Assembly (NCBI GenBank): GCA_964601615.1
Contig: CAZRNZ010000001.1
Location: 251,968 to 310,289 of the forward strand
Length of the DNA: 58,322 nt
DNA from: an uncultured Candidatus Saccharibacteria bacterium
Lineage (GTDB): Bacteria; Patescibacteriota; Minisyncoccia; Phycocordibacterales; UBA918
Direction: 5' to 3'
Numbering within the stretch: the stretch's first letter is position 1; every line of letters starts with the position of its first letter. The notes under the pieces are model-generated. The model did not search any database and was not told the origin of the DNA. It worked only from the letters and a program-made list of their open reading frames with translations. A program made the position numbers and the translations under genes. Shown here one piece after another: positions 1 to 58,322 of the stretch.

Positions 1-184
1 ATGCTGGCAAAGACTTCACATTTGCCAGAGGTAAAAAATGCATCAACTTGATAAAAATACGAACATTCTTTTCCCGATAAGGATTGAGACAGTCGGGCAG
101 TTCCACCAAAGGGAGTGATGGATGATTGTCTGGATTAAGGAAAGACTCTACTGAGTTATTTCCCGAAAAGACATTTTTAGACAT
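1..184 (-). CDS. Partial CDS (N-terminal 61 codons, continues beyond window start): PLP-dependent cysteine-synthase-fold enzyme-like
   Basis: Hand translation from the ATG at 184 gives MSKNVFSGNNSVESFLNPDNHPSLPLVELPDCLNPYREKNVRIFIKLMHFLPLANVKSLPA. The LVELP..LNP...V.IF.KL...P..NVKS pattern resembles the N-terminus and PLP-lysine region of cysteine-synthase-family proteins. It is absent from the ORF track because it is truncated. Confidence 0.4.
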   Translation of the reverse strand, partial: MSKNVFSGNNSVESFLNPDNHPSLPLVELPDCLNPYREKNVRIFIKLMHFLPLANVKSLPA

Positions 185-232
185 TTACGACTCCACGAAG
201 TTTGTTGTGAGAATTATTGTAAAGAACTATCG

Positions 233-1198
233 TCAAGTATTTACCTGACTAAATGAAAATTCTGTATCTATTTGAGAGGAGAGATCGCCAAATCGTTCTA
301 AGATAAAAGCTTGTGAAATGTATTTTTTATGAAGATGCCATATTTTTTGCAATCTTTCATCTCTTTTATCTGGTAATGAATCAAGCTTATTGAAAATATT
401 TTCCAATAAAGATTTATTAGATTCGTTTAGTTTTTTAAAATCAATAGGTTCACCAGTCTGATCAACAAACCTAACATGATTGTCTTCGGTAAAAAATCCA
501 ACCAACTCATGTTCACTAATTTTTGATTTAACAAAATCAATATCTTCTTGTCCGCGGATTTTGTTACCGATCACAATCAAACCGTCTTCTACACCTGCTT
601 CGGTGGCCAAAGTCTTGTACTTTTCATAAACTTCGATACTACGTTTGGTTGGCTCCACAATTAGACAAGTCAGATCAAATTGCGCATGCAATGTGCCAGC
701 AAAAGAATCTACTCCAGCCACCATATCTACCACCATATATCCGCTCTTGTCATCTGTGTGATTTAAAAGACTTTCTAAAATCGCTAAGTTATTGTGATAG
801 CAACTAGCACCAATATCATCTTCTTGATAAGTTCCAACTACAAAAACTAATAGGTTATCACGATAAACTCCAAAATTTTTTAAAGGACTTTCTTGAATTT
901 TTTCTAAATTAAAGATATTTGATTTTCTTGTTGGTGGTGTACTTTTTCTAAAAGTAGCTAGGTTATCTATCTCATTTTCACCGATTAGCCATTTCTTAAT
1001 CTCCTTTTCAACAACAGGATTTGATAAATGATTATTAACGGAAGGAGAAGTAAAGCCAAGTAAATTTGGGGTATGGATATTCAAGTCAGCATCAAAAACT
1101 ACAACTGGTTTTTCTGTATTAGACTCCAAATACGAAGAAAAAGAAGCCGCTAAAGTGCTCTTGCCTGACCCGCCTTTTCCTACAAATGCAATTCTCAT
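233..1198 (-). CDS. CooC/MinD-type (SIMIBI class) P-loop ATPase, putative metallocentre maturation or partition-type ATPase
   Basis: It has an N-terminal deviant Walker A (IAFVGKGGSGKSTLA) followed by VVVFDADLN, the COG3640/CooC-like layout. There is an extra C-terminal extension of about 70 aa. Confidence 0.75.
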   Translation of the reverse strand: MRIAFVGKGGSGKSTLAASFSSYLESNTEKPVVVFDADLNIHTPNLLGFTSPSVNNHLSNPVVEKEIKKWLIGENEIDNLATFRKSTPPTRKSNIFNLEKIQESPLKNFGVYRDNLLVFVVGTYQEDDIGASCYHNNLAILESLLNHTDDKSGYMVVDMVAGVDSFAGTLHAQFDLTCLIVEPTKRSIEVYEKYKTLATEAGVEDGLIVIGNKIRGQEDIDFVKSKISEHELVGFFTEDNHVRFVDQTGEPIDFKKLNESNKSLLENIFNKLDSLPDKRDERLQKIWHLHKKYISQAFILERFGDLSSQIDTEFSFSQVNT

Positions 1199-1275
1199 AA
1201 TTATTTAACTAAAACTGATTCCAGTTCTTTAGTAACAAGCTCTTTATCCAAATCAACACCAATTAAAACTAACTT

Positions 1276-2352
1276 TTATTCAGCATTGTATTTTCCATCT
1301 TCTTGTAAACTCCAATATCCATATGGGTCGAGGTTTATAATATTCCCAGCCTGACTCCACATCAAAGCGATATCTTCCTGTTTATTTGTCCAAACAAAAC
1401 CTTTGGAACGTAAGATATTTTTTAACTTACCACTATCTAGTAGATCGAGTAACTTTTTATGATCAAAAGGCTTGTATGATTTGAAAACAAAACTAGAAAT
1501 GCCGTACTCTTCGGTTTCCGGAATGTGTTGACCACGAATTTCTTTTAACCAACCAGCATTTTGAGCGGCTTTTTCAAAGTTAAAAATATTTGTATTTATG
1601 ATTTTGTTTAAATCAATCTTACCGTTTTCAATTTCATAAATTTTTGCATCAGGATTTAATTTTGTAATCAAACCTTTTACTTTGTTTATTTCTTCAACAG
1701 TAGAGATATCAACTTTTGAAAGCAGAATTACGTCAGCAAATTCTATTTGATCAGTAAGAAGATGAACAATGGAACGCTCATCAGCATTAGATAGACCAAT
1801 CTTTTCATCTACCAAAGTTTTACTTGAATCAAAATTTGTTAGGAAATTTTTAGTATCAACCACTGTTACCATGGTATCTAAACGAGCAATATCCATAAGA
1901 GTACGTCCGTAAACATCTTCAAAAGTAAAAGTTTCGGCTACCGGAAGTGGTTCGGAGATGCCACTTGATTCGATTAAGATAGCATCAAATTTTCCTTCCT
2001 GAGTTAGTTTTGAGACCTCTAAAAGCAAGTCTTCTCGCAGTGTGCAACAGATACAACCATTGGACATCGCGACTAATTTTTCTTCGGTTCTATCCAGGGC
2101 TAATTCATTATTTTCAATCAAATCAGCATCAATATTTACCTCACTCATATCATTTACAATCACAGCAACCTTAAGTCCCTGACGATTAGCTAAAATATGA
2201 TTCAAAACTGTAGTTTTCCCAACACCCAAAAAACCAGACAAAACTGTTACTGGAATAGTTTTTTTTGTCTGACTATTAGTTGATTTTGTTGAAATTCCCA
2301 CCGACATAATGCAAGTGAGTTGCAATATATCAAAGAAAAATAAATAACGCAA
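1276..2352 (-). CDS. COG0523-family G3E GTPase metallochaperone (CobW/YjiA/ZigA-like)
   Basis: It has the P-loop [10 protein letters not shown], the metal-binding motif [15 protein letters not shown], and a CobW-type C-terminal domain. The real start is probably M16 (MSVGIST, coordinate 2307), because the first 15 codons look non-native. Confidence 0.85.
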
Positions 2353-2367
2353 GTGATTTGCATTATT
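2343..2367. promoter_or_regulatory. 25-bp imperfect palindrome upstream of the COG0523 GTPase gene (candidate metalloregulator operator)
   Basis: AATAAcGCAAgTgAtTTGCaTTATT has 10 of 12 arm positions symmetric. It lies 36-60 nt upstream of the probable start at 2307. Confidence 0.35.
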
Positions 2368-2504
2368 TATTTGAATTTTGGTAAAGGCTTTCTAAATTAA
2401 ATGAAATCCGCTGTGCTGGAGGAAAATTGTGAGAAAGACGTATTTATCCATACGGTGACGAACAAATTTTCTGAAGCACAAGGAGTTCGTTAATTTTGGA
2501 AGTC

Positions 2505-3410
2505 TTACTTCCCCATCTCGCGCAGGACACGAATACGATCCTTAGCCGGTGGATGCGTCTGAAACATATTAGAAATCTTCTGCCCTAAAGATTCTTTGTC
2601 ATCACCAAATGGATCTGCAATAAATAAGTGTGCAGTGGCATTATTTGCTTTTGCCATCGGTCTAGAATGATTAGAAATTTTTTCCAACGCTGAAGCAAGA
2701 CCTTCTGGATAACGTGTAAGAAGTGCACCTGATGCATCTGCCAAGTATTCACGCTTACGAGATATTGCTAGTTGGATCATTTGGGCCGCAATCGGCGCCA
2801 AGATGATGCCGACAATACCAAGTACGAGAAATATTACTCCTGCCTTACTATCACCACCACGATCACTACCACCAAACATCATCGAGCGCATCAAAAGATC
2901 AGCGATTATCGCTACAAACCCTGCTAAAACTACCGCTACTGTAGAAACCAACATATCGCGGTTTCCAACATGTGATAATTCATGAGCCATCACTCCTTCA
3001 AGCTCCGTTCTATCAAGAATCTGTAAAAGACCGGTTGTGGCAGCGACCACTGCGTGTTCAGGATCTCGACCTGTTGCAAAAGCATTCGGAGCAGGGTCGT
3101 TTACTACATAAACTTTTGGCATTGGCAGTCCAGCAGTAATTGAAAGGTTTTCTACCACACTGATAAGCTGACTGTGTTTTTGCGGATTAGCTGGTTCTGC
3201 TCCAGTCATAGATACAACCAATTTATCACTCCACCAAAAACTAACTATGTTCATGGAAAGAGCAAAAATAATCGCTATATACAAAATAGCGGGATTATCA
3301 AAATACCAGTTTAAGAAATAACCAATAGCAATCACCATCACGAAAAAGCCGATCATCAAAAACCAAGTCTTTCTTATATTTGCGTCCTTATGTGTATATA
3401 TTGTTGCCAT
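2505..3410 (-). CDS. htpX: M48-family zinc protease HtpX
   Basis: It has four TM segments, the HEXXH motif (MAHELSHVGNRD) and the downstream EYLAD glutamate region. The overall layout is typical of HtpX. Confidence 0.9.
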   Translation of the reverse strand: MATIYTHKDANIRKTWFLMIGFFVMVIAIGYFLNWYFDNPAILYIAIIFALSMNIVSFWWSDKLVVSMTGAEPANPQKHSQLISVVENLSITAGLPMPKVYVVNDPAPNAFATGRDPEHAVVAATTGLLQILDRTELEGVMAHELSHVGNRDMLVSTVAVVLAGFVAIIADLLMRSMMFGGSDRGGDSKAGVIFLVLGIVGIILAPIAAQMIQLAISRKREYLADASGALLTRYPEGLASALEKISNHSRPMAKANNATAHLFIADPFGDDKESLGQKISNMFQTHPPAKDRIRVLREMGK

Positions 3411-3411
3411 T

Positions 3412-3747
3412 TTATTTTTTATATTCTGACCAAAGCAAGAAATGGCGTTTTTTAAATCTACCTTTCTTTTTTAAACTTTCTTCTATAGCTAATCTTATAT
3501 CTGCTTCTGAAAAATCATCTAGATTTGTTAGCTCATCTAAAACTACTATTAAATCTGCGTATTCAGATAAGAAATCCTCTCGAGTTTTAGTTTCTTTTAG
3601 CTCTCTAGCTTCTTCTACCAATTTACCTAGCAAGGCCTCCCTGAAGTCGGAATCTTTAAGTATTTTAATCTCGCAAGAATCTCCAGAGGATTCTATTTTA
3701 TCCTTGATATTGTCGCGTATTAATTTGTTATATTCTACGCGAGTCAT
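3412..3747 (-). CDS. MazG-like nucleoside triphosphate pyrophosphohydrolase (small all-alpha type)
   Basis: The N-terminus YNKLIRDNIKDKI and the acidic helices (EEARELKE, EYADLIVVLDEL) are typical of the small MazG/PRA-PH-like family. It is packed between lemA and htpX with gaps of only 3 nt and 1 nt. Confidence 0.6.
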   Translation of the reverse strand: MTRVEYNKLIRDNIKDKIESSGDSCEIKILKDSDFREALLGKLVEEARELKETKTREDFLSEYADLIVVLDELTNLDDFSEADIRLAIEESLKKKGRFKKRHFLLWSEYKK

Positions 3748-3750
3748 ATA

Positions 3751-4338
3751 TTAGAAACTTACTTTTACTGGATCTTTAGCTGCCTGCTCATTTTCTCCCA
3801 ACTCGAAAAATTGACGCTCTTCAAACTTAAAGATGTTACCAATAATATTTGAAGGGAAAGATTGTAAAGCAATGCCTAAATCACGTACATTACCGTTGTA
3901 GAAACGACGAGCTGCTTGGATTTTATTTTCAGTATCAGTAAGTTCACGTTGTAGCTCTACAAAGTTAGCGCTAGCTTTTAGATCTGGATAATTTTCTGCT
4001 ACCGCTAGCAACTTACCAAGAGACGAAGTTAAAGCTCCTTCGGCGGCTGCCATAGCTTCAATTTGCTCTGGAGTAATATTTGCAGGATCAACATGAATCT
4101 GAGTTGCTTTTGCTCGAGCATCAGTCACAGCCGCCAAGGTACCAGCCTCGTGAGCAGCATAACCTTTTACAGTCTCTACCAAGTTAGGAATAAGATCATA
4201 ACGACGCTTAAGCTGAACATCGATATCTGCCCAAGCTTCTTTAGCTCTTTGAACAAGAGTAACGAAGCGATTGTATGCAGCAATCACCCAAAAAACAACA
4301 ACCGCTGCAACTATCAACAAAATAATCAAAGGATTCAT
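3751..4338 (-). CDS. lemA: LemA family membrane protein
   Basis: It has an N-terminal TM segment followed by YNRFVTLVQRAKEAWADIDVQLKRRYDLIPNLVETVKGYA, the hallmark LemA sequence. Confidence 0.9.
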   Translation of the reverse strand: MNPLIILLIVAAVVVFWVIAAYNRFVTLVQRAKEAWADIDVQLKRRYDLIPNLVETVKGYAAHEAGTLAAVTDARAKATQIHVDPANITPEQIEAMAAAEGALTSSLGKLLAVAENYPDLKASANFVELQRELTDTENKIQAARRFYNGNVRDLGIALQSFPSNIIGNIFKFEERQFFELGENEQAAKDPVKVSF

Positions 4339-4381
4339 AAATAAAAGTTAATTAACAGTTCTATACTATGATTATATCATT

Positions 4382-4424
4382 ATATTGACAGTAGCTGTCA
4401 ATATTATTAGGATACTGTCAATAT
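4382..4424. promoter_or_regulatory. Perfect 10-bp inverted repeat plus a third half-site, containing interlocked divergent TTGACA -35 boxes (lemA / REC-like gene)
   Basis: ATATTGACAG-tag-CTGTCAATAT spans 4382-4404, and CTGTCAATAT occurs again at 4415-4424. A plus-strand promoter reads TTGACA(4385-4390)-N17-TAGGAT. A minus-strand promoter reads TTGACA(complement of 4396-4401)-N19-TATAAT(complement of 4371-4376). Confidence 0.5.
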
Positions 4425-4451
4425 AGTTCTTTTTGGACAGAGGAGAAAAAG

Positions 4452-4856
4452 TTGCGCATTTTACTTATCGAAAGTGAACACACTTTTGCAGAACTAGTCG
4501 TCGAGACCATAAAAAAACATTATCCTGAGAGACCTTCGGAAGAAAAATCTCTCACAATTCTTGCCACAAACGACTTGTCGGAAGCAATGGGATTAATGGT
4601 TTTGACTGGTATGAAGTTTGATCTTGTCATCTGTGCTGAAACGGTTAATTCTTCCGACGGAGACAGCGATGTTGGCAATGGTCTTCGTTATATGACAGAA
4701 GATTGTCTGACAGTTGAACGAATACTTTTGGCGAACAGTGAAATAAAGCGCGTCTTTGGTATAAAAGCTATCCCAAGAGATTTTGATTCAATTTCAAAAC
4801 AATTACCAGAAATTTTTCGAGAAGTTCTTATTAGAAATGATGTGACAATTAATTAA
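4452..4856 (+). CDS. Stand-alone receiver (REC)-like protein, probably a pseudo-receiver
   Basis: It starts at TTG, preceded by GGAG 6 nt upstream. MRILLIESE....FDLVICAE follows the CheY-like beta1/beta3 pattern, but the acidic pocket and the acceptor Asp position appear substituted. There is no output domain. Confidence 0.45.
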   Translation: MRILLIESEHTFAELVVETIKKHYPERPSEEKSLTILATNDLSEAMGLMVLTGMKFDLVICAETVNSSDGDSDVGNGLRYMTEDCLTVERILLANSEIKRVFGIKAIPRDFDSISKQLPEIFREVLIRNDVTIN

Positions 4857-4862
4857 ATAATT

Positions 4863-4893
4863 AGGCGAGGAGTATTACTCCTCGCCTATTTTT
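4863..4893 (+). terminator. Intrinsic terminator after the REC-like gene
   Basis: The hairpin aggcgaggag-tatta-ctcctcgcct has a 10-bp stem and is followed by atttttat. Confidence 0.7.
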
Positions 4894-4900
4894 ATATTCA

Positions 4901-4934
4901 AAAACAAAAAGGGCGGCCTTCGGCCGCCCTTTTC
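4901..4934. terminator. Bidirectional GC-rich intrinsic terminator (serves groEL on the minus strand)
   Basis: The sequence is aaaaa-gggcggcc-ttc-ggccgccc-ttttc, with an A-run before and a T-run after. Confidence 0.8.
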
Positions 4935-4956
4935 TTGAACAATAGAATTTAAAATC

Positions 4957-6600
4957 CTAATACATTCCGCCCATATCCACTGCGCCACTATGAGAATGTT
5001 TTTCATCTTCTGGTTCATCAGCAATCGCTGCCTCTGAAGTCAGAAGTATTGCCGCAGCAGAAACTGCATGCTGCACACCAGCACGTTCCACTTTTACAGG
5101 ATCAATGATTCCTGCCTTAATCATATCTTCCACAAACTCACCTTTATAGGCATCATATCCAGCATTACTACCAGAATTTTTAACCTTATCTACCACAACA
5201 GCGCCATCAATCTTGCCTGTATTATCAGCGATTTGTTTTAGTGGCACCTCAAGTGCCTTAAGCACAATGTTGTAACCCACCAATTCTTCCCTTTCTAAAT
5301 CCTTCTTAGCCAAAAGATCTTTCTCAACCTTAGCTGCAGCTTTAGCCAAAGAAGTTCCCCCACCAGGCACAATTCCTTCGTCAATCGCTGCCTTGGTGGC
5401 ATTGACTGCATCTTCAATCTTAAGCTTAAGATACTTCATTTCAGTTTCAGTAGCAGCTCCAACTCGAAGTACGGCCACACCACCACTGAGTTTTGCAATT
5501 CTTTCTTCCAGCTTTTCTTTGTCGTATTTTGAAGTTGTGTTTTCCAACTGACCCTTGAGTGCAGATACACGACTATCAATCAACTGCTTCGTACCTGCCC
5601 CGCCAACGATTACAGTATTATCTTTTGTCGCCACAACACGACTCGCCTTCCCAAGATGAGACAAATCGGCATCTTCAAGCTTAAGACCAAGTTCTTCTGT
5701 TACAACCTCTCCACCAACCATTACTGCAATATCTTGCAAAACTTCTTTCTTTTTATCGCCAAATCCAGGAGCTTTAACTGCAAGCACCGAAAATCCTCCT
5801 TTCAACTTATTAATCACAAAAGTGGTTAAAGCTTCACCATCTACATCATCAGCGATAATCACGAGTTCTTTGCGGCCAGTTTGAGCAATCTTCTCCAACA
5901 AAGGCAAAATCTCCTTTACCGAAGAAATCTTTTTGTCAGTAATCAAAATGTCAGCTTCTTTATATTCAGCCTCCATTCGCTCTGCATTAGTAACCATATA
6001 TGGAGAGATATAGCCTTTATCAAACTCCATACCCTCAGTTAGTTCAGTTTCAATTCCAAAAGACTGACCTTCTTCTACAGTAACCACCCCATCTTTACCA
6101 ACCTTCTCAATCGTCTCAGCAATTTTTTCACCAATTTCGGCACTTTCAGCCGAAATCGTTGCTACCTGTTTTATTTCTTCACTAGACTTTATTTTGGTAG
6201 ACATTTCTTTTAGTGCCTCAACCACATCGATAGCAGCTTTCTCCATACCTGAACGAACAGCCATAGAATTCAAGCCCATTGAAGTCTGACGAAAACCCTC
6301 ATTTACCAAAGCCTGCATCAAAACAGTCGCTGTTGTTGTTCCATCACCTGCCAAATCATTAGTTTTATTGGCAACCTCTTTTACAATTTCAGCTCCCATG
6401 TTCTCAAACTTATCTTTCAGAGTAATCTCCTTTGCAATTGAGACACCATCGTTTGTAATAGTCGGTCCACCATAACCTTTGTCTAGGATGACATTTCTTC
6501 CTCGTGGTCCAAGAGTAACTTTTACAGCATTCGCTACAGTATCAACTCCAACCTTGAGTTTCTTTTTTACTTCTTCATCAAAAATCACTTGTTTTGCCAT
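4957..6600 (-). CDS. groL: Chaperonin GroEL (Cpn60)
   Basis: [10 protein letters not shown]...GPRGRNV...DGTTTATVL is present with a C-terminal GGM-type tail (DMGGMY). I chose the start at MAKQ (6600) rather than the ORF-track 6618, which would overlap groES. Confidence 0.97.
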
Positions 6601-6610
6601 AGAATTTGAT

Positions 6611-6922
6611 TTAACCAATAATAGCTAGCACGTTTGCCTCAGCTAAAACATAATACTCAATACCATCCACCTTTACGTCGTCGTAGCTATATTTAGAAAA
6701 CAACACTTTGTCTCCCACCTTTACGTCCACAGGCAGGCGTGAAGCGCCTGCTTCATTCCACTTTCCATCACCAACAGCAACAACAATTCCTTGTCCTGGC
6801 ATATCCTGCTTCGCTGTTTCAGGAATAATAATCCCAGAAACTGACACATTTCCAGCTTCCTCATCGGTCAGTGGACGAACCACTACACGATCTGCGAGAG
6901 GTTTAATGTTTACTTCTGACAT
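6611..6922 (-). CDS. groS: Co-chaperonin GroES (Cpn10)
   Basis: IKPLADRVVVRP....GIIIPETAK....G.VVAVG is the standard Cpn10 pattern, and the gene lies immediately upstream of groEL. Confidence 0.95.
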   Translation of the reverse strand: MSEVNIKPLADRVVVRPLTDEEAGNVSVSGIIIPETAKQDMPGQGIVVAVGDGKWNEAGASRLPVDVKVGDKVLFSKYSYDDVKVDGIEYYVLAEANVLAIIG

Positions 6923-7129
6923 AGATAAAAAAGCTTATTTAATTAAATTTCAATAAATTCAGAGAACGCAGCAAAAAAAATCAATAACTCCCTGAATTTA
7001 GTTGATTATATTTATATAATATAGGTATGTCAAAAAGCCTTATTTTTCTTTAAAAACATGCTTTTTCCCCAAACCGGAGATGACCTTATGTTTTGTGTTT
7101 TTTCTAGTTTATGATAATATTGTCGTGAT

Positions 7130-7372
7130 ATGGAATTCGTCCGATCGGTCATTATCCCGATACTACCGTATATACAGATAGTCCTCTCCGTACTTCTGAT
7201 AGCAGCTATTCTTCTGCAGCAGCGCGGTTCGAGTCTTGGTGGAGCATTTGGAGGAGATAACTTCTCTGCTTCTTTTCACAAGCGTCGTGGCGCGGAACTT
7301 TTCTTGTTTCGTCTTACTATAGTTTTGGCAATATTATTTGTATTGGCAGCTGTTTTGAATATAGTGGCTTAG
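7130..7372 (+). CDS. secG: Preprotein translocase subunit SecG
   Basis: The protein is 80 aa with two TM segments and the LLQQRGSSLGGAFGG motif. Confidence 0.85.
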   Translation: MEFVRSVIIPILPYIQIVLSVLLIAAILLQQRGSSLGGAFGGDNFSASFHKRRGAELFLFRLTIVLAILFVLAAVLNIVA

Positions 7373-7430
7373 TTAGTTTGGGTAAGTTACTTCGTTATCG
7401 AATTCCTTCGTAATAACAAATTATAAATAC

Positions 7431-9170
7431 ATGAATTTATCGTCTCCGAAATCCTTCGGATTCTCTATTTTTGACCGTTTATTTGGTTTTATTGAGTCAC
7501 TTAGGCCTACCGATAGATGGATTTTTGTCCTGTTACTGGTAATCTTTTTTATTAGTACAATTTGGACAATCTATTCTTTTTCTCGTTCACACTTAGTTAA
7601 TGTACCAGTGAGTGGCGGTGTTTTAATTGAAGGCGCAATTGGAAGCCCAAGATTTATTAACCCAATTTTAGCCATAACTCGTGCTGACAATGATTTAGTC
7701 GCACTAACATATAGTGGACTTACCCGACTTTCTCCTGAAGGTATAATGGAAAACGATTTAGCAGAGTCCATTACTATATCCGACGACGGTCGTGTCTATA
7801 ATATTATTTTAAGACAAGATAAATATTTTCATGACGGCACAAAAATAAAGGCGGAAGACGTAGCCTTTACAATTAGCCTTATTCAAAAACCCTCTTTAAA
7901 ATCTCCTCTTTATGGCAACTGGAGCGGTGTAACTGTTGAAGTTATTGATACTTACGAATTAAACTTTGTTATTGATAAACCGTACACACCTTTCCAGGAA
8001 AACTTTACTCTTGGTATTTTACCAAAACATATTTGGAGTACTTTAAGTGAAGAGGAACTTCCATTTAGTCAACACAATATTGAACCTGTTGGAAGTGGCT
8101 CATACCAAGTAGAAAAAGTCTTAAGAAATCCTGCTGGGTTGATTTCTGAATATGAACTTCGTACCGCTTCTGAATATCGACAAATGGCTAATATCGATCG
8201 AATTATAATCAAGTTTTATCAAAATGAAGAATCTGTTTTCACAGCCTTACAAAAAGGTGAAATAACAAGTACTGCTTATTTAAGTGAGCGATGGATTAGT
8301 CAGCTAAATAAGGATCAGTTTTATTCCGTATCAGAACCTTTACCTCGAGTTTTTTCTATTTTCTTTAATCAAAATAAGAATCCGTCACTTCGTGACGCCT
8401 CAGCCAGAAAAGCTTTAGATATCAGTATTGATCGTGAAGAATTAATGAAGGAAGTTGTAAATGGTATTGGCCATGATGCAAATTCACCAATTCCTACCTC
8501 ATGGCTAGGGACAGAATCATCAAAGAATAGTTATTTTTCTAAAGATGAAAGACTTGCTGAAGCCAGAAAAGTCCTAGAAGACGGTGGCTGGCGACAAAGC
8601 ACAAACGGTCGCTGGATTAAGACCATCGATGAAGTAGATACTCCACTTCTATTAACAGTCCGCTCTACTAACGACATTTTATTCGACAAGATATCGGCTT
8701 ATCTGATTCAGGTCTGGAAAGAGCTTGGTGCTGATGTAAGCTTTGAATTTTACGAACAAAGCGACTTGGTACAAACAGTTATTAGACCAAGAGATTATCA
8801 AGCGCTATTGTTTGGAGTTGACTTGGGAAGATCTCTCGATCTTTATCCATTCTGGCACTCAGCAAGTCGTGAAGATCCGGGATTAAATGTTTCTCTTTAT
8901 GCAAATATTGCTGTGGACAGAATTGTTTCAGAAATAAGATTAGCAACAACTACCGAAAGTAGAGATGGATTGATTAAAAGCTTTACTGAAGAAATAGAAA
9001 AGGAAAAACCGGCAATATTCCTATTTGCTCCATCATTTGAATATATACTTCGTTCAAATATTAAAACTGCGGAAATGAAAAAAATTCAGAAATCTAGCGA
9101 GAGATTTAGCAATGTCGTTGACTGGCACATGAATGAAAGCGGAGTATGGCCTTTCTTTAAAAATGAATAA
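7431..9170 (+). CDS. Family-5 (peptide/nickel type) ABC transporter substrate-binding protein, membrane-anchored
   Basis: It has an N-terminal TM anchor. GSPRFINPILA...DNDLVALTYSGL and the overall length match SBP_bac_5 proteins. No permease or ATPase gene is adjacent. Confidence 0.75.
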   Translation: MNLSSPKSFGFSIFDRLFGFIESLRPTDRWIFVLLLVIFFISTIWTIYSFSRSHLVNVPVSGGVLIEGAIGSPRFINPILAITRADNDLVALTYSGLTRLSPEGIMENDLAESITISDDGRVYNIILRQDKYFHDGTKIKAEDVAFTISLIQKPSLKSPLYGNWSGVTVEVIDTYELNFVIDKPYTPFQENFTLGILPKHIWSTLSEEELPFSQHNIEPVGSGSYQVEKVLRNPAGLISEYELRTASEYRQMANIDRIIIKFYQNEESVFTALQKGEITSTAYLSERWISQLNKDQFYSVSEPLPRVFSIFFNQNKNPSLRDASARKALDISIDREELMKEVVNGIGHDANSPIPTSWLGTESSKNSYFSKDERLAEARKVLEDGGWRQSTNGRWIKTIDEVDTPLLLTVRSTNDILFDKISAYLIQVWKELGADVSFEFYEQSDLVQTVIRPRDYQALLFGVDLGRSLDLYPFWHSASREDPGLNVSLYANIAVDRIVSEIRLATTTESRDGLIKSFTEEIEKEKPAIFLFAPSFEYILRSNIKTAEMKKIQKSSERFSNVVDWHMNESGVWPFFKNE

Positions 9171-9188
9171 CAAATTTAAAAACTAATT

Positions 9189-11171
9189 ATGGAAAATAAA
9201 ACAACACAACCAAGAAGTCAGGGTGGGTTCAATCGCAGACCTAATAACAATAACAATCGACGTAATTTCCGTGGCCCAAGAACTGCTGGTTACACCGTTA
9301 GACGTGCCAAGGGGCGCGATGGCACAGCGACTTCCCCTGAAGCAAAACAAACGAATACTCACTCTTCTGGTGCAAAGAAAAGTGCTCGTCGTGGGTCAAA
9401 ATTCCCAAACAAGCGCCGCTCAACAAAAGCCCCAGCTCTACAACACAGAATTACAATTTCTGACGAAAAAACACCGAAGCTCCCAGAAATAACAGATGAA
9501 AATACAGTTCGTATTGTTCCTCTTGGTGGTTGTGAAGAAATTGGTCGAAACATGACTGTTGTGGAAACTAAAGACGATATTATTATTTTTGATATCGGTT
9601 TTCAGTTCGTGTCTGAAGCCGCTAATGCACCAGGAGTAAATTACATCCTGCCAAACACTCAATACGTTGAGGAAAGAAAGCATAAAATCCGAGCTTTAGT
9701 TGTGACTCATGGTCACCTTGATCACATCGGAGGTATTCCTTTTGTAATGGAGCGCATTGGAAATCCACCTATTTATACTCAATATCTAACATCATTGATG
9801 ATTAAAAAGCGTCAAGAAGAATTTCCTCATCTTGATCCTGTTGATATGCATGTTGTGAAAGAAGGTGATTCTTTCAAGGTTGGTAATATTGAAGTTAAGA
9901 CCTTCCCTGTAACTCACTCAATTCCTGACGCCATGGGAGTTTCTGTGGTAACAAAGCACGGAAATATTGTGCTGACAGGTGACATTCGTCTAACTCATGA
10001 GGACGGCGATGTTGTAGCTGAAGAAAAGCGCGACTGGGAAAAGGTTGGACAAGACAATAACCTTGTTCTTATCTGTGACTCAACCAATGCTGACCGTGAT
10101 GGTTTTTCCGCTCCTGAAGGTGCTGTACTTGATACTTTGGATAGAATCATCAAGGACGCTTCTGGCCGTTTAATTGTTGGTACTTTTGCTTCTCAGTTTG
10201 AGCGCCTAACTTCTATCATCAAATCTTGTGAAAAATACGGCAAGAAAGTTGTACTTGAAGGAAGAAGTATTAAAACAAACATTGATATTGCTCGTACTGC
10301 AAAATTAATTGAGATTGATGACAAGATTTTCATCAATGCTAAAGATATGGGCGATTACCCTTCTGACAGAATTGTGATTCTTTCAACAGGTGCTCAGGGT
10401 GAACAATTTGCTGCTCTTATGCGCATGGCGACAGACAAGCATAAAGATATTATTTTGACTGAGCGCGATACAATCGTACTTTCATCATCAGTTATTCCAG
10501 GAAATGAAATTGCTGTTCAATTACTGAAGGATAATATCTATCGTAAAAATGTTCGTGTAGTTAACTACCGTAGTGCCAGTGTTCACTCTTCTGGACACGG
10601 AAACGCTGGTGAGTTGATCTGGGTTCAACAAGCTGTTAAGCCTAAGTTCTTGATCCCTGTACACGGACATCACTATCATCTCAAGAGCCATATGTATGCT
10701 GCAATTGAAAATGGTTTCAATCGTGACAACATTATTGTGCCAGATAATGGTTCTTTGATTGATATCAAGAACGGAAGTGAACTTACTGTTCATAAAGTAA
10801 AAGCCCCAACTGAACTTGTAATGGTTGATGGATTTACTGTTGGAACAAAACAGGAGGTTGTACTTCGTGACCGCCTTACACTTTCTGAAGATGGTATGTT
10901 CGTGATTATTGCGACAGTAAATACTAAAACTGGAAAACTTCGTAAGTCACCAGATATTATCTCTCGTGGTTTTGTTTACCTGCGCGAAAATCAGCAATTA
11001 CTTTCTGAAGCCAGAAATCTGATTAAGCGAACTGTTGAGAAAGAAACTGAGAGAATGCAACCAATTGACCTTGATTATGTAAAAGAAGAACTTACAAAAA
11101 CTGTAAGCGGATTCTTAATGCAAAAGACCAACAAGACTCCAATGGTAATTCCAGTATTGATTGGAATTTAA
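9189..11171 (+). CDS. rnj: Ribonuclease J with an N-terminal basic low-complexity extension
   Basis: It has the metallo-beta-lactamase motif VTHGHLDHIGG, a beta-CASP region and the RNase J C-terminal domain. The first 100 aa or so are Arg/Asn/Lys-rich and appear disordered. Confidence 0.92.
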   Translation: MENKTTQPRSQGGFNRRPNNNNNRRNFRGPRTAGYTVRRAKGRDGTATSPEAKQTNTHSSGAKKSARRGSKFPNKRRSTKAPALQHRITISDEKTPKLPEITDENTVRIVPLGGCEEIGRNMTVVETKDDIIIFDIGFQFVSEAANAPGVNYILPNTQYVEERKHKIRALVVTHGHLDHIGGIPFVMERIGNPPIYTQYLTSLMIKKRQEEFPHLDPVDMHVVKEGDSFKVGNIEVKTFPVTHSIPDAMGVSVVTKHGNIVLTGDIRLTHEDGDVVAEEKRDWEKVGQDNNLVLICDSTNADRDGFSAPEGAVLDTLDRIIKDASGRLIVGTFASQFERLTSIIKSCEKYGKKVVLEGRSIKTNIDIARTAKLIEIDDKIFINAKDMGDYPSDRIVILSTGAQGEQFAALMRMATDKHKDIILTERDTIVLSSSVIPGNEIAVQLLKDNIYRKNVRVVNYRSASVHSSGHGNAGELIWVQQAVKPKFLIPVHGHHYHLKSHMYAAIENGFNRDNIIVPDNGSLIDIKNGSELTVHKVKAPTELVMVDGFTVGTKQEVVLRDRLTLSEDGMFVIIATVNTKTGKLRKSPDIISRGFVYLRENQQLLSEARNLIKRTVEKETERMQPIDLDYVKEELTKTVSGFLMQKTNKTPMVIPVLIGI

Positions 11172-11182
11172 TTAAAGAAATA

Positions 11183-11216
11183 CAAAAAGGGCGCGCCTAC
11201 GGCGCGCCCTTTTTGT
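11183..11216. terminator. Bidirectional intrinsic terminator between rnj (+) and the half-MFS gene (-)
   Basis: The sequence is caaaaa-gggcgcgcc-tac-ggcgcgccc-tttttg. Confidence 0.85.
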
Positions 11217-11227
11217 ATTTTAATCTC

Positions 11228-11863
11228 CTACTTTCCTTCCTTAAAATAACCTCTAATCAAAAACGGCAAAATACTACCGAACATCATCAGAAATCCACCC
11301 ACCATCAATACAGTGTCATATCCATAAACCTCTCCTGTGAAGCCTCCTATAGCCAAAAATAAGCCGATTCCGAGAGAAAACAACATCTGATAAACACCAA
11401 GAGTCTGCCCAATTTGTCCTTGTCCAATATGGCTGTAAAAAAGAATTCGCCAAGAAGACAGGTTGATAGCAGAAAACAGACCAAGGAATAACATGGCTAG
11501 ATATAATTGCCAAATCTCGGTAGAAAAACTAATTAATATATAAATTACTCCAGCTGAAAAACACGCCAAAGAGAGTCCAGTAACTTCATCAATATAACCT
11601 TTATGTTTATCAAAAAATCTTCCAATAGGAACAGACGTAAGTGCATTAACTACACGATGAATCATCAAAGCAATTCCAACATTTAAAATTGTGGCGTCAT
11701 TAATAAAAGAAACCACAAAAAGAGCCATCGCTACCGAAATAAAAGAATCAGAACCCCAAAAAATAATATCGTTAGCGGTCAAAGTTCTAATAATATTTGA
11801 GCGCTTTGATCCACCACCGATCATTGCTCCTCCTGCATTAAATTCATTTTTATCTATTTCCAT
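11228..11863 (-). CDS. Six-TM membrane protein resembling the N-terminal half of an MFS transporter
   Basis: It has six predicted TM helices. The loop PIGRFFDKHKGY resembles MFS motif A (GxxxDRxGRR). The length of 211 aa is about half a normal MFS protein. Confidence 0.5.
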   Translation of the reverse strand: MEIDKNEFNAGGAMIGGGSKRSNIIRTLTANDIIFWGSDSFISVAMALFVVSFINDATILNVGIALMIHRVVNALTSVPIGRFFDKHKGYIDEVTGLSLACFSAGVIYILISFSTEIWQLYLAMLFLGLFSAINLSSWRILFYSHIGQGQIGQTLGVYQMLFSLGIGLFLAIGGFTGEVYGYDTVLMVGGFLMMFGSILPFLIRGYFKEGK

Positions 11864-11866
11864 AAA

Positions 11867-12559
11867 TTACAATTCGTAGATTACATCTTTTCTTTCTACC
11901 ACGATATCCCAACCCCTTCTTTTTGCATGCTCAAACAAAGCTTGGTTTGGATTAAAACAAATTGGCCGTTCTACCATTTCAAGCAGCGGAATATCTCCCT
12001 CTGTATCACCAACTCCAACAGAACCCTCTAGAGTCAGGCCTTCCCTTTCTACGACCCGGGAAATTATATTTGCCTTATTAGAAATTAAATGCTCATCAGT
12101 TACTTCACCAGTAAACTTGTCACTTGGACCAATTTCATAGATTCTGCCGTAAACTTTATCGAATCCATATTGTTTACAAAACTCATCCAAAATTGTTTTT
12201 GGTGATTGAGAAATTGCTACAAGATAATATCCATCAGCTTTAAGTTCATCTATCAAATCCCTGGTATAACGATAGACTCTCTTACTTCTCTCGGCAACAA
12301 CCTCCCTACCAATGTCTGCAAAATCACCATAAAAAACTCCTTTTAAATTCTTGATAAAAGTAGTAATTACTGCATTTATATAATCTTCATAATCACCCTC
12401 TCGGTCTTGCCAACGCATTTTAAGCATATCAAAATCGTCTCGAGCTTGCGCTGGAAAAATTTCTCTATCCAGCATCCTGTCCACTAGTTCAATCAATAAA
12501 CTAGAACGAAACAAGGTTCCATCGATATCGAAAAAGGCAACTGGTTTCTTCATTACCAA
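11867..12559 (-). CDS. HAD-superfamily (subfamily IB, SerB-like) hydrolase
   Basis: It has motif I (FFDIDGTLF), a cap domain and motif IV (VGDTEGDIPLL). Confidence 0.8.
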   Translation of the reverse strand: MVMKKPVAFFDIDGTLFRSSLLIELVDRMLDREIFPAQARDDFDMLKMRWQDREGDYEDYINAVITTFIKNLKGVFYGDFADIGREVVAERSKRVYRYTRDLIDELKADGYYLVAISQSPKTILDEFCKQYGFDKVYGRIYEIGPSDKFTGEVTDEHLISNKANIISRVVEREGLTLEGSVGVGDTEGDIPLLEMVERPICFNPNQALFEHAKRRGWDIVVERKDVIYEL

Positions 12560-12596
12560 TATTGTACCAAACGAAATCTTTTAAGCTAAATAAGAT

Positions 12597-13712
12597 TTAC
12601 TTAGTACGAGCAAGTTTGTAGACTGAATAGATAATTGCACCAAATACAAGTAGAAATACAACCATTAGAAGTAAACCTCCAATAAATGGAACAAGTGCCA
12701 ACAAGAATACTATAGCCATTCCAAGCACAGCAGACCAGATATCTACCTTATAAGTTTTTTTGTAAATTCCCATAACGTATCCACCCAAAAGAAGCGGTAC
12801 AAAAACCAGTGTAATAAGCATTGCGAGTAGGAACGTCAGGAGAGCGGCGACACCAATCCATGCTCCAAGGGTAGTAGCAATCAACATTACTGAAATTGCT
12901 GGCAAAACAATAAAAGCAATCAAACCAACTGCACCTGTTCTGGAAGGATTGTTTTTAATATCGAGTAGCAATTTGTCGAGTAGTCCGCGGAACAAAAGCA
13001 AGACACAGAAAGAGGCAAAGAACCAAGATAACAAAAATAACATCGGCATACTTGAAGAATTTTCAGTAGAAAGTCCTCCTACTTTTGTAACACTACCTTC
13101 AATCACAGCTCCAACAGCTCTTTCAGGATCAGAATTACTCTTATAAAGTAAGTCTCCTTTTACTACAGCAGTATCACCGAGGGTGATTTTTCGAGCAGAA
13201 ATTTCAGAAGAGCCAATCTCTCCATTGATAACAAAAGTATCAGCACTTCCTATCAAGGCACCGTCAACTTTTCCAAAGACCTCAGCTTCACCACCATAAA
13301 AGTAAATATTTCCCTTTACACTAGCAGAAGAAAGTAACTTTAAATGACCAGCAATAACAAATAAATCACCACCAATTTCATCTGCCACAACAACATCACC
13401 ACCAATAAATCTTGCATCATCACCAACCTTTGCATGAGTTTGGATATTTCCACCAAATACAGTTAAGTCTGTTCCAATTGGACCATTAATTGTTACAGAG
13501 CCAGCAACTGCATACATATCCTCCTTTACTTCTCCAGAAAGAGAAATATTTCCAGCAGCAGCATAGAGATTGTTTTCAACGGTCTGATTAACTCCAATCG
13601 TGACAGAATTTCCTGTTCGCACAACAGTCTCAGCACTTGCTACAACTGGAGAAAACATGACAAACAAAGCTAGAATTGCTGTGCTTATTTTTTTTATTTT
13701 ATTAGTTAACAT
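12597..13712 (-). CDS. Exported bactofilin-like (polymer-forming beta-helix) domain fused to a polytopic membrane domain
   Basis: It has a signal peptide (ALFVMFSPVVASA). About 200 aa follow of short beta-helix repeats (G.V..D.Y..AG...I.G.I), then 5 or more TM helices. Confidence 0.6.
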   Translation of the reverse strand: MLTNKIKKISTAILALFVMFSPVVASAETVVRTGNSVTIGVNQTVENNLYAAAGNISLSGEVKEDMYAVAGSVTINGPIGTDLTVFGGNIQTHAKVGDDARFIGGDVVVADEIGGDLFVIAGHLKLLSSASVKGNIYFYGGEAEVFGKVDGALIGSADTFVINGEIGSSEISARKITLGDTAVVKGDLLYKSNSDPERAVGAVIEGSVTKVGGLSTENSSSMPMLFLLSWFFASFCVLLLFRGLLDKLLLDIKNNPSRTGAVGLIAFIVLPAISVMLIATTLGAWIGVAALLTFLLAMLITLVFVPLLLGGYVMGIYKKTYKVDIWSAVLGMAIVFLLALVPFIGGLLLMVVFLLVFGAIIYSVYKLARTK

Positions 13713-13727
13713 AAGTCTTATTTATTA

Positions 13728-14720
13728 TTAAAATAACTCTTTTCCTCTTTCCCAAATCTCATTATGTCCATGCTTTGTAAGCCAGTACCACCATTCGGCA
13801 CCCCATAGATACTGCCTATCGTAACGGGTTTTTGCTGCATAATCAATTATTTCATTTATCTTTTCTAAGTCCATTCTAGAGTACTGAGTTTCTAAATCAG
13901 TATCAGCAATAGGCTCAAGTAGCCACGGTTCTGCTGAAAGTTCGATTAAATAAGTAGGTTTTTCACCCAAGAATAACTTTACTAGATTCTCTTTTACGAT
14001 ATACCACCATGACGGAAGAATACTCTTTAATTGGCCAAAATCAGGATTCCAGAAATATACATAAACACTTGTACCAAAAGCATCACCATTTTTGTAAGGA
14101 CCAATCCAATTACCAAGATTCCCACTATCAGTCACCATTACTGGTCTAGTTGAATCAATACTTTTAACTAAAGCTATTTCTTCTTTAAGAAAATCTTCAT
14201 CCAAGTCACCACAATGTTCATTGGCAAATAGATTTAAATAGGGTTCGTTTTCAACCTGCCAATAAATAATCGAGGTTCTATCTTGGTAACGACCGATAAC
14301 TTCTTTAATTAATTCTCTAATTTCATTTTTTTGTTCTTCCCAACTTAAATCACTAGCCCACTCAGGAATATGACACTCTGGCCAACGCGGCAAACGGCGG
14401 CCAACAGCAAAAATTACATCAGCACCAACTTCTTCAGCTTTATCAAGTTGGTAATCAAGTTCAGCAAAATTGTAAGTATTTTTTTCAGGTTCAACCATTG
14501 GCCAATGAGCAGCCAAACGCAAATGTCTTACTCCAAGGTCGTACAAAATTGCATCATAAGTTTCTTTCCAGTCCAAACCTAATTCTTCAGCATAAAAAGT
14601 ATTAAATGACATGCCATAAGTTATTCTGCTCGGTTCTGACTTTCTAGAAAGAAAAAATAAAAACAACGAAACTGATACAACAAAAATTAGAAAAAATATT
14701 ATCCAGTGCTTTAATTTCAT
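13728..14720 (-). CDS. Clan GH-A TIM-barrel glycoside hydrolase (GH5/GH42-like), membrane-anchored
   Basis: It has an N-terminal TM segment and the catalytic acid/base motif WQVENEPY. I chose the start at 14720 (MKLKHW), where ATGA overlaps the stop of the upstream DMT gene. Confidence 0.65.
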   Translation of the reverse strand: MKLKHWIIFFLIFVVSVSLFLFFLSRKSEPSRITYGMSFNTFYAEELGLDWKETYDAILYDLGVRHLRLAAHWPMVEPEKNTYNFAELDYQLDKAEEVGADVIFAVGRRLPRWPECHIPEWASDLSWEEQKNEIRELIKEVIGRYQDRTSIIYWQVENEPYLNLFANEHCGDLDEDFLKEEIALVKSIDSTRPVMVTDSGNLGNWIGPYKNGDAFGTSVYVYFWNPDFGQLKSILPSWWYIVKENLVKLFLGEKPTYLIELSAEPWLLEPIADTDLETQYSRMDLEKINEIIDYAAKTRYDRQYLWGAEWWYWLTKHGHNEIWERGKELF

Positions 14721-15649
14721 ATAAACAAAATAGCAAATCCTATACAAATGATAGTAACATACATAAATTTACGTATAACTGTCTTTTTATCGTTATTTTT
14801 TTCTCTAACAGAATTAGGTAGGAATCCACTCAAGAAAACTGTTATTAATAAAATGAAGACAAACTTAAGACCATCAAGTGCCTGAACTACTGCAACATCT
14901 CCTAAATCTGTAGCTTTAAGAATCATGAAAGCTGATACTCCTGCTAAAATCTTACTTCCCAACACCAAGAAACTCGTCTTTTGACTGATATTTTTTGAGT
15001 TTCCAAAAATAAGCTTTTTAAACTTAGGAAAAAATAATAATGAAAGCGCTGTCAAAATAAGGGCTATTCGAGACCAGAAAAAACCGTCATCAAAATTAGT
15101 TGTATCAAACAGTATCTTCATCGCGATATAATGAAGTCCAAAAAAGACACCACTGCAAATTACGATTGGAATTAATTTTGCTGAAAACCCCATTCGAGAA
15201 ACTAGGAGAGTACCCAGTGCCAACAAACAAATACCTACCACATAATGAAGTGGATATAAGTTACCCAAAACTAACCAAGAAATTCCAAAAGTAGAAATTG
15301 CTGAAACAGCACCTACTACTGGCATTACATTTGAAGTATCTGCTTTCTTTAATCCCTGATAAAGAGTAACTATTGCAATAAAAAATGTATAAGCTGATAG
15401 TAGTGAAATAATAATAACTTCCAATGTAGGGAAAATAACATTAGAAAACTGAGGAATACCGAACCTATCTAATCCTGGAACGAAGCTAAGCAAATAGACC
15501 AATAACCAAGCTGCTGTTATCAAACAAGTATAAAAAGCGTAAACAAAAGGCTTTGGTAGGGCTTTACTGTCTGTAACTAGATATTTATCAACAATTGCAA
15601 CGATTGCATTCAAAAACTGGGCAATAGCTGTAAGAAGAATCCATGACAT
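14717..15649 (-). CDS. EamA/DMT-superfamily transporter
   Basis: It has about ten TM helices arranged as two similar halves, the typical drug/metabolite transporter topology. Confidence 0.65.
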   Translation of the reverse strand: MSWILLTAIAQFLNAIVAIVDKYLVTDSKALPKPFVYAFYTCLITAAWLLVYLLSFVPGLDRFGIPQFSNVIFPTLEVIIISLLSAYTFFIAIVTLYQGLKKADTSNVMPVVGAVSAISTFGISWLVLGNLYPLHYVVGICLLALGTLLVSRMGFSAKLIPIVICSGVFFGLHYIAMKILFDTTNFDDGFFWSRIALILTALSLLFFPKFKKLIFGNSKNISQKTSFLVLGSKILAGVSAFMILKATDLGDVAVVQALDGLKFVFILLITVFLSGFLPNSVREKNNDKKTVIRKFMYVTIICIGFAILFI

Positions 15650-15670
15650 AGGTTTGAATTATTGTTCTTA

Positions 15671-15699
15671 TATAGAGGCGAGCAAAGCTCGCCTCTATA
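15671..15699 (-). terminator. 13-bp perfect hairpin between the GH1 and DMT genes (no clear U-tract; terminator, attenuator or processing site)
   Basis: The sequence is tatagaggcgagc-aaa-gctcgcctctata. On the minus strand the following sequence is taagaacaat, so it is not a canonical terminator. Confidence 0.35.
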
Positions 15700-15713
15700 T
15701 TAATTTCTAACAA

Positions 15714-16964
15714 CTATTCTACTACACCATTATTCTCAATAATCTTTTTATACACGTAGGCTGAAGGGCGTATTTTTCTTTCTAGAGTTTTGTAATCAAT
15801 TTCAATCAAACCAAATCGCTTTTCAAAACCTAGTGCCCACTCATAGTTGTCAAGAAGTGACCAATAGATATGACTCCTCACATCAACACCATCTTGTATC
15901 GCTTGATATGTCCCCTCAACTTGTCTTGTAATATATTCCGCCCTTCCATTATCCAAAGCATCAGCTACACCAGCCTCAGATACATAAACTGGCTTATTGT
16001 AGCGTTTCAACATCATTAATGCGTCATAAATGCGTTCTGGTGCAAAATTCCAATCCATATCTGTTTTACGCCAAGTACGCTTATCGCCATACTGGGTATA
16101 AAAATAATAATTCAAGCCAATGGAGTCAAAATGGCCTTTTGTGCGACGCATGAATCTATGGCTCCAAAGTTGATTAGAAATAAGTGCCTTAATTTTATTG
16201 AAGGGATTCCAATTAGAATCAAAAACAATTACATGATGTACAAAGTTTACATTTGAATCAGGGCAAACTTCTTTAATTTTTTTGTAAGCAGCGTTATGAG
16301 AAAGTGCTAAAGTTTTCATCACCTTAAAATATGAACGCAAGTTTCTGAATTCTTTTTGAGCTTTATCTTCAAAAGAACTACCTGAGTTTGTAATTGAAAC
16401 CAAATCAGTCAATGCAAAACGCTTAAATGGCGGCCAGCTACCACGAAGCCAACCATTACTACCATAAACACTCGGTTCATTAATGGTAGAAAAATTAGTG
16501 CATAAATCTCCTAACTTCTCCGCTACATAACCACAGTATCGAGCAAAAACTTCTGGAGCATCTTTTCTCTCAAAACCACCAGTTTCAGAAAACCAGAGTG
16601 GCAAAGTAAAATGCCATATTGTAATAAAAGGTTCGAGGCCGCGGGCGCGGAGCGCCCGCAACACCTCACGGTAGTGCTCTATCTCGACTTCATTAAATTT
16701 TCCTTCTTCAGGCTCAATTCTTGCCCACTCAACTGAAAAACGATGTGCATTATGTCCAAGCTCTTTTGCTAAATCAAAATCTGATTCAAAACGATTATAA
16801 TGATCACAAGCAATTCCGCATTCTGGGACCCTTCCATCACGAGCTGCATTTGCCCAATCAGTATTTTCAATTCCTCCTTCTACTTGATAACTGGCTGTTG
16901 CGGCACCCCACAGAAAACCTTTCGGAAATTTCATCTCTTTTTGCATTAGTGAATTATAACCCAT
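15714..16964 (-). CDS. GH1 beta-glucosidase
   Basis: FPKGFLWGAATASYQVEGG, TINEP (acid/base) and YVSEAG (nucleophile region, ITENG-type) are present, plus DNYEW. The start may be the internal MKF (16934). Confidence 0.9.
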   Translation of the reverse strand: MGYNSLMQKEMKFPKGFLWGAATASYQVEGGIENTDWANAARDGRVPECGIACDHYNRFESDFDLAKELGHNAHRFSVEWARIEPEEGKFNEVEIEHYREVLRALRARGLEPFITIWHFTLPLWFSETGGFERKDAPEVFARYCGYVAEKLGDLCTNFSTINEPSVYGSNGWLRGSWPPFKRFALTDLVSITNSGSSFEDKAQKEFRNLRSYFKVMKTLALSHNAAYKKIKEVCPDSNVNFVHHVIVFDSNWNPFNKIKALISNQLWSHRFMRRTKGHFDSIGLNYYFYTQYGDKRTWRKTDMDWNFAPERIYDALMMLKRYNKPVYVSEAGVADALDNGRAEYITRQVEGTYQAIQDGVDVRSHIYWSLLDNYEWALGFEKRFGLIEIDYKTLERKIRPSAYVYKKIIENNGVVE

Positions 16965-16967
16965 ATT

Positions 16968-16998
16968 AAAAAGTACGGACGATGCCCGTACTTTTTTT
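16968..16998 (-). terminator. Intrinsic terminator after the YHYH-like gene (end of the dsbA/Mur-ligase/ATP-grasp unit)
   Basis: On the minus strand the sequence reads aaaaaaa-gtacgg-gcatcgt-ccgtac-ttttt. Confidence 0.7.
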
Positions 16999-17012
16999 AA
17001 ATTTCTTAAACA

Positions 17013-17582
17013 CTAATTAACCCCAAAACAACCAGAGAAAGAAGGATAATCAGATTTCAGATAATACTTATATCCCATTCCTTCATCAATTCCTCCACAA
17101 TTATTTAAGGATGAAGAATCAAATCTTGCTCCAAAAATCGGATATCCATCTAATGCAGTTCCAATTTGTTCAAACATGCTAAAACCAGCAAATCGCCAGA
17201 GTTCATCACTATATAAAGAGTATCCATCTGTCGTCTTTCCAATCAAAATACGCGAGAGTTCAGTTTGATCAGTAATAGAGACATTGTCGGTAATAATGTC
17301 ATCAACAGAAGTAAATACAGGAGCTCCAGCAGAAATATCACCACGTCCATCTGCTATTTTCGCTTTCAGCCTAGCAATATTTTCATTTCGAGGAATCTCT
17401 TTCTCTGATTCAGAAATAGCACCTTCTATTTCTTTAATAGAACCAGAACTAAAATCAATAGAACCGACCGAGGCAATCTGTGACGTACTTGAAAAGGTTT
17501 GACTAAGTAAAGTAACTCCAATACCTGAAGTTATAAAACAAAAAGCAATTGCAAAAACAATAAAATCCCTAGTTCTAATCAT
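17013..17582 (-). CDS. Secreted or anchored protein with a YHYH-like C-terminal domain
   Basis: It has an N-terminal TM segment. The C-terminus DGYPIFG....CGG.....YKYYLKSDYPSFSGCFG resembles the YHYH domain pattern (PIYG...C.GH...YHYH...C). It is the last gene before the 16973-16991 terminator. Confidence 0.4.
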   Translation of the reverse strand: MIRTRDFIVFAIAFCFITSGIGVTLLSQTFSSTSQIASVGSIDFSSGSIKEIEGAISESEKEIPRNENIARLKAKIADGRGDISAGAPVFTSVDDIITDNVSITDQTELSRILIGKTTDGYSLYSDELWRFAGFSMFEQIGTALDGYPIFGARFDSSSLNNCGGIDEGMGYKYYLKSDYPSFSGCFGVN

Positions 17583-17624
17583 TCTTAAATTATAACAGAC
17601 ACAAGAATTGTGTAAATTTATAGA

Positions 17625-18908
17625 CTAAATAATCTCTACACTTATCGTACTTTCAAATCTCTTTATGTCAGCCAATAAATCAGAGCGAGAATCGTTTACT
17701 AGATAAAGTACAAATATTGCACCGCCGCCATTTTTAGCGAAGACACTTTTATCTCCACGCTTTTTACGCATCTCAATACTATGAAAAGAATCAAGCTTTT
17801 CAATTTTTTTCAAACCTAAAATACTCTTAATCTCACCCTCTTCCTTAGCGTAATACTTAATAGCCGCAGCAAATCTTTTACAACGTCGAGGAACAATAGG
17901 CTGCTTGCCCATACGTACTAAAACATCATTCATTCCATGATTTATGCCACAAGAAAGTCTATGAAGCTTTGGTCTAAAACCACCAATGCGAGCACCGATT
18001 TCAATAATTTTCCAATCGTTGTCAACACGCATCAACTCTACGTGTACAGTTGTGTTACGTAGTCCGAGCGCATGAACACCCCGCTTCACAACATCCTGAG
18101 CCCTCTTTACAGTTATAGAAGAAAGGCTAGTTGGAGTACTCTGCAGATACCCAAAGAAATCATCACGACCAATATCATGACCTGTCTTTTGGCGCACAAG
18201 TGGACAACAAGTTACTTTTCCACGACCAGAAACGTAAGCGTCAATTGAGTATTGCAATCCTTCCATGTATTCCTCAGCAATAATACGAGGCTTTTCTGTT
18301 CGGCCATTCTCTTCGTAAATTTTATCAATATTTTTGAGAATATCCTTTACAGCCTTTCGTAGCTCATCTTTGTGATGACAAACACTTATCAAAAGACTTT
18401 GAGCCAAGTTTGTTGGCTTTACAATCATTGGTAAACCAACTTTTGCAATTACTCTATCGAGTTCAATATCTTCAGCATTTTTAACCAAAGTATATTTAGG
18501 AGAAATAGAAGAATCGGCCACCTTAAAGTGACGACGCATCAAACGTTTATCACTAGCCCATTTAAGAGAATCTGGAGTAGGAGTCTGCAAATAAGGTACA
18601 AAAGGAATAATACGAATCAAGTCAGCCAAATAAGATTCAGCACGACTAGTTATAGCGCAAAGCTCATCTTGGTAAGGTGCCAATGCTTCCTGTAACTTTG
18701 CATCATCACTAAAACTTACACACAAAACATGATCAACACCTTCAAGCTTTGCACCACTTTGCTTTTTAGTTAATGCCCTATCTGCATTATCAATAAGCAT
18801 TACTCTATATTTTTCTCCAGAACTTTTCTCGTAAGCTCTGATGTCAGCTATTGCCTCATTGGTAACTTTTGAGACATAAGCGATAATGTTTCTTTTTCTT
18901 TTTGGCAT
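17625..18908 (-). CDS. ATP-grasp ligase (L-amino-acid-ligase / carboxylate-amine ligase type)
   Basis: It has a pre-ATP-grasp region. LPMIVKPTNLAQS, IAEEYMEG and VELMRVDNDWKIIEIGARIGG are typical ATP-grasp B and C subdomain motifs. Confidence 0.8.
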   Translation of the reverse strand: MPKRKRNIIAYVSKVTNEAIADIRAYEKSSGEKYRVMLIDNADRALTKKQSGAKLEGVDHVLCVSFSDDAKLQEALAPYQDELCAITSRAESYLADLIRIIPFVPYLQTPTPDSLKWASDKRLMRRHFKVADSSISPKYTLVKNAEDIELDRVIAKVGLPMIVKPTNLAQSLLISVCHHKDELRKAVKDILKNIDKIYEENGRTEKPRIIAEEYMEGLQYSIDAYVSGRGKVTCCPLVRQKTGHDIGRDDFFGYLQSTPTSLSSITVKRAQDVVKRGVHALGLRNTTVHVELMRVDNDWKIIEIGARIGGFRPKLHRLSCGINHGMNDVLVRMGKQPIVPRRCKRFAAAIKYYAKEEGEIKSILGLKKIEKLDSFHSIEMRKKRGDKSVFAKNGGGAIFVLYLVNDSRSDLLADIKRFESTISVEII

Positions 18909-18975
18909 ATGATAAAGACGGCAAAAATGCTAACACGAAATAACTACTAATGAGCACTAGGACACAGAAACTACT

Positions 18976-20235
18976 TTAAACAAAATCTGCGTTAAACTTT
19001 TCTTTAATCCAATTTATTGAACGGGTAATATCATCATTTACAATCACCACGACTACGTCACCTGCTTTTGATATTTCCGCAGCTTTTTCAAGAGCCAAGT
19101 CTTCTCTGAGGATTTGTTCAACGTTTGGATTCTTTGTTTTAATAGCTTCAGAAAATATTTTAGAAATCTTACCTACTTCCTGAGTAAAACGCTTGAACTG
19201 AACCTCTTTAGGATGTCTAAAATGTCCATCAATTTTATCATAAACCACAAACTGATCGTAATGTTCTGCAATGGTCTTTCCAGTATCTTCTATTAGTTCG
19301 TTTGTACGATCATAAGCTAACCGAACAACTCCAGTAACCTTACCATTCTTACCTTTCATCTTATGAGCAAGTTTCCCTACATCAACTAAAGATTTTTTTT
19401 CGTGAGCATAGTCCGCGATAATCAACTGACCTCTCTCGCCCTTGAGTAAAGTCAATCTTCCACCATAAGGATCAAGGCGACTTGATCTCAAGATATCTCC
19501 AAGGTTTTCTGGTACATAACCAAGTAAGGAAATTACCCCAGATACTACTGCTAACAAATTGTAGACCGAAGGAATATACTGTCCATTAAATGTCCAGACA
19601 ATATCGTTCACTCTCACAATTTCAATTTCCTTTTTATTTTTGTTATCGAAATAAATTACAACATCATTTTTAATTGTGACAAAATCATTATCAATATTCA
19701 GTCCAAAAAGATTCAAACCAAAGAAAAAAGGTGTTACACCACGATCAACTGGTAAAAGCGGTAAAGCCTTCATCACTAACTCATCATCATAATTCAAGAT
19801 AGCTTTTCCATCAGACAAAATTCTTTCAAAAATAAAAGATTTTGCTTTAAAAATATCTTCTCTACTTTTTATACGTTCGGAGTTTCCAATATGATCTTCA
19901 AAAATATTCAAAAAAATACCAACCTGATGCAGTGCATAACCAAGTCCAGAAAGAGTACTAGATCCAAGAGAAGCCTCTAAAACAGCCACACTATCCTCTG
20001 TGTCTTTACCAATAAATTCATATAAATAACGTCCTGGTGCAACACTGGGTACCAATCCCCAGTTTTTAGTAGAATCTTCAAAACTACTTCTTCTTTCACC
20101 ATTAAGAAAATGTCCTGTTGTATTTACCAACAAAACATCTCCTTTGCATATATGCCCAAAAACATACGCTAATATGTTAACTACCGTTGTTTTGCCTTTA
20201 GTGCCTGTAACGGCAACTTTTCTTACTCGGCTCAT
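18976..20235 (-). CDS. Mur-ligase-family protein lacking the N-terminal domain, resembling the cyanophycin synthetase M domain
   Basis: The P-loop VAVTGTKGKTT sits at residue 8. TTGHFLNGE....VAVLEASLGS....IFLNIFEDHIG and DYAHE follow the CphA M-domain / Mur middle plus C-terminal domain order. Confidence 0.75.
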   Translation of the reverse strand: MSRVRKVAVTGTKGKTTVVNILAYVFGHICKGDVLLVNTTGHFLNGERRSSFEDSTKNWGLVPSVAPGRYLYEFIGKDTEDSVAVLEASLGSSTLSGLGYALHQVGIFLNIFEDHIGNSERIKSREDIFKAKSFIFERILSDGKAILNYDDELVMKALPLLPVDRGVTPFFFGLNLFGLNIDNDFVTIKNDVVIYFDNKNKKEIEIVRVNDIVWTFNGQYIPSVYNLLAVVSGVISLLGYVPENLGDILRSSRLDPYGGRLTLLKGERGQLIIADYAHEKKSLVDVGKLAHKMKGKNGKVTGVVRLAYDRTNELIEDTGKTIAEHYDQFVVYDKIDGHFRHPKEVQFKRFTQEVGKISKIFSEAIKTKNPNVEQILREDLALEKAAEISKAGDVVVVIVNDDITRSINWIKEKFNADFV

Positions 20236-20249
20236 ATGAACGAAATTAA

Positions 20250-20894
20250 TTATTCAGCAACTTCTGTTGAATTTTCTTCTACTGCAGACTTAATTTGTGC
20301 CAAAAAATCTTCAAAAGTAGTAAATGACATGGTCTCACCATTCAAAGTAAACGAAGGAGTGCCTGTATAACCCTTTGAACGAGCCTCATTAAAACTATCG
20401 TCAATAGATTTCCTTATAATAGAAGAATCTAGATGCTTCTTAAACAAGACCATATCTAATCCAATTTCTTCAGCAAATTTATTAAAGCTAGCTGCCGGGC
20501 TTGTGGAACGGCTCCAAGTTGCCTGATTTTCAAAAAGTTTGTCGTGCATCTCCCAAAACTTACCCTGCTGTCCAGCTGCTTCAGCAGCAATAGCAGCTGG
20601 TACTGCCTGAGGATGAATATTAATTAGAGGAAAATGCTTATATTCAAAACGAATAGATTCACCATACTGCTCAACAACCTCCTTTACGTAAGGATAAAAT
20701 TGCGCACAAGCAGGACACTGAAAATCACTATATTCAACCAATACAACACTAGCATCTGGATTACCTTTTACGTGAGTTTCAATTACAACACCTTCGTCAG
20801 CTTTTTTAGAAACCTGATTTGAGTAATATATTGAGCCGCCGATAGATAAAACGACTACCAAAGCTGCAATTTTCCAAAAGTGTTTTTTTAGCAT
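20250..20894 (-). CDS. Membrane-anchored DsbA-family thiol:disulfide oxidoreductase
   Basis: It has an N-terminal TM segment and a thioredoxin fold with the CPAC active site (YSDFQCPACAQF). Confidence 0.85.
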   Translation of the reverse strand: MLKKHFWKIAALVVVLSIGGSIYYSNQVSKKADEGVVIETHVKGNPDASVVLVEYSDFQCPACAQFYPYVKEVVEQYGESIRFEYKHFPLINIHPQAVPAAIAAEAAGQQGKFWEMHDKLFENQATWSRSTSPAASFNKFAEEIGLDMVLFKKHLDSSIIRKSIDDSFNEARSKGYTGTPSFTLNGETMSFTTFEDFLAQIKSAVEENSTEVAE

Positions 20895-20923
20895 ATGCGT
20901 GCTATTGTAGCATTATTCTAACC

Positions 20924-21661
20924 ATGGCAAAACGACCATTTATTCGAAAACAAAAGAAAAAGCAACACGGAGTCACTTTCTGGGACAAAGAGTATTCTGC
21001 TGGTGGCGGACACTTGGCACTTTCAGGTGATGAAAGTGAAGATTTGGCCAAATTCACCAGATGGCTACCAAGACAAAAATCTCAAACACCGATTGAAGGT
21101 AATGCAAATGTACTTGATCTTGGTTGCGGAAATGGTAGAAATTTAATTTTTCTATCGAGAGAATTTGATATGCATGGAATTGGTTACGATAGCTCTCCCG
21201 CAGCTATCTCTGAAGCTAAAAGAGCTTCGGGTGATCTTCCAATAAAATACGAGGCTCGTAGTATTGCTGGTGAAATAAAACTAGAAGATTCTTCTCAGGA
21301 TTTGATTTTGGATATGATGACTTCCCATTTCCTAAACGAGTCTGAAAGAAAGTTTTTGCGTGATGAAATTCATAGATTACTTCGCCCTGGTGGATGGTTA
21401 TTTATGAAAACTTTTCTTTTAGATGAAGACCTTCACAGTCGTAGACTTTTGAAAGATTTTCCAGGCAAAGAAGAAGGGACTTACATTCACCCAGTTATTG
21501 GTGTTCCTGAACACGTTTACGACGAAGAAGAACTAACAGATTTTTTGGGAGAAAAATTTATTGTTCATAAAGTTTACCGTTCTCACCGCCATCGCTCTCA
21601 AGGTAAGGCACGTAAACGTCGAACAATTTCTGTTTACGCACAAAAAGATCCGTTCAAATAA
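20924..21661 (+). CDS. Class I SAM-dependent methyltransferase with basic termini
   Basis: It has motif I (VLDLGCGNGRN) and post-I/II motifs. Both N- and C-terminal tails are Lys/Arg-rich. Confidence 0.8.
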   Translation: MAKRPFIRKQKKKQHGVTFWDKEYSAGGGHLALSGDESEDLAKFTRWLPRQKSQTPIEGNANVLDLGCGNGRNLIFLSREFDMHGIGYDSSPAAISEAKRASGDLPIKYEARSIAGEIKLEDSSQDLILDMMTSHFLNESERKFLRDEIHRLLRPGGWLFMKTFLLDEDLHSRRLLKDFPGKEEGTYIHPVIGVPEHVYDEEELTDFLGEKFIVHKVYRSHRHRSQGKARKRRTISVYAQKDPFK

Positions 21662-21680
21662 ACAGAGAGGTTCATTAAAC

Positions 21681-21712
21681 AAAACCGCCTTTTTACAGGC
21701 GGTTATTGTTTT
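21681..21712 (+). terminator. Intrinsic terminator after the methyltransferase gene
   Basis: The hairpin aaccgcc-tttttaca-ggcggtt is followed by attgtttta. Confidence 0.65.
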
Positions 21713-23369
21713 AAGTTTCCTGGAATTCTGGCAGTGTCCTCACCTTTATACTTGACTGATTACCTGGGCAATCAAGTGTGTAAATAACTTCACCACCTTC
21801 TACTCGATCTTGGAATGTCCCAGAGGAATTATTTATACTATAAATAGCTATTCCGCCCTTCCTAATAGTACAAGTACCAGGAGCGCTAGTACCTACATTA
21901 TATGTCAAAGTAATAATCCCATTAGGACGAACTAGATGACTAAATAATTCTTTATCAGAAGTTAAAGATGCCCCTGAACCTGTAATAACAGTAGCTAAAA
22001 CAGCACTTTGACTTGATCCACCAGGACCAGTACAAACTAAGCGGAACGACGTGTTTTCAGTAAGTGCTCCAGTATTCTGTGAACCACCGCTAGCAGCTTT
22101 ATTACCGCTCCAACCATCAAAAGCAGAGCAAGAAGTAGCATTTGAAGTGGACCAAGTTAGAGTAGCACTATCACCATAGACTACAGACAAAGGATTTATT
22201 GATAAAGATACTGTAGGTAAAGCATATGAAACACTAACAGTCACAGAATCACTTGAAGTACCACCAGGACCGCTACAACTGATAGAGTATGTTCTGCTTG
22301 AAGTAAGGGCACCAGTACTTTGTGATCCGCCTGTAGCAACCTTTGATCCCGACCAGCTATTTGATGCCGTGCAAGAAGTAGCGTTTGAGGTAGACCAATA
22401 GAGGGTACTACTATTTCCATAAGAAATAGAAGATGGACTAGCTGTTAATGAAACCGTCGGAGGAGGGGTAGTTACGCCCACTGTTACACTTCTACTAGTT
22501 GATCCACCTGGACCAGAACATGTTATAGAGTATGTCCTACCAGAAGTTAGGGATCCTGTGTAATGATTACCACTAGTAGACTTAGAACCAGACCAAGAAC
22601 CACTAGCAGAACAAGAAGTAGCGTTTGAGGTAGACCAATATAAATATGTGCCATTACCAGACACTACTGATGCTGGGCTAGCGTAGAAGGAGATGGTGGG
22701 AGCTTGAGCTGAAACATTTATTGTAACAGACCTACTAACTGTACCTCCTCCATTACCTGTACAGGTGATAGTAAAAGTAGTTGGAGATGTCAAACCACTA
22801 ACAGACTGAGATCCACCATCAACACTCTTACTACCAGACCAGCCACCAGATGCTGTACAAGATGATGCTGTCGACTTATTACCACTGTAACTATAATTAT
22901 GTCTAGATACAGACCAACTTAATGTTGTACCACCTCCAGAGGGGACAGTGGAAGGACTGGCAGAGAGCGTGATAACTGGAGTTGGATGTGAAGCATAAAC
23001 AACTGCAGACACACCTTTCCTTTCACCAGAACTACTAGTGCAATGAAGTTGCCAGACGAAACTAGATGAACCTGTTGACCAGTTGTATGGCAAATTAATT
23101 GCACCAGTACTTTCTGTTCCACTAGTAGTACTTCGTGGTCCTGACCAATTAGGTGCAGGCTCAGCAATACAAGAAACAGCGCCAGTAACAGTCCAGCGTA
23201 GAGTACTACTTTGTCCTGAAGTAATATATGAAGGACTAGCAGTTAGGTTAACATTTGGAGCCTGAGCATTTGTTTTTGCGGGAAAAAAAGTAAAGATACC
23301 TAAAAAAAATGCCAACAAGATTAATGAGACTATCTTCTTATCAAATTTAGATATACTTAAATTAAACAT
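21711..23369 (-). CDS. Secreted Ser/Thr/Gly-rich protein built from 5 tandem ~85-aa beta-sandwich-like repeats plus a variant C-terminal repeat
   Basis: It has a signal peptide ending TNAQA. The repeating unit is L.ASPS.....ST L.WST.NATSC.AS..WSGSK...G.Q.TG.LT....Y.I.C.GPGG, with two Cys per unit. Confidence 0.7.
   Translation of the reverse strand: MFNLSISKFDKKIVSLILLAFFLGIFTFFPAKTNAQAPNVNLTASPSYITSGQSSTLRWTVTGAVSCIAEPAPNWSGPRSTTSGTESTGAINLPYNWSTGSSSFVWQLHCTSSSGERKGVSAVVYASHPTPVITLSASPSTVPSGGGTTLSWSVSRHNYSYSGNKSTASSCTASGGWSGSKSVDGGSQSVSGLTSPTTFTITCTGNGGGTVSRSVTINVSAQAPTISFYASPASVVSGNGTYLYWSTSNATSCSASGSWSGSKSTSGNHYTGSLTSGRTYSITCSGPGGSTSRSVTVGVTTPPPTVSLTASPSSISYGNSSTLYWSTSNATSCTASNSWSGSKVATGGSQSTGALTSSRTYSISCSGPGGTSSDSVTVSVSYALPTVSLSINPLSVVYGDSATLTWSTSNATSCSAFDGWSGNKAASGGSQNTGALTENTSFRLVCTGPGGSSQSAVLATVITGSGASLTSDKELFSHLVRPNGIITLTYNVGTSAPGTCTIRKGGIAIYSINNSSGTFQDRVEGGEVIYTLDCPGNQSSIKVRTLPEFQET
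21990..23258 (-). repeat. Five in-frame tandem coding repeats of about 250 bp
   Basis: The protein repeat unit of about 85 aa recurs five times with conserved W.T/WSTSNATSC, WSGSK and C.GPGG positions. Confidence 0.75.
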
Positions 23370-23469
23370 AGTAAAGTGTTATAAAAGAAATTTTGTTTAA
23401 ACAATTATAACGACTATTAGACATATAATGAAACTAAAATTGAGGATAAATATTTACTAAGATTGAATT

Positions 23470-23784
23470 TCAAAATCTTATATCATCAAAATCTACCACC
23501 TTATCTTTTTCATCAATCTCTATCCCTTCCTTTTTATAAAGCTTCATGCGGCCCAGTCGATTTTCATCATCAAGCCAAACCTTTCCGCCGGCATAGACTA
23601 TGCGATGCCAAGGAATACCTTTAATCCCAGACCTTTCTGCTTTACTAAGAATTCCACTTACACTTCTAGAAGTCATTGGAGTTCCTCCGGCTGCACGAGC
23701 TAAATCACCATAAGTAGTTACCCTTCCTGCGGGAATAGTTAAAGATAGCTCAACGACTCTTTCGCTAAAAGTCTTTCCTTTCAT
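23470..23784 (-). CDS. Alkyltransferase-like (ATL) protein, i.e. an MGMT-fold DNA-binding domain without the acceptor Cys
   Basis: GRVTTYGDLA....SR.V and IPWHRIV are present in place of the MGMT active site IPCHRVV. The Cys-to-Trp change is the ATL signature. I chose the start at MKGKTF (23784), just after the stop of the upstream gene. Confidence 0.75.
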   Translation of the reverse strand: MKGKTFSERVVELSLTIPAGRVTTYGDLARAAGGTPMTSRSVSGILSKAERSGIKGIPWHRIVYAGGKVWLDDENRLGRMKLYKKEGIEIDEKDKVVDFDDIRF

Positions 23785-23785
23785 T

Positions 23786-24367
23786 TTAATACTCAACCAA
23801 AACTGGGAAAGAAATAGAAGCATCTAATTCTCTCTTATCAGAAGCATTATGTTTTCGAAGAATCAAAACTGCCTCACCACGATAAGCTGATGGTAAATCA
23901 ATTACTTCAGAAATAAACGGTACGAAATCTGTTGTCATCCATTCACCTTCTGTAGAAGCATATGTTTTTGCTAAAACATCACCGTTTGGTACAAGTACCT
24001 CTATTGAAAATGATCCCTCAAAAAACCAAGGTCCTCGAGCCTCACCTAGAATACGAAACTCTTTACCAACTACTGCTCCAGGATAAGGTAACTCGACCCT
24101 AATATCATCTTCTGAAGCATTTTCATAAACTATAGGAGGGAGTATTTGTGTAAAAATCTGACCATCAGAAGTTCTGCAACGAGCAGGAACAGATTCTTCG
24201 ACCTGATATCCAGCAGCTTCACATTCCTTAAAAGAATTAATTACAACTACATCTGTTGTATCTTTCTCTACAGAAGTTAGGGAGTTGCTTTTTAAATAAT
24301 TAAAAGTCCACCAACCTAAACCTGCTGCAATAATAATCAATATAACAATTGTAATGATTTTATTCAT
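23786..24367 (-). CDS. Gmad2 immunoglobulin-like domain protein, membrane-anchored
   Basis: It has an N-terminal TM segment. PYPGAVVGKEFRILGEARGPWFFEGSFSIEVL..NGDVLA......GEWMTTDFVPF matches the Gmad2 domain pattern. Confidence 0.65.
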   Translation of the reverse strand: MNKIITIVILIIIAAGLGWWTFNYLKSNSLTSVEKDTTDVVVINSFKECEAAGYQVEESVPARCRTSDGQIFTQILPPIVYENASEDDIRVELPYPGAVVGKEFRILGEARGPWFFEGSFSIEVLVPNGDVLAKTYASTEGEWMTTDFVPFISEVIDLPSAYRGEAVLILRKHNASDKRELDASISFPVLVEY

Positions 24368-24372
24368 AATAT

Positions 24373-24630
24373 TTATTTTAACTTTGTTGCCTTAGACTCT
24401 TTATCACTTTGTTTTGCCACAAAGAAGATATAAAAAATCTCTAATATTCCAACACTATTAATAACCAACAAGGCGGCGAACCACCAAAGTTCACCACGAC
24501 GAGCCGCCAACCATAGAGCCCAACCTTTCCAAGCAATACTCCAAACTAAGAGCGGCACAATAGTCGCCGCTGATAACAAACCAAAACCTATCCATAGTTC
24601 TGGTATTCCAAAAAAATCAATCTGATTCAT
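24373..24630 (-). CDS. Small two/three-TM membrane protein (DUF5652-like)
   Basis: WKGWALWLAARRGELWWFAALLVINSVGILEIFYIF is the pattern seen in DUF5652 proteins, which are common in CPR genomes. Confidence 0.6.
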   Translation of the reverse strand: MNQIDFFGIPELWIGFGLLSAATIVPLLVWSIAWKGWALWLAARRGELWWFAALLVINSVGILEIFYIFFVAKQSDKESKATKLK

Positions 24631-24742
24631 TACAAAATAAATTTTAAACTAAACGTAATTTTAATTATACAACATCAAATTTCGGCAATATTTAGTTATT
24701 CGTGCAAGCTACTTTGCATTACAAGGTACTTTATGATATTTT

Positions 24743-25081
24743 ATGGTAATGGACATAAATACCTTAGACCAAAAGAAATTACAAATGCGAAAAGGGTTGT
24801 TGGAATTTTGTATTCTTCTAATTATCAATGAGGGTAAAGTTTATTCTTCTGATATCTTACGCAAACTAAAAGAGGCTGATTTACTAGTTGTGGAAGGAAC
24901 ACTCTATCCCCTCCTTAGTCGACTGCGCGCACAAGGACTATTAGATTATCAGTGGGAAGAATCTAAATCTGGACCTCCAAGAAAATACTTTGAACTAACA
25001 AAATCTGGTCAAAATACACTGAATACACTACAGGAAACTTGGACAGACTTACAAAAATCAATCAGTAAATTAGAAAAATAA
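24743..25081 (+). CDS. PadR-family transcriptional regulator
   Basis: The winged helix LEFCILLII.EGKVYSSDILRKL.....VVEGTLYPLLSRLRAQGLL....ESKSGPPRKYFELT is present. Confidence 0.9.
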   Translation: MVMDINTLDQKKLQMRKGLLEFCILLIINEGKVYSSDILRKLKEADLLVVEGTLYPLLSRLRAQGLLDYQWEESKSGPPRKYFELTKSGQNTLNTLQETWTDLQKSISKLEK

Positions 25082-25082
25082 T

Positions 25083-26684
25083 ATGGAAAAAACAATTCAA
25101 TTTTATATAGCTGGTACAACCTTTAATTGTACTGAAATCGCCTATGAGAAACTTAGCTCGTATGTTGAAAAATTAAAGCAACATTTTGCTGACAAAAATT
25201 ATGACGATGAGGTGATAAGAGATATTGAATCACGCATTGCGGAAAAATTACTTGAGAAAAAGAGTGACCTGATTACTTTGAGTGAAGTTTCTGAAATAAT
25301 TAAAGAAATTGGTGAAGTTGGAGAACTTGGTAGTGATGAAACTGGAGAGGAATCTACTGAAAAAACTTATAGGCGCCTTTATAGAGATACTGACCACGCT
25401 TTGATTGGTGGTGTATCTTCTGGCATCGCATCTTACTTTGATATTGATCCTATCTTTGTTCGCCTAGCTTTTGTAGCGTCTATATTCTTTGGTGGAACAG
25501 GTATTTTGATTTACTTACTTTTGTGGCTAGTAATTCCTGAAGCAAAAACTGCTAGTCAAAAATTAGAGATGCGTGGTGAAAAAATTACCTTCGATGGTAT
25601 AGAGCAAGTCATTAAAAAAAGTCAGAATATTGACAAGAGTGGTCTTCGCAAAGTAGTTCTATCAGTACGAGATATAACCGCTAATCTTTTTCAAGTTTTT
25701 GGAAAATTTATTGGCGCGATAATTGCCTTTTTTGCTGCTTTAGGAATAATCGGTACAACAATATTATTTGGCGCACTTTTGTTCAATTGGAATCAGCCAT
25801 TTAATGACATTATTATTAAAGAATCTTCTTCTTTTCTCCTCATTTCTGTTGCTGCCATTTCAACATATGTAGCAATTATTGTCCCTGGAATACTCATTTT
25901 GGCACTTGGAATTAAATTATTAACTACAAAAAATTTCTTATCTCATAATCCAGGTTTTGGTTTACTAGGATTATGGGCGCTAACAATAATAATTTCAGGA
26001 ATCACAATTACTACAATTGCGGCTGATTACTACAAATTTTCAAAGACAAATCCTGATTTCACAGTAAGTTCAATGACTTATGAATTTGATTCTATCAATG
26101 AATTAAATATCACTGATGCTAGAGTAGTAATTGAGTCTGGGGACAAATATGAAGTTATAGTTTTAGGCACAAATTCAACCAGAAATCATGCTGTGATTGA
26201 AGAAACTAATGGTAAGTTAAATTTATCAATTGAAAAACCTGCCGAGAAACTATGCTTTTTTTGCCAAGAAGAAAGTCCTACAATTACCATAAAAGTTCCA
26301 AAGAATCCTAACTTTAATTTCAAAGATAGTCGTATGTATTTCACAAATTATAATGGCGAAATAGTAAATATCAATTCTAAAGAAAGTAATATTGATGGTG
26401 AGCTCAGGGTAAATGAATTGAATATTGTTAGTGAAGATTCTTTTTCTGATTTAAATGTAAAAGCAGGTATGGTAAATATTACTGACAATAATTCTAACTT
26501 TTATTTTAGAGGACAAACTCCAGTCTTAAACCTAATCTTAGATAACACACGACTCAATGCTACAAATTTAAAGGTTAAGGAAGCAAAAATTGATGTAATC
26601 GAATCGCATCTTCAAATTAACGTAGAGAGTTTGATAAAAAATAAGATTGATGACGATAGTGAGATTTCTAATTATTATAGGTAA
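25083..26684 (+). CDS. PspC-domain membrane protein with a C-terminal beta-rich (putative adhesin/DUF4097-like) region
   Basis: LYRDTDHALIGGVSSGIASYFDIDPIFVRLAFV is a PspC domain, followed by multiple TM segments. The gene starts 1 nt after the padR stop, a common PadR-PspC pairing. Confidence 0.8.
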   Translation: MEKTIQFYIAGTTFNCTEIAYEKLSSYVEKLKQHFADKNYDDEVIRDIESRIAEKLLEKKSDLITLSEVSEIIKEIGEVGELGSDETGEESTEKTYRRLYRDTDHALIGGVSSGIASYFDIDPIFVRLAFVASIFFGGTGILIYLLLWLVIPEAKTASQKLEMRGEKITFDGIEQVIKKSQNIDKSGLRKVVLSVRDITANLFQVFGKFIGAIIAFFAALGIIGTTILFGALLFNWNQPFNDIIIKESSSFLLISVAAISTYVAIIVPGILILALGIKLLTTKNFLSHNPGFGLLGLWALTIIISGITITTIAADYYKFSKTNPDFTVSSMTYEFDSINELNITDARVVIESGDKYEVIVLGTNSTRNHAVIEETNGKLNLSIEKPAEKLCFFCQEESPTITIKVPKNPNFNFKDSRMYFTNYNGEIVNINSKESNIDGELRVNELNIVSEDSFSDLNVKAGMVNITDNNSNFYFRGQTPVLNLILDNTRLNATNLKVKEAKIDVIESHLQINVESLIKNKIDDDSEISNYYR

Positions 26685-26688
26685 AAAT

Positions 26689-26726
26689 AAAAAGAGGCGC
26701 GGGCTTCGCCCGCGCCTCTTTTTATT
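26689..26726. terminator. Bidirectional intrinsic terminator between the pspC-domain gene (+) and the holin-like gene (-)
   Basis: The sequence is aaaaa-gaggcgcgggc-ttc-gcccgcgcctc-tttttattt. Confidence 0.88.
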
Positions 26727-26731
26727 TAACC

Positions 26732-27073
26732 TTAATCTTTTCCACCGAAACTCGCTACAATTCCACCAAATAGTGAAAGCACTAGTGCAAACAATAGTGC
26801 CCACCAGAAGTTAGCCACAGTGAATCCAGGCACAATGTATGCTGATAGCATAATCAGCAAGGCATCTATCACCATGATAAACAAGCCTAGAGTAAGGACG
26901 TTGATTGGCAGAGTAAGTAAAACCAAAAGGGGTTTTACAAAGGCATTGATTGCCCCGATTACTACAGCCAAAACCAAGGCTGTTACAAAACCGTCAACAC
27001 CGATACCAGGCAGAACATAAGCTGACACCATAATAACAACCGCTGATAAAACCCAATTTATTATTATCGACAT
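26732..27073 (-). CDS. Phage holin family IV-like (YvlD-type) four-TM membrane protein
   Basis: The protein is 113 aa with four TM segments and LPGI.VDGF.TALV.A.VIG.IN.FVKPLL.LLTLP. Confidence 0.7.
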   Translation of the reverse strand: MSIIINWVLSAVVIMVSAYVLPGIGVDGFVTALVLAVVIGAINAFVKPLLVLLTLPINVLTLGLFIMVIDALLIMLSAYIVPGFTVANFWWALLFALVLSLFGGIVASFGGKD

Positions 27074-27173
27074 AGAAATTATTTCGTCTTTATTCTTATA
27101 AATTCGCTTCTAAAATAAAGTAGATAACAATCTAATCACTTTAAAACCTAGTTTGTGTATAAAATACTAGAAA

Positions 27174-28730
27174 TTAACCTCGCATCTCTTCAAGTAAGGT
27201 ATCGACATCTTTGTGACGTATTACAATCTTATGGTTTTTAAACATCCAGAAAAAGGTTGGCTCAAATTCTTGGATAAACTCATAGTCATGAGTTACCAAC
27301 AAAATAGAACTTTTAGTTTCCCGACAAGCTTCGAGAAGAATTTCCCAAGTCACCTCATCGATATGGTTGGTTGGTTCATCCAAAATAATTACATCTGGTT
27401 TTTTACCAAAAGCAATCGCAAATCTTATTCTCATTCTTTCTCCTCCAGAAAGTTGTCCAGAAGGAATTTTCATTCTAAGTGAATCAAATTTCATTGCACC
27501 CAAAGCCGCTTGCGCTTGTGATTCACCACAACGCAGTTCATTCATCACAATATCTACTGGAGTTGTTTCCAGAGAAAAAGAGGCATGTTGATCAAAGTAA
27601 GACCAACTAATATCATTTGCCCAAGAAGATTCACCGGCCTTAAGCTCAAGTCCACCAGTAAGACACTTTAAGAAAGTAGATTTACCAGCACCATTTCTTC
27701 CAAGTAAAACAAGTTTATTACCAGACCTAATCTCTAAGTCTGTTTTTTCAAAGATATTTCCTTTAGAGTCATCGTAAGCATAAGCCCCATCTTCCATTCT
27801 CCACAATAACTTTCCACCATGCAAAGACTGGTCTTTGGTAGAAATTCTTATCTTTGTTTGAGTATCGTCTGGACGACCCGATTCACGATGTTTTGCCTTA
27901 AGACCTTCAAGCTCTGCTTTGGTCTTTTTATAAGCAGCAATATCTTTTCCACGAATTGCCTTCTGCTGCAGAATCACGACAGACTTACTTAATTGGCGAA
28001 TACGTTTAGTCTCGGCATCATAATCACGTTGACGCCCACCAAGATTTTTCATCTTCATCTCAATATAATCATCGTAAGCACCTTCACTTACTGTAATCAA
28101 ACCTTTAGCCAATTCAGCAATCTTAGTCGCCGTCGCATCAATTACTAGTCTATCGTGAGAAATAAAAATAATTCCGCCACGGAAATTTGCCATTATTTCT
28201 ACCAATTCTTTTCGACTTACAATATCAAGGTGGTTTTCTGGCTCATCAAGAAGAATAAAATCAGGTGAACAAGCGAAAGCTACACTTAGCGCCAATATTT
28301 TTTGCTGACCACCAGAAAGACTGCCGCAAAGTTTTTCTTTGTTTTTTTCTAAATCAAAACCAAGTTGTTTTCCATTGGCAAATGCTTTTTTATAAAGTGA
28401 TTCACTAGCATTTAACTTTATATAGTTTTCGATAGTTTCATCTTTGTATTGATGACCAAATTCTTGCGGCACATAAATAAATCTAATATGACCCTGCTTA
28501 TCGATAGAACCACCATCAGGTTCGACTTCTCCACAAATAATTTTAAGTAGAGTAGATTTTCCAGCGCCGTTTTCACCAAAAATACAAAGTCGCTCATTTT
28601 GCGTACAACGAAAAGAAACGCCTTGTAAAATAGGCTTTCCATCAACTGTATATTCAAGATTTCTGGCTGAGATTGTTTTTAACACAAACAGGACTTTAAC
28701 ACAGGAATGATGAGTAACATAATAGAACAT
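27174..28730 (-). CDS. ABC-F family ATPase (two ABC domains, no TM domain)
   Basis: It has two Walker A motifs (GENGAGKST, GRNGAGKST), two LSGG signatures and an inter-domain linker. The annotated N-terminus is doubtful, and a non-ATG start near LKTISARNL is possible. Confidence 0.88.
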   Translation of the reverse strand: MFYYVTHHSCVKVLFVLKTISARNLEYTVDGKPILQGVSFRCTQNERLCIFGENGAGKSTLLKIICGEVEPDGGSIDKQGHIRFIYVPQEFGHQYKDETIENYIKLNASESLYKKAFANGKQLGFDLEKNKEKLCGSLSGGQQKILALSVAFACSPDFILLDEPENHLDIVSRKELVEIMANFRGGIIFISHDRLVIDATATKIAELAKGLITVSEGAYDDYIEMKMKNLGGRQRDYDAETKRIRQLSKSVVILQQKAIRGKDIAAYKKTKAELEGLKAKHRESGRPDDTQTKIRISTKDQSLHGGKLLWRMEDGAYAYDDSKGNIFEKTDLEIRSGNKLVLLGRNGAGKSTFLKCLTGGLELKAGESSWANDISWSYFDQHASFSLETTPVDIVMNELRCGESQAQAALGAMKFDSLRMKIPSGQLSGGERMRIRFAIAFGKKPDVIILDEPTNHIDEVTWEILLEACRETKSSILLVTHDYEFIQEFEPTFFWMFKNHKIVIRHKDVDTLLEEMRG

Positions 28731-28760
28731 AAAAGGTACGAACTTCGTCCGTACCTTTTA
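28731..28760 (-). terminator. Intrinsic terminator between the conserved hypothetical gene and the ABC-F gene
   Basis: The stem ggtacgaa/tccgtacc has one mismatch around loop cttcg. A T-run follows on the minus strand (cgtaccttttatg). Confidence 0.6.
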
Positions 28761-28778
28761 CTACCTCAACTCAACTAT

Positions 28779-29291
28779 TTATATTTTTCTGCTGTCACAA
28801 GCCCAATGAAGCAGGGCTTGCCTTTGTACTGGACGACAAAATAAATCCCCTGGCCTACAATTGTATCTCACCTGCGCAATATGCCGACCAATTGCGTTCC
28901 AACGTTTAATCTGTCTGTCGTCGTCTTTACTCCTCCTACCCATATAATACCGACAATACCATTGAAACCATCCGCGTGGATCGTCTTTATGTATCCAGCC
29001 TTTACTTCGCCACACACCCAAAGATTGACTAGCCTTCACCCCAAAAAGATTTAGCTTTGGATCTTGTTTATATACTCCTTCTTTCTGAAGCCGAGCTTTA
29101 GAAAACCAATCTGCTGGAAATTCATTTATACAGTCCCGCATATAAATTCCACCAAAAACACCCAAAGCCAACATTTGTTTGGGTGTTAGGTTAGGCTTAA
29201 AATTTTCATGAAAATTTTCACCCATTGGCTCAGTTAGCTTGTAACTAAACCCTTTTTGCATACGATCATTTACTAGAACAACCTTACTCAT
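28779..29291 (-). CDS. Conserved hypothetical protein (Trp/Arg-rich C-terminal motif PRGWFQWYCRYYMGRR..DD.RQIKRW)
   Basis: The ORF is long with coding-like composition. I chose the start at MSKVVLV (29291). I cannot assign a family from memory. Confidence 0.55.
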   Translation of the reverse strand: MSKVVLVNDRMQKGFSYKLTEPMGENFHENFKPNLTPKQMLALGVFGGIYMRDCINEFPADWFSKARLQKEGVYKQDPKLNLFGVKASQSLGVWRSKGWIHKDDPRGWFQWYCRYYMGRRSKDDDRQIKRWNAIGRHIAQVRYNCRPGDLFCRPVQRQALLHWACDSRKI

Positions 29292-29350
29292 TATCCTTAG
29301 GAGGATAACATCATAAAATGAGTAATGGAAATATGAGTTAAAATTCTCAA

Positions 29351-31807
29351 CTACCACCACAACCCAGTTAATCCCACACTTTTCATAAATGCGCGAGTCA
29401 AACTTCCAAAGTAACCAGCTGCTGGCACAATGTTATTTGCAGACTGATAGGAAGATAATGCCGATTGGGTTTGAGCTAAGAACAACCCAGTTACCCCCGC
29501 AGGAATACTATGACCCTGATTAATTAGGATGTTTTGCAAAGCTTTCACATCCTCTCCCTCCATACCATACTCAAGATCGCGAACTGATAAATTAGAATTA
29601 TCAGAATCCAGGAATCTTCTAAGCTCAGGAGAAATCTCCCCACCCTTGGCAACTATTTCAGCAACCATAGCGCGAATCCTTTCTGTAAGTTGCATAATAA
29701 GACTTAAAGTTTCTGCTTGATTGGAACTATCGGTTGAATTACCTCCACCACGAGAGCCAGATCTTCCACCAGAAGATGATCCTCCACCGCCACTATTATT
29801 TTCTTCCTCACCAAGTACACCCCAACGAAGATACGGCAGGCCGTCGTTTATACCCTCATCAAATCCCCACACATTCACAAAGTCCCACGAATCCTCGCCA
29901 TCGAGATACACCGGTGCAAGTGAGCCATTGTATCCATTCTTCTTAAGCTGATTCACACTCGTGAAGTCATGCCCAAAATTACAATCACCTTCGCCTGCCA
30001 AGAGTGCTTTTGGCGCATCAAGGTCACATGCAACACCCTCATCCCCCACGTATCCAACCGCATTTACTTCAGGAACCATCACCCACCCGCTATTACGAAT
30101 CTCTCCGCCATAGTTATACTCTCCCACAAGACCACCAGCAATTTCCTCTAAGGATATACTCTGTGAAGCTGCAAATGAACTGCGTATTACCGTATTTTCA
30201 TGTCCGAAGAATCCAGTCAAACCACCCGCACCGCTTCCATCTCCTTGCACAGCACTGGTTGTATAGGAACGAATAACGGAACCTCCCTCAATAGCACCTA
30301 CCAATCCACCACTGAGACTAAATAAATTTCCGTACGCATGTACTTCGCCCGTTGCATACGAATCCATAATATATCCGCCATCATCCGCATAGAGCATGCC
30401 CACCAAACCACCTATACCACTTTGTGCAGTGATATCTCCTGTTGCATATGACTCAGAAATAGTTGCACTTCCATTCATTGAACCAACCAATCCACCAAAG
30501 TAGTAGGTATCTGAGCCAGTCGCGGTCACCTCAACACTTGAACTTGATCGGTATATGTGTGCACTACTTAGGAAACCAACCATACCGCCATATCTTTGAC
30601 ATGAAGAGTACGTGCGTTCACAAGAAAGCGTACCTGATGTATGTACGTTTTCAATACGAGCATTCGCACGTACCTGTCTAGCAAGTACACCAAATTCATT
30701 TTCGTCTTGCCGTACAACATCAGCATCCACGAAAAGATTCTGCACTGTACCGCCATGAATGACTTCAAACAACGGATTATCACTACCGATAATACTATGA
30801 CCCTGACCATCAAATACACCCTCAAAGTATCCAAGATATTCTTCTGCCTCTTCAAGTGAGATATCATTTGCCAGTGCAAAGTAGAGACCTTCATTACCGT
30901 CATAGTCATATTCTAATCTATTGATGTTGAATAGTTGCTCCTGTGTTGCAATCTCAAACGGATCTTCTTCGGTACCACTTCCTGCTGCAAACAATTCTTC
31001 TATTGCAGGCGGATTTGGTTCAAGCCAAAAGTTATTTTCAATTGGCCCTTCAAAGGAAGCTGCCATATCTCCAGATTGCACATCATACTCAATGTACGCA
31101 TACTGACCATACCCCTCCGCATTTGCCTCTATACGCACATTGAACTGCGAATCGTAGTAACAACCAAGTGAGTTAAGCTGCGACACAATCTCTGAAGTTG
31201 AGGCTTCGTAGTAGCCTTCGTCAATGGTAGTTGCAAGAACTCTTGTTGAGTCCTGTGTATCACACGAGATGGTGAGTGTGGCACCAATAATTGGATCACC
31301 TGTATCACTATCTTCCACAACTCCATACCAACCATCTGCAGGAATGTTTGACTCCTCAAGAACAAAGACTCTATGTACCGCAGGAGAAAGTACACGTGTT
31401 GCCCACTGACTGAACGTTTCCTCGCTATTGACAAGTGCAACAGTTGCAACAAGTTGCGGTGCTGCATCTAGATACCCATCTGCAGTGGCTCGAATATAGA
31501 GAGGAAGACCGTCCTGACACCCAGAGAGTGTCATTGGGTCCTGACCGAGCGTAATTCCCTCTTCATCAAATTCCCCAATTATGTCCGTCCACCCTATGGT
31601 CTGCCAATTAAATCCTTCGTTGTCACACGACACTTGTACACGAGCATTTTGAATACTGCTTTCGAACTCATTAATCACCATTCCGTACACACCATTTGCA
31701 GGCAGTGCTGCTTCAATCAATTTTGGTTTCAAAAAAGGTATTGGACCAAATACTAAAACAAAAATTAGTGCTAAAGATAAGGAAGTTAAAATAAAACTTT
31801 TAGACAT
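29351..31807 (-). CDS. Large secreted surface protein: carboxypeptidase-regulatory-like modules, a GLUG-repeat region, a Gly/Ser/Arg linker and a C-terminal peptidoglycan-binding domain
   Basis: The signal/anchor is MSKSFILTSLSLALIFVLVF, with the start chosen at 31807. There are repeated GGLVG (GLUG) motifs, a GGGGSSSGGRSGSRGGG linker, and a C-terminus GEDVKALQNILINQGH.....TGLF...TQSALSSYQ that is PG_binding_1-like. Confidence 0.8.
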   Translation of the reverse strand: MSKSFILTSLSLALIFVLVFGPIPFLKPKLIEAALPANGVYGMVINEFESSIQNARVQVSCDNEGFNWQTIGWTDIIGEFDEEGITLGQDPMTLSGCQDGLPLYIRATADGYLDAAPQLVATVALVNSEETFSQWATRVLSPAVHRVFVLEESNIPADGWYGVVEDSDTGDPIIGATLTISCDTQDSTRVLATTIDEGYYEASTSEIVSQLNSLGCYYDSQFNVRIEANAEGYGQYAYIEYDVQSGDMAASFEGPIENNFWLEPNPPAIEELFAAGSGTEEDPFEIATQEQLFNINRLEYDYDGNEGLYFALANDISLEEAEEYLGYFEGVFDGQGHSIIGSDNPLFEVIHGGTVQNLFVDADVVRQDENEFGVLARQVRANARIENVHTSGTLSCERTYSSCQRYGGMVGFLSSAHIYRSSSSVEVTATGSDTYYFGGLVGSMNGSATISESYATGDITAQSGIGGLVGMLYADDGGYIMDSYATGEVHAYGNLFSLSGGLVGAIEGGSVIRSYTTSAVQGDGSGAGGLTGFFGHENTVIRSSFAASQSISLEEIAGGLVGEYNYGGEIRNSGWVMVPEVNAVGYVGDEGVACDLDAPKALLAGEGDCNFGHDFTSVNQLKKNGYNGSLAPVYLDGEDSWDFVNVWGFDEGINDGLPYLRWGVLGEEENNSGGGGSSSGGRSGSRGGGNSTDSSNQAETLSLIMQLTERIRAMVAEIVAKGGEISPELRRFLDSDNSNLSVRDLEYGMEGEDVKALQNILINQGHSIPAGVTGLFLAQTQSALSSYQSANNIVPAAGYFGSLTRAFMKSVGLTGLWW

Positions 31808-31909
31808 AATAATCCTGCCGATAAATGATGATGTTTTCATGATGAATAAATAGTAAGTAATGTTACTTTTCCCACCAACTAAAAATGTAATGATGGCGTT
31901 TTTAAAAAA

Positions 31910-31947
31910 GTAATAAATATTACAAAAAATGCCATTTCTGATACACT
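31910..31947 (+). promoter_or_regulatory. crp-like gene 1 promoter (ATTACA-N17-TACACT) overlapping the 14-bp palindrome GTAATAAATATTAC
   Basis: The palindrome is at 31910-31923, the -35 at 31919-31924 and the -10 at 31942-31947. The ATG at 31957 implies a leader of about 3 nt. About 30 nt here are conserved with the region upstream of 42123. Confidence 0.5.
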
Positions 31948-31956
31948 TATCCACAT

Positions 31957-32619
31957 ATGTCAGAGTTTTTTAAATATTCAAAGAACTTAGAGTACTTGTT
32001 TGCTGAACATGGAGAAGTAATTAACTACGAAGAAAACCAGCACCTGGTCTGGAATAAAGATAAATGTCCTTGGGTGTTTTTCTTAAAGGAAGGTTTAGTG
32101 AAAGTTACCTTTAACTTTTCTGAAAAAGATACTCGTCTTATCGGATACTTTGTTCCTGGACACATCTTTGCTCAAAGTGGTTCTTTTATTGGTGAATATG
32201 ATGGACGTCTTTCTTATACTGCTAAAACAAAAACTAAAGTTTATCGAATGAAGCATTCGATATTTATAAAATTAACTAAAAAATATCCAGAGGTGATGAA
32301 CGAGTATTTAGATATGACACTTCGTAATCAGTTATTACTGATTGACAGAGTTGTTTACCAAGGAGAAAAAGGTTTATATCTCAAGTGTGTTCGTTGGCTC
32401 TTATTTATGGCGAAATATTATGGCAAGACTACCAAAGACCATGTAGAGATAATTGTTCCAATGACACAAGAAACCGCAGCTAATTTCCTTCATACCACAC
32501 GAGAAAGCCTAAACGTAATGCTTCGCAAATTAGAGAAGGAAGAAATCATCAGTACTAAACACAAAAAGATAGAGATATTAAAACTCTCAAAACTAAAGAA
32601 GATTGTCAAAAGCGACTAA
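31957..32619 (+). CDS. Crp/FNR-family transcriptional regulator, paralog 1 (220 aa)
   Basis: It has a cNMP-binding-like beta-barrel (FFLKEGLVKV......IGYFVPGHIFAQ) and a C-terminal HTH (MTQETAANFLHTTRESLNVMLRKLEKEEIIS). It is the same length as the 42123..42785 product and clearly alignable with it. Confidence 0.8.
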   Translation: MSEFFKYSKNLEYLFAEHGEVINYEENQHLVWNKDKCPWVFFLKEGLVKVTFNFSEKDTRLIGYFVPGHIFAQSGSFIGEYDGRLSYTAKTKTKVYRMKHSIFIKLTKKYPEVMNEYLDMTLRNQLLLIDRVVYQGEKGLYLKCVRWLLFMAKYYGKTTKDHVEIIVPMTQETAANFLHTTRESLNVMLRKLEKEEIISTKHKKIEILKLSKLKKIVKSD

Positions 32620-32621
32620 AA

Positions 32622-32660
32622 CTAAAAAGCCGGATGCTTAGCATCGGGCTTTTTAGTTTT
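32622..32660. terminator. Bidirectional intrinsic terminator between crp-like gene 1 (+) and the 1904-aa gene (-)
   Basis: The sequence is aaaaa-gccggatgc-tta-gcatcgggc-tttttagttttt, with one mismatch in the stem. Confidence 0.8.
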
Positions 32661-32674
32661 TACACTCTTAACTT

Positions 32675-32959
32675 TTAATTTGCCATCAAACTATGTGCCT
32701 TTGTTCTTGAATAAACTGAGAAAATTCCCGTTCCTAAGGTCAGATTTAGCGGAGTCAAAATATCTGCCGCATATGCTTCTTGGAAACGAATCACAGCAGC
32801 TCTAGTTCTATCCACAAAGTACTGAGTTTCTTCTCCTGATGCACCAGGTCCTGAAGTACCAAGTGAGAACCCAGCACAGTTAAGGAATCTTTGTAGCGCA
32901 CGCACATCTTCACCCTCAGAACCAAAACGTAGCTCACGAGTAAAGGTGTATGCTGGACA
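32675..32959 (-). repeat. Dispersed repeat copy A: shared C-terminal peptidoglycan-binding tail module
   Basis: Its 94 codons are about 80% identical (76/94 by hand count) to 38564..38848, including a 35-nt identical DNA run (32877-32911 = 38766-38800). Confidence 0.85.
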
Positions 32960-35900
32960 TAATCCTAATTGAACATTAGACAAAACAACTGTGAAATTTG
33001 TATTTTCAGGTAAATTCAGCACATCCAAGATAAATTTTGGTAGAGAAATATTAGAATTATGGGCCAAACTAAATATATTTCTATTTTGTCTAATAAATTC
33101 AATGACTGACAATTCATTAGTATTTGACAGACGAACTTCTGGACTCACGGCACTGGAAGACGGACGACTTCCAGACGATCCGCCAGATAAACCACTACTT
33201 TGTACAACAATTCCTCCAGACACAACAGTTGCTGTTGATTGATTTCCCGCAACATCAGTTTGTGTCACCGTTATAGTTGCACCATTTGTTGGACGAGGTG
33301 AAAGCGTACAGCTATAAGTGCCATCATTCTGAACAACTGTTGTACACACAGAACCGTTTGAAGTTCGTACCTCAACAGTGGCTCCTGGTTCACCTGTACC
33401 CGTTACAGGATTACCATTTGTTGGCGTAGTCACTGTCGGTGCTGTCGGTGCTGTAGTATCAAGTACTATATCTAATTCTGTTTCGACTGACTCATTTCCA
33501 CTTGGATCAGTTTGAGTAATAACCAATGTCTGATTTCCGTCTGTTGCATTTTCATCCCACACTACCGGTGTAGAGTAGGTGCCGTTTCCACCACATACTG
33601 TAGTGGTTGGGTTTGGCACAATATTTGGATTGCTGATACTGATTGTTGCTCCTGGTTCACAAGTTCCAGAAACAGTAGTTGGATTTGAAACTTCAGCACC
33701 TTCTGCTGGACCTCCGACAACTGGAGCAACTGGTGCCACTGTGTCGATAAGTATATTTACCTGTGTCGCAGGAGAAGTGTTTCCATCAGGGTCGGTTTGA
33801 GTAACTTCCACCTCTTTCATTCCATCTTCCACGTCATCAACCCAATCAATATCAAATTCATATGTACCGTCAGCACACGTAAATGTGAGCGGACTTCCTT
33901 CAATATCAGCATGGGTAAGAGTAACTGTTGCACCAACTTCACAAGTACCGCTTACAGTCTCTGTTGTTGAACTTCCAACCGAAGGAGCATCTGGTGCTGT
34001 GGTATCAAGTATCACTGTTTCTGTCGAAGCTGCTGAAATATTTCCTGCTGCATCTTCTTGTGTAATAGAGAGTGTTTTATCTCCGTCCGCACCAGTCCAG
34101 GTGAGCGAAATAGAATATTCTCCATCGTTATCACACGTTGCTATTGTTGGATTTGGTGAGAGGTCACTGTGTGCAACATAGATTGTTGATCCGGCTTCAC
34201 ACGTACCACTCACCATCTGTGCATTTGCACTTTGAATGACTGGTGCAACTGGTGCTGTAGTGTCGAGTGTGAGTAATAGTGTTGTTGTAGTTGAATGATT
34301 GCCTGCTCCGTCAATCTGAACAATAGAAAGATTCTTGTTTCCGTCCGCACCAGTCCAGGTCACAGACGCTGTGTATGTACCATCGTTACCACAAATTACT
34401 TCTGTTGGATTTGTTGCGAGATCTGCATGAGCAATACGCACTGTTGCACCAACTTCACAGGTTCCACTTATAGTTGTTGGGCTCTGCACTGCTGCTGCAC
34501 TTGTAGGAGAACTCACTTCAGGAGCATCAGGAGCACTGGCATCAAGATCTACTTGTAATGTAGTTGAGTATGACTCATTTCCTGCTGCGTCTATTTGAGC
34601 AACATACAATGTTTGACTTCCATCTTCCGTACTACCAGACCAAGTAACTTCCACACTATAATTACCATCATTATCACAACTACCAGTTGTTGGATCAGGA
34701 TCAATTCCAGTACCAGTAATACTTATTGTCGCACCTGCCTCACAAGTTCCACTTATAGTTGTTGGACTTGATACCAAAGCAGATCCCGATGGTGATTCTA
34801 TCGTTGGAACATTTGGTGCAACAGTATCAAGAGTAATATTAAGTGTGGTTGCTGGTGATTCGTTTCCAGCAATGTTTGTTTGTGTAATAGAAAGAGTTTT
34901 TTCTCCATCAGTATCAGCGTTCCAACTTACAGGAACTTCATACTCACTACTCCCATTACATATTGTGGTTGTAGGATTTGTTACCAAATCTGGATGAGTT
35001 ATCTTAACAATAGCATTAGGTTCGCAGGTTCCACTAATAGTAGTAGGATTTGTTACGTCAGCATCTGCCGTAGGAGCAGTAATCATAGGTGCATCTGGAA
35101 TAGTAGTATTCACAATAACATCAATCGTAGTTGGAGCAGACTCATTTCCTACTGCATCAATTTGTGTAATTGTGAGTGTTTGATTTCCATCCGAATCATC
35201 CTCCCAAGTAACTGGGGTCGTATATTCCCCATTCTCGTCACATACTACCGTGGTTGGGTTTGGATCAAGATTTGAATTACTAATAGAAACTGTTGCGCCT
35301 ACCTCACAAGTTCCAGAAACTATAGTTGGGTTTGGAACTTCAGAACCTTCGATTGGACCAGTAACATCTGGTGCAGCAGGATTATCAACATCGAGTGTTA
35401 CCGTAACATTTGTCGGCTCTGAAACATTTCCTGCTGCGTCTTCTTGTGTTACCACAACCGTCTTACTGCCACTTTCTGCACTTTCTGACCAAAGGACATC
35501 TATGCTATAGGTGCCGTTCCCGCTTCCATCATCTACACAAGTAACTTCTGCTGGACTTCCATCAATGTCTGCGTGAGCAATACGCACTGTTGCGCCAATT
35601 TCACACGTACCAGAGAAAGTAGTTGGATTCCCTACTGTCGCACCTGATGTCGGAGCAGACACTACCGGCTCATCTGGCGGTATATCATCAACTTCATTAA
35701 TAGTAATAGTGAAATTCTTTTCAAACTCATTCCCCGCACCATCTTCTACCTTGATACAAATGTCATAGCTATTCTTCATATCGTAGTCGATTGCAGTATT
35801 TACATTGAGATTAGTTCCACTAATTGCAAAACTACTATCATCTGCGCCAGGCACAGCACATCCGAGGGTGAATGTATGCGAGTCACCATAGTCAGGATCA

Positions 35901-38389
35901 ATTGCACTGATTGTTGCCGCAGTTCCTCCTGAAGGAATATTTTCATTTATCGTCAGCGTACTTCCTCCATTGAGACGAATATCGGTTGGTGGAACATTAT
36001 TATCATCATTCACCAATATTACAAACACATCCTCACTTTCGACTGCACTATAGGTACTATCGGAACTACCTGTGTTTACTGATACAACAATGGTTGTTGT
36101 ATGGTCAATATTTTGAATAGCATCATCAACACCAGTTACTGTAACGGTTTGTGGTGTATCCCAGTTTGCGGTTGTGAATGTGAGTGTTGCTGGAGAAACA
36201 GTTGCTTCAGCGGTGTCATTTGAAACGATATTCAATACCACGTCAGTCAGTGGTTGCGAGTTTAACACTGCTGTAAAAGTCCCCGTGCCAGCATTTTCCC
36301 CTACTGATAACTCTGATTTAGAAAGAGTAATCCCCGCAACATCGTCATCGATAATTGAGACGTCAATTTCGATATTACTTGCTGTCAGATATTCTTCTGC
36401 AGAATCAAGTCCGACGGCGATAGTTACCATCGCACTATCATCTCGCACATAGTTATCATCAACTGCTGCGATAATGACTCTTTGCTTCACGTTCCAGTTT
36501 GCGGGCGTGAATGTAATCGATGAAGTAGAAACAGTTACTTCATTTGTATCAGAAGAAGTAAACGTGATGGTTACATCATCTGTTGGTTGTGTACTGAGAG
36601 AAATATCAAGAGGTGCCGTACCAATGTCTTCAAAAAGCACAACATCATCAAGCGAACCACCATTTACATCAAGCACGAGTTCCGCAACATCATCCTCGAT
36701 GATACGGACAGCAACCTGCTTACTCTTTGAGCTGAAGCGCGTATCGCTCGCCACTACTCCCGTACTCACCGTCACAGTAGTCTGCGTTGTCTGCACAATA
36801 CCATCATCAACACCGGTCACCGTCACAAATTGCGGTGTCTCCCAGTTTGAATAGTTGAATGTCAGTGTTGCAGGAGAAACTGTTACTTCCCCCGTATGTG
36901 CAGAAGCAACATTCACTGTTACGGCTGTACCAGAGTTTGGTTGTGAAGACAGTCGTACTTCAAATGTTTGCGTCCCTCCGTTTTCATCAACATCAAGAGA
37001 TGTTTCTGATACTTCAATTCCTCCGTTTGGAACTTTTGCGAGCGTAAAGTATGTGCTGTCACTAAGCGCAATTGCTGATGTCGTAATTCCGCTTGCATTC
37101 AAAGGCCCCATATCTTGAGTACCAGAAGTGAAATCGCCATCATCATCAAGAATCAAACGCCATTGTGCGTTATATCCAGTAAATCGTAGATATGCACTCT
37201 GCGTAAATCCTGGAGTCTTCTGTACCTTCCATGCACGAGCAAGTCTCTCAGTACTTCCTGACGGCAAGTTTACCGGACTCGAGGCAAGTACTCCTCCATT
37301 GTTTGAGAACGACATAAAATTCATGTCCGTAACAGGATTCGCTCTTGAAGTGTTTGATGTAGTGAAATCGTTAGTAAGCGACACTGTCAAAATATCCCCC
37401 GTATCAGTCGAACGAGAAATTCTATTTGAAAACTTCGATTCCTCATCTCGGCCCAAACCAAATATATCCCTATTATATGCTCCAGCCTTTGTGTGGCTCC
37501 ACATAATTGTTCCATCCGATGCGGTGTAGTTTTGGGGTGTTGACTGATCAAGGTGTATACCATGTTTGAATGCAAGATATGAGTTTACCTTATTCGCTTC
37601 GGCAGCATTAAGATATCGATTGAAGACAATGATATCTGCAATCCCACCAGTAAGATAGGTGTTGTAGACACCTGATTGTGTGGTTCGCTTTGCACCAACC
37701 ACATATCCACTCGCAGGAATATTTGGAATAAAGTTTCCGTTATTATTTGATCGGTACGTTTGACCAGCAAGCGGTTCTCCGTTTACTGCATACTTATAGT
37801 CATTGAGCTCATCTGTCGCCAAGTTTTGTACCTGCCCAATGACATACCTCCCTGCAAGTGCAGGATTGTCTCGTCGAATATAGGTAACATACGAATCACT
37901 TGTGCCTGAGATGGTGTTACCTATACCACCAGTGGCACTATTGATTGTCCAGAGTAGGTTTGCCCTATTACCAGATACGGTACCTCCCGTGTACAACACA
38001 CCTCCATTTCCTTTACCAACGAAAAAGACTGAACGCGGACCAGGACCAGTAAACCCAGATGATGTTATACGCATCATTCTATCGTTTCCATCATTTGAGA
38101 ATACTCCAGCATGATAGTTTACATAGTTTTCAGCATAGGTGAGCCTATTACTATCACCATCTTTTGTTAGATGGTTAGTTCCAGCCAACTCATTCCAATT
38201 ATTAATAAGACCTCCTGAGTGTGTAATACCATACGAAGGAGTAAGCCATAAAACGTTCCCACTTGAAACACCGCCAGGGGCGGCAGAAACAGAAACAGCG
38301 CTAGTTAAATAAAATAAAAAAGATATAACTAAAAATAGTATTAAGAATATTTTTCTAAACACTATATTTCCAAAAGAAAAAACGCTCAT
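32675..38389 (-). CDS. Giant (1904 aa) secreted surface protein: LamG-like, 3 Calx-beta-like, cadherin-like and 9 Ig-like repeats, then a linker and a C-terminal peptidoglycan-binding domain
   Basis: It has a signal peptide (AVSVSAAPGG). The N-terminal region is concanavalin/LamG-like. There are three units with LTF..ANW.TPQ.VTVTGVDD. A cadherin-like unit follows (ISAIDPD....FAISG..L.....DYD...Y.I...V.D..GN......ITI.EVDD). Eight SGTCE.GATV units plus one degenerate unit come next. The tail is about 80% identical to that of the next giant protein. Confidence 0.9.
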   Translation of the reverse strand: MSVFSFGNIVFRKIFLILFLVISFLFYLTSAVSVSAAPGGVSSGNVLWLTPSYGITHSGGLINNWNELAGTNHLTKDGDSNRLTYAENYVNYHAGVFSNDGNDRMMRITSSGFTGPGPRSVFFVGKGNGGVLYTGGTVSGNRANLLWTINSATGGIGNTISGTSDSYVTYIRRDNPALAGRYVIGQVQNLATDELNDYKYAVNGEPLAGQTYRSNNNGNFIPNIPASGYVVGAKRTTQSGVYNTYLTGGIADIIVFNRYLNAAEANKVNSYLAFKHGIHLDQSTPQNYTASDGTIMWSHTKAGAYNRDIFGLGRDEESKFSNRISRSTDTGDILTVSLTNDFTTSNTSRANPVTDMNFMSFSNNGGVLASSPVNLPSGSTERLARAWKVQKTPGFTQSAYLRFTGYNAQWRLILDDDGDFTSGTQDMGPLNASGITTSAIALSDSTYFTLAKVPNGGIEVSETSLDVDENGGTQTFEVRLSSQPNSGTAVTVNVASAHTGEVTVSPATLTFNYSNWETPQFVTVTGVDDGIVQTTQTTVTVSTGVVASDTRFSSKSKQVAVRIIEDDVAELVLDVNGGSLDDVVLFEDIGTAPLDISLSTQPTDDVTITFTSSDTNEVTVSTSSITFTPANWNVKQRVIIAAVDDNYVRDDSAMVTIAVGLDSAEEYLTASNIEIDVSIIDDDVAGITLSKSELSVGENAGTGTFTAVLNSQPLTDVVLNIVSNDTAEATVSPATLTFTTANWDTPQTVTVTGVDDAIQNIDHTTTIVVSVNTGSSDSTYSAVESEDVFVILVNDDNNVPPTDIRLNGGSTLTINENIPSGGTAATISAIDPDYGDSHTFTLGCAVPGADDSSFAISGTNLNVNTAIDYDMKNSYDICIKVEDGAGNEFEKNFTITINEVDDIPPDEPVVSAPTSGATVGNPTTFSGTCEIGATVRIAHADIDGSPAEVTCVDDGSGNGTYSIDVLWSESAESGSKTVVVTQEDAAGNVSEPTNVTVTLDVDNPAAPDVTGPIEGSEVPNPTIVSGTCEVGATVSISNSNLDPNPTTVVCDENGEYTTPVTWEDDSDGNQTLTITQIDAVGNESAPTTIDVIVNTTIPDAPMITAPTADADVTNPTTISGTCEPNAIVKITHPDLVTNPTTTICNGSSEYEVPVSWNADTDGEKTLSITQTNIAGNESPATTLNITLDTVAPNVPTIESPSGSALVSSPTTISGTCEAGATISITGTGIDPDPTTGSCDNDGNYSVEVTWSGSTEDGSQTLYVAQIDAAGNESYSTTLQVDLDASAPDAPEVSSPTSAAAVQSPTTISGTCEVGATVRIAHADLATNPTEVICGNDGTYTASVTWTGADGNKNLSIVQIDGAGNHSTTTTLLLTLDTTAPVAPVIQSANAQMVSGTCEAGSTIYVAHSDLSPNPTIATCDNDGEYSISLTWTGADGDKTLSITQEDAAGNISAASTETVILDTTAPDAPSVGSSTTETVSGTCEVGATVTLTHADIEGSPLTFTCADGTYEFDIDWVDDVEDGMKEVEVTQTDPDGNTSPATQVNILIDTVAPVAPVVGGPAEGAEVSNPTTVSGTCEPGATISISNPNIVPNPTTTVCGGNGTYSTPVVWDENATDGNQTLVITQTDPSGNESVETELDIVLDTTAPTAPTVTTPTNGNPVTGTGEPGATVEVRTSNGSVCTTVVQNDGTYSCTLSPRPTNGATITVTQTDVAGNQSTATVVSGGIVVQSSGLSGGSSGSRPSSSAVSPEVRLSNTNELSVIEFIRQNRNIFSLAHNSNISLPKFILDVLNLPENTNFTVVLSNVQLGLCPAYTFTRELRFGSEGEDVRALQRFLNCAGFSLGTSGPGASGEETQYFVDRTRAAVIRFQEAYAADILTPLNLTLGTGIFSVYSRTKAHSLMAN
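33225..35680 (-). repeat. Nine in-frame tandem coding repeats (about 210-290 bp each) encoding Ig-like modules
   Basis: Eight units contain SGTCE(V/A/P)GATV...NPT...C..(D/N)G.Y......W......G...L.ITQ.D.AGN.S, plus one degenerate unit (TGTGEPGATVEV). Confidence 0.8.
36050..37030 (-). repeat. Three in-frame tandem repeats (about 330 bp) encoding Calx-beta-like modules
   Basis: The recurring pattern is G(T/A)..F.V.L.SQP...V......S.DT.E.TVS...LTFT.ANW..PQ.VTVTGVDD. Confidence 0.7.
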
Positions 38390-38500
38390 AAGACACTAAT
38401 ACGAAACTATTAATAGTCCTCGAGCGACTCTATATTTTTTTATTATATACCTTAAATATTTTTATTTTAAAAAAAATATTATTTATGGGGACAACTAACA

Positions 38501-38538
38501 TAAAACAGCGCCGCCCTTCGGGCGGCGCTGTTTTATTT
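38501..38538. terminator. Intrinsic terminator separating the 1150-aa and 1904-aa giant genes
   Basis: The sequence is aaaa-cagcgccgccc-ttc-gggcggcgctg-ttttatttt, with an 11-bp GC-rich stem. Confidence 0.85.
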
Positions 38539-38563
38539 TCTTTTACAAAGTCGAACCTTGTAA

Positions 38564-38848
38564 TTAACGAGCCATCAAACTATGAGCTTTCATGCGTGAG
38601 TAACTAGAGAAAATACCAGTACCTGAAGTCAGTCCAATCGGTGACAAAATATCAGCAGAGTATGCCTCTTGGAACTTAATTACTGAATCACGAGTACGCT
38701 CTACAAAATACTGAGTCTCCTCTCCACTTGCACCAGGACCAGAAGTAGCTAGAGAGAAACCAGAACAGTTAAGGAATCTTTGTAGCGCACGCACATCTTC
38801 TCCTTCATCACCAAACTGCAGGTCACGAGTGAATGTGTATGCAGCACA
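38564..38848 (-). repeat. Dispersed repeat copy B: shared C-terminal peptidoglycan-binding tail module
   Basis: See copy A. Both copies are in direct orientation, 5.9 kb apart. Confidence 0.85.
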
Positions 38849-41800
38849 TAGTCCTGGAGTCGCAGCCTTGCTATCAAGACCAAGTAGGACTAGTAAAGCT
38901 GAAGGTAGAGTAATTCCAGCATTATGAGCCTGAACAAATAGACTACGATATTGATTGATAAAGTCTGAAGCTGAGGTTGCAGAATTTACAGCAACAGGTG
39001 CAGAAGTGTTTCCGCTTGGACGACTACCTGAAGAACCGCCACTTCTTCCAGAACCTCCGCCGTTATTATTACCGCCGTTGTTGTTCCCATTTCCACCTAC
39101 AGGGTTAAGTGTTGTTGCTGGGTGATTATCTTGTCCGGCACCCTGCCAAAGAATCACAGAATTGTGCGTAAGGCCATCAGCAAACGGGCGATCAGAACCA
39201 GCATCTGCATAACCATTGTTGTTGGTATCGCGGATATCAAACACTGTCCATGCACCATCACCATTCGCGAACCTGTACAAGTTACCTACCGTTCCCTGAT
39301 TGAAGGATATATTTGAGGTAGTGCCTTCATTTACTTCCACCCACACATCGCCCATAAGTTCATTCTCAACGAAAAGTACGTTGTTGGTATTTTTGATTAC
39401 AAGAACAGGTTCTTCTTCTGAGCTAAATGTATTTCCTTGAATGGTAATGTCATTTGAATCATCAATTTCAATTCCATTATCTACAGAAGAAACTGTGTTA
39501 CCAGTAATAGTACCTCCATTAAGATATTCAATTTCTATACCACGATCACCAATGTTTGAAAGCTCATTATCAATGATAGTAATGTTTGCGCTTGGAATAT
39601 TTTCATCAAGAACATTATCATAGACATCTGTGACATCAATACCATCACTTTCTGCACCATCGATACTGTTATTTGAAACAGTAGCGTTTGAAACACCGGC
39701 TAGATAGATTGCATCACCAATTATATTAGATAGTTTATTACCTTGTACCGTAATAGTATTTGATGAATAAAAAACAATACCATCAGAATCAGTATTCACT
39801 ATTTCATTATCTTCAATAGTTGCATTTTGCACATTAAATCCCATGACTGCATCTTCAGCAGTAATTGTAGTATCTCGCACAACAACAGTATCACCACCTA
39901 AGAACACCACACCTGAAGAATATCCTGAGATAGTAATGTTTTTTATTTCAATATTACTGTATGTATTATTATCATATCCGACAACAACAGCCGCTCCATT
40001 ATTATCATTTGCAACATCTTCAGAGATAGTGAATCCATTTCCATCAATCACTACATTATTTGCCTCAATTTCAATACAGTTATCATCCACATTTGAATCT
40101 TGATCAATATCATTCATCAAGGTGTAGTATCCTGACCAACTTGCAACAAAACATTCAGTAACTTCATACGGATTAGCTTCAGTTCCATTACCTGGGAACG
40201 GTGCTTGCGGTGCCGTAATTACAATAGGTGCAACACTTGCCGGAACATCAACTGCTGTCACGGTTCCTTCGCCATCATCATTACTTGTGCGCAACTGCAC
40301 AAATGGATAGGTTCCTGCCGCTGGATTGGTGATATCCTCAAAGGTCACCGTAATACGATCACCTGCGTTTACAGTTTCAGAAACACCAACCGTTCTTTTC
40401 TCATTATTGTCTCCGCCGCCACCCATATGAGTCACCGTTGCTGGTACGCCATTTATGGTCACGTCTGGGAGCATGCCATCAACTATAAATTCTGCCGGGA
40501 AATCAACTTCTAGAAGATTATCTGGATTTGGTGTAGAAACAACATACTCAAAAGTGTATGTAACACCTGTTGCGTGCTCTATATAACTTGAAGCTGTATA
40601 ACTAAGATAAAACATTGTTCCTCCAACAAGAGGTGCCACCTCTACATCAAAAGTAGAACGCTTTACTGCAGGCTTGTTGTTTATATCGTTCATTCCAAAC
40701 TCAACGACGTATTTTGGAAGTTTTGCCTCACAAGGAAGATCATTCCATTTTCCTTCTGCACCCGCTACCGAGAATCGTATCTGTGCACAATTTTCTCCAC
40801 CTGGATAATTTTCGTTACTGGTATTATTTGGTTCATTCGCACTCCCCACCTTATTCCAGTTTGCATACTGCCCAGGAACAATAGAACCATCCCGTCCACC
40901 AGTCCAGAATTTTGTCCCCGCTTCAGGTCCTGTTACCCAGAACCACTCTCCCTCACCACTCCCGGTGTAACCTCCAGTAACGTCAGTATCATCACTTGCT
41001 CCAAACCATCCATCCTCATCAATACGTGCACGGACAAAGTTGTGCTCGTCTTCATCAACAATAGTAGCGAGATATCCGCTGAGTTCACTTGTTTCTCCCG
41101 GGAATTTGTATACTTGTGCTGCCGCTCTCGCCTCAGTCCATGTAATACCATCACCACCCACAGTTACTACCTTATATACATGACCGTTTGAGTGGCGGTA
41201 CACACTCCCATCTGCCTCATCAATAAGCGCTTCAACTTCATAAGTACCACCTATATATGGTGCAGTGTAGGTAAGTGTCTCAAGTGCATTGTTGATAGCA
41301 CCGATTGTTCCGCGGAACTTAAGATTGTTTCCTTCATCATCTCCATTAAAAGTAAGACCTACGCTATTACCAAATGAAAGAGTTCCAATAACTACATAAA
41401 GTGTCATATCAATAACATCATTTGAGTTACCACCGACTACTTCAAGATCTGTAATTGCAACGGTTTCACCTGCGTCCACAGATTTGCTTGATGGATTAGT
41501 TAAATCAATTGGATCTGATAGGTCACATGCAGCAGTACTGAATGTCATATCGTTTCCATGAACCATGCCATCTTCACTACTATTTGGAACAAAAACCGCC
41601 AACGCACGATAATGGTACGTTGTACCGCAGATTAGATTTTCGATATGGTGACTGTAAGGATCAGTCACCATCTCTGCTTCTGGCAAATTACCTACATAGG
41701 TAGATACACCGTATGAGGTGTCGGTTCCATACTCAAACCCTTTCCCATAAAAACCAAACTCACTTGTCGTATTAGCGTTAAGAGTCGCAGTTGTCTGCGT

Positions 41801-42016
41801 CACATCTATTGCTGCAAGTGTTGTAATCAATTCAGAAAACGTTGAAGCCTCTACTACCCCTGTTTGTGGCACAAAAGGCACAATGTTTGCAAACGGCGTA
41901 AACACCAATGCAAACACAGTAACAAGTGCAGCAACTTTGCTAATAAACTTATAAGTTGAGTAATGTAATTTTTGTGAGTTCATAAAATTGTTATTAAAAT
42001 AAAATTCCTTACTCAT
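38564..42016 (-). CDS. Giant (1150 aa) secreted surface protein: FN3-like region, canonical C-type lectin domain, right-handed parallel beta-helix repeats, linker and C-terminal peptidoglycan-binding domain
   Basis: It has an N-terminal anchor. The CTLD reads WTEARAAAQ....GYLATI.DEDEHNFV....WFGASD....GEWFWV.....W....EPNN....ENCAQI......KWNDLPC. PbH1-like repeats follow (NITISG...GVVF, ..IEDNEI.., ..VSNNSI..). The tail is paralogous to the 32675..32959 region. Confidence 0.9.
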   Translation of the reverse strand: MSKEFYFNNNFMNSQKLHYSTYKFISKVAALVTVFALVFTPFANIVPFVPQTGVVEASTFSELITTLAAIDVTQTTATLNANTTSEFGFYGKGFEYGTDTSYGVSTYVGNLPEAEMVTDPYSHHIENLICGTTYHYRALAVFVPNSSEDGMVHGNDMTFSTAACDLSDPIDLTNPSSKSVDAGETVAITDLEVVGGNSNDVIDMTLYVVIGTLSFGNSVGLTFNGDDEGNNLKFRGTIGAINNALETLTYTAPYIGGTYEVEALIDEADGSVYRHSNGHVYKVVTVGGDGITWTEARAAAQVYKFPGETSELSGYLATIVDEDEHNFVRARIDEDGWFGASDDTDVTGGYTGSGEGEWFWVTGPEAGTKFWTGGRDGSIVPGQYANWNKVGSANEPNNTSNENYPGGENCAQIRFSVAGAEGKWNDLPCEAKLPKYVVEFGMNDINNKPAVKRSTFDVEVAPLVGGTMFYLSYTASSYIEHATGVTYTFEYVVSTPNPDNLLEVDFPAEFIVDGMLPDVTINGVPATVTHMGGGGDNNEKRTVGVSETVNAGDRITVTFEDITNPAAGTYPFVQLRTSNDDGEGTVTAVDVPASVAPIVITAPQAPFPGNGTEANPYEVTECFVASWSGYYTLMNDIDQDSNVDDNCIEIEANNVVIDGNGFTISEDVANDNNGAAVVVGYDNNTYSNIEIKNITISGYSSGVVFLGGDTVVVRDTTITAEDAVMGFNVQNATIEDNEIVNTDSDGIVFYSSNTITVQGNKLSNIIGDAIYLAGVSNATVSNNSIDGAESDGIDVTDVYDNVLDENIPSANITIIDNELSNIGDRGIEIEYLNGGTITGNTVSSVDNGIEIDDSNDITIQGNTFSSEEEPVLVIKNTNNVLFVENELMGDVWVEVNEGTTSNISFNQGTVGNLYRFANGDGAWTVFDIRDTNNNGYADAGSDRPFADGLTHNSVILWQGAGQDNHPATTLNPVGGNGNNNGGNNNGGGSGRSGGSSGSRPSGNTSAPVAVNSATSASDFINQYRSLFVQAHNAGITLPSALLVLLGLDSKAATPGLCAAYTFTRDLQFGDEGEDVRALQRFLNCSGFSLATSGPGASGEETQYFVERTRDSVIKFQEAYSADILSPIGLTSGTGIFSSYSRMKAHSLMAR

Positions 42017-42075
42017 ATTGTAAAAAACTTCACAAATATCAAGAACCTCACCATGTAATGGAGTTAATATATTAA

Positions 42076-42115
42076 TTGTGAATTAATTAACAAAAATAGG
42101 CACTTCTGCTACACT
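42076..42115 (+). promoter_or_regulatory. crp-like gene 2 promoter (TTAACA-N17-TACACT) overlapping the Crp-box-like palindrome TTGTGAATTAATTAACAA
   Basis: The palindrome is at 42076-42093 (TGTGA-N6-TAACA, one mismatch from perfect symmetry). The -35 is at 42087-42092 and the -10 at 42110-42115. The ATG at 42123 implies an essentially leaderless mRNA. Confidence 0.5.
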
Positions 42116-42122
42116 TATCCAC

Positions 42123-42785
42123 ATGTCTGACTTCTTTACGCCTAAACTAGCCTTAAATGACTTCTTTTATGAAAACGGTGAACTGGTGAACTATCCTGTG
42201 GGTCACTTTGTTATCCACCAAAAAGACGAATACGGCTACATGTCTCTTGTTATTAAGGGTGCCATACGAGCAACATGCTCTTTTGATGAAGATTTGGAGC
42301 GTACTGTAGCCTACATCATCCCCAATACTATTATTGGTCAACCAGGTGCTAACTATGGTTTCAAAGATGGTAGATTAAACTTCGTAGCTGAGACTCCCAT
42401 AACAGTAAGGAGGGTGAAGAAGGAGTTATTCATGAAGCGCATCAAAGAAAACGCTCATTTTACGAGCGACTATGTCGATGTATTACAGCGTAATCAAATA
42501 GTTCTACTTAATCGTGTTGCCGCCCTAAGCGCTAAGGGAGTAGATGCCCAGTGTGCTCACCTATTAAATTTTATGCGTCTTTACTATGGAGTACGCAAAG
42601 GAAATACCTGTGAAATAGTTGTGCCACTAACCCAAACTTCGATTGCTGAAATGATCTTTGCTACTCGCGAGAGTGTAAATAGTTCTATTAAAAACCTGAT
42701 AGTCGAGAAAATAATAAAGTCAGAAAAAAAGAAAATTACTATTCTAAATATCAAGAAATTAGAACAGCTATCTAAGCGACTTTAG
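42123..42785 (+). CDS. Crp/FNR-family transcriptional regulator, paralog 2 (220 aa)
   Basis: It has the same architecture and length as 31957..32619, with the HTH LTQTSIAEMIFATRESVNSSIKNLIVEKIIKS. It is divergent from the 1150-aa lectin gene. Confidence 0.8.
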   Translation: MSDFFTPKLALNDFFYENGELVNYPVGHFVIHQKDEYGYMSLVIKGAIRATCSFDEDLERTVAYIIPNTIIGQPGANYGFKDGRLNFVAETPITVRRVKKELFMKRIKENAHFTSDYVDVLQRNQIVLLNRVAALSAKGVDAQCAHLLNFMRLYYGVRKGNTCEIVVPLTQTSIAEMIFATRESVNSSIKNLIVEKIIKSEKKKITILNIKKLEQLSKRL

Positions 42786-44007
42786 TCTCACTACTTTTCA
42801 CAAAACGCAAAGCGATGAATGCTCCTAGGACAAAGATTGTCATAGTCAAAAGTGCTAAGCGATAACGGTCATCTCCATAAGAAATCATTCCCGTAGCTAC
42901 CAGACCCCAAACCAAAGGACCAAGCAATGACGAAGCTCTTTCTATTAAGCCAAAAAAGCCAAAAGCTAGATTGCGACTACCTTCTGGAGCAATGTATGAA
43001 AATATTGAACGAGACAGTGTCCAACTAGCCCCAAACCAAAATCCCATCAGAGTAGTAGCTGTCATAAATATAGAGAAGTTTTGTACCAATGCTAGTGTTG
43101 GCAAAATAATCAGCCACCCTCCAACTATATAAGTGAAGGTCTTTTTGTGACCTATCTTATCGGCTATAAAACCAGATAATATCGAACCAATTGCAGCAGT
43201 CACAAATATACCAAGCAAAATTCCTGTCTTTACCAAATCTTCTACACGCCAAACGTTTTCCAGAAAAATAGAAAAGTTATTTGAAGCAGTTAAAATTGCA
43301 TCGTAGAAAAGAAAATGAGCCAATAAAAACAAAGCTACTCCTGGGGTCAAAAATAATAACTTGGCTTCTTTTAATAAGTTTTGTACTTCAGATTTAAATT
43401 GAAAAACTTTCTGCTCTTTCTTTGGCTCAAAGAAAAACAGTAACATCGGCAACGCAAATATGGCGAAAGTAACTATCGCTGGAAATAAAGTTTCCACCCT
43501 AGGAGAAGATCCGAACAAAGACAAGGTACCCATAGCAAAAGGTAACGTGAGTAAAAGCACGGCAATTTGTCCAGAAAAATTAGCTAAAAATCCCCAACCA
43601 GAAACTTTCCCTCGATTAGAAACGGAGGTGATATCCACCAAAAGTGGCGTATAGAAAGTAAATGTCAGCAGAAAACTATAGAATCCAAGACAAAATAAAG
43701 TCAGAGCTAAAATACCATTTCCATATATAGCTGCAGAAGCAGTGGCTAGATAAAAAATAATCATCGCTGATGTGGCGATGCGTAAACCGGATATTCTTCT
43801 AAAACGTGTATCGAGCAGAAAACCAACTACTGGAACAGTTAGTAAAAGTAGAAAGGCTGCCGCCACAAAAGCCAAATTAAAAGACAAATCAGAAATCCTC
43901 TGCTCTACCACAATCCATTGCGCGAAATATAAAGAGAAAGCTATCTGAGTAAAAGAGTTAGCAAAGTCATACAGTGCCCAGAGAAAAATATTTAATTTTG
44001 TGTTCAT
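42772..44007 (-). CDS. MFS transporter, UMF1 (Atg22-like) family
   Basis: It has 12 TM segments, and the N-terminus WALYDFANSFTQIAFSLYF is characteristic of UMF1-family MFS proteins. Confidence 0.8.
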   Translation of the reverse strand: MNTKLNIFLWALYDFANSFTQIAFSLYFAQWIVVEQRISDLSFNLAFVAAAFLLLLTVPVVGFLLDTRFRRISGLRIATSAMIIFYLATASAAIYGNGILALTLFCLGFYSFLLTFTFYTPLLVDITSVSNRGKVSGWGFLANFSGQIAVLLLTLPFAMGTLSLFGSSPRVETLFPAIVTFAIFALPMLLFFFEPKKEQKVFQFKSEVQNLLKEAKLLFLTPGVALFLLAHFLFYDAILTASNNFSIFLENVWRVEDLVKTGILLGIFVTAAIGSILSGFIADKIGHKKTFTYIVGGWLIILPTLALVQNFSIFMTATTLMGFWFGASWTLSRSIFSYIAPEGSRNLAFGFFGLIERASSLLGPLVWGLVATGMISYGDDRYRLALLTMTIFVLGAFIALRFVKSSETKVA

Positions 44008-44019
44008 TTGTGGTTTTGA

Positions 44020-44268
44020 TTATTTCCTATATTTAATCAGACAAAACCTTCCTTTGGAAGGCTTATAAACTAAATCAGGATATTTTTCTACCAGCTTCCA
44101 TACACAACCGTTTACAGTTTTTGGGTGTAAATCAGAATCCCACTTAGCAACTTTTTCCAATAATTCAGACCACTGTAAGCCATTAGGATTTTTATCGAGC
44201 AGTTGCAAAAGCTTCTCATTGATTCTGCCAGTAATGGTTATTTTCTTAATGATCTTCTTCATAATCAT
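44020..44268 (-). CDS. Small winged-helix protein (Mrr_N-like fold?)
   Basis: The protein is 82 aa. LLQLLDKNPNGLQWSELLEKV.......HPKTVNGCVWKLVEKYPDLVYKPSKGRFCL resembles N-terminal winged-helix domains of Mrr-type proteins. An ATGA overlap joins it to the upstream gene. Confidence 0.45.
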   Translation of the reverse strand: MIMKKIIKKITITGRINEKLLQLLDKNPNGLQWSELLEKVAKWDSDLHPKTVNGCVWKLVEKYPDLVYKPSKGRFCLIKYRK

Positions 44269-45767
44269 TTAATCACTATAGATTTTAAAACATCTTCAAA
44301 AAATTTTCTCTTACCATCTTCTTTAATAGCGTGCACTAAAACAACCCAATCATCAGAATAAAATACAGCATAATTTGTATCAAACATTCCCACATCAGAA
44401 GAATAATAAGCAACAGGCAATCTATCCAAATCAACAATATTCAAATTCACCTCTACATCTGTATCAAACTCTGGATTAAAGTTTGATTGCGATGGATTAT
44501 TTCTTACCCACTCCTCTATTGCCTCATCCTTATTTTGTCTCTGAAACAAAGTTAGTACGACTTCTGGAAAGAAACCTCCATAATTACTTACAGCCTTTGC
44601 TCGTAATGAAGCTTCATTAAAAACTTTCTCATCATACAAAAGAATAGACCCTGCTACAAAACCATATCTTTCTTCTGGACCATCTTCTAAAAATTTTTCG
44701 AAAACAAGTTGGCTAGCAGGATAAGAAAAAGAAAACCCAGCTAACTCAGAACTATATGTTTTCAAACTATCTTTTATTTCAGAATCAATAAATACTCCCG
44801 CAAAATATTCTTCCTTATCAACTAAAGAAGTTTTTTCTACATCAATTACCGCATAAGGTTCATTATCTCCAGGAAAAGTAAGTTCAACAATAATAAACCG
44901 CCCTACATCCGAACCGTTATCTTTTTCATAACGAAGTGTACTATGATTCATTTGACCACTCGGATATAAAGTACTGAAATAAAGACCTTTTTCCGGAGTT
45001 ACATCACGCACTTCACTCGTCTCTAAGTCAAGCACATAAATAAAAGCTACCGTATCACAATCTCCAGCAGAATCACCACATTCTGGTCCAGCAACTACAG
45101 GAAATACCACTTTGGTCATTTCAGGATTCGCTATAGCATTAGAAGAATCTATACCATACCAACCAATCAATGACTCACCATCAGTCCAAATTGGCATTTC
45201 CACCGAAGCACTAGCAATCAATTCTCCGGTACTATAATCTCCTACTCCGATGTCAAAATAAGATTTTTTATCTTGTTTTATACCTAGATATTCTGATGTT
45301 AAAAAACGAGTATAGATATGCTCATCTAAAGTCTTTCTAATACATAAAGAAGTATTAATTACTTTTGCAGTTTTACTGATACGATCTACATAAAAAATAT
45401 CAGAATCACAGTAACCACCATGTCGTTCACCATTTCTGATAGTAAAAATTCCTCGCTCTTTATTATTTCCTACCAAATTTACCTTTGGCAAAATATAACG
45501 TGTTGGACCAAAACCTCTCGATGATTTCTCTTCATCAATATAAATAGGCCTGATATCACCACGATATATCTCTATAGTTGCTGGGTTAGCATAGTCATCA
45601 CGGTATATAACCTCTGCCCTGTTATTATCATACAAAACTGCATACTCATTAGCTTCGATTACCTTATTAGAAAACACTGAGAATATAACGAAAACAATAA
45701 CGAGAGAAACGAAAATAAGTATCATCAATCCTCCCCAAAAATATTTATTGAATTTTAAACCTTTCAT
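44265..45767 (-). CDS. Membrane-anchored hypothetical protein (500 aa, beta-rich ectodomain)
   Basis: It has an N-terminal TM segment (LMILIFVSLVIVFVIFSVF) and a long ORF with coding composition. I recognise no family. Confidence 0.55.
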   Translation of the reverse strand: MKGLKFNKYFWGGLMILIFVSLVIVFVIFSVFSNKVIEANEYAVLYDNNRAEVIYRDDYANPATIEIYRGDIRPIYIDEEKSSRGFGPTRYILPKVNLVGNNKERGIFTIRNGERHGGYCDSDIFYVDRISKTAKVINTSLCIRKTLDEHIYTRFLTSEYLGIKQDKKSYFDIGVGDYSTGELIASASVEMPIWTDGESLIGWYGIDSSNAIANPEMTKVVFPVVAGPECGDSAGDCDTVAFIYVLDLETSEVRDVTPEKGLYFSTLYPSGQMNHSTLRYEKDNGSDVGRFIIVELTFPGDNEPYAVIDVEKTSLVDKEEYFAGVFIDSEIKDSLKTYSSELAGFSFSYPASQLVFEKFLEDGPEERYGFVAGSILLYDEKVFNEASLRAKAVSNYGGFFPEVVLTLFQRQNKDEAIEEWVRNNPSQSNFNPEFDTDVEVNLNIVDLDRLPVAYYSSDVGMFDTNYAVFYSDDWVVLVHAIKEDGKRKFFEDVLKSIVIK

Positions 45768-45805
45768 TTAAAACCATACTTACACAACAAGTGCTTTATA
45801 GCAAA

Positions 45806-45848
45806 ATAAAAACACCAACTGAGATAACTGAATTGGTGTTTTATTTTC
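45806..45848 (-). terminator. Hairpin plus T-run downstream of tRNA-Gln
   Basis: The stem aacaccaa....ttggtgtt has A/T runs on both sides (aaaataaaa / ttttatttt). Confidence 0.55.
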
Positions 45849-45850
45849 CC

Positions 45851-45938
45851 ATTCAAAGCTGCCGGACTAGGACTCGAACCTAGATGACAGGTGCCAGAAA
45901 CCTGCATCCTACCATTAGATGATCCGGCAGCTTTGAAT
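45851..45938. repeat. 16-bp perfect inverted repeat bracketing tRNA-Gln (acceptor stem extended by 9 bp into leader and trailer)
   Basis: attcaaagctgccgga (45851-45866) is the exact reverse complement of tccggcagctttgaat (45923-45938). Confidence 0.9.
45859..45929 (-). tRNA. tRNA-Gln (anticodon CUG), no encoded CCA
   Basis: The hand-folded cloverleaf has acceptor UGCCGGA/UCCGGCA (U1-A72), U8 and D stem AUCU/GGAU. The anticodon stem is CAGGU/ACCUG with loop UUCUGGC. The T arm is CUAGG-UUCGAGU-CCUAG and the discriminator is G73. U1-A72 with G73 is the classical tRNA-Gln identity set. Confidence 0.88.
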
Positions 45939-45982
45939 ACGAAGCGGGGTTAGATTAACATATTATTCGTATTTTTTTAAGT

Positions 45983-46639
45983 CTATTTGTTCTTATAGGG
46001 TGGCTTCAAAGTTTCCTCCAAAAACCAATTACACTGATTATTTTTTATTGCCCGCTGGCAAGAAAAACGCAAAATTCCCGTATTTTTTACATTGTCACGC
46101 CCCATCATACAAATAATAAATTTATATAAAGAAATCGGTTTTCTAAAACACACAGTTTCTGCAAAACTGGTCATAAAAATTCGATGTGATACTACAGCAA
46201 TATTTTTGCCAGACAAATTTTCTATAGTTAAGCGAGCTTTCTCTACTCGATTCCTGATAAGAAACATATTTTCAGAGCCATCATCTTTCCAGTTTTCTTT
46301 ATTTCTTCCTAAAGAAAATCTAAAGAAAAATCCAAGAGAGGGTAAAGAAAAATAATTTCTTCCATGAATTTCTACAGGAACCATAAATTCCCGTAATACC
46401 TCATCCTGTAAAATCTCTATACCTAATCTTTCAGAAATATATCCTGCTGTTTCAACAGCTCTTTTGTAGTCACTACAAATAATAGTGTCGATATTTTTAT
46501 CAACTAAAAACTGCGCCAAGTCAGCAGCTTGCGATTTACCATTTTCATTTATATGTTCGTTTGGACTCTGGTGAACTAAAGACTTATTTTTATTGGTCTG
46601 ACCATGTCTAATGAAATAAACGCTTTTTATTTCTGACAT
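45983..46639 (-). CDS. Histidine phosphatase (phosphoglycerate-mutase-like) family protein
   Basis: It has the catalytic RHG motif (VYFIRHGQT) and the downstream SHR region (VVSHRIF). Confidence 0.8.
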   Translation of the reverse strand: MSEIKSVYFIRHGQTNKNKSLVHQSPNEHINENGKSQAADLAQFLVDKNIDTIICSDYKRAVETAGYISERLGIEILQDEVLREFMVPVEIHGRNYFSLPSLGFFFRFSLGRNKENWKDDGSENMFLIRNRVEKARLTIENLSGKNIAVVSHRIFMTSFAETVCFRKPISLYKFIICMMGRDNVKNTGILRFSCQRAIKNNQCNWFLEETLKPPYKNK

Positions 46640-47661
46640 AAATCAATAACAGCAACTTCTAATGGCAGAGTTGGGATTGGTGAACGTGAAGTTTGTTCGG
46701 TTGCGTCGAGTAACCGCAGAAGCAAGTGTGAGTTAATAGTTGTAGCACCTTCTGTTACAAGTGAATCAAGTAACTTAGCATCATCCGCACCAAACTGTGC
46801 AAAGATTTTCACTTTATTGGCAGGCAGGTTTCTTGCCAACATCACTGCCCTTACTCGCTCCAAGAGAAGTCGCATAAATATTTTCATATCAGCGCCAGCA
46901 GCAACCACTTCCTCTATTACTAGAAGTGCTTCCTCAACATTCTTACTTCCTAAGGCTTTAATAATTCTAATTAAGAATTCATTTTTAGGAGCACCAATAA
47001 TCAAAGCTACTTCATCGACTTCACCAGCATTATCGCCAGAAGCCATAGCAACTTTTTGTAAAATACTTAAAGCATCACGAAACGAACCATCCGCTGCCAG
47101 CGCCACCAAATCGGCGGCTTCTGGCGATAAATGAAACCCTTCTTTTTTTGCTACATCACTAACAACATCCTTCAAAACGGCTCTTGAAGGCTCTCTAAAA
47201 TTAAATACCTGACAACGAGACTTGATTGTATCAAGCAGTTTTTCCTCCTCAGTTGTCGCTAAGATAAACACCACATGAGAAGGTGGTTCTTCCAAGGTTT
47301 TCAAAAGTGCATTAAAGGCTTCCTTAGTAAGCATGTGCACCTCGTCAATAATATAGACCTTGTATTTCGATTCGTAAGGCAAAGTATGTACTGCCTCACG
47401 CAGTTCACGAATATCATCAATACCACGATTAGAGGCAGCGTCTATCTCATAGAGATCAACTGCAGATGTACCAATTGCTCCAGCAAATAATCTGGCGGTC
47501 GTAGTTTTTCCAGTACCTCTGCCACCACAAAAAAGTAAGGCATGAGGGATAGCATCTTTCTTGATCGCACCTTCCAATACAGACACGATATGATCCTGAT
47601 CTTTCACTTCAAGGAAAGCTGCTGGGCGATATTTTCTATACAAAGCAATGGTTTCTGACAT
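46627..47661 (-). CDS. dnaX: DNA polymerase III subunit gamma/tau, short form (domains I-III only)
   Basis: LYRKYRP..F.EV.DQDHIV, the Walker A GGRGTGKTT, the DEVH box (IIDEVHML) and the SRC motif (KSRCQVF) are present. I chose the start at MSETIALY (47661). The protein ends after about 344 aa. Confidence 0.9.
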   Translation of the reverse strand: MSETIALYRKYRPAAFLEVKDQDHIVSVLEGAIKKDAIPHALLFCGGRGTGKTTTARLFAGAIGTSAVDLYEIDAASNRGIDDIRELREAVHTLPYESKYKVYIIDEVHMLTKEAFNALLKTLEEPPSHVVFILATTEEEKLLDTIKSRCQVFNFREPSRAVLKDVVSDVAKKEGFHLSPEAADLVALAADGSFRDALSILQKVAMASGDNAGEVDEVALIIGAPKNEFLIRIIKALGSKNVEEALLVIEEVVAAGADMKIFMRLLLERVRAVMLARNLPANKVKIFAQFGADDAKLLDSLVTEGATTINSHLLLRLLDATEQTSRSPIPTLPLEVAVIDLCQK

Positions 47662-47706
47662 ACGTCTCATAGTATACCGCATCCAAGAGCATGTTTAAAA
47701 AGACAA

Positions 47707-47740
47707 TAAAATAGGCCGGATATCCGACCTATTTTATTTC
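47707..47740 (-). terminator. Intrinsic terminator after the YtxH-like gene, upstream of dnaX
   Basis: The hairpin ataggccgga-ta-tccgacctat has one mismatch. It is flanked by aaaat on the left and tttatttc on the right. Confidence 0.6.
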
Positions 47741-47742
47741 AA

Positions 47743-48204
47743 TTATCTTCGAGAGACTTTTTTCGCCACTTTCTTTACTGCTTTCTTGGCAGTCTTTTTA
47801 GCTGTAGTAGCTTTTTTTGCAGCTTTCTTGACTACCTTTTTTGCAGTACCTTTTGCTTTCTTGGCATTACCTTGCATTGTACGCCAATGAGTCATCATCT
47901 CTTTTCTAAAAGCAGATAATTCATTCTTAGAAATATCATTTGCTCTTTCATATGCTTCTACTGCCTTTTCAACAGCTCGTTGATATTCCTCTGCACTAAT
48001 ATTTTTTGCTTTTTCTACTGCCTCTAGGATTTCACCCTTAGCTTTCAATGACCAGCTTTTTACCTTCTTGCGGTTCTTGGCGGCATCTGGACTACCATAA
48101 AGAAAGTAGCTTCCGGCTGCAGCCGCTGCGGCAGCTGTCAAAGCAACACCGATACCAACTTTTTCACCACCACTTAGACCATTCTTCTTTTTAGTCTTTG
48201 CCAT
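47743..48204 (-). CDS. YtxH-like membrane-associated protein with a Lys/Ala-rich histone-H1-like tail
   Basis: It has a hydrophobic Ala-rich segment and a YtxH-like helix. The C-terminal tail is KKAKGTAKKVVKKAAKKATTAKKTAKKAVKKVAKK. Confidence 0.6.
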   Translation of the reverse strand: MAKTKKKNGLSGGEKVGIGVALTAAAAAAAGSYFLYGSPDAAKNRKKVKSWSLKAKGEILEAVEKAKNISAEEYQRAVEKAVEAYERANDISKNELSAFRKEMMTHWRTMQGNAKKAKGTAKKVVKKAAKKATTAKKTAKKAVKKVAKKVSRR

Positions 48205-48232
48205 AAAAATAATAAATTATAAATAAATTGAA

Positions 48233-48514
48233 CTAATCGTCTTTCTTCTTTCGTCTTTTTGGTTTTAAATCACTAGACTTAGCGAAGAGACCGATAATTT
48301 GTGATATCAAACTTCTTTCAGCTACATAGCTACGAAGCTGTTTAATATCCTCCGCTAACATTTCACTTTTTTCATCAATGCGTGAAGTTATTCGACTAAC
48401 TGCGCGCAAAATCTTTATCACGTAGACAGCAGCGATACAGAGAAGTAGGGTCAGTGCCACTACGGAAGCAGAAGTAATTAAAAAGAAAATGTTTGTTTGT
48501 AATACTTCGGTCAT
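48233..48514 (-). CDS. Small single-TM protein (DUF948-like)
   Basis: It has an N-terminal TM segment followed by a coiled helix. It lies adjacent to the YtxH-like gene, as in the ytxG/ytxH-type pairs of other bacteria. Confidence 0.55.
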   Translation of the reverse strand: MTEVLQTNIFFLITSASVVALTLLLCIAAVYVIKILRAVSRITSRIDEKSEMLAEDIKQLRSYVAERSLISQIIGLFAKSSDLKPKRRKKKDD

Positions 48515-48565
48515 AACTTAAGTATAACTCCCCTAAATAAAAGCAAAGTGACTTATTAACATAAA

Positions 48566-48592
48566 GCCCTCGCAAAAAATATTTGCGAGGGC
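48566..48592 (-). terminator. Hairpin after the GC-islet small gene
   Basis: The hairpin gccctcgcaaa-aaata-tttgcgagggc has an 11-bp stem. Only a weak T-run follows on the minus strand (tttatgt). Confidence 0.45.
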
Positions 48593-48651
48593 ATTAGTTA
48601 CCTAGATTCATTCTGAGTAATCCTTGGGGGTGTCATTATTGTTTGAGTGAA

Positions 48652-48969
48652 CTACTCAGTACGTGGTATGAAGATATAATTCGCACTCACCACGTCAGTC
48701 ACAAACCTCTTGTGACTGACGGGCGAAGGCATCTCACTCAATTGAGGCCCGACATAGCGGACGACGTAAGTCTTCACCATGCGATTCTTTGGACGAAGGA
48801 CTTCATCCTTGGCCACAGCCGGCAGAGCAACCGGAGCTTCCCGGACAGTTTCCGAACCAAAGAAATTCGGAGCCTTGAATTGCTGGACAAAATGCATCCC
48901 AACAAGTCCGAGGCAGACGATTGCAACTGCTGCTGCAAGTACACCAAAGTTATAAAGGGACTTTTTCAC
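48652..48969 (-). CDS. Small membrane-anchored hypothetical protein in a GC-rich islet
   Basis: The GTG start is preceded by a strong AAGGAGG 6 nt upstream, which is rare in this window. It has an N-terminal TM segment (FGVLAAAVAIVCLGLVG). I prefer it over the overlapping plus-strand ORF. Confidence 0.55.
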   Translation of the reverse strand: MKKSLYNFGVLAAAVAIVCLGLVGMHFVQQFKAPNFFGSETVREAPVALPAVAKDEVLRPKNRMVKTYVVRYVGPQLSEMPSPVSHKRFVTDVVSANYIFIPRTE

Positions 48970-49019
48970 GATGACCTCCTTATGGTCTTGAATCTTCTAC
49001 TGTTTTGACTATACCATAT

Positions 49020-50111
49020 TTAGTCTAAAATTGCAAGTCTTTTCTTCACAATCTGTTCAACCTCAATAGAATCAGCCGCTTCCATGAGCTCCATACGTAA
49101 ATCCTTAGCATCAGGAAAACCGTTACAATAAGCCTTATAATGCTTTTTCATAATAGCAAAACTCTTATGTGGTAATAATTCTTCAAAGAGTTTTGAGTGC
49201 TCAACTAAGACATTTAATCTTTCTTTAATTGATATAATTTCTATATCTGAATTACTTGAATTATTACTAGAAAAATTACTGTCTGGAGCATGATGATATG
49301 GCAATGAAGTAGCAACAGACTCTACTCTTTCACTAAGTCTTTTGGTTGGATGGAATAACCAAGGGTTACCGAAAATAGCGCGACCAAGCATTACTCCGTC
49401 GGCGCGCGAAAGCTTTGCTTTCGCGCATGCATCTTCAATCGACATCGCGTCTCCATTACCAAAAATTAATGTCTCACTACCAAGCTCATCTCTTATTTCC
49501 ACAGCTCTAGCAACACGCTCCCAACGAGCCGGTACTTTTGACATATCCTTGCGGGTCCTGGCATGCACAGTGATTACTGCTGGTTCTTCAGCCAATAGTT
49601 GTGGCAACCATTCTTCGAGTTCGTCTTGATTGTAACCAAGACGAGTCTTCACTGAAACAGGCATACTTCCCGCCCCTCTTTTTGCTGCCCTGATTATTGC
49701 TCGAGCCTTTTCAGGATTTTTAATCATCGCCGAGCCACAACCTTGTTTTTCAATTCCTCTATCAGGACAACCCATATTGATATCAATTCCATCAAAACCA
49801 AGCTCCAAGCAAAGTCGAGCTGCTTGTTCCATATATTCTTCGTTAGAAGTAAATAGCTGTGCCACAATCGGCCTCTCTTCTTCCGAGTAAAGTAAATCAG
49901 CCATTAGTTTTTTACGACCTTCCTCAGGTGCGCGAGCAAGTCCATCAGCTGAAACAAATTCTGTCCAAAAAACATCAGCACCTCCAACAGTTCCATCTTT
50001 TCTAGTATGACTTGAGTACTTAGCAATCATGCGACGAAAAGCCACGTCGGTGACATCAGCCATCGGCGCCAACACAAGTATTGGTTTTGGTAATTCTTTC
50101 CAGAATGACAT
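49020..50111 (-). CDS. dus: tRNA-dihydrouridine synthase
   Basis: LVLAPMADVTDVAFRRM, the FMN-binding TIM-barrel motifs (DINMGCP, VKTRLG) and a C-terminal helical domain are present. I chose the start at MSFWKEL (50111). The ORF-track start of 50174 would overlap the ftsQ-like gene. Confidence 0.88.
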   Translation of the reverse strand: MSFWKELPKPILVLAPMADVTDVAFRRMIAKYSSHTRKDGTVGGADVFWTEFVSADGLARAPEEGRKKLMADLLYSEEERPIVAQLFTSNEEYMEQAARLCLELGFDGIDINMGCPDRGIEKQGCGSAMIKNPEKARAIIRAAKRGAGSMPVSVKTRLGYNQDELEEWLPQLLAEEPAVITVHARTRKDMSKVPARWERVARAVEIRDELGSETLIFGNGDAMSIEDACAKAKLSRADGVMLGRAIFGNPWLFHPTKRLSERVESVATSLPYHHAPDSNFSSNNSSNSDIEIISIKERLNVLVEHSKLFEELLPHKSFAIMKKHYKAYCNGFPDAKDLRMELMEAADSIEVEQIVKKRLAILD

Positions 50112-50118
50112 ATTAAAA

Positions 50119-51114
50119 TTATTCTTCATTTTCTTCCTCTTCAGATTCTGAGACAAAATCTTCTCCTGATTCAACCGCCGAAGTCGCCTCCACTCTCATT
50201 TCTCGCACAATAGTATCCAGGGCAGGCGTCGAAGCAATAGCAGTATTATCATCTTCTACCTCATCTGACAATGTTTCTTCATTAACAAAAACTTTATTTC
50301 CAAAGCGTAAGTCGATATATTGAAAATTATTTGCATCTAGATGGGAGAATTCTTTCACACTCAAAATTGAGTTAAGATTATTAAAAGTCTCCTCCACGGA
50401 TTGATTTGTATTAATTTTCAGGACACCTCCGCCATTTAGATATATATGCACCTCGTCATTTGTTACACGCTCAATATAAGAAACTCCGAATCCAAGATCT
50501 TTGATAACCAAAAATGCTAAGCGATTGGTCAAACTCATGAAAGCTGCATCAAAAGGTTTTTCTTTTTCTTTTACTTCGATATTCGAGTCATAATATCGAA
50601 GCATAGAAGAGCCAACCAAATCTGGCGACTGCTTAAATGCATATCCTTCTATATCAAGAAAAATACAATTACGGCCCTCTTTATCAGAACACCAGAGTGC
50701 AAAAGGATAATATTCTTCGATAGAAATAATTAAAGAATTTTTGTCTACCAATTCTAATGAGGCACTTTTGAGTCTTGGTACTTCCTTTAATTTTGCTTGA
50801 ATCTCTTCTTCGGGATATGTCCAAGTGAATCTCTTTGGTACAAAACGGTAATATTCTCCAGCCAATTCAGCTTCAGCTACTTTACGTACTTCTTCGTGCG
50901 ATATTGTTTCCCCGCCTTTAACCTCAACAGAAGTAATAGTAAGAAATTCTAATCTGACTCCGTACCAAATAGTTAATCCAATCAATCCAAGGAATAGAAA
51001 GACAATTATGCCAAAAGCTAGATTTTGCCAAAAGTTGGTACGACGCGAGCTTTGCTCGCGTCGTACCTTATTTGCAGAAACCGGCCTCCTTCTTTTCACT
51101 TGCTTCGGACTCAT
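50119..51114 (-). CDS. ftsQ: FtsQ/DivIB-type cell-division protein (POTRA domain) with an acidic C-terminal tail
   Basis: It has a basic N-terminus, a single TM segment, then a POTRA-like segment (LTITSVEVKGGETISHEEVRKV). The size and topology match FtsQ. Confidence 0.65.
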   Translation of the reverse strand: MSPKQVKRRRPVSANKVRREQSSRRTNFWQNLAFGIIVFLFLGLIGLTIWYGVRLEFLTITSVEVKGGETISHEEVRKVAEAELAGEYYRFVPKRFTWTYPEEEIQAKLKEVPRLKSASLELVDKNSLIISIEEYYPFALWCSDKEGRNCIFLDIEGYAFKQSPDLVGSSMLRYYDSNIEVKEKEKPFDAAFMSLTNRLAFLVIKDLGFGVSYIERVTNDEVHIYLNGGGVLKINTNQSVEETFNNLNSILSVKEFSHLDANNFQYIDLRFGNKVFVNEETLSDEVEDDNTAIASTPALDTIVREMRVEATSAVESGEDFVSESEEEENEE

Positions 51115-51130
51115 GGCTGATATGTTAGCA

Positions 51131-51172
51131 CAAAAATAAGCAGGGGCGACTTCGTCGCCCCTGCTTATTTAA
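51131..51172 (-). terminator. Intrinsic terminator after serS
   Basis: The hairpin ataagcaggggcgac-ttc-gtcgcccctgcttat has a 15-bp perfect stem. ttttgtgc follows on the minus strand. Confidence 0.85.
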
Positions 51173-51188
51173 CCCCCTACTTCAAATA

Positions 51189-52451
51189 TTATCCCAAAAT
51201 CTCCTTACCAATATATTTCTGCAGCACTTCTGGCACTTTCACAGTTCCATCAGCTTGCTGGAAGTTTTCCACCAACGAAACTAGGATTCTCGGTGTTGGA
51301 ATTGCCGTACAGTTCAATGAGTGAGCGTAGCGTAACCTCCCTTCACCATCACGATAACGAATATTGAATCGGCGAGTCTGGAAATCATGGAAATATGAAG
51401 CTGAACTAATTTCACGATATTTCTCTTCACCTGGAACCCAAAGTTCAATGTCATATTTCTTCACCTGACCTTGTCCGATATCAGCACCACAGTTGAGTAC
51501 CGTGCGGTAAGGAATTCCCAGAGATTCGATAAACTCTTCAGTGTTTCGGTTTAACCATTCGTGCCACTTCACACTTTCTTCATGTGAAGCCTCACATAAA
51601 ACCACTTGCTCAATCTTATAAAATTCATGTACACGAATCAGACCTTTTACATCCTTACCATGACTTCCGGCTTCACGACGAAAACATGGAGAAAATGAAA
51701 GATGACGAATTGGAAATTGTCCTTGTTCCAAAACATCGTCAGAGTAATAACCCATGGTGGAAACCTCACTTGTACCAATCAAATAATCCCCGTCCTGAGT
51801 GTTGTAAACATCTTCAGCCTCATTTGGTAAATGCCCAGTACCATAAAGATTTGCTTTGCGCACAATAGCTGGCGGAAGCATTGGACTAAAACCCTTCTTC
51901 AAGAAAAACTCCTGAGCATAATTCCAAATTGCCCAAGAAAGTAGTGCTCCATCATTAATAAGATAGTAACCACGGAAACCATGTACCTTTGTACCACGCT
52001 CAAAATCTACCATTTTGAGTTTTTCCATTATTTCAATATGGTCTTTAGCAACAAAACTAAACTTTGCTTTTTCACCCCAAGTCTTAAACTCCACATTGTC
52101 AGCATCGCTATTTCCGTCTGGCACAGACATGTCAGGAATATTTGGTACCTGCAACATCAAAGATTGCCACTCTTCCATAATTGGCTTAAGTGACTCTTCG
52201 TCTTTTTGGATATCAGACTTTAACTCCTGCATATCCTTAATCATGACCGCTCGAGCAGTCTGATCCTTCTCCATAGAAATACGACGAGAAGCCATGTTCT
52301 GTTCAGCTTTCTTACCTTCCAGAATAGTAGTTATTTCGCGACGACTATCATCAATCTGAACTAATCTGTCCAAATCAATTTTTATCTTTTTCTTTTGTGC
52401 AGCCAGCTTTACGATATCCAGATTTTCGCGGATGAATTTAATGTCTAACAT
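51189..52451 (-). CDS. serS: Seryl-tRNA synthetase
   Basis: It has an N-terminal coiled-coil arm (MLDIKFIREN). Class II motifs are present, including FRRE (CFRREAGS), TEV and the GxGxGxxR-type motif 3 region. Confidence 0.95.
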   Translation of the reverse strand: MLDIKFIRENLDIVKLAAQKKKIKIDLDRLVQIDDSRREITTILEGKKAEQNMASRRISMEKDQTARAVMIKDMQELKSDIQKDEESLKPIMEEWQSLMLQVPNIPDMSVPDGNSDADNVEFKTWGEKAKFSFVAKDHIEIMEKLKMVDFERGTKVHGFRGYYLINDGALLSWAIWNYAQEFFLKKGFSPMLPPAIVRKANLYGTGHLPNEAEDVYNTQDGDYLIGTSEVSTMGYYSDDVLEQGQFPIRHLSFSPCFRREAGSHGKDVKGLIRVHEFYKIEQVVLCEASHEESVKWHEWLNRNTEEFIESLGIPYRTVLNCGADIGQGQVKKYDIELWVPGEEKYREISSASYFHDFQTRRFNIRYRDGEGRLRYAHSLNCTAIPTPRILVSLVENFQQADGTVKVPEVLQKYIGKEILG

Positions 52452-52545
52452 AACTTAGGTGATAGGTTTCAATATTTTGGGTTTGAGGGGCAAGGCTTCG
52501 CCGCACCCCATCACAAACATGATTATACAATACCTGTGAACAAGC

Positions 52546-52577
52546 AAAAAGAAAAGCCGAGCAATAATTTGCTCGGC
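52546..52577 (-). terminator. Intrinsic terminator (or attenuator) inside the serS-dprA spacer
   Basis: On the minus strand the sequence reads gccgagcaa-atta-ttgctcggc-ttttcttttt. Confidence 0.75.
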
Positions 52578-52786
52578 CCTTTAGTTTGCGGCGGATCCCG
52601 GCATTTTGGCGGAACCTTTCTGCAGAACAAGAAAGTGGGGCGACTGGTCGTGTACAAGCCAAGAAAACTTGACTGGCCCGTGGGGTCTAGGCAAAACAAG
52701 ACCAAATCATAACTGCCTGCAGAAAAGAAAAGAACCGAGATTCGGCCGAAGAGGTATCTGTACATTGACTCCTCCCTCCGATTCGA
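52548..52786 (-). ncRNA. Candidate structured RNA of about 240 nt (unclassified sRNA or serS leader/attenuator)
   Basis: The stretch is ORF-free and GC-enriched. It lies between a minus-strand TTGACA-N16-TGaTAATGT promoter (52793-52820) and a hairpin plus U-tract terminator (52546-52577). An internal 11-bp helix (52717-52727 with 52615-52625) and alternative pairings involve the terminator 5' arm. No family is assigned. Confidence 0.45.
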
Positions 52787-52792
52787 CTCACT

Positions 52793-52820
52793 ACATTATC
52801 AACAAAATTATTTTTGTCAA
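52793..52820 (-). promoter_or_regulatory. Sigma70-like promoter driving the candidate RNA/serS leader
   Basis: On the minus strand, TTGACA (complement of 52815-52820) is followed by a 16-nt spacer ending in TGa, then TAATGT (52798-52793). Confidence 0.5.
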
Positions 52821-52837
52821 AAAATTAAAGCGGTATT

Positions 52838-53710
52838 ATGAAAGTAATGTACTTTCCTATTCAACAATTAGCCAAAGATTCTTTCCCTCGTCGACTTCTC
52901 GAAATTCCAACTCCACCTAAAACCCTCAATTATCGTGGTCAATTACCAGATGAAGAAATAAAACTTCTATCAGTAGTTGGTTCTCGTAAATATACAAATT
53001 ACGGTAAACAGGTAGTTGATTATCTAGTTGGTGGTCTGCGTGGATATAATATAGGTATAGTTTCTGGTTTGGCTCTAGGAATAGATTCGCTTGCTCACCA
53101 AACTGCACTAGAAAATAATATCTATACACTCGCAATTCCTGGCAGTGGCTTAGCCGATGATTCTATCTACCCCAGTAGCCACAAGAAATTGGCCAAGAAT
53201 ATTCTAGAATCTGGCGGCGGATTACTATCAGAGTTTGAACCAGATTTTAAAGCCACCAAATGGTCTTTTCCGCAAAGAAATCGGCTAGTGTGTGGCATAT
53301 CACACGCAACATTAATAATTGAAGCAGCTGAACAAAGTGGTTCACTTATTACCGCCAAGCTTTGTGCCGATTATAATCGTGAGTTATTAGTAGTCCCAGG
53401 AAGTATTTTTTCTGACAACTCTAAAGGGGTTCATCAATTTCTCAAACTCGGCGCAATCCCGGTAACAACTCCAGAAGATATTTTAGATGTCTTAAATATC
53501 AAACCCCGAGCAGGAATTGAAACTGCCAAGCAAGCTGAATTATCTCTAAATGAAAACAAGGTGATTGATATTCTTATTCAGCCAATCGAAAGAGACGAAT
53601 TGATTAGAAATATGAATCTACCTACTTCTGAGGCAGCGATCATTTTGATGCAAATGGAAATGAACGGACTAATAGTTGAACAAGGTGGAATATATCGGAA
53701 GAATATCTAA
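52838..53710 (+). CDS. dprA: DNA processing protein DprA (Smf)
   Basis: It has the Rossmann-like DprA core (VVGSRKYTNYGK.....IVSGLALGIDS.AH, FPQRNRL..G.S....IEA...SGSLITA) and a C-terminal winged helix. It lies upstream of topA, as in many bacteria. Confidence 0.92.
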   Translation: MKVMYFPIQQLAKDSFPRRLLEIPTPPKTLNYRGQLPDEEIKLLSVVGSRKYTNYGKQVVDYLVGGLRGYNIGIVSGLALGIDSLAHQTALENNIYTLAIPGSGLADDSIYPSSHKKLAKNILESGGGLLSEFEPDFKATKWSFPQRNRLVCGISHATLIIEAAEQSGSLITAKLCADYNRELLVVPGSIFSDNSKGVHQFLKLGAIPVTTPEDILDVLNIKPRAGIETAKQAELSLNENKVIDILIQPIERDELIRNMNLPTSEAAIILMQMEMNGLIVEQGGIYRKNI

Positions 53711-53725
53711 AGCATAGATAAATCG

Positions 53726-53746
53726 GGGTGCGGCTTCGCCGCGCCC
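53726..53746 (+). terminator. GC-rich hairpin after dprA, lacking a U-tract
   Basis: The hairpin gggtgcggc-ttc-gccgcgccc has a 9-bp stem including one G-T pair. It is followed by acaaccc, so it is not a canonical terminator. Confidence 0.35.
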
Positions 53747-53806
53747 ACAACCCAATTTCCCACTTCTTATTTTTGACTTTTTAACTTCTGTGGTATTTGT
53801 GTATCA

Positions 53807-56170
53807 ATGTCAAAAACATTAGTAATAGTTGAGTCACCCTCAAAAGCTAAAACAATTGCCAAATATCTTGGTAGCAATTTCGTCGTAAAATCATCAATTG
53901 GACACGTACGTGACCTACCGAAAAGTAACAAAGACGCCGTCGATATCGAAGGCGGATTTGTCCCTAGATATATAATTTCTCCAGGCAAAGAAAAGGTTAT
54001 TAATGACCTAAATAACGCTGCCAAAAAAGCTGATGCAGTCCTACTTGCATCCGACCCCGACCGCGAAGGAGAAGCTATTGCTTGGCATGTGGCAGAGCTA
54101 ATCAAAGACTCCAACAAAAAACTTAAAAGAATTGTTTTTCACGAAATTACTGAAGATGCTGTAAAAGAAGCTATTAAGCAACCACGCGACATAGATCTCA
54201 ACCTCAAAGAGGCACAAGAGGCTCGTCGTGTTCTCGATCGTTTGGTGGGCTATGACCTATCTGGTTTAATCTGGAAAAAAGTTCGCTACGGACTTTCAGC
54301 TGGCCGCGTACAATCTCCTGCTCTACGTATTCTAATGGAAAAAGAACGCGAAATCCGCGCTTTCATTCCAGAACAATATTTCGTTCTAACTGCACCAACC
54401 AAACTTCCTGGCAATAATGTCGTGCCTTTTGTTTGTGCCGAAGAGCCAGATAATCAAAAAGAAGCTGAGAGAATAAAATCTCTTGGTGAAAGTAATGACT
54501 GGATAATCAAAGATCTCAAAGAAACCGAACAAAAACGTCAACCACGTCCACCTTTTACCACCTCTACATTACAACAATCAGCATCAACTCGACTTGGTTT
54601 TTCACCATCTCGCACTATGCGTGCTGCTCAAAAACTTTATGAAGGCGGGCACATTACATATATGCGTACCGACTCCATGAATATGAGTAAGCAAGCAGTT
54701 GCTCAAATTCTCGCTATTCTACACAAAGAATATGGTGACAATTACGTACAACCTCGTACTTTCAAAACCCGCAGCAAATCTGCTCAAGAAGCTCACGAAG
54801 CTATTCGTCCAACTAATGCTGGTAAAAAAACCGCTGGTAATACTGGTGATGAAAAAGCTCTCTATGAATTAATCTGGCGTCGCACAGTTTCTTCTCAGAT
54901 GGCCGATGCAAGGGTTAAGCGCACTCGCATCACTACAAATCTTTCTGATACCAACAAAACCATTCCAGATTTTGCTGTAAATGGTTCACAAGTAATGTTT
55001 GATGGCTGGCTCAAAGTTGACTTTGCTTCTCGTGGTGAAGATACTGAAGTACCACAAGTAAAAGTTGGTGAAAAAGTTACCGTCAAAGAAGTACAAATTG
55101 AAGCCAAAGAAACTCTGCCGCCAAACCGCTATACAGAAGCTGGTTTGATTAAAGAACTTGAAAAACGCGGCATAGGAAGACCTTCTACTTACGCATCAAT
55201 CATGCAGACTTTGAACGACCGTGGATATGTAGAAAAACAAGGTCGCACACTAATTCCAACTGATACTGGTGATGTTGTTTCTACTTTCTTAGAAACTCAC
55301 TTCCCTGATTATATTTCTGATACTTTCACTAGTGAAATGGAAGATGAGCTAGATGAGATTGCCGAAGGAAAACGTTCCTACGAAAAAACTCTGAGTGATT
55401 TTTACAAACCTTTTCACAAGGAAGTCGAATCTAAAGAAGATATCGAAAAAGTTACTAATCTTGGTGATGCGCCAGAAGAATTTCCTTGTCCGATTTGTGG
55501 CAAAAAAATGGTTATTAAACTCGGTAAGAGTGGAAAGTTCCTTTCTTGTATGGACTTCCCTGACTGTACTGGCTCACGCTTAATTGATGGCTCTGAAGTA
55601 AAAGACGAAGAACCAATCGGTACTGACCCTGTATCAGGATTACCAGTATTTGTATTAAATGGTAAGTATGGTCCTTATGTGCAACTTGGAGAAATGCCTG
55701 ACAAAAAAGACAAGAAAGCACCAAAGCCAAGACGCGCGTCCCTGCCAAAAGGTAAGAAACCAGACACAGTTACTTTAGACGAAGCTCTACACTACCTTTC
55801 TCTTCCAAGAGAGCTGGGAATCCATCCAGAAACAAGTGAATCAATAATTGCCAACATCGGTCGCTTTGGGCCATACATCGGTCATGGCGCTGACTTCCGT
55901 TCCCTTAAAGCAAAAGACGGTGATGATCCTTACACAATCACTCTTGAAAGAGCCTTGGAGATTTTAAGTAAACCAAAAGGCACCCGCAAAGGTGAGACTC
56001 TAGTAAAAGAACTCGGTCCTCATCCGAAGACCAAAAAGCCAATCAATGTTCTGGAGTCCAAGTCTGGTAAATTCATTCGTCGTGGATTCAAACGAATCAT
56101 GTTACCCGACGATGTAGATATGGATAAATTTACTATTGAAGATGCAATTGTACTGATGAAGGTTGGGTAG
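53807..56170 (+). CDS. topA: DNA topoisomerase I
   Basis: It has TOPRIM (LVIVESPSKAKTI), the active-site region (ITYMRTDS), one C4 zinc ribbon (CPICGKKM....CMDFPDC) and a Lys-rich C-terminal domain. Confidence 0.96.
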   Translation: MSKTLVIVESPSKAKTIAKYLGSNFVVKSSIGHVRDLPKSNKDAVDIEGGFVPRYIISPGKEKVINDLNNAAKKADAVLLASDPDREGEAIAWHVAELIKDSNKKLKRIVFHEITEDAVKEAIKQPRDIDLNLKEAQEARRVLDRLVGYDLSGLIWKKVRYGLSAGRVQSPALRILMEKEREIRAFIPEQYFVLTAPTKLPGNNVVPFVCAEEPDNQKEAERIKSLGESNDWIIKDLKETEQKRQPRPPFTTSTLQQSASTRLGFSPSRTMRAAQKLYEGGHITYMRTDSMNMSKQAVAQILAILHKEYGDNYVQPRTFKTRSKSAQEAHEAIRPTNAGKKTAGNTGDEKALYELIWRRTVSSQMADARVKRTRITTNLSDTNKTIPDFAVNGSQVMFDGWLKVDFASRGEDTEVPQVKVGEKVTVKEVQIEAKETLPPNRYTEAGLIKELEKRGIGRPSTYASIMQTLNDRGYVEKQGRTLIPTDTGDVVSTFLETHFPDYISDTFTSEMEDELDEIAEGKRSYEKTLSDFYKPFHKEVESKEDIEKVTNLGDAPEEFPCPICGKKMVIKLGKSGKFLSCMDFPDCTGSRLIDGSEVKDEEPIGTDPVSGLPVFVLNGKYGPYVQLGEMPDKKDKKAPKPRRASLPKGKKPDTVTLDEALHYLSLPRELGIHPETSESIIANIGRFGPYIGHGADFRSLKAKDGDDPYTITLERALEILSKPKGTRKGETLVKELGPHPKTKKPINVLESKSGKFIRRGFKRIMLPDDVDMDKFTIEDAIVLMKVG

Positions 56171-56175
56171 ATAAA

Positions 56176-56217
56176 TAAAACAGGGGCGCGGCAAAGCCGC
56201 GCCCCTGTTTTATTTTT
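56176..56217 (+). terminator. Intrinsic terminator after topA
   Basis: The sequence is aaaa-caggggcgcggc-aaa-gccgcgcccctg-ttttattttt, with a 12-bp stem. Confidence 0.88.
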
Positions 56218-56225
56218 ACTTTTCT

Positions 56226-56255
56226 TTGACTTTCACCCCCATTTAAACGTACACT
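56226..56255 (+). promoter_or_regulatory. rel promoter (TTGACT-N18-TACACT), leaderless geometry
   Basis: The -10 TACACT at 56250-56255 lies 7 nt before the ATG at 56263. The TACACTTAT string matches the one upstream of both crp-like genes. Confidence 0.45.
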
Positions 56256-56262
56256 TATATTA

Positions 56263-57816
56263 ATGATAACAGTAAAAGACATAATCAAACATCTACAATA
56301 CCAAAATGAATCTGATAAGGTATTAGTAGAAAAAGCTTACGAAACCGCTAAGAAAGCTCATGATGGCTACAAGCGTTATTCTGGCGAGCCATACATTGAA
56401 CACGTCGCTGCTGTTGCACTCAAACTATCTGAAATGGGTATGGGGCCACGCACCATTGCTGCCGCTCTTTTGCACGACACAATTGAGGACACAGACCTTA
56501 GTCCAGAAGATATTCGTAATGAATTTGGCGAAGAAATTCTTTTCTTGGTAGAGGGTGTTACCAAACTTTCTTCTGTTCGTTACTATGGAACAGACCGTCA
56601 CAACGAATCACTTCGCAAGCTCTTTGTTGCGACCTCACAAGATATTCGTGTGCTTATAATCAAGCTTGTTGACCGTCTACACAACATGCAAACCCTTGAG
56701 CATGTTCCTGAAGAAAAACGCCTTCGTATTGCCAGAGAAACTCTCGAGATATACGTACCAGTGGCTCACCGCTTGGGAATGGGTCGTATTCGTAAAGAAC
56801 TTGAAGATCTAGCGTTTCCTTATGTCTATCCTGAAGAACATAAAAAAGTTCTCGAGATTCTTAAAACAAAAATTGATAAGTATGAAGACCGCTTGGAAAA
56901 AGAACGGAAAAATCTTCAAAAAAAGTTAGCAGAATCTGGCCTAAGAGATTTCTCCACCTCGTATCGTGTTAAAGGTCTTTATAGTCTTTTCCAGAAACTA
57001 AAAAGAAAAGAATGGGATATTGATCAAGTCTATGACTTGCTTGCAATGCGTGTTGTTTTACAAAACGTTGAAGACTGCTACAAAACACTTGGTGTTGTGC
57101 ACGAGACTTGGAGACCATTACCAAAGCGAGTAAAAGATTATATTGCTTTTCCAAAACCAAATGGCTATCAATCAATTCACACCACTGTAACCACTCGTAC
57201 TGGCACCTTGCTTGAAATTCAAATCCGTACCGAAAAAATGCATCATGAATCTGAATTCGGTATTGCGTCACATATCATATATAAAAATCAGCAAGCTAGC
57301 GGCCAGAGACACACACGCCAAGAAAATTGGTTTAGTAATCTTGTACCACCATTATTTAGACCATTTGCCTGGAAAAATGTTCAAAAAGAAGATTCTTCTG
57401 CCATAAGTAAAAATACTCATCCAAAAAACAAGATACCTCTTTGGATTAGTCAGATAGGTGAAATGTATGCTACCGAAGATTCTACTGGTGCAGAGTTTAT
57501 TGAAGATATGCAAAAAGATTTCTTTAAGCATCGTATCTTTGTTTTTACACCTCTAGGTGACGTTGTCGACTTACCTGTTGGTGCTTCACCAGTAGACTTT
57601 GCTTATGCCATTCACTCAGAAATTGGCGACAAGATGTCTGGTGCAAAAGTAAACAATAAGCTTGTATCACTAGATACAGAACTTAAGAACGGTGACATTG
57701 TAGAAATCGAGACAAGTAAAAACTCCAAACCAAGCCGAAAATGGATAGACTTTGCCGAGACCACAGTAGCAAAAAGACATATCAGAAGTGCTCTGGAAAA
57801 ACAAAAAGAAAATTAA
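56263..57816 (+). CDS. rel: RelA/SpoT homolog (HD hydrolase + (p)ppGpp synthetase + TGS domains), C-terminally short
   Basis: The HD domain (EHVAAVA....LLHDTIEDT), the synthetase domain (YRVKGLYSLFQKL, DLLAMRVV, NGYQSIHT) and TGS (IFVFTPLGDVVDLP.GASPVDFAYAIHSEIG) are present. It ends shortly after TGS with no ACT/RRM region. Confidence 0.9.
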   Translation: MITVKDIIKHLQYQNESDKVLVEKAYETAKKAHDGYKRYSGEPYIEHVAAVALKLSEMGMGPRTIAAALLHDTIEDTDLSPEDIRNEFGEEILFLVEGVTKLSSVRYYGTDRHNESLRKLFVATSQDIRVLIIKLVDRLHNMQTLEHVPEEKRLRIARETLEIYVPVAHRLGMGRIRKELEDLAFPYVYPEEHKKVLEILKTKIDKYEDRLEKERKNLQKKLAESGLRDFSTSYRVKGLYSLFQKLKRKEWDIDQVYDLLAMRVVLQNVEDCYKTLGVVHETWRPLPKRVKDYIAFPKPNGYQSIHTTVTTRTGTLLEIQIRTEKMHHESEFGIASHIIYKNQQASGQRHTRQENWFSNLVPPLFRPFAWKNVQKEDSSAISKNTHPKNKIPLWISQIGEMYATEDSTGAEFIEDMQKDFFKHRIFVFTPLGDVVDLPVGASPVDFAYAIHSEIGDKMSGAKVNNKLVSLDTELKNGDIVEIETSKNSKPSRKWIDFAETTVAKRHIRSALEKQKEN

Positions 57817-57819
57817 TAA

Positions 57820-57854
57820 CAAAAGAGCGCGGGCTTCGCCCGCGCTCTTTTTGT
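57820..57854. terminator. Bidirectional intrinsic terminator between rel (+) and the last gene (-)
   Basis: The sequence is aaaa-gagcgcgggc-ttc-gcccgcgctc-tttttgttt. The 19-nt core is identical to the one at 26696-26714. Confidence 0.88.
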
Positions 57855-57880
57855 TTCGTCACAATGTTCAACACTGTAAA

Positions 57881-58312
57881 TTACCCTGCTGTCTCCACTG
57901 GAGTTTCTGTCTCTGGTATTTCAGGTTCTGTTGGTTCAATTATTTCTTCGGCAGAAGGCTCTGGAGTTTCTACGACTTCAAACTCACAAGATTCATCATC
58001 TTTATTTGCTAAATCATTGTAATTAATAGCACCTACATCTGTACAACCCAGGACTTCACCATTACTACTACCATTTTCATTATTGCTGCCAGTAGTATTT
58101 GTTGTTGACGAAGAATTCACATTATTAGAATTATTGATATCTTCAACCTTATCTACGATATCTAAGTAAGCATCCTTAAGTTTTCTAATATCATCTGCGG
58201 TCAAACATTCCTCATCGACACAAATCATATCATTAGCCCTAAATACAGATGCGAACATAGTCTCTACACCATTCGCCCTATCCCCCAACCACACACCAAC
58301 CTTAGCGAACAA
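57881..58312 (-). CDS. Hypothetical protein with an Asn/Ser/Thr-rich and acidic C-terminal half (the N-terminus may lie beyond the window)
   Basis: The ORF runs to within 10 nt of the window end. It has a low-complexity NNSNNVNSSSTTNTTGSNNENGSSNG segment and an acidic Pro/Glu tail. I recognise no domain. Confidence 0.4.
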   Translation of the reverse strand: MFAKVGVWLGDRANGVETMFASVFRANDMICVDEECLTADDIRKLKDAYLDIVDKVEDINNSNNVNSSSTTNTTGSNNENGSSNGEVLGCTDVGAINYNDLANKDDESCEFEVVETPEPSAEEIIEPTEPEIPETETPVETAG

Positions 58313-58322
58313 TCCATTAAGG

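Follow-up and report, generated by a model that had tools for sequence, protein, structure and literature searches.

Two predicted amide ligases lie side by side in the 58,322-nucleotide stretch of DNA analysed here (hereafter the window); the original prediction read them as a split amide-ligation system related to cyanophycin synthetase (CphA), with the two modules in swapped order, M then G. Are the two enzymes of these types, and what might they make together? The pair sits within a run of four minus-strand genes, whose coordinates and spacing were reproduced by an ORF check: a DsbA-like thiol:disulfide oxidoreductase (20250–20894, 214 aa), a Mur-type ligase (18976–20235, 419 aa), an ATP-grasp ligase (17625–18908, 427 aa) and a small secreted or membrane-anchored protein (17013–17582, 189 aa), separated by exactly 14, 67 and 42 bp. 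As had been claimed, there is no convincing minus-strand terminator between the four genes, and the terminator placed at 16973–16991 is present as a palindromic, GC-containing hairpin (16968–16996; no strand assigned) with A- and T-runs on either side, which ends the run and resembles an intrinsic terminator able to act in both directions. Between the ATP-grasp gene and the 189-aa gene, the 42-bp spacer contains a strong promoter-like element (17589–17616, minus strand; TTTACA, 16 nt, TG-TATAAT), sigma-70-like with an extended −10; it is the best match in the region (11/12 positions), as a consensus match only, promoter-like sites there being no commoner than in shuffled sequence. This element suggests that the 189-aa gene may have its own promoter.

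The Mur-type ligase, for which (and for whose family) we use the working name MurL, is a free-standing enzyme in which Pfam places a Mur_ligase_M domain from residue 9, followed by Mur_ligase_C. Domain and sequence checks found neither an N-terminal substrate domain nor a signal peptide, and the P-loop (GTKGKTT) occupies residues 11–17, which bears out the expectation of a Mur ligase truncated in this way. Its translation contains all the motifs that had been likened to the CphA M domain (TTGHFLNGE, VAVLEASLGS, IFLNIFEDHIG and DYAHE). Positions 479–860 of the NCBIfam cyanophycin synthetase model match MurL with E 2.6e-45 and 154.8 bits (the curated cut-off of the model being 850), whereas the best MurE model reaches E 1.4e-20 and 73 bits. 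CphA1 was found in the PDB both with the single sequence (5.7e-17) and with the MurL family profile (6.3e-37, against 1.1e-10 for MurE), and MurT, FolC and PgsB were not among the matches of that profile. An AlphaFold2 model (pLDDT 91.3) gave the same order in Foldseek, with CphA1 at 4e-26 (TM 0.80) and MurE at 2e-19 (TM 0.70), and when 1.84 billion representatives were searched exhaustively, proteins of CphA length ranked directly behind the stand-alone MurL family. The proposed resemblance is thus real and strong: on sequence and predicted fold, the M domains of CphA are the nearest relatives of MurL outside its own family. The firm grouping with canonical MurC–F or FolC that would have spoken against the prediction is not seen, and sequence profile, fold and exhaustive search all place MurL nearer to CphA than to MurC–F, FolC, MurT or PgsB.

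K15, T16, T39, E87, D114, H115, R260 and H278 of MurL are invariant in 24 family members; K132, presumed to be the carbamyl-lysine position as in MurD/E/F, is likewise invariant. These residues, K132 apart, align with K499, T500, T522, E558, R731 and H748 of TeCphA1, and with D585 and H586 of SuCphA1, which are required for M-domain activity (PMC9427784, PMC9262961). Judged by its conserved active-site residues, MurL is predicted to be catalytically intact. The M domain is the arginine-adding half of cyanophycin synthetase; it phosphorylates a side-chain carboxylate and then joins an amino acid to that carboxylate.

The ATP-grasp ligase, a cytoplasmic protein, matches ATP-grasp_4 (E 9e-22) and, weakly, LAL_C2 in Pfam; the NCBIfam models PRK07206, BacD and DdaF also match, all below their own cut-offs. 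PDB sequence searches returned 4dim, BL00235 and BacD. In a Foldseek search with its AlphaFold2 model (pLDDT 89.3), the best seven matches are BL00235, 4dim, BacD/YwfE and RizA, all taken as L-amino-acid ligases (LALs), 4dim being so counted though deposited as a phosphoribosylglycinamide synthetase. CphA is absent from the 50 best Foldseek matches, and we reject a CphA G type for this enzyme, which sequence and model alike place as LAL type. Compared pairwise with a CphA-G-like protein that occurs on its own, it shows no similarity either. The pair is therefore not simply a CphA in M-then-G order: the M-type ligase of the original prediction stands, but its G-type partner is replaced by an LAL-type enzyme, which has 997 homologues in Kaiserbacteria, Nomurabacteria and Paceibacterota that share at most 85% identity with it. 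LAL-type enzymes phosphorylate an alpha-carboxylate and form alpha-peptide bonds, and the products of those characterised so far are mostly free dipeptides, not polymers.

The MurL family comprises roughly 100 sequence clusters, in the main from Patescibacteria, and in 25 of 31 loci an ATP-grasp ligase gene of the same strand is found no more than about 4 kb from MurL, usually one or two genes away. The type of this partner varies. In Saccharibacteria it is a bona fide RimK accompanied by a RimB peptidase, in the order MurL, RimB, RimK; the RimK of one such locus (L001) matches a solved alpha-L-glutamate ligase with E 2.5e-90. RimK is a poly-alpha-L-glutamate ligase and RimB a retropepsin-like trimming peptidase, their target being ribosomal protein S6. 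Elsewhere the partner is an RloC-like ligase or, in the clade of the window, the LAL type. At least five MurL loci have a stand-alone CphA-G-like partner (L016, 3.5e-52; L020, 2.2e-77; L095, 2.9e-48; L010, 4.7e-35; and L093), and a PDB search with the protein from L016 returned CphA1 at 7.7e-30. By sequence these loci are true split G+M pairs, so that the predicted split system does occur in relatives, but not in the window. At two loci (L019, L024) family members instead adjoin glycosyltransferases, neighbours identified by reading N-terminal sequences rather than by profile search, as would suit a product at the cell surface. The RimK-type ATP-grasps include the CphA G domain as a nested group (PMC11915815), and RimK produces, and RimB trims, poly-alpha-Glu (PMC11957051). 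Across the MurL family, then, the ATP-grasp partner appears from sequence to be interchangeable (RimK with RimB, RloC-like, CphA-G-like or LAL), so that the substrates are likely to be acidic oligo- or poly-amino-acid chains, whether unattached or forming the C-terminal tail of a protein.

On the basis of the observed folds, family placement, conserved catalytic residues and gene-neighbourhood network we infer, giving the reading an even chance, a cytoplasmic two-ligase module, in a Patescibacteria genome of Kaiserbacteria/Paceibacteria-like type, whose enzymes act in turn on one oligo- or poly-amino-acid product, possibly branched. A di-, oligo- or poly-amino-acid chain would first be assembled by the ATP-grasp enzyme; MurL would then attach a branch or cap at one of the chain's free carboxylates, either an amino acid or what the ATP-grasp enzyme has made. 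The chemical logic would be that of CphA, in which G acts before M, and of Ddl and MurF, which work in that order. The window would then hold a minimal version of a variable amide-ligase gene group, and the pairing of the MurL family with RimK, RimB and CphA-G-like ligases suggests an as yet uncharacterised system for building a peptide or polymer, of which full-text literature searches found no published description.

The product might instead be small. If the LAL-type enzyme made a dipeptide, and MurL coupled either this dipeptide or one further residue to a carboxylate, on the model of Ddl then MurF or of GshA then GshB, a soluble peptide of two or three residues would result. It could, for instance, be a compatible solute, a low-molecular-weight thiol or an antimetabolite of the dipeptide type, and an EamA-like membrane protein encoded downstream (14717–15649, minus strand, 310 aa) might export it. 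We consider such a small product doubtful, although several observations fit it. BL00235, BacD and RizA, among the best fold matches of the ATP-grasp enzyme, form dipeptides; the CphA-G-like partners seen in relatives have further matches in the ATP-grasp modules of two makers of small peptides, GshAB and N-acetylglutaminylglutamine synthetase; and no RimB-type peptidase is present, the window ORFs checked having revealed no RimB, RimK, CphA-G-like, cyanophycinase or other peptide-handling gene. The EamA-like gene, moreover, remains syntenic with the ATP-grasp gene even at 49–53% identity, but its Pfam match is weak (33 bits) and the synteny is perhaps mere inheritance. Against a small product, the CphA enzymes nearest to MurL work on a polymer, and RimK and RimB, the maker and trimmer of poly-Glu, are tied to the MurL family in most lineages.

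It is less probable still that the two ligases are independent, the LAL-type enzyme belonging with its other neighbours and MurL being an accessory in a permissive slot. Those neighbours are, besides the DsbA-like and 189-aa proteins, the members of a minus-strand block at 13728–16964, identified with Pfam: a GH1 glycosidase (15714–16964), the EamA-like protein and a membrane-anchored GH42/GH10-like TIM-barrel protein (13728–14747). The block accompanies the LAL-type gene in all relatives examined except L005 and L170–L172, its synteny being seen in L002, L085–L089, L091 and L173. Four loci (L085–L088) carry the ATP-grasp closest to that of the window (81–83% identity) and the same neighbours without a Mur ligase, and two (L089, L173) have the LAL-type gene with no second ligase nearby; the two enzymes are thus not obligate partners, and 26 of the 31 MurL loci lack the LAL type. 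The predicted adjacency of the pair nevertheless recurs in four further divergent genomes (L002, L005, L091, L023; 32–57% Mur-ligase identity to the window), failing in L085–L088, and the four MurL proteins with an LAL-type partner downstream in the order of the window form one clade (51–57% identical to the window MurL). What argues against independence is that the slot is always occupied by an amide ligase (MurL or RimK-family), never by an unrelated gene; that some ATP-grasp ligase adjoins MurL in the 25 loci noted above, in very diverse lineages and flanks; and that the MurL-then-LAL order is preserved in four lineages at 44–57% identity to the window. In L085–L088 a RimK-family ligase follows the ATP-grasp gene, and in L170–L172 the LAL-type enzyme lies beside a RimB-like peptidase, which ties it to the same functional network.

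The outer genes of the run were also thought to hint at an envelope link. The DsbA-like protein (Thioredoxin_4, E 1e-28; DSBA, 1e-17) carries a membrane or signal segment at its N terminus and contains a CPAC motif. Its gene keeps its place both in L002 and L091, where MurL is present, and in L085–L088, where MurL is missing; the conservation is one of position, and the protein probably takes no part in the ligase chemistry. Divergent from it is a class I SAM methyltransferase gene (Pfam; 20924–21661, plus strand, 245 aa), kept in the same relative orientation in L085–L088 and L091. The 189-aa protein bears a degenerate YHYH-like C-terminal motif (DGYPIFG...CGG...GYKYY...GCF) whose YHYH match, at E 0.0055 and 17 bits, stays below the cut-off of 25, and none of its 25 homologues has a Pfam domain; it is 47% identical to a 183-aa protein encoded at the corresponding place in L085, and its C-terminal third shows 33% identity to a 267-aa protein in L002. 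Both genes do adjoin the pair, but the link is one of position only, as both stay when MurL is absent. That MurL attaches an amino-acid or peptide branch at a carboxylate of the peptidoglycan stem peptide, which MurT is known to amidate, or acts on another envelope polymer, with the ATP-grasp enzyme supplying the branch, is highly improbable: membership of the Mur ligase superfamily, the precedent of MurT as a Mur ligase without a UDP-binding N domain, the flanking DsbA and secreted proteins, and the glycosyltransferase genes that follow two distant family members at L019 and L024 (one with a polysaccharide-deacetylase-like gene before, by N-terminal reading only) would fit, but MurT-specific features and GatD are unmatched, the family profile misses MurT and puts CphA far above MurE, the usual dcw/mur cell-wall and cell-division genes are not found near the pair within the window, and the dominant RimK/RimB context of the family is cytoplasmic.

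Among known systems, MurT/GatD, PgsB/CapB and FolC share with MurL an ATP-dependent carboxylate-activating superfamily, and, like MurL, both MurT and PgsB are without a UDP-binding N domain; none of these systems, however, is among the matches of MurL or its profile, and MurT has DUF1727 where MurL has a standard Mur_ligase_C. Ddl, an ATP-grasp enzyme, makes a dipeptide that MurF, a Mur ligase, then attaches, and the proposed scheme would use the same two superfamilies in sequence on one peptide, although the window ATP-grasp is not a Ddl and MurL, without the UDP-binding domain, is much nearer to CphA than to MurF. The LALs (BacD/YwfE, BL00235, RizA) are the top fold and sequence matches of the ATP-grasp enzyme and share its layout of N-terminal domain, ATP-grasp_4 and LAL_C2-like C-terminal domain, but identity is only 15–18%, NCBIfam equivalog scores are all far under their cut-offs, and the gene lies outside any antibiotic cluster, the partners of its family being MurL, a RimK-family ligase or a RimB-like peptidase. 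The MurL family is found most often beside RimK/RimB, and RimK-family and RimB-like genes adjoin the LAL-type family in relatives, although neither gene is in the window; in the literature searched, no published Rim system includes a Mur-type ligase. CphA1 (PDB 7LG5, 7WAC), a single chain with N, G and M domains, differs in that MurL is unfused and lacks the N domain, in the motif of the amino-acid-binding C-terminal domain (YDKIDG in MurL, EDDDTRGR in CphA), in the LAL-type rather than G-type partner, and in that no cyanophycinase was seen among the window ORFs checked. MurL is nonetheless the nearest known relative of its M domain in profile, fold (TM 0.80) and conserved ATP, Mg and catalytic residues, and has an ATP-grasp ligase beside it, which in some relatives is a stand-alone CphA-G-like protein.

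The ORF check recovered exactly the four co-directional minus-strand genes of the original prediction, with spacers of 14, 67 and 42 bp: a DsbA-like gene (20250–20894; 214 aa; Pfam Thioredoxin_4/DSBA), the gene for a free-standing Mur ligase resembling the M domain of cyanophycin synthetase (CphA), hereafter MurL (18976–20235; 419 aa; Pfam Mur_ligase_M from residue 9 plus Mur_ligase_C), a gene for an ATP-grasp enzyme of the L-amino-acid-ligase (LAL) type (17625–18908; 427 aa; Pfam ATP-grasp_4), and a gene for a YHYH-like small protein (17013–17582; 189 aa; sub-threshold YHYH match). The sequence motifs quoted in that prediction are all found in the MurL translation. The terminator that it placed after the run is present as a palindromic hairpin with flanking T-runs (16968–16996), directly past the 189-aa gene, and no credible terminator lies between the four genes on the minus strand. 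The 42-bp gap before the 189-aa gene contains the best sigma-70-like match of the region (TTTACA, 16 nt, TG-TATAAT; 17616–17589), so this gene may be driven from its own promoter. No RNA runs covering the region were found; the only runs that contain it are four of metagenomic DNA, all belonging to a single study.

MurL has the features of the Mur ligase superfamily, namely a Mur_ligase_M domain (PF08245, 7e-16) with its P-loop (GTKGKTT, residues 11–17) and a Mur_ligase_C domain (PF02875, 6e-07), both exceeding gathering scores, together with the catalytic residues. As predicted, it has no N-terminal domain, Mur_ligase_M beginning at residue 9. Its nearest Mur-type relatives are CphA M domains in every comparison (profile, PDB, fold and exhaustive search), which bears out the likeness originally proposed. 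The NCBIfam cyanophycin synthetase model matches at model positions 479–860 (E 2.6e-45; 154.8 bits, curated cut-off 850); the best MurE model scores 1.4e-20 (73 bits, cut-off 373). In PDB sequence searches CphA1 was matched at 5.7e-17 with MurL alone and 6.3e-37 with a 24-member family profile, and MurE at about 1e-4 and 1.1e-10, respectively; MurT, FolC and PgsB gave no match to the family profile. Foldseek with the AlphaFold2 model of MurL (pLDDT 91.3) likewise placed CphA1 (E 4e-26, TM 0.80) ahead of MurE (2e-19, TM 0.70). When 1.84 billion cluster representatives were searched exhaustively with a profile, approximately 100 stand-alone proteins of 400–440 aa came first, with scores between 661 and about 160 bits; CphA-length proteins (865–930 aa), matched at about 475–870, came directly after them, from 162 bits.

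MurL does not group firmly with MurC–F or FolC. A canonical MurC/D/E/F identity was rejected on the missing UDP-MurNAc-binding N domain, the MurE score and the fold ranking; MurT on the lack of a DUF1727 match in Pfam and NCBIfam and of a GatD-like neighbour among the scanned ORFs; and PgsB/CapB and FolC/FPGS on their absence from NCBIfam and PDB matches at the thresholds used. The exhaustive search also returned proteins of 600–650 aa (matches P0365, P0370, P0375 and similar) with a complete CphA-M-like region at about 212–609. Only some 210–230 residues precede this region, too few for N and G domains, an architecture that differs from both CphA1 and the stand-alone MurL family.

Eight MurL residues (K15, T16, T39, E87, D114, H115, R260 and H278) are invariant among 24 family members and align with K499, T500, T522, E558, R731 and H748 of TeCphA1 and D585 and H586 of SuCphA1, both characterised CphA1 enzymes. 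These counterparts are involved in ATP binding and activity of the M domain, by mutation or structure (PMC9427784, PMC9262961). The catalytic apparatus of MurL is thus predicted to be intact. Invariant features specific to the MurL family are H42, W59, R69 and W214 and the motifs YDKIDG and RLAYDR.

The ATP-grasp enzyme encoded next to MurL is assigned to the L-amino-acid-ligase type by its domain layout and modelled fold. Pfam identifies ATP-grasp_4 (PF13535, 9e-22) and, weakly, LAL_C2 (PF18603, 0.0087); the NCBIfam models PRK07206, BacD and DdaF match below threshold, with all equivalog models far under their cut-offs. PDB sequence matches are to 4dim, BL00235 and BacD, and Foldseek with the AlphaFold2 model (pLDDT 89.3) gave BL00235, 4dim, BacD/YwfE and RizA at ranks 1–7, with CphA missing from the best 50 matches. 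Pairwise comparison with a stand-alone CphA-G-like protein found no similarity, and a CphA-G or RimK identity was ruled out by the PDB, Foldseek and pairwise results together. The ‘order-swapped M then G’ description in the original prediction is therefore wrong at this locus, since the partner is LAL-type and not a CphA G domain.

MurL homologues number more than 450, all stand-alone and 415–450 aa long, with the closest just 57% identical; those whose source names the organism are all Patescibacteria (Saccharibacteria, Parcubacteria and others), and several bear the JGI name ‘cyanophycin synthetase’. A single-sequence scan of genome contigs found no relatives and an alignment-based scan did; a metagenome scan added at least six further true members among the matches listed. 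The neighbourhood survey covered 31 distinct MurL loci. At 25 of these an ATP-grasp ligase gene lies on the same strand within about 4 kb, mostly one or two genes away, so the predicted adjacency does recur in relatives.

The ATP-grasp partner varies by lineage. In Saccharibacteria MurL is accompanied by a RimB-like retropepsin and RimK at nine loci (L001, L003, L007, L010, L012, L013, L090, L093 and L094), and by a RimB–RimK fusion at L009; the L001 protein is a bona fide RimK, matching a solved alpha-L-glutamate ligase at 2.5e-90. In Moranbacteria and others (L014, L015, L016, L025 and L095) the set comprises 7TM_transglut, an RloC-like ligase–retropepsin fusion and MurL, often with a RimK-family ligase. 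A stand-alone CphA-G-like ATP-grasp lies beside or near MurL at L016 (3.5e-52 over CphA positions 211–474; CphA1 at 7.7e-30 in PDB), L020 (2.2e-77), L095 (2.9e-48), L010 (4.7e-35) and L093, and weakly at L023; on sequence, the first five of these loci are classed as true split G-plus-M systems. The LAL-type partner occurs in the window, L002, L005, L091 and L023. In a neighbour-joining tree the MurL proteins of the window, L002, L005 and L091, in which the LAL-type gene follows in the window's order, form one clade adjoining the RimB/RimK-linked Saccharibacterial clade; MurL of L023, with its LAL-type gene upstream, branches far from them.

Several of these loci have further features. At the Moranbacterial locus L016 (5956–8188) adjoining genes encode a 318-aa CphA-G-like ATP-grasp and a CphA-M-like ligase, preceded by the 7TM_transglut gene and the RloC-like ligase fused to a retropepsin; here, as at L020, L095, L010 and L093, the pair is an apparent split cyanophycin-synthetase-like pair lacking the N domain. 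The catalytic H267 of the SuCphA1 G domain aligns with an Asn in the L016 protein. Two loci from MAGs labelled Gammaproteobacteria (L017:6902–9438 and L018:6902–9444) carry tandem, paralogous stand-alone MurL genes with overlapping stop and start codons, and no ATP-grasp gene was detected near them. Apparent glycosyltransferase genes, read from N-terminal sequence only, lie 3′ of MurL at L019 and L024. Directly upstream of MurL in Saccharibacteria is a conserved protein of 351–371 aa (L001:4874–5989, L003:4949–6004, L010:5823–6887, L093:4780–5877 and L022:3648–4718), which has no match in Pfam, NCBIfam or PDB and resembles an iterated ATP-grasp profile only marginally (about 1e-4). This protein may add a fourth component to the system.

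The LAL-type enzyme has 997 homologues, many of them 75–85% identical, the named ones being Kaiserbacteria, Nomurabacteria and Paceibacterota, which puts the organism of the window with the Paceibacteria-like Patescibacteria. Its closest relatives (L085–L088; 81–83% identical) retain the window's gene block (methyltransferase, DsbA, ATP-grasp, 189-aa-protein homologue, GH1, EamA-like and GH42-like) without MurL; what they have instead is one or two RimK-family ligases after the ATP-grasp (for example L085:7306–9032 and L087:7301–8161, where DsbA and the ATP-grasp have no Mur ligase between them). One class of amide ligase seems to have been exchanged naturally for another here. At L089 and L173 the ATP-grasp is found with the GH1, EamA-like and GH42-like genes and no second ligase, and at L170–L172 it is followed by a RimB-like retropepsin, with a MATCAP-like peptidase gene on the opposite strand. 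At L170 (4986–8219) the ATP-grasp is 58% identical to that of the window, EF-P lies divergently upstream, and the opposite-strand protein is MATCAP-like (tubulin tyrosine carboxypeptidase family)/QEGLA-motif, which points to C-terminal processing of a protein or peptide.

The MurL-linked ATP-grasps of L002, L005 and L091 are just 44–50% identical to that of the window, and the MurL proteins of these loci have diverged similarly (51–57% identity). This similar divergence fits vertical inheritance of the pair, with MurL lost or replaced in the L085–L088 lineage; horizontal acquisition is a possible alternative. From the neighbourhoods of both enzymes, MurL, LAL-type and RimK-family ligases together with a RimB-type peptidase form one gene-neighbourhood network; each of the three ligase classes can occur next to either of the others.

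ATP-grasp ligases acyl-phosphorylate a carboxylate and then form an amide bond; CphA1 produces multi-L-arginyl-poly-L-aspartate, and its G domain elongates the backbone C-terminus. The G domain nests inside the RimK-type clade (PMC11915815), and RimK makes poly-alpha-Glu chains or tails that RimB trims (PMC11957051). In the reading that we favour, the LAL-type enzyme would link amino acids by alpha bonds into a di-, oligo- or poly-amino-acid, and MurL would act on the same product, joining an amino acid or the LAL-made peptide to one of its free carboxylates; the context of the MurL family suggests that the chain is acidic. We consider such a shared product to have about an even chance of being correct. 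Broadening it to Patescibacteria at large, with CphA-M-type ligases and interchangeable ATP-grasps (RimK, CphA-G-like, RloC-like and LAL-type) making an undescribed product, gives a tentative proposal that is possible but doubtful. One possibility for the product is a cyanophycin-like branched polyamide, for example with an alpha-linked acidic backbone and amino acids on its side-chain carboxylates, which could serve as an amino-acid store of auxotrophic symbionts; alternatively, the product could be a branched tail of polyglutamate carried by a protein, for instance ribosomal protein S6.

An alternative in which a relay of the Ddl-then-MurF kind yields a small soluble peptide also pairs an ATP-grasp with a Mur-type ligase, here one with CphA M domains as its nearest relatives; we regard it as unlikely. 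It is quite unlikely that MurL and the LAL-type enzyme merely lie side by side and function independently. On this point the predicted conservation of the gene pair holds in part: adjacency recurs in L002, L005, L091 and L023, but the ATP-grasp occurs without MurL in L085–L088, L089 and L173, and the two are not obligate partners.

The outer genes of the run encode a DsbA-like protein with a CPAC motif and an N-terminal anchor, and the 189-aa protein, also with an N-terminal anchor and a degenerate YHYH-like motif. The description of the latter as a YHYH-like secreted protein stands as to motif and anchor but not as to the domain, as the PF14240 match (E 0.0055) reaches 17.1 bits against a cut-off of 25; no Pfam domain was found among 25 homologues. 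Both genes keep their position in the window's clade, with or without MurL, and are tied to the ligases by position alone. That the system modifies the cell wall or envelope, as the two anchored proteins might hint, is very improbable.

The remainder of the window is ordinary Patescibacteria content, including RNase J, an SBP_bac_5 binding protein, LemA, PspC, DprA, RelA/SpoT and Dus, GroES/GroEL-like genes (recognised from N-terminal sequences, not by profile search) and large surface proteins with PG_binding_1 domains. Three of the latter, at 29351–42785, are very large (867, 1904 and 1150 aa); each terminates in PG_binding_1, and their further domains are nine Big_6 plus Big_13, a beta-helix/NosD region and an M26-N/GLUG region. 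The genes of two Crp/Fnr-type regulators, paralogues of 220 aa (31957–32619 and 42123–42785), are each divergent from one surface-protein gene. A secreted, Ser/Thr/Gly-rich protein of 552 aa (21711–23369, minus strand) has no Pfam match and contains about five repeats of some 85 aa, each with conserved Cys and Trp (...STLxWSTSNATSCxAS..WSGSK...). Between the GH1 and EamA-like genes lies a perfect palindrome with a 14-bp stem (15670–15700; ATATAGAGGCGAGC AAA GCTCGCCTCTATAT). The membrane-anchored GH42/GH10-like gene (13728–14747) has a TTG start as called and shares 31 bp with the end of the EamA-like gene (14717–15649); its true start probably lies further downstream. The scan of approximately 34 window ORFs turned up no further Mur ligase and no Ddl, cyanophycinase, RimK or RimB.

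To our knowledge, the fused N-G-M enzyme has until now been the sole known setting of CphA M-type chemistry, in which an amino acid is added onto a side-chain carboxylate. Full-text literature searches turned up no account of either a stand-alone CphA-M-like ligase or a Mur ligase within Rim-type operons. The present family is a conserved stand-alone one with a putatively intact active site, found in Saccharibacteria, Moranbacteria, Paceibacteria and relatives with reduced genomes, nearly always beside a second amide ligase. As such small genomes retain few biosynthetic genes, a multi-ligase system that they keep probably serves an important purpose; it might store amino acids, add tails to ribosomes or proteins, or make a secreted or osmoprotective peptide. 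Because separate G-like and M-like genes adjoin in some relatives, the split pairs also bear on the origin of CphA and offer a testable evolutionary route; under the broader proposal for Patescibacteria they would represent either the unfused state before CphA or the outcome of its break-up. New ATP-dependent amino-acid polymerases would, in addition, be of biotechnological interest. Where automated annotation assigns the name ‘cyanophycin synthetase’ in Patescibacteria, this may be over-annotation of MurL-type proteins. According to a 2026 preprint on Saccharimonadia, 5 of 21 genomes encode cyanophycin synthetase without cyanophycinase, which would fit MurL family members annotated as CphA.

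Among known systems, those of the same kind are the ATP-dependent amide-ligase pairs of CphA or Ddl/MurF type; the more novel possibility is that Patescibacteria make a new branched polyamide or modify a protein in a new way. MurL is not a CphA: it is a protein of 419 aa without an N or G domain, not one N-G-M polypeptide, and its 154.8 bits against the curated cut-off of 850 come from model positions 479–860 only. The glutathione-synthetase/RimK-like ATP-grasp that forms the G domain of CphA1 is missing in the window, G-like partners being confined to relatives. In comparison with the RimK/RimB system, both genes are missing from the window ORFs, whereas in Saccharibacterial loci they are present beside MurL.

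Follow-up and report, generated by a model that had tools for sequence, protein, structure and literature searches.

Organisation of the locus

The window, i.e., the whole 58-kb stretch of DNA that was analysed, contains three large minus-strand genes (P1, P2 and P3) interleaved with two plus-strand genes for paralogous proteins of 220 aa (CrpA and CrpB), and the analysis of ORFs confirmed this layout, which had been proposed in a first-pass annotation. The longest ORF of P1 spans positions 29351-31954, and a Met start at 31807 yields a gene (29351..31807) of 818 aa plus stop, in agreement with the 819 codons claimed earlier. CrpA (31957..32619, plus strand) encodes a Crp/FNR-family regulator and is convergent with P2 (32675..38389, minus strand), the gene of a 1904-aa secreted protein, with a small, bidirectional terminator-like hairpin (32633..32645) between their ends. 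A strong, 17-bp bidirectional terminator hairpin (38500..38536) stands between P2 and P3 and closes the P3 transcription unit. P3 (38564..41983, minus strand) consists of 1139 aa when read from Met12, the start used in the public gene call, and of 1150 aa in the longest ORF, which reaches 42016; the promoter geometry agrees with the Met12 start. The gene of the divergent Crp/FNR paralogue CrpB (42123..42785, plus strand) is overlapped at its 3' end by a convergent gene for an MFS/ATG22-like transporter (42772..44007, minus strand). The ORF coordinates also confirmed that each 220-aa gene is transcribed divergently from one giant gene, P1 being paired with CrpA and P3 with CrpB.

The Crp-like regulators

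CrpA and CrpB both passed the Pfam gathering scores for cNMP_binding and HTH_Crp_2. The best full-length sequence-profile match of the regulator was E. coli CRP (6e-20), and its AlphaFold model (pLDDT 93.9) showed TM scores of 0.83-0.87 to NtcA, CRP and GlxR, so the Crp/FNR fold assigned earlier is supported. The pairwise comparison showed that the two proteins are gapless paralogues with 35% identity (E 8e-43). CrpA has orthologues in a ~218-aa Paceibacteria family (57-64% identity), while CrpB falls into a small clade of its own, with orthologues that are 54-84% identical and have the same kind of neighbour. The locus had been described as duplicated, which is true of two old paralogous modules and not of a recent duplication, since the regulators share only 35% identity and separate orthologues of the CrpB type lie beside the same kind of neighbour.

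The recognition helix keeps the equivalents of CRP R180/E181 within the residues T-R-E-S. For E. coli CRP, PMC1635313 gives a TGTGA-type half-site, and the retained residues are consistent with a half-site of this type. In the alignment to E. coli CRP, the canonical cAMP contacts E72, R82 and S83 are not conserved in the regulators. Control may be ligand-switched, as proposed in the first-pass annotation; the regulator would answer a small molecule, probably not cAMP.

The large secreted proteins

P1 is an 818-aa secreted protein with an N-terminal hydrophobic signal/anchor, followed by one or more CarboxypepD_reg-like domains and a region that resembles the N-terminal part of IgA1 protease (ZmpA) and contains GLUG motifs; a linker, GGGGSSSGGRSGSRGGG, and a C-terminal PG_binding_1 domain complete the protein. 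The profile searches supported GLUG, as previously claimed, together with Peptidase_M26_N/IgA1-protease N-terminal region; neither a catalytic domain nor an HExxH motif was detected in P1.

P2 carries a signal peptide (…SVSA/AP) and an N-terminal region of ~420 aa without domain assignment. Three repeats of ~113 aa come next, then a cadherin domain, which is borderline, and nine Ig-like repeats of the Big_6/Ca_tandemer type; the protein closes with the linker SGGSSGSRPSS, a spacer and the PG_binding_1 tail. The nine Ig-like modules recognised earlier are borne out by profile matches and by a 282-nt periodicity in the DNA, and the repeats scored 164.8 bits against the curated 'Ca2+-stabilized repeat-containing adhesin' model (cut-off 50). 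The cadherin assignment is borderline (27.6 bits vs a cut-off of 28.8). The LamG and Calx-beta modules also proposed for P2 are not supported, as they gave no Pfam match at E<=1 and no PDB sequence match in the two segments. Residues 455-815 gave only a sub-threshold fn3_6 match in Pfam (24.0 vs 26.4 bits). The N-terminal region yielded a single-sequence AlphaFold model of pLDDT 31, and its pairwise comparison with a LamG-bearing relative gave E=0.36.

In P3, a signal/anchor and an N-terminal region without domain assignment precede a C-type lectin domain, which is borderline, and a parallel beta-helix; the linker GGGSGRSGGSSGSRPSG and a spacer then lead to the PG_binding_1 tail. The parallel beta-helix was recovered as a Beta_helix/NosD match in Pfam, the C-type lectin reached 20.1 bits against a Lectin_C threshold of 22.6, and the FN3-like region had no Pfam match at E<=1. 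In the 84%-related locus L028, Lectin_C was recorded without a weak mark. Full-length P3 had no PDB sequence match, and no enzyme family was matched in PDB or Pfam.

All three giant proteins end in the tail design described earlier, a Gly/Ser/Arg linker followed by PG_binding_1 at the extreme C-terminus, with scores of 30.6, 31.0 and 27.1 bits for P1, P2 and P3, respectively, against a Pfam gathering score of 23. Over the last ~292 nt, the tails of P2 and P3 are 76-80% identical at the DNA level, the remainder of both genes being unrelated. In 78 of the best 150 tail matches, the domain matched stands at the very C-terminus of proteins of 90-4473 aa, and the tail therefore looks like a generic module.

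Judging from domain content only, the giants may contact or attach to host cells or surfaces, which is the adhesion role inferred by the first-pass annotation. It is possible, with a probability well short of even, that the regulation is as proposed below and the giants are wall-associated enzymes or structural envelope proteins, such as polysaccharide- or cell-wall-degrading beta-helix enzymes for feeding on a host, or that the PG_binding_1 tail grips the murein of the host and not that of the cell itself. The parallel beta-helix fold is common in polysaccharide lyases and hydrolases, and the core of P3 is a helix of the NosD/pectate-lyase type. This reading is also favoured by the likeness of the P1 core to a non-catalytic part of IgA1 protease from streptococci, its N-terminal region, by the generic look of the tail and by the title of bioRxiv 10.1101/2023.11.21.568195, which reportedly links giant genes of predatory or CPR bacteria to cell-wall degradation. 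However, none of the enzyme signatures searched for above was detected in P1 and P3, the P2 repeats match the adhesin model far above its cut-off, and the lectin-like and cadherin-like modules point to binding.

Conservation of the regulator/giant gene pairing

In ~15 of ~20 informative related loci, labelled Paceibacteria or Saccharibacteria, the regulator gene is divergent from a gene for a PG-tailed or sortase-anchored protein of at least 590 aa; as the loci are phylogenetically related, these counts are not independent. The synteny proposed earlier is thus conserved, and the recurrence in related genomes argues that the arrangement is not due to chance. The giant divergent neighbour is present in both window loci (winA and winB), L001, L002, L019, L020, L022, L023, L031, L028 and L030, as well as in L025, L026, L027 and probably L007. 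Four or five relatives are without it: no PG-tailed or sortase-signal giant was found as the upstream neighbour in L003, L006, L029 and L014. A manual count of the other called genes in the compared loci gave roughly 12 of ~181 that encode at least 590 aa.

L031 and L001 have full-length P1 orthologues (46-50% identity) that are transcribed divergently from CrpA orthologues, weaker relatives occur in L020, L002, L022 and L019, and P3 orthologues adjoin CrpB orthologues in L028 and L030. In many relatives, the MFS transporter is the conserved third member of a triad, [giant protein]-[Crp]-[MFS], recurring in L001, L002, L003, L020, L021, L022, L030 and L031. The remaining flanking genes vary from locus to locus.

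Predicted operator boxes and promoters

Among the 25 regulator genes compared, most have a motif discernible by eye in their upstream regions. Its first part is a CRP-like palindrome, TGTRA-N6-TYACA, which in most loci precedes the regulator ATG by 36.5-40.5 nt; downstream of it, TGnTAYACT ends 6-9 nt before the ATG and therefore suggests a leaderless regulator mRNA. With leave-one-out matrices, 12 of the 27 matches of at least 11 bits in 279 kb lay within 260 nt upstream of a regulator ATG, 10 of them centred at -36.5 to -40.5. Boxes are also found, in more distant loci, before a 733-aa protein and sortase operon (L024), before a second Crp gene and a CHASE histidine kinase (L026) and before a trypsin-like protease (L023).

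The window itself was scanned with a matrix trained only on non-window loci, and its two top matches in the whole 58 kb both fell into the 42017-42122 spacer between P3 and CrpB (IGR2). The best match, the distal box TGTAAAAAACTTCACA (42019..42034, 18.4 bits), has its centre at a distance of 43.5 nt from the P3 Met12 ATG; the CrpB ATG is 96.5 nt away, and a -35/-10-like pair, TTTACA-17-TATTTT, overlaps the box on the minus strand. The second-best, the proximal box TGTGAATTAATTAACA (42077..42092, 16.4 bits), lies 58 bp from the distal one, and its centre precedes the CrpB ATG by 38.5 nt. The CrpB promoter candidate is TTAACA-17-TACACT with an upstream TG, and the extended -10-like element TGCTACACT (42107..42115, plus strand) ends 7 nt before the ATG.

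Upstream of CrpA (IGR1), the proximal box AGTAATAAATATTACA (31909..31924) scored 9.0 bits (rank 8 in the window), and its centre, 40.5 nt upstream of the CrpA ATG, is positioned as in the orthologous loci. The extended -10-like element TGATACACT (31939..31947, plus strand) ends 9 nt before the ATG and predicts a leaderless or near-leaderless CrpA mRNA. The distal candidate AGTAAGTAATGTTACT (31852..31867) has a GTA-N8-TAC core, is degenerate and scored below 5 bits; its centre lies 52.5 nt from the P1 ATG and 97.5 nt from the CrpA ATG, which matches the 95.5-98.5 nt between distal box and regulator ATG in L001, L020, L022, L028 and L030. Both IGR1 boxes are weak, and the promoter search gave no convincing -10 element for P1.

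The degenerate pattern by itself is not enriched across the window, and single scores of 16-18 bits are found in shuffled sequence too, so the operator argument rests on position and cross-species conservation. The conserved CRP-type boxes fall into IGR1 and IGR2, precisely the two spacers singled out in the first-pass annotation, and lend independent support to a regulatory link. The CRP-like palindrome, the leaderless signature and the second box 57-58 bp away are new here.

We consider it unlikely that the Crp-like proteins are global regulators, like CRP, NtcA and GlxR, for which the giants are one target among many or neighbours by descent. Patescibacteria encode few transcription factors, and each may therefore have a broad regulon; moreover, the contig extends over at least 310 kb, of which the window covers 58 kb. 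In other loci, good matches precede unrelated genes, namely a CHASE histidine kinase, a trypsin-like protease and a small ORF beside Ldh_2. Against this, the IGR2 pair comprises the only matches of at least 12 bits in the window, and the pairing with a large wall-anchored protein outlasts both the complete turnover of other neighbours and a change of anchor from the PG_binding_1 tail to a sortase signal. Several genomes, including those of the window and L026, also carry two or more paralogues, each beside its own surface-protein gene, as is typical of local regulators.

Still less probable is that the regulators control only themselves, the proximal box being real, the giants transcribed independently and the distal 'boxes' due to chance or decayed. 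The proximal box is indeed conserved much better than the distal one, which is weak in L002, L019 and L020 as well as in IGR1, where no clear P1 promoter was found; in addition, L003, L006 and L029 keep the regulator without a giant neighbour, and two of the three keep the box. However, distal boxes are strong in winB (18.4 bits), L001 (17.1), L028 (15.3), L030 (12.9) and L022 (11.9), box pairs lie at a fixed distance of 57-58 bp (winA, winB, L001, L020, L022, L028 and L030), and the distal box is 37.5-48.5 nt from the giant-gene ATG in L001, L019, L020, L022 and winB. Autoregulation alone would also leave the conserved divergent synteny unexplained.

No sign of control by the regulators is visible for P2, the largest gene of the island. 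It has its own near-consensus, sigma-70-like promoter, TTTAAA-18-TATAAT (38442..38471, minus strand, 10/12 consensus matches), the matrix scan of the window found no Crp-type box upstream of it, and the strong terminator separates it from P3. P2 would be a third wall-tethered, Ca-tandemer-type adhesin-like protein with a constitutive-type promoter of its own and a tail module in common with P3.

Proposed module and related systems

We favour, with a probability of about 60%, the reading that a regulatory module conserved in Patescibacteria is present in the window as two tandem copies, in each of which the regulator controls its own gene and that of a surface protein. The regulator dimer would bind two palindromes 57-58 bp apart, TGTRA-N6-TYACA or, in the degenerate IGR1 copies, GTA-N8-TAC. 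The proximal box, ~38.5-40.5 nt upstream of the regulator ATG, would occupy a class-II-activator-like position at about -40 of a leaderless mRNA, because the extended -10 ends 7-9 nt before the ATG. The distal box would take the mirror position on the other side (in IGR2, 43.5 nt from the P3 Met12 ATG), before the giant gene, and because of this mirroring the regulator would drive both genes jointly, most likely as an activator. In Patescibacteria, where gene regulation is almost unstudied, the pairing is probably a dedicated switch for cell-surface proteins, because it recurs in most related loci together with conserved CRP-like boxes.

We read the module as analogous to PrfA and the internalins of Listeria monocytogenes. 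PrfA belongs to the Crp/FNR family, works without cAMP and recognises a palindromic box at about -40; besides regulating its own gene, it turns on large wall-associated surface proteins for host contact, InlA being sortase-anchored and InlB non-covalently wall-bound. The likeness predicted here comprises a Crp/FNR-family regulator that is probably independent of cAMP, the box position, autoregulation and a wall-associated target. In contrast to PrfA, to which no specific sequence relationship was detectable, the window regulators best match CRP, NtcA and GlxR in sequence and fold; the box type differs (PrfA box, TTAACANNTGTTAA), regulator and target form a fixed divergent pair, whose two boxes are 57-58 bp apart, anchoring is by a PG_binding_1 tail and the host organism is a Patescibacterium.

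The regulators share with E. coli CRP the recognition-helix R-E and, with its class II promoters, the TGTGA-N6-TCACA operator design and a box ~40 nt upstream of the predicted start. Unlike CRP, they lack the cAMP contacts, appear to be local and not global, have predicted leaderless mRNAs and score 34 bits against an equivalog cut-off of 266. NtcA, the 2-oxoglutarate-sensing regulator of cyanobacteria, was the best structural match, and the IGR1 boxes fit its GTA-N8-TAC core. NtcA promoters are class-II-like, without a -35 element, and NtcA autoregulates. The window regulators differ in their low scores, 20.8 and 36.4 bits where the cut-off of the NtcA equivalog model is 244.95, and in having no nitrogen-assimilation genes nearby.

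The giants resemble non-covalently wall-bound surface proteins with C-terminal PG_binding_1, LysM, SH3b or GW domains in their N-terminal signal, variable passengers, flexible linker and murein-binding end. The PG_binding_1 domain is known chiefly from wall hydrolases and metalloproteases, whereas here it ends adhesin-like proteins of 0.8-1.9 kaa; among the best 150 matches, close relatives of the window tail occur on proteins of up to 4473 aa.

Gene organisation of the region

The ORF scan reproduced the gene layout of the first-pass annotation, with three large minus-strand genes (P1, P2 and P3) interleaved with two plus-strand genes for Crp/FNR paralogues (CrpA and CrpB). P1 occupies positions 29351-31954 (-), and its Met start at 31807, with AGGA 5 nt upstream, gives a product of 818 aa, that is, the 819 codons counted earlier when the stop is included. 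It is divergent from CrpA (31957-32619, +, 220 aa), which is followed by P2 (32675-38389, -, 1904 aa), P3 (38564-42016, -) and CrpB (42123-42785, +, 220 aa), the last two again being divergent. The longest ORF of P3 comprises 1150 aa, and a protein of 1139 aa is obtained from Met12 (41983), where the public gene call begins. Met12 is the more likely start because the ATG of the longer ORF is separated from a distal Crp-type box by only 2 nt.

The flanking genes are ordinary chromosomal ones (GroEL, RNase J, Mur ligases, DnaX, SerRS, DprA, TopA, RelA/SpoT and tRNA-Gln), and the GC content of the giant genes is slightly above that of the flanks (0.40-0.43 vs. 0.34-0.40). A recent horizontal or mobile island was rejected, as the rise in GC is slight and the P1-Crp-MFS gene order is chromosomal and conserved. 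The Rfam search for riboswitches or other RNAs in the spacers returned tRNA-Gln only.

Several other ORFs lie nearby. A 193-aa ORF (28779-29360, -) shares 10 nt with the 3' end of P1, and a 500-aa ORF (44265-45767, -) is located beside the MFS gene; both are without a Pfam or NCBIfam match. Just upstream of the region are genes encoding a PspC-domain protein (25083-26684, +) and a membrane protein of the Phage_holin_4_2 family (26732-27073, -), both of the envelope-stress type, whose link to the Crp and giant-protein finding is not obvious. A 552-aa ORF (21711-23369, -) with internal 243-nt (81-aa) repeats and no Pfam or NCBIfam match probably encodes another repetitive secreted protein, and the gene of a Gmad2 Ig-like protein (23786-24367) is close to it.

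The Crp/FNR-type regulators

The alignment of CrpA with CrpB is gapless, with 35% of the residues identical (E 8e-43). The two proteins scored 33.1 and 30.1 bits with PF00027 (cNMP_binding, cut-off 27.5) and 53.6 and 46.8 bits with PF13545 (HTH_Crp_2, cut-off 27). The best match of the family profile was E. coli CRP, aligned from end to end (6e-20); DNR, mycobacterial CRP, NtcA and GlxR ranked next. The AlphaFold model (pLDDT 93.9) has eight strands over residues 20-99, a helix at 111-135 and an HTH at 171-194; a long dimerisation helix links the barrel to the winged HTH. When superposed, the model reaches TM 0.83-0.87 with NtcA, GlxR and CRP, or 0.8-0.87 with CprK included. The Pfam scores, the profile match to CRP and the structural comparison thus uphold the Crp/FNR fold that had been proposed from the sequence.

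None of the curated equivalogs for CRP, FNR, FixK, NtcA and FnrL came near its cut-off. The regulators failed those of CRP (NF008732, 34 and 20.6 bits vs. 266), NtcA (TIGR03697, 20.8 bits for CrpA and 36.4 for CrpB vs. 244.95) and FNR (NF008365, 19.1 bits vs. 228). The N-terminal [4Fe-4S] cysteine cluster of FNR is absent, CrpA having only two cysteines (C36 and C144) and none before residue 36. NtcA is the closest by fold and by the box core of the P1/CrpA spacer (IGR1), the likeness of fold being generic to the superfamily. CRP is the closest by sequence and operator, but its cAMP contacts are not kept: in the HMMER alignment E72 is replaced by Q and R82 by G, S83 is variable, and the region carries the family motif FAQSGSF…DG.L. 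The fold is that of Crp/FNR proteins, and the effector is probably not cAMP. R180 and E181 of the CRP recognition helix are retained as T-R-E-S. Within the family, R131 is invariant and R60 and R97 are nearly so. Different DNA specificities of CrpA and CrpB were also considered and found no sequence support, both proteins keeping T-R-E-S-x-N in this helix. Judged by sequence, the regulators are members of the Crp/FNR superfamily outside all characterised subfamilies.

Relatives of the regulators are named in databases as Candidatus Paceibacteria/Paceibacterota (57-64% identity) and Candidatus Saccharibacteria (~45%), and the assignment of the window to Paceibacteria/Patescibacteria rests on these names. 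With about 80 related protein clusters, the two-domain form makes up a subfamily that is conserved in both Paceibacteria and Saccharibacteria. In a 2025 family-wide study of ~6,000 genomes, two-domain CRP/FNR proteins were notably absent from the sampled CPR clade (PMC12531629). The two-domain subfamily of these bacteria is evidently previously unstudied, and in the library searched no paper was found that describes, for Patescibacteria, a regulator of the Crp type or the control of surface proteins.

The large proteins

All three large proteins share one tail plan, consisting of a Gly/Ser/Arg linker, a spacer and a PG_binding_1 domain. The domain (PF01471) exceeds its gathering score of 23 bits in P1 (30.6), P2 (31.0) and P3 (27.1) and lies within the last ~60-80 residues, so the peptidoglycan-binding tails of the first-pass annotation hold for each protein at its extreme C-terminus. 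The DNA identity of P2 and P3 (76-80%) is limited to the last ~292 nt, which points to a shuffled or converted tail module. At E ≤ 1e-10, the tail matched 3460 protein clusters in an exhaustive search. Of the 150 top-ranking ones, 58 have at least 800 aa, and in 78 the domain ends at most 25 residues from the C-terminus. The tails are predicted to bind murein, either the cell's own or that of a host.

The passenger domains differ. P1 contains Glug and Peptidase_M26_N domains above the Pfam gathering score, its residues 323-501 resemble the non-catalytic N-terminal portion of the solved streptococcal IgA1 protease (2e-12), and partial ZmpA-like NCBIfam matches were obtained. P2 carries nine Big_6 repeats (PF17936, E 7e-84, 9 stretches), seen in the DNA as a 282-nt periodicity, which also match NF033510, the 'Ca2+-stabilized repeat-containing adhesin' (164.8 bits vs. 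50, 8 stretches); its cadherin match falls just below the cut-off (27.6 vs. 28.8 bits). P3 has Beta_helix/NosD above the gathering score and Lectin_C just below its cut-off (20.1 vs. 22.6 bits), while the Lectin_C domain of an orthologue in the related locus L028 is on record without a mark of weakness. Such domains suggest that the large proteins may be adhesive. They may instead be non-adhesive, for example enzymes of the beta-helix type or binders of host murein.

Of the modules proposed earlier, GLUG in P1, the nine Ig-like repeats in P2 and the beta-helix in P3 were recovered. LamG and Calx-beta in P2 and FN3 in P3 found no support, with no Pfam match to these families at E ≤ 1 and no PDB sequence match for the two P2 segments or full-length P3; a sub-threshold fn3_6 match is located in P2, not in P3. 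The single-sequence AlphaFold model of the N-terminal region of P2 reached a pLDDT of 31 and its pairwise alignment to a relative that bears LamG yielded E = 0.36, which leaves LamG unsupported; a LamG_3-like end motif (GGIADIIVFNRYLNAAE) is visible in P2 without statistical support. A diversity-generating retroelement acting on the lectin domain of P3 was also rejected, as neither TR/VR-like repeats nor, among the ORFs scanned (exclusive of those at ~13.7-18.9 kb), an RT domain was found.

Conservation of the gene order

Thirty-one related loci were fetched for the analysis of synteny; a scan of metagenome contigs returned only nine loci, mostly of short length. In the CrpA-type loci L001, L002, L019, L020/L021, L022, L023 and L031, the immediate divergent upstream gene encodes a large PG_binding_1-tailed protein, either the P1 orthologue or another protein of ~800-960 aa, and an ATG22-like MFS gene is usually convergent, downstream of the regulator. 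Among the CrpB-type loci, L028 (84% identity) repeats the order of the window, with a P2-like gene, a gene for a protein with Lectin_C, Beta_helix and PG_binding_1, the regulator and, at the position of the MFS gene, a convergent gene truncated where the contig stops. L030 (54% identity) contains a P3-like gene, the regulator and an MFS gene.

The divergent neighbours of the Saccharibacteria-type members (41-46% identity) are also large surface proteins, with a different anchor. In L025, L026, L027 and L007 the passengers of these neighbours are PA14/NHL, Glug or Lectin_C domains, the C-terminus carries an xPNTG or LAxTG sorting signal and a sortase gene follows; in L024 a surface-protein operon of the sortase type lies downstream of the regulator instead of being divergent. 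These distant relatives of the module thus use a C-terminal signal and sortase, as do LPXTG surface proteins, whereas no sorting signal was found in P1, P2 or P3, all of which end in PG_binding_1. In four loci (L024:10925-13126, L025:8075-9865, L026:2408-9819 and L007:1413-2225) the proteins end in '…DGGxLDxDGxxNGxIxDPVGLAsqvVGaPNTG(I/L)GG(R/K)-stop', followed by the sortase gene; almost no hydrophobic or charged tail follows the xPNTG signal, which is unusual for sortase substrates.

The giant neighbour is absent in L003, L006, L029 and L014, and the remaining flanking genes differ from locus to locus. Altogether, a regulator is paired with a large wall protein in ~15 of ~20 loci, which are not phylogenetically independent; this is far above the background, as only ~12 of the ~181 other genes called there reach 590 aa. 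The synteny on which the first-pass annotation had staked its claim is therefore conserved among loci related by descent.

The arrangement in the window suggests that two ancestral units of the [giant]-[Crp]-[MFS] type were fused in head-to-tail orientation and that a single MFS gene has survived. The description of the island as duplicated is right in that two paralogous modules are present, but the duplication is not recent: CrpB belongs to an old paralogous clade with a long branch, and the copies share 35% identity.

The ATG22-like MFS gene (42772-44007 in the window; also in L001, L002, L003, L020, L022, L030 and L031) is convergent to the Crp-like gene and abuts the 3' end of the regulator or overlaps it by 4-14 nt in both paralogue clades. 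The transporter is thus a conserved third partner, which may import the effector. No Crp-type box was found before the MFS gene of the window.

Predicted operators and promoters

In the aligned upstream regions of the regulators, a palindrome of 16 nt that resembles the CRP operator (TGTRA-N6-TYACA) precedes an A-run; TGnTAYACT comes ~17 nt further, and the regulator ATG 6-9 nt later. The operator predicted in silico is of the TGTGA-N6-TCACA type, as in CRP. The spacing of these elements implies a putative leaderless regulator mRNA with the box near -40, the position of class II activators, which would favour activation over repression. Transcription is predicted to start within a few nt of 31957 for CrpA, 42123 for CrpB and 41983 for P3.

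With leave-one-out matrices, 12 of the 27 matches of at least 11 bits in 279 kb lie no more than 260 nt upstream of a regulator ATG, ten of them centred at -36.5 to -40.5. A matrix built without the window sequence gave its two highest scores across the 58 kb to 42019-42034 (18.4 bits) and 42077-42092 (16.4 bits), both within the P3/CrpB spacer (IGR2, 42017-42122). The count of degenerate palindromes across the window was not above that of shuffles, and weight was put on cross-validated position and conservation.

Autoregulation only is a rival reading of low probability. The second, distal box faces the giant gene. It is separated from the proximal one by 57-58 bp in both window loci and in L001, L020, L022, L028 and L030, and it lies 37.5-48.5 nt from the giant-gene ATG in L001, L019, L020 and L022 and 43.5 nt from Met12 of P3, whose start is also fitted by a promoter-like pair, TTTACA-17-TATTTT. 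The boxes of IGR1 are degenerate (AGTAATAAATATTACA at 31909-31924, 9.0 bits; AGTAAGTAATGTTACT at 31852-31867, <5 bits), at orthologous positions and with the GTA-N8-TAC core kept; the A-initial proximal box also occurs in L031, the closest relative of CrpA. P2 has no Crp-type box upstream; its promoter is near-consensus (TTTAAA-18-TATAAT), and a 17-bp terminator hairpin divides it from P3.

The best reading of the sequence data is a conserved local regulatory module, present in the window as two paralogues, in which a Crp-family factor would bind the two boxes of the divergent control region and co-regulate itself and a wall-anchored large surface protein. The expression of P1 would then vary with that of CrpA and the expression of P3 with that of CrpB, whereas P2 would be independent. 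A global regulon, which is less probable, would be consistent with the boxes found elsewhere before genes such as those of a CHASE kinase and a protease; the conserved pairing agrees with the local module. The closest known functional analogue of this module is PrfA with the internalins of Listeria.

A more far-reaching interpretation, which we consider doubtful, is that the full-length Crp/FNR clade is specific to Patescibacteria and is dedicated to switching the surface proteins of host contact on and off, sensing a metabolite other than a cyclic nucleotide, with two circuits side by side here. The metabolite would perhaps be host-derived and perhaps imported by the neighbouring ATG22-like MFS transporter, and the IGR1 operators (AGTAA…TTAC) may have drifted from the IGR2 consensus (TGTGA…TCACA), which could keep the circuits separate.

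In Patescibacteria (CPR), the timing of host attachment and gene regulation at large are largely unknown. The specific operator, promoter geometry and target genes predicted here turn a vague 'adhesin island' into a concrete, testable circuit in a lineage with almost none known. They also single out proteins that may interact with the host and a gene that may import the signal.

Further elements of the same kind were observed. The third-best matrix match of the window (21779-21794, 11.2 bits) falls within the 3' end of the 552-aa repeat ORF. In L026, where a heliorhodopsin gene abuts the first regulator, a second Crp-like gene (L026:13403-14077) is located 2.7 kb downstream; strong boxes (15-20 bits) precede it and flank a CHASE histidine kinase/response regulator pair (L026:14528-16336). 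A weaker third element, TGTAAT/TGTAAA, lies between the main boxes (42054-42069 in the window; L019:9932, L028:6551 and L030:2303), its centre being 60.5-61.5 nt before the ATG of the regulator.
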